Assembly (NCBI GenBank): GCA_001661245.1
Contig: KV454018.1
Coordinates: forward strand, 62,001-120,238
DNA: 58,238 bases
DNA from: Pachysolen tannophilus NRRL Y-2460
Lineage: Eukaryota
Direction of reading: 5' to 3'
A model generated the notes under the pieces. The model was not told where the DNA came from. It ran no database searches and was given only the letters and a program-made list of their open reading frames with translations. Shown piece after piece: positions 1 through 58,238 of the stretch; positions within the stretch are counted from its first letter, which is position 1, and the number at the start of each line of letters is the position of its first letter. The position numbers and the translations under genes were made by a program.

Positions 1-177
1 TATTTCTATTAAAAATTGATAGCTCAATTTCACGCTTAGCTTAATAGTGGAGAAAGTACCTAAAAAATAAATGAAAAAGATAACTAAATTATATTTCATA
101 TTATATTATTTATTCATATATTGATATATTGATATATTAAGACGAGGTGGGTGTTTATCATTAGGAAGTAATCGATA

Positions 178-2334
178 ATGGGTCACTTGATAACTTTAGC
201 AACTTGTAATTTGAATCAATGGGCTTTGGATTTTGAAGGAAACAGAGATAGAATTGTGGAAAGTATTAAAATTGCAAAATCAAAAGGTGCAAGATTAAGA
301 GTTGGACCTGAATTAGAAGTCCCCGGTTATGGTTGTTTAGATCATTTTTTAGAAAATGATACTTATCTACATTCATGGGAAATGTATGCTTCTATATTAA
401 CAAATGAAGATACTTATGATATTGTATTGGATATTGGTATGCCAATTGTACATAAAAGTAGAAAATATAATTGTAGAATCTTATCTTATAATGGTAAGAT
501 TTTATTTATTAGACCAAAAATTTTTTTAGCAAATGATGGTAATTATCGTGAAATGAGATTTTTCACTCCATTTTTGAAAACAAATACTTGTGAAGAATAT
601 GTTCTTCCAAGATTAATTCAAAAAATTACTGGACAAGTTTGTGTGGATTTTGGTGATGCTGTAATTAGTACTTTAGATACCGCAATTGGTTGTGAAACTT
701 GTGAAGAATTATTTACACCTCTGTCACCTCATATTGCATTATCATTGGATGGTGTGGAGATTATTACTAATTCTTCTGGTTCTCATCATGAATTGAGAAA
801 GCTTAATACTAGAATGGAATTAATTTCAGAAGCTACTGCAAAATGTGGTGGTATTTATCTTTACGCTAATCAAAAAGGTTGTGATGGTGATAGATTATAT
901 TATGACGGTTGTGCATCAATTGCTGTCAATGGTAAGATTGTTGCTCAAGGTAGTCAATTTTCATTAGATGATGTTGAAGTTGTTACAGCAACAGTTGATT
1001 TAGAAGACGTTAGAGCTTATAGATCATCTATTTCTCATGGACTTCAAAGTAGAGAATCACCAAAATATAAAAGAATTCATGTTCCAATTGAATTGACACC
1101 TTCTTCAACTACTTTTGATATCAAGTTAAAACCAACAAAGATTAGAGAAATTAAGTATTATTTGCCAGAGGAAGAAATAGCTTATGGTCCTGCTTGTTGG
1201 TTGTGGGATTATGTTAGACGTTGTAAAGGTTCTGGATTTTTTTTACCGTTAAGTGGGGGTATTGATAGTTGTGCAACTGCTGTTATCGTATACAGTATGT
1301 GCTGTTTAGTAGTAGATGCAGCAAACAATGGAAATGCTCAAGTAATCGAAGATGCCAGAAGAATCGCCAATATGGAAGATGACAAAGATTGGAAACCAAC
1401 CGATCCTACTGAATTGGCAAATAAAATTTTCCATACTTGTTTTATGGGAACTACAAACTCTTCAAATGATACAAGGTCTCGTTCAAAAGAGTTGGCTTCC
1501 AAAATTGGTTCTTATCATGTTGATCTTAATATGGACTCATTAGTTACTGCTATCGTATCTATATTTGAAGTTGCCACCGGTAAGAAACCTGTTTTCAAAA
1601 TATTTGGAGGTTCAAACATTGAAAATTTGGCTTTACAAAATATTCAGGCCAGATGCCGTATGGTTCTAGCTTACTTGTTTGCTCAACTTTTACCTTGGAC
1701 CAGAGGTAGAACTAACACAGGTGGACTATTAGTTCTAGGTAGTGCAAACGTAGATGAACAATTACGTGGTTATTTGACTAAATATGATTGTTCTTCTGCA
1801 GATATTAACCCTATAGGTGGAATTTCTAAGACCGATTTGAAAAAGTTCATTAAGTTTGGCGTGAAAAGATTCGATCTCCCTATATTGCAGAGCTTTTTGG
1901 ATGCAACTCCTACTGCTGAGTTGGAACCTATCACGGAGAACTATGTTCAATCAGATGAGATCGATATGGGAATGACGTACGAAGAATTATCAATATTCGG
2001 TAGATTGAGAAAAGTTTCAAAATGTGGCCCATATTCAATGTTTATCAAGTTATTGCACGAATGGTCTGATGTGTATAAGCCAAGAATTATTGCTGAGAAG
2101 GTCAATCGATTCTTCTGGTACTATGCAGTTAACAGACATAAACAAACTGTTTCCACACCAAGTTATCATGCTGAACAGTATTCTCCTGATGATAATAGAT
2201 TTGATTTAAGACCATTTTTAATCAATCCTGCTTTTCCTTGGGCTAGAAAGAAGATAAATGAAATAGTGGAGACTTTGGAGATGAATGATGGCGAAGATAA
2301 ACATCACCAGTTAGAAAACATGGTTCTTACATGA
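178..2334 (+). CDS. QNS1: Glutamine-dependent NAD+ synthetase
   Basis: 718-aa ORF; N-terminal nitrilase-type domain ([28 protein letters not shown]) and NAD synthase domain ([46 protein letters not shown]). Confidence 0.97.
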
Positions 2335-2546
2335 ATTGCAGTTTTAATTTTTTTTTCTTTTAAAGGCGAATTATCAGTTTTTAGTTTACATATGAAAATG
2401 GTAGATACACTTTAAGTACATTTCTAATTATAAAAAATTAGATATTTAAAACAGTAGAAATCAACAATATAAATTTGTTCTAAGTGTCAGAAAATAAAAT
2501 TGAGTGAAAACCCAATGTGAACCATAAAAGACCCAGAAAATGTAAA

Positions 2547-5500
2547 TTAATCTATTGAAGCTAATTGATTTGGCGAACTGTTAATACCTTTAAAAACTTC
2601 TAAAAATTTATCTATTCCTGCGCTTAGATCATTAATTGAATTCTCATTATAATCATTCTGTCCACTTGAGTTTTCAATGTCTTCATTATTTAAATCAAAA
2701 GTCTTGTCTGCAAAATAACTGTCATTTGTTTTGATACTACTGTGAACCTTTTTGTAGTTCTCAAATTCAAGTTTCAAATTTTCGTTTTGCAAACTTAACT
2801 CATGAATTTTTTTCGTCAACTCTTCTTCTTTCTTAATAGCTGACAATTGATAGTTCTTGATATATATTTGTTGTTTTGACAAAATATTCTTGAATTTTTC
2901 TAAACTCAAAATTTTTTGGTTTATTAAATCTTCATAAGCACTAATTTTTAAGCTTTGTTCTTGAGTTTGCGAGAATAAAGAAGATATTTTCAAATTTTTC
3001 ATTTCTAGTTCCTTCTCGAGCGATGAAACCAGAGATTCATGAGCACCCAAGGATTTTTGATTACTCGAAAGTAAAATTTCCTGCTTTTCATGAGAGGACG
3101 TTAACTCTGAAAGTTCTGCTTTCAAAGAGTTGATAGTAACATCTTTAGTAGATACTTCTGTACTTAGATTATTCAACTCATTTTCTTTTGCTTTATTCTC
3201 TTTCTCTAAGTTGATAATGTTCTGGTTTGCAACAACCATTTTATCACTTAACGATTTCTTTAAGAAATTTAATTTTTCGTATAATTGCAACAGAACTGCA
3301 CTATCCATCAGGTTCTTAGGTATTTGTTCATCATTCTGTGAGGAAATAGGTAACACAGGTAGTGAAGTATCTTTTGATTCAGATTTATCATCTTTAAGAC
3401 CTTTATTATTCGTTAATTCCTCTTCTAAGCTTTTGAATTCGGAAGAAGAATCATTATCTTTGAAGCTAGAATTCTTATTCAAAACTGGAGTATCCTGATT
3501 ATTGCTAATATTTCTATTCAAAGAATCACCTGAATTATCATCATCATTGGAAGTGTGTACATTATTGAATAATTTATCTGTTGATTCTGAACCACTGTAT
3601 TTTCCAGAATACTTGTCCAACAAACTGCTCATTGTAAAGTTAGAAGTAACACTTTCATTATGATGATTGAGAAAAGATTTATCCGCTTCTTTTGATGAAC
3701 CCGTCAGCACAGCAGGATCTAATAAATTACTTCGAGAGTCTTTATCAAAGTTGGATATATTAATATTCAGAGAAATCAGATCACTCGATTTTTTAAATTC
3801 ATTCATTTCCTCTTCAAGTTTATTAAACCCATTGTTTTCAGTATCTTTAGAGGAAAATTTATCATTATTTATGTTAGAATGTGTACCTGTTTCCAGTTTT
3901 AAAGCATTTTGAGATCCAGATTCCTCTATTTTCGAATCATCCCTGTATATTTGAGAGTCGCCGCTTTTCACTCTGTGTCCTTGGGGAACTGGCGGCGATT
4001 TATGTTGTTTGCTTTGAGAGACTTGTCTTAAAACAGGAGTAACGTTTTTGCTAGAGTTAATGATTTCTGCAGTCTTAGTTCGTGTATTTTTAGAGTTTTC
4101 AGGACTGTTAGTGTTGTCATTGTTATTAACACTACCTCCACTTCTTATTCTTCTGTTTTTAGCAACGCTGATGCTATCAATTCTTTTAACACCAGAAGAT
4201 CCAGAGTAAATTGAAGTATTATGCGAAGAACTACTAACTCTATCTGAACGTTTGGTATCCTTACGTTGCCTTAAAGGAGTCGAAGAAAATATTTCATCAT
4301 CTTCAGGATGCGAAATTGACTTTGTTGAATGTGTTTCAAACGGAACTTTAGATTCTTCAGAAGCTTGAATTATTTCACTATCAGTTTCGTTTAACAGAGA
4401 TTTTGGAATCAGGTAAGTTTGTTCAACCTCATTATTTTCATTTTTACTATTGTCTTCCATGATCGCAATGTTTACTGATTCCAAAATATAATCTTCCAAT
4501 CTTGATAGATCGAATTCGTAAATATAAGTAGTTTTATACTCAAATTCATTAGGATCGATACCAGTCAATTCTAGTAAATCATCATTATCTGTATCGTTAA
4601 TGGAATCTAATACAACAATATCTTCTCTTGAATTATTATTTTCGGAATCCAATTGATCGCCTCCCATTATTAACAATTTTTCATTCACTAAGTCATAAGT
4701 AATGGAGTGGCCACTTCGTCTTCCAGGAGCATTCAAGCCATTGGTTGATATCTTGAAAGCTTCAAACGTATCCAAATTTATAGCAATAAAATGATCTAAT
4801 GTAAAACCGTTTGAATCTTTCCCACCATAACTTATTAAGTAATTCTGATATAACGTTGCAGCATGTTCTTCTAACAGTGGAGGTTGATACGTGGAAGAAT
4901 AGTTACAAACTTTCCATGATTCATCAAAGGGATTGAAACAATACAATTTATTTGATAAAGTTCCATTCATTGTAACACCTCCAAATATAAAAATCTTTCC
5001 CTCATACACTGTCATGGTATGGTTTGATAAAGGAGGAGGCTGAAACCTTGATATTTTACCCTTATTATTGTCATAAATCATTTTCCACTGAGTAGTTGGT
5101 TTTCTGAAATTTCTCAAATCAAAGCACCACATATCGTTAAACGTTTCCTCATCCAACTGACCACCAAATAAATACAAATAAGATGACCACGAAGCTTCTT
5201 CTGATTCTATTTCATTTTGGAAAGTTACAACTGTTATTGAGTGGCCATATCTACCTTTAGGCTTCAATCCCTGTGGCTGTGGAATTGTCCATTTTAATGA
5301 GTTGATGTTGAAAAAATAAAGACTGTTATCCAATTCACCTGAAGAATTCAATTGTATTGTATCACCTCCATAAACTATGAAAGCATTACCAATTAAAATT
5401 GAACTATGACCAACCCTTGGAGCAGGGATACAATCAAAATTTTCAATTGGTTTTGCAATGTATGAATAATCACTTGTTTGATCGTTTTTAACGGCATTAA

Positions 5501-5819
5501 TTTTCCATATATCACCATAGACATTACCATCACGTAAACCACCCATAACAAAAGTAGTTCCAGCGTCGGAAGAAGTTGTTGATGCTGTATGACGATACCT
5601 TGGAAAAGGAGAATTATATAATTTTTTCTTTTTCCAGGGCACCAGTTCACCATACTGGTCTTTGGCCGATACAGGAGTTCTATTATCAGCTATTTGAGTA
5701 CGATCTTTAGGAATTTCGTTTCTATTTTGATGAGAATTATATGTCAAATTTGGAGATCTATAAGACTGATCAGATCCCTGATATTGGAAATCAGTCATAC
5801 CATTGTTAGCGCCGTTAAA
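2547..5819 (-). CDS. KEL1: Kelch-repeat cell-polarity protein (Kel1/Kel2 family), main body; its 5' part appears displaced to 6319-6924 on the opposite strand
   Basis: Kelch repeats matching Kel1 (SPFPRYRH, GGLRDGNVYGD, PAPRVGHSS, PKGRYGHS, LYLFGGQ, GRRSGHS) and C-terminal coiled coil. The track ORF starts at a TTG (5930); the first in-frame ATG is at 5798. Confidence 0.88.
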   Translation of the reverse strand, partial: FNGANNGMTDFQYQGSDQSYRSPNLTYNSHQNRNEIPKDRTQIADNRTPVSAKDQYGELVPWKKKKLYNSPFPRYRHTASTTSSDAGTTFVMGGLRDGNVYGDIWKINAVKNDQTSDYSYIAKPIENFDCIPAPRVGHSSILIGNAFIVYGGDTIQLNSSGELDNSLYFFNINSLKWTIPQPQGLKPKGRYGHSITVVTFQNEIESEEASWSSYLYLFGGQLDEETFNDMWCFDLRNFRKPTTQWKMIYDNNKGKISRFQPPPLSNHTMTVYEGKIFIFGGVTMNGTLSNKLYCFNPFDESWKVCNYSSTYQPPLLEEHAATLYQNYLISYGGKDSNGFTLDHFIAINLDTFEAFKISTNGLNAPGRRSGHSITYDLVNEKLLIMGGDQLDSENNNSREDIVVLDSINDTDNDDLLELTGIDPNEFEYKTTYIYEFDLSRLEDYILESVNIAIMEDNSKNENNEVEQTYLIPKSLLNETDSEIIQASEESKVPFETHSTKSISHPEDDEIFSSTPLRQRKDTKRSDRVSSSSHNTSIYSGSSGVKRIDSISVAKNRRIRSGGSVNNNDNTNSPENSKNTRTKTAEIINSSKNVTPVLRQVSQSKQHKSPPVPQGHRVKSGDSQIYRDDSKIEESGSQNALKLETGTHSNINNDKFSSKDTENNGFNKLEEEMNEFKKSSDLISLNINISNFDKDSRSNLLDPAVLTGSSKEADKSFLNHHNESVTSNFTMSSLLDKYSGKYSGSESTDKLFNNVHTSNDDDNSGDSLNRNISNNQDTPVLNKNSSFKDNDSSSEFKSLEEELTNNKGLKDDKSESKDTSLPVLPISSQNDEQIPKNLMDSAVLLQLYEKLNFLKKSLSDKMVVANQNIINLEKENKAKENELNNLSTEVSTKDVTINSLKAELSELTSSHEKQEILLSSNQKSLGAHESLVSSLEKELEMKNLKISSLFSQTQEQSLKISAYEDLINQKILSLEKFKNILSKQQIYIKNYQLSAIKKEEELTKKIHELSLQNENLKLEFENYKKVHSSIKTNDSYFADKTFDLNNEDIENSSGQNDYNENSINDLSAGIDKFLEVFKGINSSPNQLASID

Positions 5820-5896
5820 ATTTTGAACTTGATGACGAAATTGTCGATGACGATTGGAATAACGACTTTGGTTTAGATGAGGATGACATGGTTTAG
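5820..5896 (+). CDS. Displaced C-terminal fragment (FELDDEIVDDDWNNDFGLDEDDMV*) inferred to belong to the 6925-8488 gene
   Basis: Frame 5822-5896 reads as a protein-like acidic tail ending TAG, preceded by an in-frame TAA (5816-5818) so it has no N-terminus, and followed by T-rich 3'UTR-like sequence. Confidence 0.75.
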
Positions 5897-6318
5897 GTTT
5901 ACAGGCAGTTTTGTTTTTTTTTTTGCTCAACTTTTATTAATAACAAATTTATGTTTATTTCTTTTTTTTTTTTCTTTCAATTCTCTTCTTACTACTACAC
6001 TCTTATGTCCTATCAGGCTTTCTTTATCTTCTCAATCTCAATCCTATACAGTATTAATATATATCTTCTATATAACTCTATATTATCGTAATCTGAAAGA
6101 GGTTTCTTAAAAATACAACAAAAGTAGTGTTGTGAACGAAAAGAGGAAAATTTTAAAATGAGCACCACAGGCAAAGTAAAGTAATCCTTTTATAAGGTGA
6201 TTATAGATTAGAATTAGATCCAACGGCGGTTAAGGAAGAGATTGGATTTCTTGGTACTGTCAACTTTGAAGGTTCTGTTTTGTTATTTTATTTGACATAT
6301 TGAGGAGCCAGGAGAAGA

Positions 6319-6924
6319 ATGCCGGCCAATTTTTTCAAGAAGAAGAAGAATCATTCCAATTCACAGAGACCTAGTGGTAATTCCCTGATCCCTGGTAAAC
6401 GTGATACATCAGATTCAAGCAGTTTAATTTCTGGCTCGATTACTTCCAAATCATCATTTCATCAATTGCCTCGAGCCTCGCTTCAACAGGATGTGTATAG
6501 TTATACGAGGAATGGGTCGTCGGAGTACCAACACCAAAACCCAAACCAAAGTCAAAGTCAAATTCAAAGCCAAAGCCAAAGTCAAAGCCTGCAGCAACTC
6601 CAGCAATTGCAATTGCAACAACAACAACAGCTGAGCCAACATCAGTATCATACGCCTTTATTAGCTGGGCAACAACAACATTATTTCCCCAATTCTCAAA
6701 GTGTTTCTCCCCCAGAGTATGCCACTCCTCCAACAACGGTTAATAGTAATTACTCTCCCTCGTACAAGACTCGTCAGTATAATTCGGCAAATATTCCAAT
6801 GCAATCGACTTTTGCTCAGCAACATCAATATAGGACCCAACCAACTTCTTATAGCGCTACTCCATCTCCTTATAATAGAAACTTGGAATATTCTAATGGC
6901 AGGAATTACCAACAAGCTCAGGGA
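6319..6924 (+). CDS. Displaced N-terminal part of the Kel1-like gene (S/Q/P-rich); as assembled it runs to a stop at 6945
   Basis: ATG start MPANFFKKKKNHS resembles the basic/aromatic start of Kel1 proteins; low-complexity Q/S-rich composition matches the stretch preceding the kelch repeats; overlaps the convergent ORF by 53 nt. Confidence 0.75.
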
Positions 6925-8488
6925 CTTCTGTTATATCATTTATAGCGCCTGTTCCTGTTGTAGTGGTGCCTTCTTTAGTACTGCTGGTGGTACCCGTGCC
7001 CACGCCTGTGCCGGTACCTATACCGGTACCTGTGCCCGATTTCCTATTGGAGAATTCTTTCATTTCAACAGGTCCTCTTGGTGGATTCTTACTCACATCA
7101 TTCCAACTTTCTCTATTTGCAGATTTTGAGTCCTTTTTATCTCTGGATCCACTGGATCCACTGGATTGAGCATGGTTACCATCTGGATGAGATCCTCCAT
7201 GAATAACAGCATCGACAACTGATTTTATCGATGAAGGAATCTTATATCCATGTGCCGATGATGCAGCAGTATCATCAAACAAATTCTTGATTCTATTCTC
7301 AGAAGAATGATGTTCCAATTCTTCAGGTTGACTAGGTACCTCATAAAAGGATTCAGTGGCTGTAGTCTCATTTTGTTGTTCAGAAAGATCAAGAAAATTT
7401 AATTTTTCAAATTCAGATTGTATATAATTATCAACTTGTGAAAGAATACCCCATAATGAACTTTTCTTATTATTACTACCACCAACCCCACTATCTCTAT
7501 TTGTCTGTCTTTGTCTTGGTGGATTATTTAAATTAGCAAGTGATGAGGATTGTGAATTTGTAGTACTAGAATTAAAATTATCATCCAATGGATGTTGCCT
7601 TGTATGATTTTTATTTGAAGATGGTGATGCAACCAAGTTTTTCCTACTTGGCGGATTAGGAAAGACTCCTAGCTGAGGTTGAATAGGTGTATTTTGAGCT
7701 GAAGAACTTATATGTTTGTATAGATTTTTTTCGACATTTTTTTTCAATACTTCAAATTCCATTTCCATTGTCTTTTTCTTGGTAAGTAAATTTTTAATAG
7801 TTTCCTTTATTTCCAATATTTCCAGTTCCTTTGTCGCCAATTCTCTTAAATCTTTTGATAATGTATCTTCGTTATTAACTTTGCTTGGTGAAGAACCTCC
7901 TGGTAATGATAGCCCATCATCTAAAGTCTGACTTATTTGAGGAAATCTTGGAGTCTCTGGTGATGGAGTTGGACTTATATCAACATTGTCAATAAGATTA
8001 TGAGACATCCTGTTTTCAGACTTATTACTTAAGCTCATTGGAGGAGTTCCTGCTTGACTTGTAGGTGGTTGATTAGAATCCTCTGAAGACACAACAGGAA
8101 TATTGAAATTAATACCAGATATTCTCTTATTAGATGAATTTTTCTTCCCAGTAGATGAATTCGACCCGATACTCAATTGTCTATAATGAGATTTCGAAGA
8201 AGAATTTAACTGCAGCCTTGCCTGAGAGACTTTACTAGTACTGCTACTACCATTATTATTATTATTATTGCTGTTTGTATTGGTATTAATATTTCTTGTT
8301 TTGGGTAAAGTAGAAGCTGTCACTTCCTTGCTTTTAGGATTCAGAACTGGTGTCTTGAAAGTTGATTCAACGGGACTCTCCATTGGAGGAGTTATAATGT
8401 TAGTTCCATCAACATTACCAGAGCTATCAGTTGGAGTCACAATTTTTTTGATACTCTCGACGTTATCACTAGAATCTGGTGATGACAT
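6925..8488 (-). CDS. Low-complexity coiled-coil protein, probably Tda11-like; as assembled ends at 6893, true C-terminus inferred at 5820-5896
   Basis: 531-aa ORF, S/N-rich, with coiled coil LRELATKELEILEIKETIKNL and motif SLWGILSQVDNYIQSEFEKL reminiscent of Tda11. Confidence 0.65.
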
Positions 8489-9025
8489 TTCCAGAATTAC
8501 CTTTCAAAATGAGTCTCAGTTCAAGTACACTCTTAAGACTATTATCAATAAGAAATATTTTGACTCAGTAAAACTGTTACGCTGCTATCGTTGCTTCTGT
8601 TCTTACTGATGTCGCTAACACTACTGCGGTATTAATCAGCAATGATAAATATGATAGAGATAACGACAATGAATAAAATTATTGGTAAAAACAAAAAAAA
8701 AAAAAAAACACCACAAAAGAAAAAACAAAAAAAAAAGTCAACTTTATATATCAAAATTACTCAAATATATTATATTATCAATGGAGTTGACTGGTAACAA
8801 AACAATTTTACCTGTTATCAATGTCATTTAATATTATAATATTTTAAAATCTTTCTTATCACTTTTTTGTATTTTTATTTTTTTCACCTTTTTTTCTTTT
8901 TTTGTGTACTTAACTCAACCTAATTGAGATACATAATATAGAACAGAAACGGGTATTAAACTTGAACCAGCCAAAACGGTTTTAGGTTGGACCAGCAAGC
9001 AAGTGATTTGTTTTTTTGAAAAGAG

Positions 9026-9688
9026 ATGTACAAGTCATCTGAACGATCTAAGGATGAAGAGAAAACCAAAGGATCGAGATATCGTGAGTCAAGATATCGT
9101 GAATCAAGACATCGTGATAAACATGACGTTTCTCATGGGAATTTGTCTTCTTCAAGTAGAAATAGAGAAAAATCACCAGTACGAGAGTTAAAACCTGTAG
9201 ATAGGAAAGAAAATAACAATAACGTTGGGATACAATTGAAGCCATCAGGATTATTAGGACGAAATGAAAAGAGTAAAAAAATAGCTCTGTCCAAAAAAGA
9301 GAATGATAAATATTCACCTCCAAAAGATTCAATAGTACCGGCATCTTTATCTAAGAGTTTTCAACTTTTTTTATTCAAAAGTGAAGACGATAAAGATGCA
9401 ACTAAAATAGTTCTTTCTTCGAAATCTTTTTACATAATTGGAAAAGATGAAGAAGTTTGTGATATTATTGTTAGAGATAGTGATACTGTGTCTTCGCAAC
9501 ATGCAGTTGTTCAGTTTAGAGAAAAATCAACAGGAAATGTATCGCTGTATATAATAGATATGGACTCAAAAAATGGGAGTTTTTTAAATGAAGTGGAAAT
9601 TCCAAAAGAGAGGTATATTGAATTGAAAAATCAAGATATACTTAGGTTTGGTGAGAGCGATTGGGAGTATATTTTCATAAGTTCATAA
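9026..9688 (+). CDS. PML1: FHA-domain pre-mRNA retention/splicing factor (Pml1/SNIP1-like)
   Basis: RS/RE-rich N-terminus, KPSGLL motif, C-terminal FHA domain (YIIGK, TVSSQHAVVQFR, IIDMDSKNGSFLN, YIELKNQDILRFG). Confidence 0.8.
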   Translation: MYKSSERSKDEEKTKGSRYRESRYRESRHRDKHDVSHGNLSSSSRNREKSPVRELKPVDRKENNNNVGIQLKPSGLLGRNEKSKKIALSKKENDKYSPPKDSIVPASLSKSFQLFLFKSEDDKDATKIVLSSKSFYIIGKDEEVCDIIVRDSDTVSSQHAVVQFREKSTGNVSLYIIDMDSKNGSFLNEVEIPKERYIELKNQDILRFGESDWEYIFISS

Positions 9689-9902
9689 GTATATAATAAA
9701 CTGCAAAAATAGATGTTATACAAGAAACCTTATAAAAAGGTCATTTTGTAATGAATAAAACCTATATTCTCTTTCTATAAACACCAATGGTACTTTGAAA
9801 CAAATAAAAAAAAAAAAGTTCAAAAAATCAGAAAGAAGTAAAAAAGAAAAAAGTAACAATATATGATACAAAAGTAAAAGCCTTTTTTCTATATTAGGTT
9901 CT

Positions 9903-12554
9903 TCAATCATTCCGTTTGAAAAACTTACCAAAGTTCTTAAAGTTATCATTAAATTTCATATTATCGATGGTTTTGGCGAGATTTTTCTCAACCAGATCTT
10001 TTCTTGTAATCAAATTCTTAATAGGTTCGCCCCCATTTTGCCCATTGGCCGTTGTGCTATTTGAATTATTTGATGTATTATTATTATTATTGTTATTACT
10101 ATTATTATTGGATGGAGTGTTACCGAAAGGAATGGATATACTTGGGAATCCCTTAAGAGCCGGCGAGTTCGGAGAAGCAACAGAGTTTGTAGAAGTTTTT
10201 GAATTTATCAACCACGGAGGATAATTATCATAGTTATAGTCTATTTGGTCAACATTCAAATTTTCTAAAAATTTTAAACTTCCAACTAGAGATTTATTAC
10301 CATTACCTGTAGAGATATTATTATCATCTGCATCAATCAAGTTATCCTCGTACTTTGTTAACTTTTCTTCAAAAGTTTTAGAATATTTTGATAATTCAAC
10401 TCTGTTGAAATTTATATTTTGAGCTGATGTTGGTAGAATGCCTTTAATTTTCAATATCTTGATAAAATTATTAAAATTTCTATCACCAATTATGAAAAAA
10501 TAATTCATTACAAAATTATCAATGGGTTTAAACTGGATCAACAATAACTTTAAAATATTTTCTATATTCCCCAAAGATTGATTGATAAACCTTATATATG
10601 CTTTTGAAGATAATTCTTCTTGTTGCTTATACAATTCTGGTAAATTGATTAAATTTTTTTTCAAAACTTGTATATCAAGTAAAAACTGTTCTGACATTAC
10701 TTCATTGATTGGTTTTAATTTGATCATATTAATTAAAAATGAATAACTAATAAGTTCAACTAGTTTATTCATAAAATTTTTAGTATATATAACTCTATTG
10801 ATTTTTTCAAATATTACAATACAATTTGAATTAATAGTTTTACTGATATCAGATGTATAACTAGATGAATCTTCAACACTATTCAAATTTTTCCAATTTA
10901 AATTGATCATTGTTCTCCATTGTAATGATAAATCTTCACTTATTTTGAAAACCAATAAATTTAAACATTCATTTATTAATTGCATAAAAACTTCTTTAAC
11001 TTTTGAAAAATTTTGTTCAACTTTACTAGAGAATTTCTCATTTATTAATGATGTTAATCTTTCTTGTAATTGAGATATTGTTAATGAACAATAATCTGCA
11101 GTATTTAAAACTAAACAAGCATAAGTTAAAACTTGTTGATTTTCTTCTTCATTATTATTTTTTATTGTTTTAAAATCTGGTATTATTGGTTTTAAAATCA
11201 AATCATGATATTTGTTCAAATATTTAACAAATATTGCAGATAATTTTAATAATGGTTCTCCTGTAGATAATTTTGACAATTGTGATAATAATGATCTATA
11301 AATTCTAAATAAATCAGCAGATGAAGTTAAAATGTTTAAAGAATTTTCATCTTGTTCATGATGTTCATCTGAACCATCATTATTTTCTAATAACTTTGAA
11401 GGGTTTAAAAATTCTAAAAATTTATCATTAATTATCTTTTCTTGATGATCCAACCAAACATTTAAATATGGTTCAAATACAGAAGAAATTTGTTTATCAA
11501 AATTTATTTCCTTTTTTTCTTGATTTATATTTTTATTAACAAGTATATTTTTAAATTTAAATTTCATATTTAAAAAATTTTCAAATTCTAAAGTTTCTGA
11601 TAATGAATTTAATAATAAATTAACATTAATATTTTTTGATTCTTTTTGTAAAACTTCTTTTAAATCTTGTTTTGTAAAATAACAAAATCTATCACTTAAT
11701 TGATATAAAATATTCCATTCTGATGGAAATTTTGATGAATATCTTAATTCAACATTTTTGAAAACTCTTCTGAAAAAAATATATCTTCTACTTAAATTTT
11801 CTAAAGAACCAGCTTCTTCTGTACTTTTAAAAATTGATTGAATTTCTTTTAATTGATTATTTATAAACCAATTTAATAATTTATCATGATAAGAATTTCC
11901 TAATAAATCCAATATTTTACAAGCATTTAATAATTCCATATTTGAACGAGATTGATTTAATTCTTTATCAAAATCATTAAAAATTTCATCAACTATCTTT
12001 GTTTTTAAACTATTAACTTTTTTATTTAAATTATTAATATCATCAATACTTTTATAACTTTGAAAATGATCCATAAATTCTAATACAACACTTAATAATT
12101 GATAAATTTCATAATAATCTTTATTATTGGAATTATAAATAATATGTTCAACATTATTATATGAAGTTATTAACATTTGTAATCTTTTCAAAATTGTCAT
12201 TGATAAAGTTACATTTTTTTTACAATTATCCAATTTTTTAATATTATGTGTCATAGAATTTATAGTCCTTTCAGTTGTCTTTGCCAATTTTTTAGTATTT
12301 TCCATATCAATTATTAAATCATTTAAATCAATTTCAATCAGTGAAAGTGTACTATTAGCATTCACAGAATCTTCATTATATTTACTCCTCCGAGTATCAA
12401 TCTCTAAATCCAATTTTTGCTTATAAGTATTTGTGAAAAAAATCAAATCATCCAATTCCAATAACGCTGATGGCGATCGAAATAATTCATCTAAATGAGC
12501 AATAGGAGAATATTCAACTGACTCCAAGTCAGTATCTTTATCTCCCATTGTCAT
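9903..12554 (-). CDS. VPS53: GARP complex subunit Vps53
   Basis: 883 aa; Vps53_N motifs IKKLDNCKKNVTLSMTILKRLQML, EEAGSLENLSRRY, ISSVFEPYL, LNTADYC, EQFLLD. Confidence 0.95.
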   Translation of the reverse strand: MTMGDKDTDLESVEYSPIAHLDELFRSPSALLELDDLIFFTNTYKQKLDLEIDTRRSKYNEDSVNANSTLSLIEIDLNDLIIDMENTKKLAKTTERTINSMTHNIKKLDNCKKNVTLSMTILKRLQMLITSYNNVEHIIYNSNNKDYYEIYQLLSVVLEFMDHFQSYKSIDDINNLNKKVNSLKTKIVDEIFNDFDKELNQSRSNMELLNACKILDLLGNSYHDKLLNWFINNQLKEIQSIFKSTEEAGSLENLSRRYIFFRRVFKNVELRYSSKFPSEWNILYQLSDRFCYFTKQDLKEVLQKESKNINVNLLLNSLSETLEFENFLNMKFKFKNILVNKNINQEKKEINFDKQISSVFEPYLNVWLDHQEKIINDKFLEFLNPSKLLENNDGSDEHHEQDENSLNILTSSADLFRIYRSLLSQLSKLSTGEPLLKLSAIFVKYLNKYHDLILKPIIPDFKTIKNNNEEENQQVLTYACLVLNTADYCSLTISQLQERLTSLINEKFSSKVEQNFSKVKEVFMQLINECLNLLVFKISEDLSLQWRTMINLNWKNLNSVEDSSSYTSDISKTINSNCIVIFEKINRVIYTKNFMNKLVELISYSFLINMIKLKPINEVMSEQFLLDIQVLKKNLINLPELYKQQEELSSKAYIRFINQSLGNIENILKLLLIQFKPIDNFVMNYFFIIGDRNFNNFIKILKIKGILPTSAQNINFNRVELSKYSKTFEEKLTKYEDNLIDADDNNISTGNGNKSLVGSLKFLENLNVDQIDYNYDNYPPWLINSKTSTNSVASPNSPALKGFPSISIPFGNTPSNNNSNNNNNNNTSNNSNSTTANGQNGGEPIKNLITRKDLVEKNLAKTIDNMKFNDNFKNFGKFFKRND

Positions 12555-13391
12555 TAAAAATCTCTTGATATAACAACCAACAATGGAAAGAAATAAGAAA
12601 TATATATATATATATATATATATAATATTTTCTTAATGAAGAATGATTATAATACAAACTGATTTCGTTATACACATTTTCTTATTTTTTTAGTAAATTC
12701 TTGGTTTACTCTTATTACCTTACTCAGTCAGTCAATCAAATCAGTTAGTTAATAGAGAGAGAGAAAAAAAAAAAATCTAGCCATATTGGGTAATTACTGT
12801 ATTGGGTATGTATACAGGTAAAATCTCATACAATTCCCAATTTGGAAAATAAATTTTATCTTTCTTTTTTCAGAAAGAAATTAGAAATAGTGCACTCTAA
12901 ACCAAAAACTACTATTTAGGAAGGTGTTTCGAAACGTACGGTTTTTTTTTTCATTTTCTTCATTTTCTCGGATGCGGTAACCGGTTAGAGCGATTGGGCC
13001 CCCATTCTCTCCCACGCTCTCCCACGCTCTCCCACTCTCTCCCACCAATTTACCAATTTACCAAAGAGATCTGTCCGGTTTTCTTTCGCCGATAACCAAA
13101 CAGGCAAAGAGAGAAGATAGACAGGCAGACAAGCCGGCAGACAGACCGGCAGATACTCCAATTGCAACTGCAACTATAATTCCAGAAGTGAAGTATAATA
13201 TACTAGAGAAAATGATATAAATTCAGTAGTTGGCCCTTGGATGAACAATTTGAAATAAAAATTAAAAAAAAGAAAAAAGGATCTCATTATAACTTGGTTC
13301 TTTATCAGTTTTGAAGATTGAAAAATTAAAAAATTGTCAATTTCTATTAGTAGTAGTAAAGATTATAAGTTAGATAAAAAAGAAAGGAAAA

Positions 13392-13787
13392 ATGCCAGAA
13401 AGAATATCTTGGGAACAAATTAATAAAACAGGCAATAGTCTTTTATCACCAGCTTACAAGTCCAATGGACACGTATTCACTTCAGGTTCGGTTGGAGTTG
13501 ATCCTGTTACTGGTAAGATTCCAGAAGATTTGGAAACACAGGCTGAAATTGCAATTGCAAATTTGAAGCATGTCTTGGAGAAATCTGGAACATCCATTGA
13601 TAAGGTGCTAAAAGTTTTATTATTTATTGGTCATCCTTCTTATGCTGCTACAGTCAATAAAGTCTATGCAAAATACTTTATTAACAAACCAGCAAGATCA
13701 TGTGTTGTTGTTTCATTCCCAAACCCAAACGTTAAAGTTGAGATGGAATGTATTGCTGAGTATGAAGAAATTAAAACTAAATTATAA
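13392..13787 (+). CDS. RidA/YjgF/YER057c/UK114-family enamine/imine deaminase with PTS1-like C-terminus
   Basis: 131 aa; VFTSGSVG, NLKHVLEKSG, VNKVYAKYF, KPARSCV (catalytic Arg), KVEMECIA; ends TKL. Confidence 0.9.
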   Translation: MPERISWEQINKTGNSLLSPAYKSNGHVFTSGSVGVDPVTGKIPEDLETQAEIAIANLKHVLEKSGTSIDKVLKVLLFIGHPSYAATVNKVYAKYFINKPARSCVVVSFPNPNVKVEMECIAEYEEIKTKL

Positions 13788-14140
13788 TAAAATAAAAAAG
13801 AGAAAAAAAAAACCATATTCTATTTTTTTTAGTTTTTACATATGTAGTATTAGTTGACTTGAGTCTTTAAACTCTTATCCAATACAATACTTGACTATTT
13901 TATTTCTATATTTTTGTATTGTAATTTAATTTAATCTCTTTTTATAGTTAAATCTTGACTTTATATAAGAAAAATTAAAAACAGTAAATTTTTTTTTCAT
14001 TTCTTTTTCTTTTGTTTTTTTTGAGTTTATTTTTGACTTGATGCTCAGTAATAAACGGTTTGTCTTTTTTTTTTTTAGGTTTGACTATTTGGATGAGATA
14101 GAGATCGGATTTTCTATTGGGAATAGTCGAGCAATAGCAT

Positions 14141-16957
14141 ATGTCAAAAGCTAGTGGTAATGATGATCATGACGATAAATCTTCAGAAGAAATTACTTTA
14201 CCGAGATTTTTGTTAATGAGACCGTCTTCTTCTTTACTGCTTAATGCAGAATTGAACCAAATCAATAACAACGATAACGAGAACGGTGAAGTTGAAGATG
14301 ACGATGACGATGACGATAATAATAATGACGATTACGACGATAACCATGATGATAATGACAATAATAATGATGAAGAGTCTTTGGAAGCTATAGATGAGAA
14401 TGCTTCTTTAAAAGATGAAGAAGAACCTACTAAGATCAAAATCAATGATGCATCAGAAGATTTTTTCGATGATGAGAGTGCAATGAGTAACCCTGATCAT
14501 TATACTTCTTCAAGTTCAGATAGCATAAACCTCGGTAACTCGGATGGAACAACTAAAGATCTGACAGCAGCTACAGCAGCAGCAGCAGCTGGTGCTGGTA
14601 ATGCTGGTGCTTCTTCTTCTTCTGAAGATACAGCAACTGGTGAAAAACTTGCCAAAATTTCTAGTAACAAATCCCAGTTAAGTCGAGTATCTTCAACAAC
14701 TTTAAAATTAAAGGCTAAATTTAAGAAAACAATGACAAATGGTACAAATTCGATATTGAATCATGGATTTGGATTTAAAAATAATAAAATAAATGTTGGA
14801 AATAGAATTCAAAAAAATCTCAAGTCGATTAATCAGGTAATAGATGAAGAAAAAAATATTGGGAATACAGATTTAGATGATACGAATGCAGATTCAGGTT
14901 CATCAGCTTCTCCTGAATTATCATCAACTCAGGCACAAACAATAGTTAATCAACATCAAAGTCTTACAAAGATGTTGAAAAATAAAGAGAATCCACTGGA
15001 TGAATCGCGTTTTTTATCTCCCAATACAAATACTTTTTTCAATAGTTCTGATGAGGAAAACGACTATGATAGTTGCTTTGATGATCTTGATGCTTCAGCT
15101 AATGACTACATTGCACCACCTAAAAATGTACAAGCAGGTGTTTTATCTTCATTATTGAGATTATATCAAGGTGAAACTCTTTTCCATCATAAATCAGATA
15201 GTAGTTCTATCTTTTCAGAGAAAACAAATAATAGTGATATTCTTTCACCACAGAAATCTAGAGATAGTATTAACGAAAGAAAACCTAGATCAAGATTAAG
15301 AGAACATGCTTCTAGAAGAAGTTCAAGATCGGAATCGAATTTTAGATCAAAATCACCATTATCAGGAATAAAACATCATATAAATAATTCAGAACTGGAT
15401 ATTAGAAATGCTATACGTCTGACTTCACCAATAAATACACACCTTAAGAGACCACCACAACCTACAAGAAATGCTTCTTCTTCTTCATTTGTCAATATTA
15501 TGAATAGTTTAAGAGCAGAATCACCTGCACCATCATTATTTAAGAAAAAATCATCATCTGCTTATTTTGAAAATTTACCAACTTTCCATAAACATAGAAA
15601 ATCTAAAAAACAAAAAATAATTGAAAAATTAGAAGCTAGAGAAGCTAAAATTACTGTTCATATTGCAAATATTTTACAAAGACAAAGATTTATTATTAAA
15701 ATTTGTAAAGCGTTAATGTTATATGGAGCACCAACACATAGATTAGAAGAATATATGATAATGACAGCTAGAGTCTTAGAAATTGATGCACAATTTATGT
15801 ATATTCCTGGTTGTATGCTTATTTCATTTGGAGATGTTGCAACAAGGACATCTGAAATGCAATTAATTAGATGTTCTGAAGGTTTAAATTTAGCTAAATT
15901 ATATGATGTTCATAATATTTATAAAGAAGTTGTTCATGATTTAATAGGTGTTGAAGAAGCAAACAAGAAAATAGATGAATTACTTTCAAGGAAACCATTA
16001 TATAATCGATGGATTTTAGTTTTATTAAATGGTATAGCAAGTGCTTTAGTAACATCTTGGGGTTTTAAAGGAGGATGGAGAGATATGCCTATTTCATTTA
16101 TATTGGGATTAATAGTAAGTTTTTTACAAAATTTTATTGCACCAATGTCAAAAACTTATTCATCAGTTTTTGAAGTTAGTGCTTCAATTATTGTTTCATT
16201 TTTAAGTAGAGCTTTTGGTGCAATTAATGGAGGTAGTACATTTTGTTTTAGTGCAATTGTTCAAAGTTCTTTATCATTAATCTTACCTGGTTATACCATC
16301 TTACTTGGTTCACTTGAATTACAATCTAGAAGTATTGTTTCTGGATCAGTAAGAATGTTTTATGCAATCATTTATTCTTTATTTTTAGGTTTTGGTATAA
16401 CTTTAGGTGGTGCTATGTATGATTGGGTAACAAGAAATGATACAGTTTTAACATCATGTCCCGATAGTATTCAACTTTCCCCATATTTTAGAATGTTATT
16501 TGTACCATTATACTCTCTGAGCCAAGGATTATATTGTCAAGCAAGAATAACACAACTTCCTGTAATGGTACTTATTGCATGTTCAGGTTACGTTGGTTAT
16601 TATTTTGCTGCAAAACATTTTACAAATTCTACAGAATTAAGTTCAGCAATTGGTGCCCTAATAATAGGAGTCATGGGTAACTTATACTCAAGAGTATTCA
16701 AAGGTATGGCCGTAGTTGCAATGTTACCAGGAATATTCTTATTAGTCCCAGGAAGTCTTGGTGTGAAAAGTACAATTGTAGCAGGTGTTAATCTTGCAAA
16801 TAGTCTTGTTAGTGGTACTTCTACAGATAGCACCTCGACTTTGACTTTTGGTATCACAATGGTCGAAATCGCAATAGGTCTCAGCGTAGGATTAATTGCT
16901 GCAACCTTAATCATATACCCTTTGGGGAAAAAGAAAACTGGATTATTCACCTTATAA
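14141..16957 (+). CDS. PRM10: Pheromone-regulated membrane protein 10-like (ThrE/DUF1212 family)
   Basis: Acidic disordered N-terminus, GVLSSLLRLY, ITVHIANILQRQRFI, ALMLYGAPTHRLEEY, then about 10 hydrophobic segments. Confidence 0.88.
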   Translation: MSKASGNDDHDDKSSEEITLPRFLLMRPSSSLLLNAELNQINNNDNENGEVEDDDDDDDNNNDDYDDNHDDNDNNNDEESLEAIDENASLKDEEEPTKIKINDASEDFFDDESAMSNPDHYTSSSSDSINLGNSDGTTKDLTAATAAAAAGAGNAGASSSSEDTATGEKLAKISSNKSQLSRVSSTTLKLKAKFKKTMTNGTNSILNHGFGFKNNKINVGNRIQKNLKSINQVIDEEKNIGNTDLDDTNADSGSSASPELSSTQAQTIVNQHQSLTKMLKNKENPLDESRFLSPNTNTFFNSSDEENDYDSCFDDLDASANDYIAPPKNVQAGVLSSLLRLYQGETLFHHKSDSSSIFSEKTNNSDILSPQKSRDSINERKPRSRLREHASRRSSRSESNFRSKSPLSGIKHHINNSELDIRNAIRLTSPINTHLKRPPQPTRNASSSSFVNIMNSLRAESPAPSLFKKKSSSAYFENLPTFHKHRKSKKQKIIEKLEAREAKITVHIANILQRQRFIIKICKALMLYGAPTHRLEEYMIMTARVLEIDAQFMYIPGCMLISFGDVATRTSEMQLIRCSEGLNLAKLYDVHNIYKEVVHDLIGVEEANKKIDELLSRKPLYNRWILVLLNGIASALVTSWGFKGGWRDMPISFILGLIVSFLQNFIAPMSKTYSSVFEVSASIIVSFLSRAFGAINGGSTFCFSAIVQSSLSLILPGYTILLGSLELQSRSIVSGSVRMFYAIIYSLFLGFGITLGGAMYDWVTRNDTVLTSCPDSIQLSPYFRMLFVPLYSLSQGLYCQARITQLPVMVLIACSGYVGYYFAAKHFTNSTELSSAIGALIIGVMGNLYSRVFKGMAVVAMLPGIFLLVPGSLGVKSTIVAGVNLANSLVSGTSTDSTSTLTFGITMVEIAIGLSVGLIAATLIIYPLGKKKTGLFTL

Positions 16958-17251
16958 ATTTGTACTATATACTATACTATAATAGAGGTATTAAACATTC
17001 TCTTTATAGCTGAAAATTTTTTTGTAAAAAACGGTAGTGTCTTTTGTAACAAATAAATGTTTATGTCCTGAAAATTTTCCAATTGAAAAGAAAGGTTTTT
17101 TTATTTAACCAACGCGTTGAACAAGTCTCCGGTATATAGAAAGAAAGAAAGAACCAAATATATATTAATATATTAATATATTAATATATTCTTTTCAATT
17201 TTAATAAAAATTTTTTATTAAAAAAAAAAGTGATTTTCTATTGGTTTGATC

Positions 17252-19012
17252 ATGTCGCTTAAGTTACCTCAAGCGCCAAATGCTGGGCTTTTTAAAAATG
17301 GGTATCAGACATATTCAAGTAGTGATGGGGCTATTGTTAGAAATATTCAAGCTTGTAAAGAGGTTACATCTATGTGTTTAACAAGTATTGGGCCATGTGG
17401 TCGTAATAAGATTATTGTTAATCATCTTGGTAAAGTTTTCATAACAAATGATGCTGCTACGATGTTGAAGGAATTGGATGTTGTTCATCCTGCTGTTAAG
17501 ATATTATGTATGGCATCAAATCAACAAGAACAAGAAATGGGTGATTTAACTAATTTTGTAATGATTTTAGCTGGAGAATTATTATTACTTAGTGAAAAAT
17601 TAATAAATTTAGGTTTACAACCAATTGAAGTCATTAATGGTTATAATTTAGCAAAAATTTTTACAATTAAAGAATTGGATAATTTAGTAGTTGATGAAGT
17701 TAAAAGTTTAAATGATAAAAATGAATTATTAAAAATTATTAAACCTGTAATTTCTTCAAAACAACATGGTTTAGAAGAATTAATTAGTGAATTAGTAGTT
17801 GATGCTATATTAAGTGTTTTACCTAAAAATAAAAATACAAAAATTACTAATTTTAATGTTGATTCTATAAGAGTTGTTAAAATTATGGGATCTTCTTTAG
17901 AAAATTCATTTATTGTTAAAGGTATGGTTTTCCCAAGAGAACCTGAAGGTCATATTAAAAAAATTAATTCAAAATCAAAAGTAGCAGTATATACTTGTCC
18001 TATTGATATTTCAACAACAGAAACAAAAGGAACTGTACTATTACATAATGCTCAAGAAATGTTGGATTTTAGTACTGGTGAAGAACAACAATTACATCAA
18101 ATGGTAAAAGAAATTCATTCAAGTGGAGTTAGAGTTGTAATTGCTGGTGAAGCCGTTGGTGAATTGGCATTACATTATTTGAACAGATTTAATATCTTAG
18201 TATTAAAAGTCCCATCTAAATTTGATTTAAGAAGAATTTGTAGAGTTTGTGGTGCTACTCCATTACCAAGACTTGGTGCACCAATGCCAGAAGAAGCTGG
18301 TACTATTGATATTGTAGAAACTAAAGAAGTTGGTGGTGATAGAGTTACAATTTTTAAACAAAATGAAGAAGATATTTCTAAAACTGCAACTATTGTCATT
18401 AGAGGTGCAACAAAAAATAATTTGGATGATATCGAAAGAGCAATTGATGATGGTATAAATTCTGTAAAAGGTTTATTAAAAGATCCTAGATTACTTCCAG
18501 GTGCAGGTTCAAGTGAAATAGAATTAGTTGGAAGAATTACAGCATATGGAGAAAAAACTCCAGGTTTGTTACAATTAGCAATTAAAACGTTTGCTAAAAG
18601 TTTTGAAGTTATTCCAAGAACTTTAGCAGAAACATCTGGTTTAGACACTTCAGAAGTCATATCTAGATTATATGCTTCTCACTCAAAACATAAGGACTCA
18701 TCTACTTCTACATCTACGACTACTTCAACCACCGAAAGTGCTGGTAGTGAAATCGATGCATCAGTCTCTGATGTTGATAGAGATGCTCTCACTTATGGTA
18801 TTGACTGTGATAGTGAAAGCGCTGATGGTTTATGTGATGTTGTTGAAAAAGGTATTTTTGATTTGTTATGCTCTAAAAAGAACGCAATTAATTTAGCTTG
18901 TGATGCTGCATGTACTGTTTTAAGTGTTGATCAGATTATCATGGCTAAAAGAGCAGGTGGCCCAGTCATGCCACAGCAACCAAAACCAGGTAACTGGGAT
19001 CAAGATGATTAG
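17252..19012 (+). CDS. CCT8: Chaperonin CCT/TRiC subunit theta
   Basis: ATG at 17252 (MSLKLPQAPNAGLFK); TSIGPCGRNKIIVNHL, TETKGTVLLHNAQEML, VDQIIMAKRAGGP, C-terminal GNWDQDD. Confidence 0.97.
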   Translation: MSLKLPQAPNAGLFKNGYQTYSSSDGAIVRNIQACKEVTSMCLTSIGPCGRNKIIVNHLGKVFITNDAATMLKELDVVHPAVKILCMASNQQEQEMGDLTNFVMILAGELLLLSEKLINLGLQPIEVINGYNLAKIFTIKELDNLVVDEVKSLNDKNELLKIIKPVISSKQHGLEELISELVVDAILSVLPKNKNTKITNFNVDSIRVVKIMGSSLENSFIVKGMVFPREPEGHIKKINSKSKVAVYTCPIDISTTETKGTVLLHNAQEMLDFSTGEEQQLHQMVKEIHSSGVRVVIAGEAVGELALHYLNRFNILVLKVPSKFDLRRICRVCGATPLPRLGAPMPEEAGTIDIVETKEVGGDRVTIFKQNEEDISKTATIVIRGATKNNLDDIERAIDDGINSVKGLLKDPRLLPGAGSSEIELVGRITAYGEKTPGLLQLAIKTFAKSFEVIPRTLAETSGLDTSEVISRLYASHSKHKDSSTSTSTTTSTTESAGSEIDASVSDVDRDALTYGIDCDSESADGLCDVVEKGIFDLLCSKKNAINLACDAACTVLSVDQIIMAKRAGGPVMPQQPKPGNWDQDD

Positions 19013-19336
19013 ATGTGAAGAATTAACCTCAAGGTTCAGACAGGATTTTCCTAATCTTTCTATTTAAATGCTGTTTTCTTTTCTGTTGTTTTGAATTTGT
19101 TCGTATATATATCTATAATTTTTTTTCATTTCTTTTTTTTTTTCTCTAATTTTTATTTCCTGGCCTTTACACATGGGATATCAGTCAGATGTATGGTATA
19201 TAGTTGCAAAAAATATCTATATATATACATTACTTTGAAAATTAAAATAAAAGTGATCTATTAAAATTATTATGAGAAAGAAAAAAAAAATTAATGCAAT
19301 TAGTAATTTCTAGTAAAAATGTTACAGTAATATATT

Positions 19337-21724
19337 TCAATTGTTTATTAATCTCGCCGTCAAAGCCTCCAAATCTTCTAAAGTTTCTGGCAGTTCAATC
19401 TCTACCACATCTTTTTGAGCCGTCTTATCCATATCATCATCATCTTTTTGGAACCACTGCTTAGGTTTCTTGAGTGGTGGGGCTTCGTCGTCTTCTTCTG
19501 ATTCTGACTGGAAGTCTTCGTCAATATCAGGTAATTCGCTGATTTCTTCCTCTTCACTTTCAATAGTTCCTTCAGATTCTTCTTCTTCCTCCTCTAATCT
19601 TCTTCTTTCTAATTCTTGTCTTCTTCTCTTCTTTTCTAATTTTTTATCTTTAGCTAATGCTTTATCTGTGATATCTTCCTTTTGCATAAACTGTGTTTCA
19701 TTTTCAAGGAATTCCTTCTTTAAATCTTTAATATTATCCTTGACATCTTCTTCTTTAATAAATTCATAAACTTCATGAGTATTTCCTTCGTCATCGAATA
19801 TTAATTTTTTACCTAAACCTTTACTTGACAGTGACTGTTTTTTAGACGTTGCTTTTTTCAAAGACCTCTTTGAACTTAAATCATGCAACTCAGGAATCTC
19901 ATCTTTTAATAAATCGTGATCTTTCCTCTTGATAGTCATGAAGTCATCATCTGCTTCTTGTTCTTCTTGTTCTTCTTGTTGACCATCTTTTTCTCGATCA
20001 TTTGTCATATTAATATAATGTTCTGATAATACTGTAGTATTTTTTCTTTCAAACATCTTATCGTACTTTGTTCTGACTTTCTTGTCGTTATTCTCTATGA
20101 CTTCACCATTTTCATCTGTTTTAGATAAGTTTATCAATTGCCTATTAGTATTTTTCAACTCTTTCATCCTGTTGATTAATTTATCAGTATCATCTGAATT
20201 ATTCAGAGCTTTATTTAAAAACTTAATCTTTGGAGCACCTGGAAGTCCAAGACTTTTGGCAAATTCTTCAGCAGGGTACTGATCAAACTTGAAAACTTCT
20301 TTATCCTTTTGAATGAAAATCGATTTGAAATAACTCATAAATGCTCTTTGACCCAAATATTTCAATTCAGGGTCTTTAAAACAAAGAGATTGTAATTGTT
20401 GATGGATTTGCTTTTTCTTATTATTTTTTATATTTAATTTTTTAATATCGATTTTTTTTGAAGTTAATCTTTTAATAAAACCATCTTCTTCAGATGGGGT
20501 TAAGATTAATAAATTGTTCCCACTTCTTCCAAACCTTCCTGCTCTACCAGCTCTATGTATAAAAGTATTTGCATCTTCGGGGCAATCCAATTGGACAATC
20601 CAATCAACAGCTGGAATATCTATACCTCTAGCAACAACGTCTGTAGTAATTAAACATGATTTATTACTAGCAGAAAATTTCATCGTAGTTTCAATTCTTG
20701 AAGTTTGCTTTTGTCTGCCATGTAATTTCATCAAAGATATACCTGGTTGTAATTTTCTAAAAGTTTCATAAATGAAATGTACTTGTTTTGATGAAGAAAC
20801 GAAAACAATTATTTTACAAGATAAATGTGTTTTCAAAAATGACCATAAGATATTGAGTTTATCATATAATGGAGCTACTATGTAACTTTGTGATAATTGT
20901 TGAGGTACTGGTGTAGAATCATTATCATTATTTCCATTATTATTCCCGTGATCAGTATTAATATCTTCTTTGATATTTATATAAACTGGATTCACCAATG
21001 ATACTCTTGCTAAATCTTTTACAGAATTTGTCTGAGTAGCACTAAATAACAAATTTTGTCTTTCTGGAGGAAGATTTGCCAATATACTATCTAAAGTCTT
21101 TCTAAAACCCATATCCAAGATTCGATCAGCCTCATCCAAGACCAACATTTTCAAATTCGAAAGCTCAAAGTTTACAGATTGGTCCATATGCTGTAAGATT
21201 CTACCAGGAGTACCTATCAAGATATTAATTTTATTTATTCTTTCACTTTCAAATTTAAAATCTTTACCCCCAATGACTAAACCACAACCAAAAGTATTGT
21301 ACCTACCAATTTTCGTCAATACTTCAAAAATCTGTACCGCCAACTCCCTAGTCGGTGTTATAATCAAAGCACAACACCCATCCATATCTGTAACTTTCTC
21401 ATGAACTAATCTTTCCATCAATGGAACTAAAAAAGCCAACGTCTTCCCTGAACCAGTCTTTGCAGCAGCCAAAATATCATTTTTCCTTAACGCAGATATA
21501 ATAGAGTTCCGCTGAATATCAGTCATCGAAACAAACGAATTCTCCTTCAACCCTTTCAAAGTATTTTCCGTTATTGGGAAATCCTCAAATCGATCCAAAT
21601 TCTTAACTGTATGCATATCAAATTTTTCAATCTTTTCCTGTAAACCATTCAAATACTTCTCATTTTGAAAACGATGCTCCTTACGCTGCTTCGCAGTAAG
21701 CACATGATTATGTTTCTTCGCCAT
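19337..21724 (-). CDS. DBP4: DEAD-box RNA helicase Dbp4/Hca4 (DDX10)
   Basis: AKTGSGKTLAFL, PTRELA, LDEADRILDMGF, SAT, HRAGRAGR; Dbp4-specific SLGLPGAPKIKF and RTKYDKMFERKN. Confidence 0.95.
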   Translation of the reverse strand: MAKKHNHVLTAKQRKEHRFQNEKYLNGLQEKIEKFDMHTVKNLDRFEDFPITENTLKGLKENSFVSMTDIQRNSIISALRKNDILAAAKTGSGKTLAFLVPLMERLVHEKVTDMDGCCALIITPTRELAVQIFEVLTKIGRYNTFGCGLVIGGKDFKFESERINKINILIGTPGRILQHMDQSVNFELSNLKMLVLDEADRILDMGFRKTLDSILANLPPERQNLLFSATQTNSVKDLARVSLVNPVYINIKEDINTDHGNNNGNNDNDSTPVPQQLSQSYIVAPLYDKLNILWSFLKTHLSCKIIVFVSSSKQVHFIYETFRKLQPGISLMKLHGRQKQTSRIETTMKFSASNKSCLITTDVVARGIDIPAVDWIVQLDCPEDANTFIHRAGRAGRFGRSGNNLLILTPSEEDGFIKRLTSKKIDIKKLNIKNNKKKQIHQQLQSLCFKDPELKYLGQRAFMSYFKSIFIQKDKEVFKFDQYPAEEFAKSLGLPGAPKIKFLNKALNNSDDTDKLINRMKELKNTNRQLINLSKTDENGEVIENNDKKVRTKYDKMFERKNTTVLSEHYINMTNDREKDGQQEEQEEQEADDDFMTIKRKDHDLLKDEIPELHDLSSKRSLKKATSKKQSLSSKGLGKKLIFDDEGNTHEVYEFIKEEDVKDNIKDLKKEFLENETQFMQKEDITDKALAKDKKLEKKRRRQELERRRLEEEEEESEGTIESEEEEISELPDIDEDFQSESEEDDEAPPLKKPKQWFQKDDDDMDKTAQKDVVEIELPETLEDLEALTARLINN

Positions 21725-22221
21725 CTCTAACCAAATTTCAACAAAACAAAATAATCGTATCTATCTATTCCAACCAACAAGAATTAATACAATGCAATAT
21801 TTTTTATACCAATCTACCAACCTTCTCTCTACTTGAAACTTTTCATTTCCACATGCAGCACAAAAAAAATTTTTTTTTTTTTTTTTTTTTTTATTTTTTT
21901 TTTCCAGGCCGTTGTCGTGACTGGAGACCCAATGAGCCAGCCCGCCTTCAGTGGGCGGTGGCATTGGGAGAGAGTTGGCGGAAAAAAAAAACAGAGGGTC
22001 GCCGGTGTGTTACTGTTTGAGGTAAGTAATTGTGTTTGCCGCCTGCTGGGACCCTTTCTCTTTTCTCTATGAATAACATCTTAAGGTACTACCAAATGGT
22101 ATTATTGAGTTGTAAACTTGAGATGGAGTTTGAAACGAGAGGTTTGGGTGTAGGTATTTAAGAGATTATTATTTATTGGAGCTATATAAATTTAACTATA
22201 AACTGAACAGGACATACTTTA

Positions 22222-24183
22222 TTATGATGTTAGTCCGAAATATTCATCTACTTGAGGCAAGGGTAATTCAGCAATATTATTGTTTGTATATGAATTATTA
22301 TCAATTGTATTTCCCTGTGTAATTGATATTGGGGGTAAAATTGGATGTGAATTATTTGTGAAAATTTTTTCTCTTTGAGTTTCTTGTATAAGGTATGTTT
22401 CAGTTAGACCGAAACAATGTGCTCCTTTCTTTAATATATCCACAGGTAATCCTAGAACGGAAACAAATTGTTTGTGTATTCTCTGTATTGTAAAATTTGT
22501 CTCTGTAGATAACAAATCTGTTAGTTCAAAGCTTTTTCTTATACTTTCAATACTTAGCATCTTGTGTGCTTCGTATATGTGACTGGCCATTACTTCGTTA
22601 TCAGTAAGACTATCTGAATTTTTGGTGAAAATGTGTCTTTCATTTAATCTTTGATAGTTTGCCCTGATAGTTGGGAAACACAAAACATCTAATGGTTGAA
22701 TTACACTTGATGAACATCTAGGAAGTAAAAAAATTATAATATTTTCTCGTTGACAAAATTGTGTTAAATCTTTCCGGTTTTGACATAACTGTTCATCCAT
22801 AATAATTAATCTAAAATTACCATCTTTCAGTTTTTCACCAGTCAAGACATTGAAATGAGTCTCAAGAAAATCTTTTAATAATAAATCTGAAGTCAGTCCC
22901 TTCTTACCAGATCTAAACTTCATCCAACTGGTAACTTCAGGTGCTAACTTAATCGAGTGCTCCAATTTAGCAATTTCGGATGTTTGCATCGATAAACCTT
23001 CCTTGGTATCTCTAGTTGACGAATAAAATATAAGGTACGGAGGTAATATCGATCCATCAGAACATATGGTGGTTAATGAGGTGGTATTATTCTTAGTCCT
23101 TGAAGGTGAATATGTAGGTGAACCAGGAGCCACAGGAGGAGTTTGTCCAATATCTAACTTCTGAAATCCAGTTTCAGCTATATTGTAAATGGAATCTTGT
23201 TTTATATGATATCTTTCAACAATCAGATGGAAAATGTTGAACCAATACTTAATTCTGTTAATGTCAACAGCTGATATTATCCTTTCAGTTTCCCTAAAAG
23301 TGCCTCTTTTAACAGCAATATTTTTCCTTCTCCTAATACGATAAGATAAATTTTTCCCAATAACTGCATCATCTAAACAATCAACCAATTCTATAACGAA
23401 ATCCTTTTCACCTTTATATGACATTCGAAAATCATCTTTATCAGTACTTAATGTCTTTGTTCTGATAGCACCTTTTATCATATAATCGAAAACCGTAGGT
23501 GTAAGCGTCTTGGAAACAACTTCACTTTCTTGGCACAATGTCGCTATAAATTCTACCGCTTCCGGAGGTACTTTTGATTGTTGTATAATTCTTTGTTTCA
23601 AAGATTGACTCTTATTACTCAACCTGGATAAAACTGTGTTTGGTAATACTCCATGAGCTAAAGCTGATTCTGCAACTGAAGGATATCTACCTGTTTTAAA
23701 ATCTTGAATAGCTAACCTAATAGCTTCATCTCTTTCGTCAATGTTTTTAATTTTTTTAACATTTCTCTTTTTAATATAATCTCCTAAAGTACTTTTCGGT
23801 ATTGAATACTGTCTAGCTAATTGACTAAGTTTTTTTGAACAATTAACATATTCTAAATATGCAATTTCCAATTTTTGAATTCTATGTTCTTTCAATAATG
23901 AACCAAATTTTATCTCTGAAGATTTATTACCAGATTCCTTTACCATCGAAGGTGAAAGCTCATTTGCATCATCTCTAATTCCTGTATTAGTATTAGTAGT
24001 ATTAGTGGTGGTGGTGCTAGCAATGGCATTGCTCGAATCATTAGTGGTGATAGAATTAGTAATGTTACTAATATGTTCCAATGAACTTGTCGTTGAGGAT
24101 TTTATAGCTGGTATCTCAAAGCCTCCGTGTACAGCAGCAACAGCTTTTGCTTCCAATTTATTTCTCAATTCGTTAGAATCCAT
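22222..24183 (-). CDS. pogo/Fot1-like (Tc1-mariner superfamily) transposase-derived protein, probably catalytically dead/domesticated
   Basis: Two psq-type HTH repeats (LARQYSIPKSTL; SALAHGVLPNTV) and DDE_1-like motifs IYNIAETG, CSDGSILPPYLIF, RLIIMDE, LPRCSSSVIQPLDV; first ATG at 24183. Confidence 0.85.
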   Translation of the reverse strand: MDSNELRNKLEAKAVAAVHGGFEIPAIKSSTTSSLEHISNITNSITTNDSSNAIASTTTTNTTNTNTGIRDDANELSPSMVKESGNKSSEIKFGSLLKEHRIQKLEIAYLEYVNCSKKLSQLARQYSIPKSTLGDYIKKRNVKKIKNIDERDEAIRLAIQDFKTGRYPSVAESALAHGVLPNTVLSRLSNKSQSLKQRIIQQSKVPPEAVEFIATLCQESEVVSKTLTPTVFDYMIKGAIRTKTLSTDKDDFRMSYKGEKDFVIELVDCLDDAVIGKNLSYRIRRRKNIAVKRGTFRETERIISAVDINRIKYWFNIFHLIVERYHIKQDSIYNIAETGFQKLDIGQTPPVAPGSPTYSPSRTKNNTTSLTTICSDGSILPPYLIFYSSTRDTKEGLSMQTSEIAKLEHSIKLAPEVTSWMKFRSGKKGLTSDLLLKDFLETHFNVLTGEKLKDGNFRLIIMDEQLCQNRKDLTQFCQRENIIIFLLPRCSSSVIQPLDVLCFPTIRANYQRLNERHIFTKNSDSLTDNEVMASHIYEAHKMLSIESIRKSFELTDLLSTETNFTIQRIHKQFVSVLGLPVDILKKGAHCFGLTETYLIQETQREKIFTNNSHPILPPISITQGNTIDNNSYTNNNIAELPLPQVDEYFGLTS

Positions 24184-24930
24184 ATCCGTAAATTCAAAGA
24201 TCAAATAAGATCCATCTGACTAATTTAAACTAAAGATAATTCACTAGTAATCAATCATAAGTTTAATTGTTATTTATCTTGAAGTTGTCCGGCAATTTCA
24301 AGATGATATCACGACACACTACTTTTTCATACATAAATATTCTCTTTAGTAAATTAATTAAATTAAATCTATTTTACTTTATATTTTACCAAAACTACAA
24401 GTTAAATTAGCCATTTCAACTCAATTTAAATCCTATTTATAGATGCACACAAAAGTAGTAATAAATATTATTGATAATAATGAAGTAAAAAAAAATAATC
24501 ATAATAATATATATACAATGTCTTAAAAAGAAAAAAAAACAAAAGAACAAAAATATTTTTTTAAAAAAAAACCAGAAAAAATAAACCAATTACTTTTTCC
24601 CCTTTTTTTTCCCATTCTTTCATTTTTTTTTTTCTATTCATTTTAACCTCTCTATTTTTCCCCATATAAAAAAAATAATTTATAAAAAAAAAGAAAAAAC
24701 AGTAACAAATTTGGAAAATCAGATTAAAAAAAAAAAAAAAAACTTTGAACAAAAAGAAAAAACGCAAATGAACTTCAAAAAAAAATCAAAACAGAAAAGA
24801 GAAAAACGAAAAACGATAAAAAGGAAAAACAATTAAACTTTGGAAAAGCAAAATTATAAAACTTTGTCGCGGAAAATAGATAAGACAAAATAGAACTTAA
24901 GACATTTGAACAAAAAATTATTGATTTAAA

Positions 24931-26871
24931 TTACCACCATTGTTGTTGCGAACTGCTTGGGTTACCGTAATTACTGTAACCACCTTGATTACCATAGGCT
25001 GGTGCACTTGGACGGGCAGATCCACCACCATAACCGCCCCAGCTTGCGCCGCCGCCGTTATTCCAACTGTTTCCACCGTAACTGGAAGCTCCTCTAGAGC
25101 TTCCTAAACCACCTCTTGAGCCACCACGGCCACCTCTGGTGCTACCACCTCTAGTACTTTTAATACCACCTTTTGAACCAGAAGATTCTCTTATAACGAT
25201 GTTTAAGAAATCTGGAATATCTTGGTTAGATTCTTCTAAGATATCTTTCAAGCTCTTAACAACATTTCTGTTATTTCTGTTGAAAAAAGAAGTAGCAACA
25301 CCGGTGTTACCAGCTCTACCAGTTCTACCAATTCTATGAACATAATCATCGATATCAGTTGGTAAATCATAATTGATCACATGGGTAACATTTGGAATAT
25401 CTAAACCTCTTGCAGCAACAGCAGTAGCAACCAATAATCTTGCTCTACCAGTTCTAAACATATCAAGAGCTCTTTCTCTTTCAGCTTGTGATCTATCACC
25501 ATGAATAGCTGCTGCTGGGTAACCTTGTGAAATTAAGAAATCTGCCAAGATATCAGCCATCTTCTTAGTACCTGTGAATATTAAAGTTAAACCATTAATC
25601 ATTTCACCATCAGAATTTAATAAATCCAATAAGACAGATTTTTTCTCATCATCTTCAACGTATAAAACTTTTTGAGTAATATTTTCTGAAGTAGAACCAA
25701 CTCTACCAACTGATAAAAAGATGTATTCTTTTAAGAAATCTTTTGCTAACATTTGAATATCTTTTGGGAAAGTAGCAGAGAATAATAATGTTTGTCTATC
25801 ATGAACACCTGGCATATCACAACCTTGAACGATATGTCTAATTTGTGGTTCAAACCCCATATCTAACATTCTATCAGCTTCATCCAAGACTAAAAATTTA
25901 ATATTTCTTAAAGAAATTTTACCTCTTTCTAATAAATCATTTAATCTACCTGGAGTGGCAACTAATAAATCACAACCTCTTTCCAAAAGTCTAATTTGAG
26001 AATTAACATCTGCACCACCATAGACAACACAAGATTTCATCCATGATCTATAAGAAAATTTTTTTGATTCATCAAAAATTTGTGAAACTAATTCTCTTGT
26101 TGGAGCCAAAATTAACGCGGTAGGGTAAGCTTTATTTGAAGTGAAGATATTTCCCTCACTTTGTTCAATTGGAGCAGGACCAGCAATAAAAGATTGAGAT
26201 AAAACTGGGAATAAAAACCCACCAGTTTTACCTGAACCAGTTTGAGCACAAGCCATTAAATCTCTCTTAGCAGCAACAATTGGAATAGAGTATTTTTGAA
26301 CTGGAGTTGGTTTAGTAAATCTTGATAATTTAACATTTTCAACCAATAATTCATCCAATGGAGGTGAAGTAAAAGCGGTGATTGGTTCTGGAACATCTTT
26401 ACCAACAACTTCAACTGGAATATCATCATAGTTATCGAAATTAATACCTGAAGATTGGAAACTAGGATCTTCTGGTAAACCATATAATTCCAATTCTAAT
26501 TTTTCATTTCTTGGAGCAGGAATATGTTTCCCATCAACCCATTTACCTTCACCAAATCTTGGAGCAGAGAATTTCTGGTTGTTATAACCGCCACCTCTAT
26601 TATTATAATTGTTATAATTGTTATAGCCGCCTCTGTTATTATAACCGCCTCTACCCCTTGATTGATAACCTCCTCTACCTCTTGATTGATAACTGTTATA
26701 ACCTTGATTATAACCACCATCATAATTATTACCATCATAGTTGTTATAAGACCTTTGTTGTGGAACAAATCCTTGATCAGCTCTACCACTACTTCTCAGG
26801 TGAGGTGGCACATAAGAAGAAGCTTGACCATTAATGTTCATGTTTTGCATATTTTGATTTAAGTCAGACAT
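24931..26871 (-). CDS. DED1: DEAD-box RNA helicase Ded1/Dbp1 (DDX3)
   Basis: [62 protein letters not shown]-rich tails, C-terminal WW. Confidence 0.97.
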
Positions 26872-27528
26872 ATTCGCTGTTTATTCTATTAATATATTCC
26901 TCTTTTTCTTTTTTTTTTTTTTTATCTATCTATCTTATTAAAAAACAAATAAAACCTGTTGATTTATTAATAAAAAAAAAATAAACAAATAACCTTATTA
27001 TATTAATTTTTCTTAAAAAATTAATAATTTAAATAAATATAATATAATTAAATATAATATAAAATAATATAATAATTTAAAGATTATATTATTTATTATA
27101 CCTTTGTTAAAGAGAAAATTTTTTCGACTTTTTTAAAAAAAAAAATTTTTTTTTTTGTTTTTTTTTTTTTGGGAAAAAAAATTGAAATTAACAAAGTAGT
27201 GCTCAGATATGCAAAATATCCAAAAAGAGAAATAGTGAATGGCGGTATAAGGGCTACTAACCGGTGGTGAAGTTAAATAGTAAAGAAGATAGATGCTGAA
27301 GAAGTTGAATGGTGATAGAGTGGGTGTGGGTGTGGGAGAAGTAGAGGATAGATTGTGTATTGTGCTGTGCTCTAAATAGCTCAGAAAAACGGAACGTAAC
27401 AGAAAAAAGGAAGAAAAAAAAAAAGAAACAAAACCAAAAAAGAAAAGTAACTTAGCTCTGAAATCTGAAATAAATAGTTTAATTAATTGTAATGGATATC
27501 GAAGATACCTGTTATGCCTGGGAGGGAC

Positions 27529-29016
27529 TTAGTTGATCTGTTTAACTTGGACGTCCACGTGTTTTGCAAGTAAACCGTACTCGTCTATGTTCAAGTCTTT
27601 ATTTTCAATTAATAGTTTGTCCAATAGATCTAGTAGTTGTTTGTTAGTTTTCACAACCCCTCCTAGATTGAGGAATTGAAGATTTATCAAGATTTGAAAC
27701 CTTGATATTGGTGGGGTGCTGTTGCAAATCTTGTTGCTGTTTATGCTAAAGATTTTGATTTCCAACATTGATTTGAAAAAATTCGGTATATTGGGATCAC
27801 AAATTTTAGTTTTTAAATCATTATTAAAATTTTTAACATTATTAGTATTATTTGGAAGTTTAGAAATTTTTAATATTTTTTGTAAATAATTAATTGTTAA
27901 AATTTGAATAAATCTCAGTTGTCTTGAATTCAGAAGATTTGTCAGTTTAATTAAACTATTCAACTTAGTTTTATTTATATTTTCCAATTTATCATCTTTT
28001 ATCTTTATTCCTTTATCAGCTTCAACATTTTTACCACATGATTCATCACTTAAAATTTCAAGTTGTTTTTTTTTAAAAAAATAACCATCTTCTAAAAATT
28101 GATCATTTTCTTTATAATATTCTAATAAACTATCTTGTAAATATTTTTGTAAATAATTCTTAGATGGATATGGAACAAATAATGATGATTTATCCTTTTC
28201 TCCATCAAAATCACCTCTCATCCAATTTCTAATTTTTGAAATATCTGCAAATTTATATTTCTTATCAACAGGACCATTATTACTTGATTCTTCATTCCTT
28301 GTTTCAAATCTTGATCTTTTCCTTTTACTTTCACCAAACAAATCATGACAATTATTTTCGCCACTTACACCACTAAAATCATTGTCATCACTATTATTCA
28401 AATCAGGATTGGAATTTGACGAACCTAACGAATTCAACGCAGCAGAACTAGATGTAGATGGTGGAGTTCTCATGGTTAATAAACCTGCTGCAGCATCTGT
28501 GATACTAGTATCTAAGGGTAAAAATAATGGTGCTGTAGGTTGAGGTACTTTAAGTTCACTATAATTAGAACTTGGATACGAATGTGAATGTGAATGTGTA
28601 TATAAATTTGTGTTTGATTGATACTGGGATACCAGCATTGAACTTGTGGTTCTCGCCATTGTTGTAGTTAACGGATAAGTTGTTCCTGCTGGATATGCAT
28701 TATTATTGCATATCATGGAATGCATTTGAACATTATTATTTGACATGGGACCGGAAAAAGTATCTGAATGACCATCACGCAGACGGAAATTGATAGGAGG
28801 AAGTTGATTACGATTGAAAACATTCCGATTATTTGTCGATGATATAATATTGGGTTGTATAATTCTTGTACTATTACTATTACTATTACTATTATTATTA
28901 CTACCAATATTATTATTAGCAGTATTACCGCTATATGTATCACTAGTATTAGCAGTTACAACATCGTTGCAACGATTATTATAAAGAAACTTATTATCAC
29001 TTGAACCTTGATGCAT
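27529..29016 (-). CDS. Hypothetical protein, N/S-rich N-terminus with basic NLS-like patch
   Basis: 495-aa ATG ORF; LPPINF and AAAGLLTM short motifs, KRKRSR, globular K/L/N-rich C-terminal half; no family recognised. Confidence 0.7.
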   Translation of the reverse strand: MHQGSSDNKFLYNNRCNDVVTANTSDTYSGNTANNNIGSNNNSNSNSNSTRIIQPNIISSTNNRNVFNRNQLPPINFRLRDGHSDTFSGPMSNNNVQMHSMICNNNAYPAGTTYPLTTTMARTTSSMLVSQYQSNTNLYTHSHSHSYPSSNYSELKVPQPTAPLFLPLDTSITDAAAGLLTMRTPPSTSSSAALNSLGSSNSNPDLNNSDDNDFSGVSGENNCHDLFGESKRKRSRFETRNEESSNNGPVDKKYKFADISKIRNWMRGDFDGEKDKSSLFVPYPSKNYLQKYLQDSLLEYYKENDQFLEDGYFFKKKQLEILSDESCGKNVEADKGIKIKDDKLENINKTKLNSLIKLTNLLNSRQLRFIQILTINYLQKILKISKLPNNTNNVKNFNNDLKTKICDPNIPNFFKSMLEIKIFSINSNKICNSTPPISRFQILINLQFLNLGGVVKTNKQLLDLLDKLLIENKDLNIDEYGLLAKHVDVQVKQIN

Positions 29017-29477
29017 CGCTACCTAATCCACAATTATTTCAAAACTCTCTTATGAATCAGCAATATCTGCTCTTTAAATCTCAATGAGATAAAGTCGTTG
29101 AATGAATAATATGTACCCAATTAGATCTTGATTTACTGATAAGTAATTTTTTTACTTTTCTTTTTTAATCATGTTTTCGCGCTGAATCAAGTCTAGAAAT
29201 TCAAAAGGTTAGATATCAACTCAAAAAGAGTTGAAATCATGTTAGAACTAGACATTGGCTTAGAAATGTAATATTATAATTCATATTAATGGTTTGTTTA
29301 CAAGTATTTTTGAAACATTACTTTATGATAACTCATTTTTAGCTGGAAAATAAAAAATTTCTAAAAAATACAAAATAAAATCAAAAAAAAAAAGAAACCT
29401 ATTGACCCATTGACCCATTGACTCTCTTGAGATACAAGTAAACCCCATTAGAAGTAATCATTAAGTATGTTAGCGCA

Positions 29478-30572
29478 TCAAGTGGGTTCACTGAGACAGT
29501 CAAAAAAAATTTCTTCTCCTTTATTGTCTTTTTCCTGATTTTCTTCAATTTCTTCTTCTAATATGCTACTGATGATATTGTTATTGTTATTGTTACTACC
29601 ATTTTTCCTGTCCTCTATATCCCCCATTTTCTGTGTGCCATTTTCATTAAACAAAGTTCTGAAATCAACCTTGTCTTCATCGTTGTTGCCTTTAATTTTT
29701 TTCCGCACCCTTATTGTATTAAGAGTGTCCTGATTTGTACGGCTTATACCACTGGAAAATAATGTCGTTTGCTTTGTCGATATCGTATCCACCATATCCA
29801 GTGTGGAGAAAATTGAAGAAGAAGGAACACTCATTATCGAAGCATTTGAAGCATCTTGCTGTTCTTGTTGTTTATTTTGAAAATCAAGGGTTCCGTCCTG
29901 GTCAGTATCCTTTTGTGACAAGTTGTGATTGTCATCAATAGTGAAACTTGGTAAATTATAACCATCGTCATCTTCATATATTGTGTGATCATCGTCCTCA
30001 GCACTAATAGCATGTATCTCATCGATATCTGATGAGGCTTTTTTTGGATTTGTATTTAGAATATCAAATATTTCGTCATATTTTTTATTATTGTCCATTA
30101 TGACTTTATTAATGATATTTTCCTTTTGTGTAGAATAAATTATATCAAAATTTAACTTCAACCTATCCCATGAATTCTGTTTTATAAAATTCAATATATT
30201 AAAAATTGTACCTCTTATACTAAATAAATGAATTGTTGTATTTTTAAAAGTGAATAAATATTTTATTATAACAAGATTTATACCTGTGATCAACCCAATT
30301 ACAAATCCAAACATTATTGATTGATATAAGAATTTGAATAAAAAATGACATGACTCTAATACTAGGGACAAATTGAATCTATGACTCTCTAATGATGGTG
30401 AAGATGATATTCCCAAAAAATAAGTTATAAAATAAAATAATTTCAATGATAGTACTAATGGTAAAGTTACAATATGAAATACATTACTGAAAAATGTTAA
30501 CAACGGAGAAATAATCAAGAAATCCAACACCGAGAAAACAACATTATAGATCAATATTATCAATCCAATCAT
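29478..30572 (-). CDS. Hypothetical membrane protein (N-terminal hydrophobic helices, acidic C-terminus)
   Basis: 364-aa ATG ORF; first ~110 aa contain 2-3 hydrophobic segments; ends EEIFFDCLSEPT. Confidence 0.75.
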   Translation of the reverse strand: MIGLIILIYNVVFSVLDFLIISPLLTFFSNVFHIVTLPLVLSLKLFYFITYFLGISSSPSLESHRFNLSLVLESCHFLFKFLYQSIMFGFVIGLITGINLVIIKYLFTFKNTTIHLFSIRGTIFNILNFIKQNSWDRLKLNFDIIYSTQKENIINKVIMDNNKKYDEIFDILNTNPKKASSDIDEIHAISAEDDDHTIYEDDDGYNLPSFTIDDNHNLSQKDTDQDGTLDFQNKQQEQQDASNASIMSVPSSSIFSTLDMVDTISTKQTTLFSSGISRTNQDTLNTIRVRKKIKGNNDEDKVDFRTLFNENGTQKMGDIEDRKNGSNNNNNNIISSILEEEIEENQEKDNKGEEIFFDCLSEPT

Positions 30573-31932
30573 TTCGACATCTACCTCTCTATATCTCTAT
30601 ACCTCACCAATCCTCTTTATGCTAAATTGTTTCCCTTTCTTTATAATCAGCTAAAAATCTAAAAATCCAAAAATCCAAATTTGAAAATTCTCTTTTTAAA
30701 AGCTAGTTGTGATATTGATAATAATAAAATATCATGATGGCCTCAAAATACATATAATAATAATAATATTAATCTTGATTTGATTTTTGATTCCAAATAA
30801 GTTATTTTCTAAAAACCTATCAGCTCTATAAAACTCTTTCTAAATTCTGTATATTCACTAAAACTAAACCCCTAATTGACTAAAAGGGCGTGCGTGCAGT
30901 TGGTTATATTGTATTCTGTTGTATGTATCTCTCTTTATATACAAGATAAATGAAGAGTAGTTATTACCAACAAGATTGTTTTCTCTCAAAATATATGGAA
31001 AATTAATCTAGAGAACTTATTAGGTCACAATATACTGTGTAATGGTTTCCATTTCTCAATTTTAAAACAGAAAAAAGAATAGATCAAAGTGATTTGTTTC
31101 CGATGAAATTAATTAATAACTATTCTTATATTCTTATATTCTCATAATAGGGTAAATTATTAAAATAGCTTTAAATAGGTGGTGAAAAAAAATTTCACCA
31201 ATTTTTTTTTCTTAAGTTCTTTTTAGATGATAGAAATAGAAAAAAAAAATTTCTTTCTTTTATAAAAAAAGAATGAATGTTCAGCTTGAAAAGTTTGCCT
31301 AGGAAGCTACTTTTGTGGATTGAAGTTTTAGAATGAATAAAGATTTCGGATATAGCTTTGTATGTATAGTTATATGTAGAGGTTATAGAGAAGAGTATTA
31401 TTCATTTTAATGCTTCACTATTACAAAATTACAAAGAGTTTAACGTTGAACTTTGAAAGCTGTTAATTTTTTTTTTTTTTATTATCACACTCCTGTTTCT
31501 GCCCCATTTTCTTTTCACTTTCCATGGATTACTGGGTTCTAATTATGGAGAAGATCAAGCTGATCAATGAATCACCTTAATGATTTGATACTTCGTTATA
31601 ACCGATTTATTGATTGGATCGTGTGAATGATTTTTACGTTTCTAAGAGGGAAAACATGCTTAGTGATGTTCTTCCTCGTTAGTTAAGAATCTCACTATAT
31701 TTCGTAAATTCAATCTTGGCTTTTATTATTTTCTGATACATACATAGTGGAATCATAATCTATATTGGCCTTAAAATGTAAAGGGAAAAAAATAATACGA
31801 ATACAAAGAAGTGTACTCGTTTCAACGAATCAACCGATGATAATTATATCCTTCAAATATATATATATATATATATATATATTGCAATAATATTGTCCAA
31901 TAATTTCTCTATTTCTCTGATTTAAATCAAAC

Positions 31933-32454
31933 CTAATCCGAGTATTCTGGTCTCAAGTCAGAACGTCTTGGTTCCACCAACGGATGCAACTGACACAAGT
32001 ATGTGATTGCCCACATTAAATAACACATCGATAAAGTCAATATGACCGAAGATCTCCAAACACTATATCATTCCAATACTCAATATTTCCAATTGATTTG
32101 TTTTAGTAACTAAAATACTTGACTGCAATTATAATCCCAAAAAAAAAAAAACAAACAAATTACACTTACGTTTGATTTTGTTTTGGAGCAAAAATCCAAA
32201 ACACAACTGAAACTATTACTATAAGTATCAAAGCTGCCACAACAGTCCAACTATCCAACAATATCAGATGATTAAACAAAAATATCTGTTAGTAAAAATT
32301 GATCCATTTATACTTTTTAGGAAACAACACATTCAAATTCAAATTGGGTTTTTCTCTCTCAAAAAAAAAATATAAAATAAAAGGAAAAAAAACCACCTTT
32401 TTCCAATTCCTCTTACCCAATACATATCCTCTAAAATATCACTTACCCACTCAT
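31933..32454 (-). CDS. VMA9: V-ATPase V0 subunit e; 3 exons (32454-32447, 32250-32170, 32062-31933), 72 aa
   Basis: Spliced translation MSGWTVVAALILIVIVSVVFWIFAPKQNQTVWRSSVILTLSMCYLMWAITYLCQLHPLVEPRRSDLRPEYSD; both introns GTAAGT...TAG, branch TACTAAC (32294-32288) and TACTAAA (32108-32102). Confidence 0.96.
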
Positions 32455-32706
32455 TATCGCCGTTTTATAGTTCCTCTATTTATTACAAAAAGATTGAAAT
32501 TCTAATCTTTCTTCTATCTCATTATTTACTGCTTAATTTTATATATCTAACATTTTTGTAGTGTTCTTTTTTGCTCCCGAGTCCACTACCACTTTTTTTG
32601 TATAAAATTGATCAAGTTTGTTTAAACAATCAACTTTTGATTGATGAATAATAGATATATGGTAAGATATCGTTAATAGGGGAGCAAGATTGGTAAAAGA
32701 GAAGTT

Positions 32707-34251
32707 ATGTCTCTGGCAGCTCAGCAGTATCAGCAATTGTTACCGGAAGAAATATTGAAATGGATATATAGGGTTTTGCAACCTGAATACAAGGATCCCG
32801 TGACATCTTATCAAGATATTTGCTCGATATTAGTTCGCTTTAAATCAATAAGACCAAGAACAAAAGTTTATACAAATGAGCTTGGAAGATCTCAATTGTT
32901 GTTTAATTTCTATGGGACAGTTTCAAGTTTACAGAATAATTACCAGATTCCAGTTGAAGTTTGGCTTCCTTTTGAGTATCCTTTAAACCCACCAATAGCA
33001 TATGTTGTGCTCCCACTGCATTCTAATTTGGTTTTAAGACCAAATTCGTATGTGGATGCAAATGGACAATTCCAGCATCCTTTCTTAAATTATGAATGGA
33101 CTCGTATGGATCATAATCATGACAAATTATTAAAATTGTTTAATATTATGTGTGAATGCTTTGATCATGAATGCCCCGTATATTATAAGATTATTAATAC
33201 AAATAATTCAACTGAATCCTCTAATACACCTGTTGAAATACCTTCACCACCACTGCTACCCAATAAGGTTGGATTGAATGGTACAACATTACAACTGAAT
33301 CATCTTCAAAGAAAAATTGAGTCCCCTGTTCTGGCACAATTCCAACACTTACAAATTAGCCGCCAAGGTACAGGAGACTCTTCTAATGATGGGAGTATGG
33401 TTAATCATCACAATTATAGGACAATATCAACTCCTGTAGACTCATCTTCATCAACGATTTATCATAACATCCAGAGTCCACCTCCTCTTCCTGAAAAACC
33501 GCAACAATATGTTTCATCTACGTCTAATAATAGAATTACAGAACAAATATCGAGCTCAGCATCAGCTATACAATCACGTTCACCGCCACTGTCTGTGGGA
33601 AATAATTTCATAATAGCATCTAATAGAAGTAGTCCAGGGGTCCAACAAAGAACTCCAATTAACAAGCCGGTATATAGAGAAAATGATCAATTTTCATTAA
33701 TGGATCAAGATATTAATTCATCCAAATCACCAATGTTACCAACGAATCCGTCGAGATTAGAAGTTTTAAATTCATTACAAGGAAATTTGAAGACAATATC
33801 ATCTAGAGAACTCAAAGGAAATATACAAACTTTGGTAAATAATAAACTATATGAGTATGAAGAAAAATTAAGAATCTTGAATCAAGATTTTAATGAAACA
33901 GTAAACATGCAAGATTATTACACAAGTGTAATACAAAAAAACAATGAGATTTTGGATGACAAGTTATCTCAAATAAAAAAATTAAACAATGAATTACTGT
34001 TAAAATCAAAAGAAGAAATTAATGTTGATAACCTAACCGCAACACCAACGGTAAAACATGAACAATTGTACGATTTAATCACAGAAGATATGGCTATAAC
34101 AGACACTATTCAAAAGCTTTCGGAGCTCTACGAATCAGAAAAAATCGGTTTAAACCAACACATGAAGTTTACTAGAAATTTAGCAAGGGACCAATTCATG
34201 ATTAGAGCCTTATCGAAAAAAATTGTTGCTGACTTGGGATTGCAAGAGTGA
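32707..34251 (+). CDS. STP22: ESCRT-I subunit Vps23/Stp22 (TSG101)
   Basis: UEV domain (RPRTKVYT, IPVEVWLPFEYPLNPP, YVDANG), proline-rich linker, coiled coil, steadiness box (QLYDLITEDMAITDTI...RNLARDQF). Confidence 0.93.
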   Translation: MSLAAQQYQQLLPEEILKWIYRVLQPEYKDPVTSYQDICSILVRFKSIRPRTKVYTNELGRSQLLFNFYGTVSSLQNNYQIPVEVWLPFEYPLNPPIAYVVLPLHSNLVLRPNSYVDANGQFQHPFLNYEWTRMDHNHDKLLKLFNIMCECFDHECPVYYKIINTNNSTESSNTPVEIPSPPLLPNKVGLNGTTLQLNHLQRKIESPVLAQFQHLQISRQGTGDSSNDGSMVNHHNYRTISTPVDSSSSTIYHNIQSPPPLPEKPQQYVSSTSNNRITEQISSSASAIQSRSPPLSVGNNFIIASNRSSPGVQQRTPINKPVYRENDQFSLMDQDINSSKSPMLPTNPSRLEVLNSLQGNLKTISSRELKGNIQTLVNNKLYEYEEKLRILNQDFNETVNMQDYYTSVIQKNNEILDDKLSQIKKLNNELLLKSKEEINVDNLTATPTVKHEQLYDLITEDMAITDTIQKLSELYESEKIGLNQHMKFTRNLARDQFMIRALSKKIVADLGLQE

Positions 34252-34901
34252 ATTTCTAGAACCAAAACTTCTCCCTTACAGTCAATTCTCTACTGGAAAT
34301 TCCCTACAGACAATTCCCCTGGTAAAATTTTATCTAGATTTTCAAGATTATAGAACAGAACAACACAAGTAATGAATTAACTTAATGGAAAATAACTACA
34401 AACAGGCTTTCAAACACATATTACTCTTTTTGTAACTTTCTGGCGTATGTACACTACCATCTTTGTTCTCATATCTACCCACTACTTAACATTTTTAGCT
34501 TTAATATGATTTCGAAACAAGAGATAATTGAATTCAAACGAGAGAATGAAAGAAAGAAATAATTGTCTTTTGATTAGTATATACTTCTGGCTAAGAAAAA
34601 AAAAAGAAAGAAAATGCTTTATTCGTATTTAAAAATAAAGAGTGATTGTATAGTTAGTTATATATATATATATATATATACAGTTAAACAACAATAAAGT
34701 ACAGTATTATTTATTTTCTATCTTCTCAAAAGACAGTGTTTTAAAAATTTTTTTTTTTTTTTTCTTTTCTTTTTACTTAGTACTAACATTTACGCTGTGT
34801 TTAACTGTATGATAAGACAAAATACATGACATTATGGTCAAATTAGTTTCAAGAGGTTATCTTAAGATCAGTTTTCATACCGATATACTGTTTGCGGGAC
34901 C

Positions 34902-36317
34902 ATGTCGACTAAAGAATATATGATCAAGCCGGAGAATATAGCTCCATCAAATGATACCTCTGACTGGCCATTATTGTTGAAAAATTATGATAAATTATTA
35001 GTTAGATCTGGTCATTATACACCAATTCCAGCTGGTTGTTCTCCTTTGAAAAGAGACTTGAAATCGTATATTTCTTCAGGTGTGATTAATTTAGATAAGC
35101 CATCTAATCCATCTTCCCATGAGGTTGTTGCATGGATTAAAAGAATATTAAGAGTTGAGAAAACAGGTCATTCTGGTACTTTAGACCCAAAAGTTACTGG
35201 ATGTTTAATTGTTTGTATTGATAAAGCTACAAGATTGGTTAAATCGCAGCAAGGTGCTGGTAAGGAGTATGTATGTATTGTTAGATTGCATGATGCTTTA
35301 AAAGAAGAAAAAGATATGGCTCGTGCTTTAGAAAATTTAACTGGTGCTTTATTTCAAAGACCTCCATTGATTTCTGCTGTTAAAAGGCAGTTAAGAGTAA
35401 GAACCATTTATGATACAAATTTGATAGAGTTTGATAATAAGAGAGGTTTGGGAGTATTTTGGGCTTCTTGTGAAGCTGGTACTTATATGAGAACTTTATG
35501 TGTTCATCTTGGTATGTTATTAGGTGTTGGAGGTCATATGCAAGAGTTACGTAGAGTTAGATCTGGTGCTTTGGGTGAAAATCAAAATTTAGTTACTTTA
35601 CATGATGTCTTGGATGCCCAATGGGTTTATGATAATTCTAGAGAAGAAAATTATTTGAGAAGAGTTGTTCAACCTTTAGAAACTTTATTGTTAGGTTACA
35701 AGAGAATTGTTGTTAAAGATTCCGCAGTTAATTCTATCTGTTATGGAGCTAAATTAATGATTCCTGGTTTATTACGTTATGAGGAAGGTATTGAATTATA
35801 TGATGAAGTTGTATTGATGACCACTAAAGGTGAAGCTATTGCTATTGCCATTGCTCAAATGACCACAGTTGATTTATCAACTTGTGATCATGGAACTGTT
35901 GCCAAAATCAAGAGATGCATTATGGATAGAGATACTTATCCAAGAAGATGGGGTCTTGGTCCAGTTGCTCAAAAGAAGAAACAATTAAAGGCTGATGGTA
36001 AATTGGATAAATTTGGTAGAGCTAATGAAAGTACTCCAGAATCATGGAAACAAGAATATGTTAGTCATGAAAATGATGTTCCTCCAGCAGTACCAGAATC
36101 TAAATTAAAACCAGTAGAAGTACAAAAGGCTAAATCATCAATACTTGCTGAAAAAACTGAAGTAGTAGAGTCTGTAGATTCAACATTATCATCACCAAAG
36201 AAAGAAAAGAAGGAAAAGAAAGATAAAAAGGAAAAGAAAGAAAAGAAGAGAAAACATGATGATGAAGAATCTAGTGAGAAAAAGAAGAAGAAGAAGTCAA
36301 AGAAGGAAGAAAAATGA
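34902..36317 (+). CDS. CBF5: H/ACA snoRNP pseudouridine synthase (dyskerin)
   Basis: [35 protein letters not shown] domain, KKE/D tail. Confidence 0.98.
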
Positions 36318-36583
36318 AATTAAAAAATAAAATAAAAAAATTTTATGCTATTTAATGGGTAAAGTAAGTTAAAATAATTTTTGCTTTTCCCTTTGTTTTA
36401 CTTTATTTTTTTTTTTTTTTGTTTCGCCTTTTATTTTATTTTCTCCAATCTCTTGTGTTCCGTGTTTGATTAGAAACTAGTTTATTTTGTTTGATAAATT
36501 TTTGCATCTTAGGGTAATTTTTATAATATGTTTTATTTTTCAGTAACAATTTGTAAAAAATATTTTATCAAAATGTACCACCT

Positions 36584-36654
36584 ACACCACTTACACCACT
36601 CACACCACTTAAATTAATCACACCACTCACACCATCCACACCATCCACACCACT
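36584..36654 (+). repeat. 9-bp-period ACACCAY array upstream of SIS1
   Basis: ACACCA at 36584, 36593, 36602, 36620, 36629, 36638, 36647. Confidence 0.85.
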
Positions 36655-36725
36655 GAGCGCCCCTCTGTTTTTTGGCATTTTTAAAAGGCCGCCCACTGTC
36701 CCTATATTTAGGGGCTGTTGATTTT

Positions 36726-36740
36726 CTTCCAGAAGATTCG
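36726..36740 (+). promoter_or_regulatory. Heat shock element (Hsf1 site) in SIS1 promoter
   Basis: cTTCcaGAAgaTTCg = three alternating nGAAn units ~350 bp upstream of an Hsp40 ATG; AGGGG (STRE) at 36710-36714. Confidence 0.8.
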
Positions 36741-37087
36741 AGATTAAACCATTGTGAACGAACGAGAAGCAAAAAAAAAAATCTAAATGATATGGTAAAT
36801 GATAGAGTTATCTTGCTATTAAATAAGTTTTGAAAAGGATTTCAAAAATAAATATATGAATAATTTAATCATATAGTTATTTATTTGAAGTCAATTCTTG
36901 TTATTTGTTTTTTTAAAAAGGTTAATTTTAAAAATTAGGATATAATATTTTTAAAAAAAAAAATTTGAAATATTGATTAATACCGATAATTATTTCATAT
37001 TTAAGAGAAAAAATATATAAATTTATAATAATATCTATACGTACAATAATAATTATTATTTATAAAGATTAAAGATTGACAAAGACA

Positions 37088-38149
37088 ATGGTTAAAGAGA
37101 CAAAGTTATATGATTTGTTGGGTGTTTCACCTTCTGCTTCGGATGCTGAGTTGAAGAAAGGTTATAGAAAGATGGCATTGAAGTATCATCCTGATAAGCC
37201 GACTGGTGATACAGAAAAGTTTAAAGAAATTTCAGAAGCTTTTGATATCTTATCGAATCCAGAGAAAAGAGAACTTTATGATACTTATGGCCTAGAAGTT
37301 GCAAGAGGAAATGCTCCTGCTGGGAATGGCAATCCATTTGCCGGTGGTGCTGGTGGTGCTGGTGGTGCTGGAGGAGTACCTCCAAATGGAAACTTTAGTT
37401 TTAACTTTGGTGGTTCCGGAGGTCATCCATTCTCTAATGCAGATGCATTTAATATTTTCTCGCAATTTGCTCATGGTGGAGGTTTTGGTAGAGATGACGA
37501 TTTTGGATTTTCTAACTTTGGAGGTGGTTCACAACCGTTTGGTTCATCTTCTAGTATGCCTGGAGGTATGCCTGGTGGTATGCCTGGAGGTTTTAGCCAA
37601 ACCAGTAGTTCAAGACCAACCAAAGAAGCTGATGTGGTTACCATGAAATTACCAGTATCATTAGAAGATTTATATCAAGGTACTACTAAGAAGATGAAAT
37701 TGAATAGAAAAGGTCGTAATGGATTAAAAGAAGAAAAAATATTAACTGTTAATGTAAGACCAGGTTGGAAAGCAGGTACTAAAGTTACTTTCCAAAATGA
37801 AGGAGATTATCAACCTGATGGACAACGTCAAACTATCCAATTTGTCATAGAAGAAAAACCACATCCATATTTTAAAAGAGATAATAATAATTTGAAAATG
37901 ACATTACCATTAACTTTTAAAGAATCTTTATTAGGTTTCAACAAAGAGATAACAACAATAGACGGAAGAAAAATATCATTATCAAAAACTCAACCAATAC
38001 AACCAAACCAAATAAGTACCTACCCAGGATTGGGAATGCCAATTAGTAAACATCCAGGACAAAGAGGTGATTTAGAAATTGCTTACAAAGTGGATTACCC
38101 ACTTAGTTTGACTCCACTGCAAAGAGAGGCCATTAATAATGCATTTTAA
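37088..38149 (+). CDS. SIS1: Type II Hsp40 co-chaperone
   Basis: ATG at 37088 [14 protein letters not shown] domain with HPD, G/F and GGMP regions, C-terminal domain, no zinc finger. Confidence 0.95.
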
Positions 38150-38854
38150 ATAAAAATAAAAAAAAAAGTTAATTAGGATTTTAAAATTATCACTATAACT
38201 CAGATATAATGTTGCTAACTGATAACATAGTTTCATCTCCTTTTTCCTCTTTTTTCTTTTCTTTTCTTTTCTTTTCTTTTCTGCTTTACATATATCATAA
38301 AAGAAGGTTGGGTGAGTTTGTATTAGACTGTTATTAAATTTAAAAATACTTTGTACCGTAATCTGGAAAAATAAAGAAAAGTCAAAACTCTTTTTTTTTT
38401 TATTTATTTTCCATTGGTTTTTTTCCTTTTATACTAAACTTCTTTTGCTCTCTCTATATACTGTTCCTTTAGTTTCTTCTAGTTGTTAATATTTCATTCC
38501 CTCCATATATTGTTAATAAATATATATCTTTCATAGTAATTAAGAAGTCTGTCAATTTCTCTTCCGGCCAAATATGGTTAAAAGTAAAGGTTTAAATGAA
38601 GCAAAATAGAAGTATGATGAATTGATTATGAGTAAGTAACTAATATTTATTTATTAAGTTTTGTATATTAAAGAAGCAAATCATTTTAACGAATTTTTTT
38701 GTCATTTGAGTTCTGTTTCATTCATTCATATCTTTGTTTTGTATTTAGAATAGTTTTCTATTTTTTTTTTTTTGTTTTTCTTTGCTGGTTGTATTTGATA
38801 ATTTGTGTATTATTTTTGAAAAAGTATACAATATAATATAGTATATTGAATTAA

Positions 38855-39766
38855 ATGTCTGTTATATTGGCATCTGCAGGTTATGACCATACTATCAGGT
38901 TTTGGGAAGCATTGACTGGAGTATGTTCTCGTACAATTCAGCATACGGATTCACAGGTGAATAGATTAGAAATAACATCAGACAAGAGATTTTTAGCAGC
39001 TGCTGGTCATTTACATGTTAGATTATATGATATTAGGTCTACTAATCCAAACCCAGTAACTTCATTTGAAGGTCATACCAATAATGTCACATCAATACAA
39101 TTCCAATCGGATAATAGATGGATGGTTTCTTCTTCGGAAGATGGAACGGTGAAAGTATGGGATACAAGGTCACCAGTTGTTCAACGTAATTATAAGCACA
39201 ATTGTCCAGTAAATGAAGTAGTAATACATCCAAATCAAGGTGAATTAATATCTTGTGATCAAGATGGTAACGTGCGAATATGGGATCTTGGAGAAAATCA
39301 GTGTACACATCAATTGATACCGGAAGATGATGTTCCTGTGAAATCAGTAAGTGTTGCCTCGGACGGTAGTATGTTGGTTGCTGGTAATAATAAGGGAAAT
39401 TGTTATGTTTGGAAAATGTTTAATCAAACAGACGTCACATCATTACAACCTATAACTAAGTTTAAATCACATTCAAAATATATCACAAGAGTACTATTAA
39501 GTTCTGATGTAAAACATTTGGCTACTTGTTCCGCAGATCATACTGCAAGAGTCTGGTCTGTTGATGATAATTTCACAGTTGAAACTACATTAAGAGGACA
39601 CCAACGATGGGTATGGGATTGTGCTTTTAGTGCAGACAGTGCATACCTTGTTACAGCATGCTCAGACCATTACGTAAGATTGTGGGATTTATCTACAAGT
39701 GAAACTGTTAGACAGTATAATGGTCATCATAAAGGTGTTGTATGTGTGCTGTTAAATGATGTTTAA
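38855..39766 (+). CDS. LST8: TOR complex subunit Lst8 (WD40)
   Basis: 303 aa; MSVILASAGYDHTIRFWEALTGVCSRTIQH, GHQRWVWDCAFSADSAYLVT. Confidence 0.97.
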   Translation: MSVILASAGYDHTIRFWEALTGVCSRTIQHTDSQVNRLEITSDKRFLAAAGHLHVRLYDIRSTNPNPVTSFEGHTNNVTSIQFQSDNRWMVSSSEDGTVKVWDTRSPVVQRNYKHNCPVNEVVIHPNQGELISCDQDGNVRIWDLGENQCTHQLIPEDDVPVKSVSVASDGSMLVAGNNKGNCYVWKMFNQTDVTSLQPITKFKSHSKYITRVLLSSDVKHLATCSADHTARVWSVDDNFTVETTLRGHQRWVWDCAFSADSAYLVTACSDHYVRLWDLSTSETVRQYNGHHKGVVCVLLNDV

Positions 39767-39901
39767 ATAAATTAGACCAAATAAAAAAAAAAAGTTTTTA
39801 ATTTTGTATTATATTACCTTCATTTCAATAGGACTGTAAATGCACAAATTTACAAGTCTAACAAGAAATCTTATTCATCACTGTCTTAAGTTGTTTCAAC
39901 C

Positions 39902-42148
39902 TTAATAATGTTGGAAAAAATCAAGGTTGTAAATATCGTCGGAATTGAAAACTTTACCCTTATGAGAATCTGAAAATCTAAATTTACCGAGCATGTTAAT
40001 ATCAACGTTTAATAAATTATTCAAGATCTCTTTTGAAAAATCCATTAAAACTTGATCCATCTTTGACTTCATGCTATTTTTGTCCTTCAATGGTTTCCGA
40101 TACCAATTTTGCAATTGTGGAAATAATCCACCTTCACCACTATAACAAGATTGTTTATAGACAAAAGTAAGTCTAGATGCAACTCGAACACAATGTGATT
40201 TTTCGGGATAACACTTAAGCAACCCATATAATGTGTGAATGGAGATCACAAAGCATGTCTTGATGAAAAGCTCCTGTATGTTTGGTTTGAAAAACAGGTC
40301 TAAATCACTTCTGTAATTGACAAATTTTTTTGATTCTTTATCGTATTTACATAGAAAAGTTGTTATATTTGAGATTTCAAACAAAAATTCAAGTAAAAGA
40401 TTACCATAACTGACTCTAAACGTCCCTTGTTCCACTAAAAAGTCTATTTCAAATAATTGAATCATGATTAACTTAAAATTTTTAAAAGAATCTTGCAAAG
40501 CGCTTTCATTAAATTCTATTAAACGAGCCAAAACCTCAGGTAAGGGATAGGTAAAAGTAGAAAACATTTTTGACATTCTAATTTCTTTGAACCATTTTTC
40601 CAAATAGGAATATTCTTCTTCGGAGGAAATTGGATTAATGCGATTATAATTGTTATCTATCATTTTAAAAATAAGACTATTTTCTGTTTGATTATTCACA
40701 TTTAATTTCATTTGATTATTATGATGGGGATCAATTGTTCTCAAGTGACTAATAAGCAAACATCTGTAAGACTCAAAAATTTCATGACAAGACATTTCTA
40801 AATTTCGATTACAAGCTTTACAAACGTGGGGCATCGAACTATTTCGTACATTGTAACAGTTTGTATCATGTTCAATAATTTGCAGAATATTGAAATCACC
40901 AATAATTGAATCACAATATGGACACTTCATAACCAGCATCTTATCATATTGACCTTTGCAACGAGGGCATTTACAAGTGAAAAAGAATCTATATTCCAAG
41001 TCTTTAATTCTCAATAATCGGGGTAAATACGTGAGGTTATAGTTAACAAATAGTTCCTCACCAACAGCTATTGGTTTCGTAGAATATAAGTCGACTTTTT
41101 CACCATTGAAAACACAAGCAACGTTTGGTTCACAGGAATGATTGAATAACGCAAAAATGCCGCTATCAAACATTTGGCCATTAGCTTCCTGAAAACAGTT
41201 CAAAGATATAGTGGAGTTTACAAACAAAGTATAAATATCGGATTTGACTTTTGCTTTCAATTTTGAAGAAAAAGAATCAAATAAAAGACTTTCAAGGTGA
41301 AAAATTATCTGATCTGCTTGAAATTTGTATTCGTGTGGTGAAGAATTAAATAATTCATAATTTTCAATGATTTCGTAATGATTTGTTAAAAGACTCATTT
41401 GTTTAGCAATTTTATCATTGCATAAAGACAAAAATAATAATCTTACAGTCATTCTTTCCATTGTAGTTGGAATTTCGCCGTATCTTTTTTTGAACAAGTT
41501 ATAGTAATAACATTCGTATTTATGGGTAAACGAGTCCTTCAGAAAGCAAATTTCTGAGCAATAATACGGGACGTTGCATTGTGAACAAGGAAATAACTGT
41601 TGAAAATAGGAACTGGATCCATTATTTATCTCTTCAATACCTTTTAAATCTAAAAAGCACTGTGAATAGTTGTTTTCTGCAGGGTTGCCTCCTTTTTCTT
41701 TGCAAACAGAACATATGGTATTCACGTAGTCGTTAATGGAAGTATCATATTTATAAGATTCAGGAATATTTAATGTTGGAGAAAAACTGTGAAATCTCGT
41801 CCCTGTATTCCAAATAATTTACAAGACAGAAAAATAAATCAGTATTTGTTAATATGCCAGCTTCTCCAAGTTTTTTAAAGGTTTCAAATATTACATACCT
41901 GCAATCATTGTTCTAGTTGCAGCTAAACCTCTGGTTTCGCAATCATCATTCTCATTTTTCAATTTTATACTAATAGGTAAATCAAAAATATTTTTAGAAC
42001 TCTTGCTTTTAGTAGAAACAGGATGATAGTTTTTCAATATTTCCTCTATTTCATGTTTGAGTTGTTCGTTGTTGTTCGGAAAGTCATGTTTTGCATGATA
42101 GGTATAGTTTTCATTTGGAATAAAATCTCGGTCAACAGATCCCAGCAT
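39902..42148 (-). CDS. SET and MYND domain (SMYD-like) lysine methyltransferase; 2 exons (42148-41899, 41802-39902)
   Basis: Intron 41898-41803 (GTATGT, TATTAAC, CAG) joins the 85-aa and 607-aa ORFs in frame giving RGLAATRTMIAG-TRFHSFSP; MYND (CSQCNVPYYCSEIC...HKYEC), FNHSCEPN, GEELFVNY, post-SET FTCKCPRC. Confidence 0.9.
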
Positions 42149-43010
42149 TCTCTTGAACAGAACCCTTGGGAACTTCCGATTTTATTTCTTAGACCTAATT
42201 ATATTTTTAAAAGAAAGAAAATTGAAATAATTACTGAACTCAATTGTGAAAAAGGCTTCTCAATCATTTAACTCAATCCATTTATGATTGTGTCAAGAAC
42301 CTACGCAAATATCATGAGCCGCACAAGCATTGTACTTTCTGCAATCTTTTTTTGAGCCGCGCGAAATCAAAACAAATAAATAGGCTTACGAGTAACTGGT
42401 AACTTTGAAGCTTTTAAATTTTTAATTCTCTTTATCTTCACATATCTAGGCAAATCAAAAGTAAAAAAGATATAAATAAAAAGATGTGAAAAATTATTTA
42501 AATAAAGAGAAGAATATGAAGAAGATAGAAAAAAAAGTAAGCCAGTCGATAATTCACTAAAAATAGGAAGCGTAAAGAAAAAACTCACAAAACGTTTGAA
42601 TTTTTTAAAATTTGCAAAAAAAAAAAAAAAAAAAAAAAAAGAAAAGCAAAGTTCATTACCATAGATATTTCTGGATATCTTAATCTATTTTCTTGTATAT
42701 TTCAAAAACAATTTCACGTTTTTGGACATATGAATGACTATTTTTGGGGTTTTTTTTCAAACACTCAGTTAAACGAAAATGAAAACAAAAACACCCAGTA
42801 AAAAAATATGTAAATTTTAGTTTCACTTAACCAAAAACACAAATTGGTACCACCCCGTTCAAAACTATGTATGCACTTTTTTCTATTTTTTCATGTTTTC
42901 TCTTTTTTTTGTTTTAATTTTTTACTTTTTTTGATCTTTTGTAATTTCCTTTTTTTTTTCTTGTTTTTTATTTTCTTTTTATGTCGAAATAAAAGCACCC
43001 GCAGTTGAAT

Positions 43011-45001
43011 TCAAAACTTCAACAAGTCGATGCCATCAGAATCTCTATTCCCAACACCCAATTCCTCCTTCATTAAAATATTATTATCAGCTCTATTACG
43101 ATCACCTCCACCAATCTCGTTTCCATTGTTACTATAGGATACAGTTGTAGCGGTTCCACGATCTGCAACGGTTAACGATGACGACAATGATGACGACATT
43201 GATGTGTCGGCACTGTCTTGTTGGTGGTGATAATCCTTTACTTCAGAGCTATTTTTTCTCTGATGATTTTCTTTTTGATTATTTCTTCCAAACCGTTCAC
43301 CTTGCTCTTGAAAACCTCCTAATTCAGCACACCAACCGAGCCATTCATCTACCCAGCATCTGACAACCCACCATGCACCAAACCCCGCGCCACCAGAGAG
43401 TGAAATCTCTCGCAATGCAGTGGTTAGTAGAGAACTCATACACAATAAAAACATTCTTGCAGGAACTTCTGCCGGAGAGAACTGTTCTGGAATTTTTATT
43501 AAAGAAGTTGACCACTTGCTTACCAATAATTCTTGTAACTGGTGATTAGTCTTGTCATCAGATTCATCAAGAGCGGTTTCGCCTTTGAATTTTTTCAATT
43601 CTTCTTCAGGGGAGTATCTTAATAGCTCAGGCACTTGATTTTGCAAAATATTAAGAACTTTATCAATACTTTTCTGATTTGAGCATGGTAATTCTCTATC
43701 AACAATTTCTTTGAAGTTACAATTTAGCCAGTCATCTAACATTAAATTTCTATCCTGTTTTTGCAGCAAAACTCTGAATGCCGTTTGCGTGGTTTCAACA
43801 ACTCTAATCAATCTAGACACTAACCTTGAAAATTGTTCTGTTAACTTCAATTTTGCCCTAATAAATTCAGTGGGCAAATTTTTTAACAAAACTGATATTC
43901 TTTCGGGATAACTTCTTGAAATATAGTGTAGTTGTTGTAAAACCGAGGGTGGAACTTCTTGTAAAGCAATCTTGGATAACATCTTCATAATAGACTGATA
44001 CATTACTAAATCACAATTAATTATCCAGGGCAAAACGCTCTCTGATACAAATAGCTTATAAACAGGAGGAGTTAGTGAAAGCGGGAAAGAGGATATTATG
44101 TGAAACAATTTTTTCAACTGCATATAACGCAAAGCTTCAAATACTGAAGTGCAGTAAGATTTATATAAATCCTGCAATGTCTCAGCAACATCATAATCAG
44201 TACCTGCTGGTAAGAAAGATTGTAATGGTACCAAATGAAGAGCAAAATCATAATCTTCAGTATCGGTAAATTTTTCAACTTCATTCATTAAATTTGGAAC
44301 AAACTTTAATTCTAGTTTTATGAAATATTTGACATCCAAGTCTAATAAAGGTGTCATCTCAGTCGATGGAGATCCACCTACCCCTAAGTGGCTACCACTA
44401 CCACTATGAGTCGTACTATTTTGCAGGTTATTATTAATGTTAGAAATTGAAGAAGTACGTGAAATAATTGACATTGGTGAATTTGTAGCAGTCATATTAC
44501 TAGTATGAGCAGGTGTATTTGGGAAAGGAGAACCATATGATGGAGTTGTTACAGGTGAGTCTAGAACAGAATCTAATGTATCACCAACTAACTTAATACC
44601 ACAATAATGATATTTACTTTGTCCTCTCATACCAAGACGACGTGTAGAAATATTTGGAAATAATATACGGACCAATTTACCAAAGGAAGCAGCAGATAAA
44701 GGTGTAATCTTATTATTTGCACAAACAGCTGCATATCTTGAATATATTCTATTTCTAGGAACCACAGCATTAGAACTCACTTCACATAATCTTATTAAAC
44801 AAACCATCGCAAAAATTTGACGTTTTCTTTCTCTATTACTTGCTTCTTCAAGTTTTTCTCTTGTCTTCGATCCACTACCACCATTACCACCACCATTTTT
44901 ACTTGTACTAGATGATAACGATAAAGAAGAAGTTGAAGCAGATGCAGATGTTGAATTTGAAATTGAAAGAACTTGACTAATTTTATTGCTATTTCCGTTA
45001 T

Positions 45002-45032
<31 letters not shown>

Positions 45033-45974
45033 ATTGTTATTGTTATTGTTAGAATTAAGGACAGAAGTCTCTGCCATTTTCACTGAAAAAGCAAACTCTT
45101 CAAACGGTACTTCTAAAGCTTTATATGCCAATTCTTTTAATTCTGTATCACCATCATCACCAGGTAAAGCATGATCAGAACGTCTTTGTCTTTTTTTAGC
45201 ACCTGGATTCATTGAACCTCCTATATTTATAAAATTTGTTGCAGAAGCACCAGAACCTGGTGTCGGTGTTCTTGCAATTATTGGCTGGTTGAATTGAGGC
45301 AGAACAGGTGTTTGAAATTGGATATGTCTCAGAGAATCGTTAGCGTTATGAGAAAGATTATTGTTGTTATTCGGGAGATGTAAAGGCTGGTGTTGTTGCT
45401 GTTGCTGTTGCTGTTGATGCTGTTGGTGCTGGTGCTGGTGCTGTTGTTGTAGAACAGCTTGCTGCTGCTGCTGCTGTATCTGTTGCTGAGCTTGGTGTTG
45501 CACATGTTGCTGTGCTGCCGCGTATGCCTGCTGTTGTTGTAACTGAAATTGCATCTGCATTTGTAATTGTAACGACGGAGAATAATTTTGTAATTGAACG
45601 GGGAACATAGGAGCACCAACAGACATGCCTTGAGGTCCATGATGTGTTTGAGAATACTGTAAGTTGAGATTGTTAACATCTCCATTCATATTATTATTAT
45701 TATTATTATTATTGGGAGTAGTAGTAGTATTAGTGGTAGTATTAGGAGCATTGGAAGAAGCGGCGGCGGCGGCGGTTGAGGAGGACGCAGAGGCCACTGC
45801 AGCGGCATTACCTACTAGAGACGAATGTGAACCATCCACAATTGGAGACGCCATCAACTGTCCATTCGAAGCCAATTGAGACAACTGCCGCTGATGATGC
45901 AGAAACTGATCATGAACCAAGCGCCGTCCATCGTTCAATCCGTTATTGCCATGTACTTGCTTATCTCCTTGCAT
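43011..45974 (-). CDS. RFX-family DNA-binding transcription factor (Rfx1/Rfx2-like)
   Basis: RFX winged helix VVPRNRIYSRY...LSAASFGKLVRILFPNISTRRLGMRGQSKYHYCGIKL; polyQ/polyN N-terminus. Confidence 0.93.
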
Positions 45975-46300
45975 GAGTACAATATATAAAAATAATAATA
46001 ATAATAATAATAATAGTGATAGTGATAATAATGTATGTCGGCGGTTAAAATATATATGACTTTTTGAAAAAAAAAAAATAAGCTTTGATCCGATCTGTGA
46101 TCTAAATCTTTGTTCTAATATATGAAATTTATATGCCCCTAAAACAATTTCTTAAATCTAACTAGAATGCTAAAAATGATGATGAAATGAAACCCTAAGT
46201 GAATGAATAAGATCTTTTAAGAATGAAATCTTTTATGGTCCCAATAACCGGAAAAAAAAACCAAACAAAAAACAATAAAAACAAAATAACAAAAAATAAA

Positions 46301-46355
<55 letters not shown>

Positions 46356-46695
46356 NNNNNNNNNNNNNNNNNNNNNNNNNNNNNNNNNNNNNNNNNNNNN
46401 NNNNNNNNNNNNNNNNNNNNNNNNNNNNNNNNNNNNNNNNNNNNNNNNNNNNNNNNNNNNNNNNNNNNNNNNNNNNNNNNNNNNNNNNNNNNNNNNNNNN
46501 NNNNNNNNNNNNNNNNNNNNNNNNNNNNNNNNNNNNNNNNNNNNNNNNNNNNNNNNNNNNNNNNNNNNNNNNNNNNNNNNNNNNNNNNNNNNNNNNNNNN
46601 NNNNNNNNNNNNNNNNNNNNNNNNNNNNNNNNNNNNNNNNNNNNNNNNNNNNNNNNNNNNNNNNNNNNNNNNNNNNNNNNNNNNNNNNNNNNNNN
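46356..46695. other. Assembly gap (340 N) flanked by poly-A
   Basis: Run of n preceded by a >50-nt A homopolymer. Confidence 0.99.
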
Positions 46696-47261
46696 AAAAA
46701 AAAATTTTTTGTACCTTTTCTTGCACAAGTAATTAATTAAATTTTTGTACCAAAAGAAAGATATATATTCAACAAGTCAAATAAATTAAAAAAAAAATTT
46801 TGTTTGAATTGAGAGAGATCTTTAATCTTATTTTCTAGTTGAACTCAATCTTTATTACTGTAGATTATAATGAAACCGATTAATTAGAAAAAAGAAAAAG
46901 AAAACATTAAAAATGAATAAATCTCTTTAGTTTAATCTTATTGTATTGGCGGTAAATACATCTAAAACTTTAGTTGTTACTTTTTTTTTTTTTTTTTTTT
47001 TCTTTGTTAAAAATTGTTATATTATGGTCTCTCAGCTAATGGAAAAATTTTTTTTATTTCTCGATCCAAAAGAAACGATTTGCAAAACATATGATAAGAA
47101 AGAGAAATATAAAGAAGGGCTTCTTGCAGTGAGTAATTGAATGGGCAGGAATAGGAAGGTATAATACAAGGCACGTAGTACTTACAAACATATAATCACA
47201 CTACTCAATAGACTTAAGATTTTATTCCCCATGATCACATAAATTGTTTACTAGTATATAT

Positions 47262-47294
47262 CTGCCTATTGCCTATTGCCTATTGCCTATTGCC
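47262..47294 (+). repeat. (TGCCTAT)4 tandem repeat
   Basis: ctgcctattgcctattgcctattgcctattgcc. Confidence 0.85.
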
Positions 47295-47892
47295 CACTTC
47301 CTATAATAAATATATTTATATATATATATATATAACATAGTTCAAGGTTGATGATGGTCCATTAATATTATTATATCTAAGCTTTAGTGGTATTTTTGGT
47401 TCAATGAAAAAAAATTTTTTTTTCTTTCAGAAAATAATAATAATAATAATAAGTTAAAAAACGGTTTCCGTTTTGTTAGATCTTATCGCCATACTTTGAA
47501 ATTGATTATGGTTTTTAAACCCGACTAGGTAATAATAATAATAATATGTAAGAAACAATTTTAAAAAATTTTAAGTAATTGATCGCCAGTTTTTAAAAAA
47601 GATTTCTTAGGATTCTTACTTCACCCACTCACTGTACCCACTATATTCACTTACTTATTTATTCACTTATTCACTTACTCATTATACCCCCCTGCCTAGT
47701 TTTGAAACTTTGAGGGCAAGGCAATTTTCTATTTTCATGTATGTTATTTACGCATGTACGCACATTAAATTTAATAATAAGAATAATACACTAAAATTAA
47801 ATTATTATATACCAATTTTTGTTTTTTTTTGGAAAATATACGGTTTATATGGATATTATGATATACTAATAATTATTATTAAAAAGTTGAGA

Positions 47893-50376
47893 CTAATTGT
47901 TACCATTGCTGCTATTGTTACTATTGTTATTATCAATCTTACTTTTGGTGTCTCTATGCAGATCTAATGATCTATCTTGATGTTGTGCACTGCGTGCCTG
48001 TTTTTGCTGTATAAACGGCTGCAGCTGAATGCTGTGCGGTACTATATCCATAGATGATGCAGTAGGAGCTACTCCTTGGCTAAAACTGTTTAAAACATTA
48101 ACTATATGGGGATGGTATTGTTGAGGCTGATGAGGCTGTTGAGGCTGCTGAGGCTGCCGTGACTGTTGAGTCTGTTGAGACTGTTGAGACTGTTGCTGGT
48201 GATGTTGCTCTTGTGACTGATGACCGGTCAAGACATGGAATGGGGCAATATTTCTATTGACATGATTATTACTAATAAAACTATTATTTTGAATATGTCG
48301 TTGTTGTTGTTGGTTGACGTTTTCTCTAGTAGAATTATTGAAAAAATCTATTTTATTTGATGTACCATTAAAATCGTTTATTAGTTCATTTCTTGCAATG
48401 TTCTCATCTCGCTTAAGTTTCCGTTCAACCTTCATTTTCAAATTTTGATTATTCATCATTTGATCAATTAAATCTTTATTGGAAAATTTAATAAATGAAT
48501 TGAAAAATCTATTAAATTGAATAGCAACTTCTGTATTATTAAATAATTGATTATTATTAAAATAAGGATAATATTTTTCAATTAAAACTTGACATAATTC
48601 TTTAGTAAATATTTGATCATTTACATTAAAAGAAGAATTGGATTGTGATTTTAAAAAATTTGAATTATTTATTACATCATTATTTGTTTGTTGTTCTTGT
48701 TGTTGAATCCCACCATTTTCAATATCATCTTCAGAAATTGAAAATTCTTTTCTAACCAATGCTATAATATCTTCATCTTTAAGATGGAAATTAACAACTT
48801 TTTCTTCTTTTGGAAACAAAAAACTATCCATTGTATAATTTGAACGGATAAAATTTTTATCACTAAATATTTTTAATAAACTTAAAATCTTTGATTCTTT
48901 TACAACATCTTTAACAATATATAATTTTTTTTTAAAAGTATTAACATCAATTGATAAATCTTTTTCTAAATTATTATGATCATTATAATTTAAAGGTGGT
49001 AAAAGATTAGAATTTTTAAAACATTGAACAAATAAATTTTTGTTATAACAAATTAATTCCCATGAATCTGATATTATACTAATTAAATCAGGTTTAGAAA
49101 TAGTAAAATCTTTAGGTTTAGCAAAATCTAACATTAATTTTTTTAAAAAAACTTGTAAAATAGTATCTTTTATATGACATTTGAAAATTCTTAAAACACC
49201 AAAATCTAAAGGATAATATTTTAAACTGTTTAAATTTGGTGAAAAATAAACAATTTTAATTTTTGATAATTCATTTCCTGGAATTAAATGTTGATATAAA
49301 TTATCCATTAATAAAACTATTGGCTCTGTAACTATTTCATTTAATTTTTTTATATAATGATAAACAATTTCTGTACTTAATAATCCTGTATTAGAAAAAT
49401 ATAAATTTTGAATAAGTTGTTGATCTTTAAAACGAACATCAGTTATTATTAAGGGACTAAGTTGATTAATACCACTAGCGTTACCCAAGATACCAACAAT
49501 TACTCTATTTGATGGGTCACCAATCGATAATTCCGATAATGAAGCATTGTTTTCATTATCATTATCATTATCACTATTAGTGTTTTGATTTGAAGAGTTT
49601 AGTCCAAAAATTGGGAAATCTGTTCTTATTGAAATTTCATCAAATTGATAGATTTGATGAGGTTTATAACCTAATAATTCATTTCTAATTCTTAATTTTT
49701 CATCTCTCATATCTTTAATTCCAAATAATTTAGAATCTTTATAAAAATTTGAAGTAACTTCTTTTTTTATTTGATGTCTTTTTTTAAAATAATGTAACCA
49801 CCCATTAGATTTTGTTGTTATCATCAGAATTTCTCTATCAGATAAATTATGATAATTTTTATAAAAATCTTTCCATTTACTAATTAAAAATCTTTCTGTT
49901 AATTTCAAATTTTCATTTAAAGATTGATCATAATATATTTCTAAACATCTATTAGCTTCTGGATATTTAAATTTTGGTTTTGTCTTATAAGTTTTATTAT
50001 TATTTAAACTTAAATTTTTATAATCTTCACGAAGTTTATCTTCTGTAAGTATCCATCTATTTAATGTAGATTTAGTTATAGCAAATTCATTTAACCTACT
50101 AAAATATTTGACCGTTTGTAATTGAGTCTTTTTCTCTGAATTATGATGCCAATCTAAAACATCTATCTTCTGTTGTAATGTAGCTCTTGGTAATCTAGAT
50201 GAAATATCTTCCTCATCTTCTAAATTATTTTCTTCAACTTCTCTCTCAAGTTGATGATAAGAATTAGAATTATTATTATCACCATGATCATGATTTACAA
50301 CATGATCATCATCAACACCAGACCGTTGAAGCAATTGCGGATCCGTCACATTAACAGAATTAACACTATCACTCAT
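47893..50376 (-). CDS. CENP-B/Tigger/Pdc2-like protein (two HTH domains plus DDE_1-like domain)
   Basis: ATLQQKIDVLDW...TKSTLNRWI (CENP-B N HTH), KYPEANRCL...SNGWLHYFKKRH (Tc5 HTH), IYQFDE, VLLMDN, YPLDFGV; Q/N-rich tail. Confidence 0.87.
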   Translation of the reverse strand: MSDSVNSVNVTDPQLLQRSGVDDDHVVNHDHGDNNNSNSYHQLEREVEENNLEDEEDISSRLPRATLQQKIDVLDWHHNSEKKTQLQTVKYFSRLNEFAITKSTLNRWILTEDKLREDYKNLSLNNNKTYKTKPKFKYPEANRCLEIYYDQSLNENLKLTERFLISKWKDFYKNYHNLSDREILMITTKSNGWLHYFKKRHQIKKEVTSNFYKDSKLFGIKDMRDEKLRIRNELLGYKPHQIYQFDEISIRTDFPIFGLNSSNQNTNSDNDNDNENNASLSELSIGDPSNRVIVGILGNASGINQLSPLIITDVRFKDQQLIQNLYFSNTGLLSTEIVYHYIKKLNEIVTEPIVLLMDNLYQHLIPGNELSKIKIVYFSPNLNSLKYYPLDFGVLRIFKCHIKDTILQVFLKKLMLDFAKPKDFTISKPDLISIISDSWELICYNKNLFVQCFKNSNLLPPLNYNDHNNLEKDLSIDVNTFKKKLYIVKDVVKESKILSLLKIFSDKNFIRSNYTMDSFLFPKEEKVVNFHLKDEDIIALVRKEFSISEDDIENGGIQQQEQQTNNDVINNSNFLKSQSNSSFNVNDQIFTKELCQVLIEKYYPYFNNNQLFNNTEVAIQFNRFFNSFIKFSNKDLIDQMMNNQNLKMKVERKLKRDENIARNELINDFNGTSNKIDFFNNSTRENVNQQQQRHIQNNSFISNNHVNRNIAPFHVLTGHQSQEQHHQQQSQQSQQTQQSRQPQQPQQPHQPQQYHPHIVNVLNSFSQGVAPTASSMDIVPHSIQLQPFIQQKQARSAQHQDRSLDLHRDTKSKIDNNNSNNSSNGNN

Positions 50377-51099
50377 ATTTAAAATATTACTTCCCTTTGA
50401 TCTACAAGCCTAAACTGATGGCTTGGGTTTGTTTTTTCTTCTTCTTATGCTTTTCTTGTAATTATTCCATTTTTTGGGAACTTATTATAGTTAATTCGAT
50501 GTTATTTGTTGTTTACAACCTTAGTGTAAACGGGATTTTCCCTATACAAATTTTATTTGTACTACCACGCACGACTAAAATTTTTAAAAATTAAAAATTT
50601 TTAAAAAAAAAGTTTTCCTTTTTTGGACTTTTAAGAGTTTCAAACACGACTTGTAAAGAAAAAGAAAAAAACTTTTTTTAATAAACTCTTGCACGTCCTT
50701 TTATATTATTAGACAAAAAAAAAAGTGTATTTACATTCCAACAATATATCAATAATTTAATGATGATTTTGTAATGTAAATAATAAGTAAAATCATTAAC
50801 AGGTAATATAACAAAGAGAAACAAAAAAAAAAAAAATGTATAGGGAAAGAGAAAGAAAAATAAAAGAAAAAAAAGAGACCGCCCAAAAGTAAAAAATAAC
50901 CAAAAAAAGTATTCAATCGTAACGTACTAACCAACAAACCACCTAACCAACAAATCAACCATATAGAGCATAAAACTATTCTATGCTTTGCCTCCGGAAA
51001 CAAAAAAAAAACAAAATGAAAAATAAAATAAAAAAAACATCAAAAAAAAATTTAAAATTAAATATAAATACATCATCCTCTATACTTAAATCTAACCTT

Positions 51100-52701
51100 T
51101 TATCTTCTAGGAGATGGAGTGAAAAAATTAACGTAATCGCTCATACTGAAATTTCCTCTTTTACCAGGAGTTGCAGGTGTTAAAAATCGATTATCAAGAT
51201 TTCTTTCTCTATTCCCACTTAAAGGTGTTGATCCTAAAGCATTGGCGGCAGCAATTCCTGCTGAAGTTGGTGGTGTAGAATTTAATGGATTATGATTAAT
51301 TTGTCCACCAATTGAAGAATTAATATTACCATTATTATTACTTATATCAAATGAAAGTTTCTTTGGAGTTGTTGGAAGCATCTTATTTATATTATTCGAA
51401 CTATGATAAGCAGCAGGTGAAGGTGAAGTTGCCAAAAACATTAACAAATCAGCACCTTCATCATGATCATCAGTTGAAGAATTATTATGTTGATGATGAG
51501 TATTAACTTGATTATTTAAAGATATTGTAGGTAAACCATTACCATTACCATTATTAGAATTCTTATTTAAAAATAAAATATTTCGATGTGAAGTTGTTGA
51601 AGTTGGAGTTTTGAAATTAGCAGAACGACGAATAACTTTTGATTTTGGTGTAGAAAATAAAGCATTTGGTGAAAATGAATTACAAGATTCTGATTTGTTT
51701 CCATTAATACCATTATTATTTGTATTATTATTATTATTATTATTATTACCATTGACCATGTTAAGAGTAGCTGATTTTCTAGGTGGTGTCTTTGGAGGAA
51801 CTCTTGTTTCACCAACAGTTGTATACATAGGTGATGAAGGTAAATTATTAAGTCTTTTTGTTGGTGATTCATAATCATCTGTTTCATAATCATCTGTTTC
51901 TGTATCTTTTGACCTATTAATACTATGATTACTTTGATCATTATCCTTTTCATACAAGTTTTTATGTGATCTTTTCCTATTTATTGACCCTAACCCTGAC
52001 CCTGATGATGATAAAGAACTAAATGAAGTTGATTTAGATAGTTGTTGATGAACTCTAGCAGGATTTTGTAATACTTCTTTCATCCTAGAAGCTGATGCCA
52101 AGATAGAAGCCGATGTAGATGATGATGATGATAATGAATGTTGTATAGGACTTGAACTTGAACCATTACTTGGACCTGGTCCTTTAACTGAAGTAGCAGT
52201 AGTTGAAGTAGCAGAATTAACTGGAACTGGAGGTGAAGAGTCAGGTGATAACGACGACAAAGTATTAATTTTTTTATTACCATTATTTTTTTGTAAATGA
52301 TCATTTTCTATTGGAATACCATTATCAATCTTAGCTTTTATACCTGCTTTTAACAATTTTGTCTTTAAGCGTCTAGTTATCCTTGCAATTTCTGCTCTTT
52401 TCAAAATATTTTCAGCAATAAATTCTTCTTTATTTTGATTTTGATTATGTTGTGACACTTGTAAAGGTAACAGTTGTTGTGATGATGATCCATTCGATCC
52501 ATTCGATCCATTCGATCCATTCGAACCAGCTGATCCAGATGATGATCCAGACGATGATCCAGACGACACTGACGAAACAGGCACGGACGTAGTTCCGACC
52601 GCTCCAGCAGCAATATCTGTTGAAGACAGCATTTGATTAGTTAACGAGTGTTGTTGTGATTCCCGAAGTGCTGTCACTATATTATTTTGCACTTTTTGCA
52701 T
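51100..52701 (-). CDS. Whi5/Stb1-like G1/S transcription co-regulator
   Basis: Disordered SP/TP-rich 533 aa with EIARITRRLKTKLLKA (Whi5 GTB-like helix), EGADLLMFLATSPSP and FSMSDYVNFFTPSP motifs. Confidence 0.7.
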   Translation of the reverse strand: MQKVQNNIVTALRESQQHSLTNQMLSSTDIAAGAVGTTSVPVSSVSSGSSSGSSSGSAGSNGSNGSNGSNGSSSQQLLPLQVSQHNQNQNKEEFIAENILKRAEIARITRRLKTKLLKAGIKAKIDNGIPIENDHLQKNNGNKKINTLSSLSPDSSPPVPVNSATSTTATSVKGPGPSNGSSSSPIQHSLSSSSSTSASILASASRMKEVLQNPARVHQQLSKSTSFSSLSSSGSGLGSINRKRSHKNLYEKDNDQSNHSINRSKDTETDDYETDDYESPTKRLNNLPSSPMYTTVGETRVPPKTPPRKSATLNMVNGNNNNNNNNTNNNGINGNKSESCNSFSPNALFSTPKSKVIRRSANFKTPTSTTSHRNILFLNKNSNNGNGNGLPTISLNNQVNTHHQHNNSSTDDHDEGADLLMFLATSPSPAAYHSSNNINKMLPTTPKKLSFDISNNNGNINSSIGGQINHNPLNSTPPTSAGIAAANALGSTPLSGNRERNLDNRFLTPATPGKRGNFSMSDYVNFFTPSPRR

Positions 52702-53149
52702 TTTAAATAAAATAAAATAAAGAAGGAAAAATTAAAATAAAATAAAAAATAAAATAAAAATTGGGTATTTTCTTAACCAACGGTAATAATAAATATTAAA
52801 GTAATTTAAACAATTTTATATCAAGAATAAATTGTATCCATATATACGTAGACTAATAAAATACACTCATACAACACACACACGCACACACAAAACACAC
52901 AACACACAATCAGAAACACACACAAAAGCACACACACACACACACGGATACACAGATATACAGATATATGGATATATATTTAAACGATGGATAAGAAGAT
53001 GGCTCTAAGGTAAAAAAAAAAAAAAAAAAAAAAAAAGAAATTTAGATTATAATTTAGCTATAAAAAACCTAGCTAGTTAGCTAGCTAGCTGTACATGTAC
53101 ATAATTTAAAAAGAAGTATTAAAAAAAAAAAAAAAAAAAATTTTTTTTT

Positions 53150-53155
53150 ACGCGT
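53150..53155. promoter_or_regulatory. MCB element (ACGCGT) upstream of the Whi5/Stb1-like gene
   Basis: ACGCGT embedded in poly-T ~450 bp upstream of the ATG; CG-rich hexamer is rare in this AT-rich DNA. Confidence 0.5.
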
Positions 53156-53712
53156 TTTTTACCGAATTGGGTAAATTGGGTAAATTGGCTCAAGTTTTAA
53201 TATTAATAATAACGTGAAATTTCAAGGAAGAGAAGAGAATAGAATAAAAGATAATATGAGCTTTTAATAGAACTTGGTTTAATAGATAAATTGAAGTATC
53301 TTAAAGATAGGAAAAGATAAGTAAAGTGCATATAAGTCTCATCTTGTTAGTGTTAGCCTAGCCTATAAGCAATTTAATTGTAAAATTACAAACAAATTAA
53401 CAACAGGGTTTATTTATTATTATGGTGAAGAATTTTTTAAAAAAAACAAAAAAAAAATTCTAGTTAAAGAAATATTTCCTAAAAGGGTAAGGTGATGAAA
53501 ATCTGCCTATTGCGACGAACGACAGAAAGAAAGAAAGAAAGAAAAAAAAATTTTTTTATTTTTATTTTTTTTGATATATCCCTTACATGACACGTAAAGA
53601 CAATAAATATCTCTTTTTGGTTGAGAGAAGGTTATTTACGCACTGTTTACCCATGTAAGTAAAACTTAAAAGAATTAATATTTATTTTATTGGGAATTTA
53701 TTGATCTTCAAG

Positions 53713-53854
53713 GAAAGTAAAAGTAAAAGTAAAAGTAAAAGTAAAAGTAAAAGTAAAAGTAAAAATTAGAGAAATTGGGTTGGGAAAATCAATAAACTAA
53801 TTTTCCTTTCTTTTCTTTTCTTTTCTTTTCTTTTCTTTTCTTTTCTTTTCTTTT
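53713..53854 (+). repeat. Microsatellites (AAAAGT)n and (TTTTC)n
   Basis: About 8 AAAAGT units at 53713-53764 and about 9 TTTTC units at 53806-53854. Confidence 0.9.
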
Positions 53855-54666
53855 AGTTTCAGTTTGCCTCACAAATAAATTGATATGGTGATGTCTTTTA
53901 AATCTTATGAGACTACTCCAACACAATAAATGTATTCCACTATGTTGTTAGTTAAGCTTTTACTTTTATTTATTTAAATTTTTCTGGTAGTGCATGATGT
54001 GTCAACTCTTTCGATCTCTTGAATGAACGAAAAAAGAAAAAAAAAAGAAAAATTTTTCCTTTTTCCAATAAGAGAAGAAAAAAATTGTGCGAGAGATGTT
54101 TTTAACATATACTTTATTTATTATATTATAATTATAATTATTTAATATATTTTAAATATTTTAAATATTTTAAATATATGTATAGCGCTAAGTTAAAAAT
54201 CAGTTGCAAATGATTTAGAAAATTTTGTTTTTCTAAAGGAATAGAAAAATTTCATGAAATTTTGAATCTAAGTATGTATATATAATCAAAAATGTTTACT
54301 TTTTTTTTTTTGTCCCGCAGCCCATTAATTATGTCCTTAAGTACTGGGAATTTTAAAAAATTATTTTTATTTGAATGATGATAAATTGATAATGTTGCTT
54401 GAAATGGCTTAACTGCTTTTGTGTGAGCACAATGATTTCTCAATAGACTACAACGGTATCTGATCAATAAATAAAAAAAAATTTTTGCTTTTTTTTTTAA
54501 GGCTTATCCAACTAAAATTATAAGTTACATAGTACTAAGGATTTATTATTGGAATCATTAAAGGAAGAAAGAAAAATGAAAAAATAGGTTTAATTTACTA
54601 ACGTTTTTCCAATTTTTTTTTTTTTTTCGATTAGAGAAAGAAGGATAATCATTTTTATAAATAATA

Positions 54667-55890
54667 ATGTCAAAAAGAAAAAATTATCTTGATAGTATTT
54701 ATAGGAATCCATTACCAATAAATTTAACTCTGTTAAATTTGAAAAATTTGGTTTTCGGATTTGATATCCATCAAGATCAAATTTTAATTAGATATCAAGA
54801 TTTTATATTTAAAGCTTTAGATGAAAATTCTATTAAAAAATTATGGTTTAATGGATTTTTCGGTAAGGGACAATTAAGTAGATCTGAACCAACTTTTAAA
54901 GAAAGAACAAAGAGAAGAATTTTACCTATAAAAGATTTTGAAAAATTATCTTCAGAAGAAATAACTAAATTAAGAAGAGAAGAAAGGAAAAAATTTAAAC
55001 AAGAAAGATTAACATTAGAAAAACAAGAAATTTTATTAAAATCAAATAAAAATTTTGAAGAATTACAAAAAATTGAATTTTTAAAACATGAATTAAATTC
55101 TAAACAAAAAATTTCAAATAAAAAATCATTAAAAGAATTATTTGATGAACAAATTATTAAAAATGGGAAAGATTTTAATATAAATGAATTACGTAAAGAA
55201 GATTTATTACTTGTTAAAAAAGATGATGAAGGAAATATGGATATTGAAAATATTGAATATTTACAATTAATGCCAGTTGAACTGTTTTTCTTAAGATTTT
55301 TAAATCTTTGTGAAATTATTTATACTGATGCCGATACCGATACCGATCAAGATATTGATAATATTGATGATGATTATAATGATCATGAAATAACGATGTT
55401 CCCCTTACGTAAATTATTTTATACTTGTATCTCTATTGATCATTTACAACCAGATAATCGTTTTATAATATCATATATTGTTTATCATCACTATAGATCA
55501 TTAGGATGGTGTGTAAAATCAGGTATCAAATTTTCAACCGATTTCATATTATATAAAAAAGGTCCACCTTTTCAACATGCACGTTACGCAGTGACAATAG
55601 TACCGAATTATGAAAATGATGATGAAAATATGGAAAATCCTTCTGCAACAGATAAAAACAATTGGATATGGTTTTCTTCCTTAAATAGAGTTGTCAGTGG
55701 AGTAAAGAAAAACTTGATCTTTTGCTATGTTGATATTCCTAAATTGGATATCTTTATGGATAAAATGAGAGAAATTGATGAGTTAGATGATTATTATGAT
55801 GAAGGTGATAAATTTAAAGAATTATTTGAATTGTATAAAATTTATGAAATCGGGATCAAAAGATGGTTGCCTACTAAAAATAGAGATTGA
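54667..55890 (+). CDS. SEN2: tRNA-splicing endonuclease catalytic subunit Sen2
   Basis: GFFGKGQLSRSEPT, EYLQLMPVE, YHHYRSLGWCVKSGIKFSTDFILYKKGPPFQHA, NRVVSGVKK, KRWLPTKNRD. Confidence 0.95.
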   Translation: MSKRKNYLDSIYRNPLPINLTLLNLKNLVFGFDIHQDQILIRYQDFIFKALDENSIKKLWFNGFFGKGQLSRSEPTFKERTKRRILPIKDFEKLSSEEITKLRREERKKFKQERLTLEKQEILLKSNKNFEELQKIEFLKHELNSKQKISNKKSLKELFDEQIIKNGKDFNINELRKEDLLLVKKDDEGNMDIENIEYLQLMPVELFFLRFLNLCEIIYTDADTDTDQDIDNIDDDYNDHEITMFPLRKLFYTCISIDHLQPDNRFIISYIVYHHYRSLGWCVKSGIKFSTDFILYKKGPPFQHARYAVTIVPNYENDDENMENPSATDKNNWIWFSSLNRVVSGVKKNLIFCYVDIPKLDIFMDKMREIDELDDYYDEGDKFKELFELYKIYEIGIKRWLPTKNRD

Positions 55891-56244
55891 TTTGGAAGTA
55901 TATATATATATATATACCTAACTATTTATTTATTTATTTGTTTATTTGTTTATTTGTTTATTTGTTTATTTGTTTTTTTTTTAAATGGTTTATATAATGA
56001 TTTTAATGGCGATAATGAGTTGAATGTCTTTCATGATTCTAATTAATGGTATTAATCCCTGGAAAATAATAACGAAGAAGTAGTTTTTGAAAAATCAAAT
56101 TTCTTTTTTTGTAAATGACGTTTTTTAGTTTTAGAATTAAAATATTAAATTTGATGTTAACAGCTAATATGATAATATGATATATTAGATTTTTATATTT
56201 TATTATTCGATATAATTAATTAATTAAATATTAATATTTAAAAG

Positions 56245-56622
56245 ATGGTTCAAATTTTCCAATCAAATATCTTATCATTTATAATAGTATTGTCATCGTT
56301 ATGTTTTCCATTAGTATCTGCTGATATATTTGATCATTTTTTCAATTCTGGAAGACAACAACAACAACTGCGTTATAATCAACCTATTAGTAAAGAACAA
56401 GAGATTTTACATAATAAATGCGATAATTATCTTTGCAAAGATACTTTGGCTTGTGTCAAGTCACCTGTTGATTGTCCATGTGAGCTTCCACTGTCACAAG
56501 TGAAATGTATTCTTCCGGGAAATAAAGATTACGTTTGTATATCAAAAAGTGATAATAGTATTGTAGGAAATGAGGCAAGAGATTGTAAATTTGTTGAAAA
56601 AGCATGGAAAGGTCTTGTTTGA
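56245..56622 (+). CDS. LCL2: Long chronological lifespan protein 2 (small secreted Cys-rich protein)
   Basis: Signal peptide, FDHFF, CDNYLCKDTLACVKSPVDCPC, YVCISK, RDCKFVEKAWKGLV. Confidence 0.9.
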   Translation: MVQIFQSNILSFIIVLSSLCFPLVSADIFDHFFNSGRQQQQLRYNQPISKEQEILHNKCDNYLCKDTLACVKSPVDCPCELPLSQVKCILPGNKDYVCISKSDNSIVGNEARDCKFVEKAWKGLV

Positions 56623-57254
56623 ATTCAAAATATGATGATTAACAAGAAGGTTGGAAAAGTATTTGCATTTTGAAGAAAAGGAAAAACAGAAAAAATAAAG
56701 ACAGTCATTATTTTGGATCATTAAGAGATGATGATAACGGCTGTTTGCTTTACAATTGTGCTTGTATATAACATTCAATAGATTTTTTTTTTGAAAAGAT
56801 TCCAATTTATGTATGGCACAATGAATCTAATTAGTTTTTTGAAAAAAAAAAAAATTAAAAATTTGTGATTTCATTTAGTAGTATTTTTTTTTTGTCTTTC
56901 TCGTATCGTATTTATCTATTTAATTGACTTTTCCAAAATATAACTTAAGCTCAAACATACATTCCTATATGTGTATATATCAAAATAAGAGGAATAAAGA
57001 GACAAAAGGGGATTAGTACAACAAAAAAAAAAAAAAAAAAAAAACCTTCAACTCAGCATACAAGATGAAATACATAATAACTCAAATAATCAATTAAAAA
57101 TAAAAATAAAAATAAAAATGAAAAATAATAACGAAAACAGGTCGGAACATTCTGGTTGAAACTGAAAGTAAAATAAGAAAAAGAAGAAGTAAAGGATAAG
57201 TAAACCTGTAACAGCTGAAGAAACAAAATAAATAATATATATAAAGAAATACCC

Positions 57255-57287
<33 letters not shown>

Positions 57288-57497
57288 TATTTTTTTTTTT
57301 TAATTCAATTTTTTTCTTAAGCTGTTGTATCTTTAAATTTTTTTCTTTTTTCTTTCTTTCTTAATATTTAATTTATTTATTTATAATTATTTGAAGTTTG
57401 TTTATTTCATCTTCCTTCTTTTTCTTTTTCTTTTTTTAATTTTTTTTATTTTTTTTTCATTTGTTTATAGATATTCGACCACTTGTAATTTCTATTT

Positions 57498-58074
57498 TTA
57501 AAGGAAGTATTTACCAATAAGAACTGCTAATATGATAGCAAGTATAGCCAATGGAATTGGGAAACCACCTTTAGTTTCAGTTTCTGTTGTTGTAACTTCT
57601 GAATTTTCCTTAGTTTGTGGTACTGGAGTATCAAATGTAGAGTTATTTGAAACGGATTTTTCATTTCTACTTTCTCCTGATGCTGTAACTGAATTTTTGG
57701 AAACTTTTGTTGCAGGTACTACTGGTTCTTGACTTCCTTCAACTGGAGCTACAGGAACAGCAGCATCAGGAACAGCACCAGCAGCAGGAGGAGCAGGAAT
57801 AGGTTCACCTTGGGATGCATAGTATTCAGCAACCAAGTAATTGACTCTTATCTTCTTGTTAGTTGCTTGAGATTTGAATTGAGCTTCTAATTTTGGCCAT
57901 AATTCTGCAACACCAGATTCAGCAACATCATATGGACACGGTAATGTAACTACCAAAAATTTATCTTTGCATTTAAAATTTGCAGAAGGCTTTTCTTTCA
58001 AACCTTGTGAAATGATTGCAACATCTAACGACTCACCAGGCAGGATCACAGATGCATTTGGTCTAACACAATAT
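57498..58074 (-). CDS. SCS2: VAP/Scs2 ER membrane protein, last exon (5' part lies beyond window)
   Basis: Branch TACTAAC (58128-58122), acceptor TAG (58077-58075), exon reads YCVRPNASVILPGE...CKDKFLV (MSP domain) and ends in a TM anchor. Confidence 0.92.
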
Positions 58075-58190
58075 CTATAAAATAATAATAATAAAAAAAA
58101 GAAAAAATTTAAAAAAATTTAGTTAGTATCTCATTATTCTCCTCTCTCTTTTCTTATACTGAAAATTCAATTTAATTTTAACTTGATTTG

Positions 58191-58233
<43 letters not shown>

Positions 58234-58238
58234 AAAAA

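What the first reader, a model, noticed from the sequence alone, without database searches (positions are those of the whole stretch)
5820..6924. ~1.1 kb inversion that splits two neighbouring genes; flipping it repairs both in frame
Seen: the minus-strand Kel1-like ORF has no proper ATG/promoter; a plus-strand ORF at 6319 looks like its missing N-terminus; a plus-strand headless acidic tail sits at 5822-5896; and the 6893-8488 gene overlaps the 6319 ORF convergently. Reverse-complementing 5820-6924 gives Kel1-like MPANFFKK...YQQAQG|FNGANNGMTDF (1292 aa) and the upstream gene ...AINDITE-D-FELDDEIVDDDWNNDFGLDEDDMV* (546 aa), with a normal terminator/promoter spacer between two tandem genes. Both junctions are in frame with no base lost or gained (one in three by chance; a few nearby breakpoint pairs work equally well). 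No inverted repeats at the ends. Inference: either a recent clean inversion (separating a polarity/morphology gene from its promoter, possibly a switchable or strain-specific allele) or an assembly/processing artefact.
Basis: partly seen in the sequence, partly recalled or inferred. Interest (0 to 1): 0.92.

Follow-up and report, generated by a model that had tools for sequence, protein, structure and literature searches.

The report
Mis-oriented 1.1 kb piece in assembly
A 1.1 kb stretch lies backwards in this deposited yeast genome sequence and cuts two neighbouring genes, but contigs built from the raw sequencing data carry it the right way round, so it is almost certainly an assembly error rather than biology.

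Summary
Reverse-complementing 5820-6924 gives a 1292-aa Kel1-like protein and a 546-aa Tda11-like protein.

Independent read-derived contigs settle the interpretation. One 8822-nt contig from run X1 (study P1) carries 5832-6924 in the opposite orientation to its flanks and bridges both junctions. One 6964-nt contig from run X5 (study P2) shows the same Kel1-side junction. Neither contig has a substitution against the window. No laid contig shows the window's orientation, and X2 and X4 laid nothing.

The read-supported breakpoints are 5831/5832 and 6924/6925, with one base ambiguous. The proteins then come to 1296 and 542 aa.

Relatives agree:
- The closest relative's Kel1 (P0137, 1251 aa) is one polypeptide that starts MAPFFKKK.
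- 107 of 119 homologues carry that N-terminal motif.
- 6 of 9 Tda11 relatives end in an acidic tail.

The public gene model P0001 starts at the internal ATG, so the error probably sits in the deposited record.

Verdict: assembly artefact (about 0.85), not a real inversion or switch. Its only value is for curation.

The parts
5832..6924 (.). The 1093-bp segment that lies in the wrong orientation in the window (equivalently 5831-6925; one base is ambiguous).
   Evidence: table 8. The X1 contig maps 4300-5831 (-), 5832-6924 (+) and 6925-8500 (-). The X5 contig joins 5830 to 6925 on opposite strands. One search shows that the two equivalent flips give the identical sequence.
2547..5831 (-). 3' part of the Kel1-like gene (1094 codons plus stop), holding the Kelch beta-propeller and the C-terminal part. 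The public model P0001 covers only 2547-5798.
   Evidence: Pfam Kelch families, best E 1.5e-68; 676 homologues at E<=1e-10; 52% identity to P0137 over 561 aligned residues. P0001 equals the table-26 translation of 2547-5798.
6319..6924 (+). 5' part of the Kel1-like gene (202 codons, starting MPANFFKKKK), stranded on the opposite strand by the mis-orientation.
   Evidence: 107 of 119 Kel1/Kel2 homologues start with the same hydrophobic-basic motif; short matches to residues 2-9 and 116-131 of P0137, in the same order as in P0137.
6925..8488 (-). 5' part of the Tda11-like gene (521 codons plus the first base of the next codon).
   Evidence: 11 relatives at E<=1e-3. UniRef or NCBI name 5 of the 8 distant relatives looked up 'Topoisomerase I damage affected protein 11'; the window's own model P0121 carries the same UniRef name.
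5832..5896 (+). 3' end of the Tda11-like gene: two bases that complete the split codon, 20 codons of an acidic tail containing one Trp, and the stop at 5894-5896.
   Evidence: the frame and its translation; 6 of 9 relatives have at least 7 D/E in their last 25 residues, and 2 of 9 also have a Trp in the tail.
5897..6318 (.). 422-bp spacer between the Tda11-like stop and the Kel1-like ATG. In the true orientation it is an ordinary terminator/promoter spacer between two tandem minus-strand genes. It holds long T runs.
   Evidence: One search gives the sequence. One search shows TT extra behind 5913 in the X1 contig and repeats skipped at 5945-5989. The promoter/terminator role is inferred and was not tested.

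Best explanation
The deposited assembly of this CUG-Ala budding yeast carries a 1093-bp piece (5832-6924) in the wrong orientation, joined seamlessly to its flanks. Tool outputs name the organism through its own proteins as Pachysolen tannophilus NRRL Y-2460. In the real genome the piece lies the other way round. That gives two intact tandem minus-strand genes: a Tda11-like gene (542 aa, acidic C-terminal tail), then a 422-bp spacer, then a Kel1-like gene (1296 aa, starting MPANFFKKKK).

Shown: the orientation in read-derived contigs of two studies, the intact frames, and the same order of blocks in relatives. Inferred: that the error arose in assembly or finishing, for example a small piece placed in the wrong orientation and abutted without a gap. 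The step that caused it cannot be named with these tools.
For: 1.. A Logan contig of run X1 (8822 nt, depth 37) spans 4300-8500. It carries 5832-6924 on the opposite strand to both flanks and bridges both junctions with no substitutions. A contig of run X5 (6964 nt, depth 137; a different study and year) joins 5830 to 6925 on opposite strands, which is the same Kel1-side junction. So 2 of 2 runs that laid a contig show the repaired form and none shows the window's form.

2.. All five holder runs hold 0.94-0.95 of the sampled words and none holds 1.00. My arithmetic: two junctions plus two indel sites remove about 120 of 2371 possible words, or 5%.

3.. The read-defined flip gives open frames of 1296 and 542 aa.

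4.. The closest relative's Kel1 (P0137, 1251 aa) is a single polypeptide. It has the N-terminal motif at residues 2-9, a YNxANIP block at 116-131 and the Kelch part from residue 254. The window has the same three blocks in the same order once flipped.

5.. 107 of 119 homologues start with the hydrophobic-basic motif. The 208-aa ORF has it and the truncated ORF does not. As a control, the pattern matches 6 of 313 Met-started open frames in the window.

6.. 6 of 9 Tda11 relatives end in an acidic tail.

7.. There are no terminal inverted repeats that a recombinase could use.

8.. The public model P0001 (NCBI-sourced, on a 947,628-bp contig) starts at the internal ATG. This indicates that the deposited record already has the inverted arrangement.
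Against: - Contigs drop rare variants, so a minority of molecules in the window's orientation cannot be excluded (caveat stated).
- X2 and X4 laid nothing, and X5 does not cover the second junction.
- X1 may be the sample the assembly came from, so the only clearly independent support is X5, at one junction.
- A seamless junction with no base lost or gained and no gap Ns is unusual for a simple scaffold mis-orientation, and I cannot name the assembler step that produced it.
- The data actually used for the deposited assembly may include runs that are not listed.
- The closest relative's Tda11-like call (P0122, 367 aa) ends soon after the VEMKKF block without an acidic tail.
- The N-terminal piece alone found no longer homologue in the word-based search.
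Confidence: 0.85

Rival explanations
1. A real two-break inversion without repeats (end-joining type) exists in the particular clone or DNA preparation behind the deposited assembly, or in a subpopulation of it. It truncates Kel1 and Tda11 in that clone, while other cultures of the same strain keep the ancestral form.
For: The junctions are seamless with only 1 nt of shared sequence, as expected of a clean two-break event. The deposited record's gene model matches the inverted form. Contigs cannot exclude minor variants.
Against: X1, which carries the same organism label and dates from 2011, and X5, from another study, both show only the repaired form with 0 substitutions across 4.2 kb. None of the 5 holder runs holds all the sampled words.
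Confidence: 0.08
2. The inversion was introduced after deposition, when this window was processed for the scan, and is absent from the public record.
For: The junctions are exact to the base. The window also contains a 340-N run at 46356-46695. I could not read the public DNA record directly.
Against: P0001, held in the collection from NCBI and UniRef sources on a 947,628-bp contig, equals the table-26 translation of 2547-5798 and starts at the internal ATG. With the repaired orientation the open frame would run 213 codons further upstream to an ATG, and a gene caller would be expected to take it.
Confidence: 0.04
3. A programmed, reversible DNA switch flips the segment to turn the Kel1-like polarity gene on and off.
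For: Only the geometry supports this: the segment carries the promoter and the 5' end of one gene and the 3' end of the other.
Against: There are no inverted repeats at the ends. Only one orientation appears in the contigs of two studies. The window's form destroys two genes rather than swapping promoters. No recombinase gene lies among the five neighbours scanned.
Confidence: 0.01

Closest known systems
Mis-oriented fragments in draft genome assemblies (for example the rhesus macaque BBS1 case, PMC3426473)
   Same: A genomic piece lies in the wrong orientation relative to its neighbours, breaks a gene model, and is exposed by comparison with relatives. I read the two 'wrong orientation' passages of PMC3426473. 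Inversions as a class of misassembly are the topic of PMC4542784, of which I saw only the search listing and the start of the abstract.
   Different: Here the piece is only 1093 bp and is joined to both flanks with no gap and no base lost. It cuts two genes at once. It is contradicted directly by read-derived contigs of the same organism.
Small evolutionary inversions in yeast gene order
   Same: Short inversions of one or a few genes are common between yeast species.
   Different: Those inversions have breakpoints between genes and are fixed in the lineage. This one has both breakpoints inside coding sequence and is absent from the reads.
Site-specific invertible DNA switches (Hin/Gin-type in bacteria, FLP/FRT of the yeast 2-micron plasmid; recalled)
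   Same: A segment that carries a promoter and a gene's 5' end changes orientation.
   Different: There are no flanking inverted repeats. No recombinase was found among the neighbours scanned. Only one orientation is seen in the contigs.
Kel1/Kel2 kelch-repeat proteins and Tda11 of budding yeasts
   Same: The repaired genes match these families. Kel1-like: Kelch propeller, N-terminal motif and a length near that of P0137 (1296 against 1251 aa). Tda11-like: homology to proteins named Tda11. The two genes are also neighbours in Ogataea philodendri, where they carry consecutive locus tags 003573 and 003574.
   Different: Nothing unusual remains once the orientation is corrected.

Membership tests
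Assembly mis-orientation (artefact) | Independent read-derived sequence of the same organism contradicts the orientation in the assembly. | tested here: met
   the X1 contig bridges both junctions in the opposite orientation, and the X5 contig bridges the Kel1-side junction. 2 of 2 runs that laid a contig agree. X2 and X4 laid nothing.
Assembly mis-orientation (artefact) | Apart from orientation, the sequence is the same strain (no divergence that would point to another allele or strain). | tested here: met
   0 other letters in 4201 nt for both X1 and X5. The only differences are homopolymer-type insertions inside the segment (TT behind 5913; 3 gap letters in all).
Assembly mis-orientation (artefact) | No raw read supports the assembly's junctions. 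| not testable with these tools
   All runs are held as contigs, which drop rare variants. There is only indirect support: none of the 5 holders has all the sampled words.
Programmed invertible switch | Inverted repeats at the two ends of the invertible segment. | tested here: not met
   the nearest pairs to the breakpoints are 16-17 nt at 71-75% complementarity, among 112 chance-level pairs. The junctions share 1 nt.
Programmed invertible switch | Both orientations present in DNA of the organism. | tested here: inconclusive
   One search shows only the repaired orientation in contigs of 2 runs, and contigs cannot show minor forms. The window's own orientation is known only from the assembly.
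Kel1/Kel2 family | Kelch-repeat beta-propeller in the N-terminal half. | tested here: met
   PF24681 at E 1.5e-68, with other Kelch models.
Kel1/Kel2 family | Conserved hydrophobic-basic motif at the very N-terminus (MAPFKFGKK / MAPFFKxK type). | tested here: met
   107 of 119 homologues match a pattern I wrote after seeing the data. The 208-aa ORF matches and the truncated ORF P0001 does not. The feature is met only in the repaired arrangement.
Tda11 family | Sequence homology to proteins named Tda11. | tested here: met
   E 2.6e-7 to 8.9e-4 to P0123, P0124, P0126, P0129 and P0131. One search shows these named 'Topoisomerase I damage affected protein 11' by UniRef or NCBI; for P0124 the name is on its cluster member P0132.
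Tda11 family | Match to a curated family model. | tested here: not met
   no Pfam family reaches its cut-off for the window protein or for 7 relatives. The only matches are weak TSC22 coiled-coil hits below threshold.

The most novel reading that the evidence does not exclude
The inversion is real in the DNA that was assembled. On this reading it is a recent, repeat-free, two-break inversion private to the reference clone or a subpopulation of it, which cut a cell-polarity gene (Kel1-like) off from its promoter and N-terminus and removed the acidic tail of the Tda11-like protein. Other cultures of the same type strain keep the ancestral form.
Probability: 0.07. Interest if true: 0.35.

Novelty: not a real feature. 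Interest (0 to 1): 0.07.

Why it matters
The finding matters for curation only.

- Two public gene models of this yeast are wrong because of it. The Kel1-like model is 1083 aa where 1296 aa is expected. The Tda11-like model is 476 aa with an invented short intron where 542 aa is expected.
- Anyone who uses this reference to study polarity genes or structural variation would read a false inversion.
- For the scan it is a clear example that a seamless, in-frame "inversion" in a draft assembly can be an artefact, and that read-derived contigs resolve the question quickly.

If the inversion were real after all, it would be an ordinary loss-of-function structural allele.

Tried and rejected
- no whole genome is held for this window, so I could not look for a second copy or other mis-oriented pieces.
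- the 202-aa N-terminal piece searched against longer proteins gave no hit at E<=1e-3 among 6538 candidates. The piece is low in complexity and the tool calls this weak evidence. The link was made instead through the homologues' N-termini and P0137.
- Pfam gave nothing usable for the 208-aa ORF, the 24-aa tail or the Tda11-like protein.
- the word-based search with the Tda11-like part found only the window's own model and P0122.
- no RNA holder is listed, so expression and strand could not be examined.
- X2 and X4 laid no contig (the tool says a filter can cause this), and X5 has no cover of 6979-8500.
- a search for inverted repeats at seed 6 found nothing at the breakpoints beyond chance-level pairs.
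- the scan has no earlier notes on this genome. One note on another genome (a Naegleria micro-inversion) did not bear on the verdict.
- I considered and rejected an intron or trans-splicing explanation, because the two parts lie on opposite strands.
- I considered and rejected the 208-aa ORF as a separate conserved gene, because its start motif and its YNxANIP block lie inside the single Kel1 polypeptide of the closest relative.
- I did not try to find out how the deposited assembly was made.

Full report
**What is in the window**

The region holds four pieces.
- A minus-strand ORF at 2547-5798 (1083 aa).
- A plus-strand ORF at 6319-6945 (208 aa, starting MPANFFKKKK).
- A minus-strand ORF at 6893-8488 (531 aa). 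It overlaps the 208-aa ORF convergently by 53 nt.
- A short acidic plus-strand reading that ends at the stop 5894-5896.

The frame of the 1083-aa ORF stays open upstream of its ATG as far as a stop at 5934-5936.

**What the genes are**

The 1083-aa ORF carries a Kelch beta-propeller (Pfam PF24681, E 1.5e-68). It has 676 homologues at E<=1e-10. The best named ones come from Kuraishia, Candida boidinii, Ogataea and Komagataella, and many are named Kel1 or Kel2.

The 531-aa ORF matches no Pfam family. HMMER against 1.84 billion representatives finds 11 relatives at E<=1e-3. I looked up eight of the distant ones. Five are named "Topoisomerase I damage affected protein 11" by UniRef or NCBI: those from Kuraishia, Komagataella, Ogataea philodendri, Scheffersomyces and Lodderomyces. 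The window's own public model P0121 carries the same UniRef name.

In Ogataea philodendri the two genes bear consecutive locus tags, 003573 for Tda11 and 003574 for the Kel1 homologue P0005. The adjacency is therefore old.

The public models translate CTG as Ala. All 11 CTG codons of the Kel1-like ORF are read that way, and P0001 equals the table-26 translation. Tool outputs name the organism of these models as Pachysolen tannophilus NRRL Y-2460.

**The decisive test**

Five public runs hold the stretch 5200-7600. X1-X4 belong to study P1 (2010-2011) and X5 to study P2 (2023). Each holds 0.94-0.95 of the sampled words and none holds 1.00.

I laid Logan's read-derived contigs of X1, X2, X4 and X5 on 4300-8500.
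- **X1:** one 8822-nt contig (depth 37) covers the whole stretch in three pieces: 4300-5831 on the minus strand, 5832-6924 on the plus strand and 6925-8500 on the minus strand. In the reads' own assembly the middle piece therefore lies the other way round relative to both flanks, and both junctions are bridged.
- **X5:** one 6964-nt contig (depth 137) joins 5830 to 6925 on opposite strands. This is the same Kel1-side junction, with one ambiguous base. The contig ends in the T-rich repeat near 5990, so the second junction is not covered.
- **X2 and X4:** nothing was laid. The tool warns that a filter can cause this.

Neither X1 nor X5 has a single substitution against the window. X1 has TT extra in the T run behind 5913 and three gap letters in all, every one inside the segment.

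So 2 of 2 runs with a laid contig show the repaired orientation, and none shows the window's. My arithmetic on the word shares fits this. Two junctions and two indel sites remove about 120 of 2371 possible 31-letter words, or 5%. That matches the 0.95 seen in all four P1 runs. This is soft support that X2-X4 also lack the window's junctions.

**Exact breakpoints**

The read-supported segment is 5832-6924. Flipping 5831-6925 gives the identical sequence. The four codons QVQN on the minus strand belong to the Kel1-like gene and not to the acidic tail.

With the read-defined flip the Kel1-like protein is 1296 aa, from 202 codons at 6319-6924 plus 1094 codons at 2547-5831. The Tda11-like protein is 542 aa, from 6925-8488 plus 5832-5893. 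The stop lies at 5894-5896, and 422 bp of spacer (5897-6318) separate the two tandem genes.

**Agreement with relatives**

I wrote a start motif after seeing the data: Met, 1-5 residues, two hydrophobic F/L positions, then K/R. Of the 119 best Kel1/Kel2 homologues (P0002-P0120), 107 match it. The 208-aa ORF matches and the truncated ORF does not. As a control, the pattern fits 6 of 313 Met-started open frames of at least 50 aa in the window.

The closest relative was first seen as a 1036-aa call without this start (P0002, 52% identity). That looked like evidence against my reading. Its cluster, however, also holds a 1251-aa form, P0137, which starts MAPFFKKK and runs without a break into the P0002 sequence.

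P0137 carries three blocks in this order.
- The start motif at residues 2-9.
- A YNxANIP-STF block at residues 116-131. It matches residues 154-169 of the 208-aa ORF with 10 of 16 identical (E 0.014 for the single comparison).
- The Kelch part from residue 254.

The window has the same order only after the flip.

For the Tda11-like gene I counted D/E in the last 25 residues of nine relatives. I left out the window's own model P0121. I also left out the 1254-aa P0130, which matches only in short stretches. Six of the nine have at least 7 D/E in the last 25 residues, and two of those (P0125, P0128) also have a Trp in the tail. The displaced tail has 11 D/E in its last 21 residues and one Trp. 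The window's present ORF end has 3 D/E in its last 25.

One result goes against this. The closest relative's call, P0122 (367 aa, from read-derived contigs), stops soon after the VEMKKF block with no acidic tail.

**Where the error sits**

P0001 is held from NCBI and UniRef sources on a 947,628-bp contig. It starts at the internal ATG. With the true orientation the frame would run 213 codons further upstream to an ATG. The deposited record therefore very probably carries the inverted arrangement.

P0121, the public Tda11-like model, shares 464 residues with the ORF. It then uses a 40-nt intron that begins GTGAGT (7057-7096) and ends in another frame at 7021. That looks like a gene predictor's rescue of a gene that had lost its true end. 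Because the intron lies outside the segment, it is not diagnostic of the inversion on its own.

I could not read the public DNA itself.

**Mechanism and rivals**

There are no inverted repeats at the ends. None of the five neighbours scanned is a recombinase: they are an NAD synthase, an FHA protein, Vps53, a ThrE-family protein and a TCP-1 chaperonin. The window's form breaks two genes. A programmed switch is therefore very unlikely.

A real repeat-free inversion in the assembled clone cannot be strictly excluded, because contigs drop rare variants and the assembly's full source data are not known to me.

How the artefact arose is inference only. A small piece placed in the wrong orientation during scaffolding or finishing and abutted without a gap would give this picture. 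A seamless join is not the commonest signature of that. All indel differences to X1 lie inside the segment, but so do the only long homopolymers, so this does not tell the possibilities apart.

Wrongly oriented pieces that break gene models are a documented class of draft-assembly error. One example is the BBS1 case in the rhesus macaque draft (PMC3426473, two passages read). Inversion misassemblies are also treated in PMC4542784, of which I saw only the listing and the start of the abstract.

It is similar in kind but did not affect this verdict.

**Verdict**

- This is not a real biological feature, and its interest is low except for correcting the record and its two gene models.

Noticed in passing
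window 7021-7097 (-): The public Tda11-like model P0121 (476 aa) follows the ORF for 464 residues. It then splices out a 40-nt intron beginning GTGAGT (7057-7096) and ends in another frame at 7021. This is probably a spurious intron made by the gene predictor.
   Followed up: partly
window 2547-5798 (-) and 6893-8488 (-): Public protein models read CTG as Ala (NCBI table 26). All 11 CTG codons of the Kel1-like ORF are Ala in P0001, and P0001 equals the table-26 translation.
   Followed up: yes
window 46356-46695: There is a run of 340 N, the only one in the window. It is either a scaffold gap or a withheld stretch.
   Followed up: no
window 5905-5990: Homopolymer differences between the window and the X1 contig: TT extra behind 5913, and three gap letters in all within 5832-6924. 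The tool skipped T-rich repeats at 5945-5989. This suggests homopolymer-length errors in one of the two sequences.
   Followed up: no
window 2547-8488; relatives P0005 and P0126: Tda11 and Kel1 homologues are neighbours in Ogataea philodendri too, with consecutive locus tags 003573 and 003574. From memory, not checked here, KEL1 and TDA11 are also adjacent in S. cerevisiae (YHR158C and YHR159W).
   Followed up: partly
proteins P0002 and P0137 (closest relative, read-derived contigs): One 90% cluster holds a 1036-aa and a 1251-aa call of the same Kel1 homologue. The short one starts where the long one has V-RYGQ, so the two differ only in the start codon chosen. Short calls in such collections can mimic N-terminal truncation.
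   Followed up: yes
window 178-19012: The neighbouring genes are ordinary housekeeping genes: glutamine-dependent NAD synthase (178-2334), an FHA-domain protein (9026-9688), Vps53 (9903-12554), a ThrE-family membrane protein (14141-16957) and a TCP-1 chaperonin subunit (17252-19012).
   Followed up: partly
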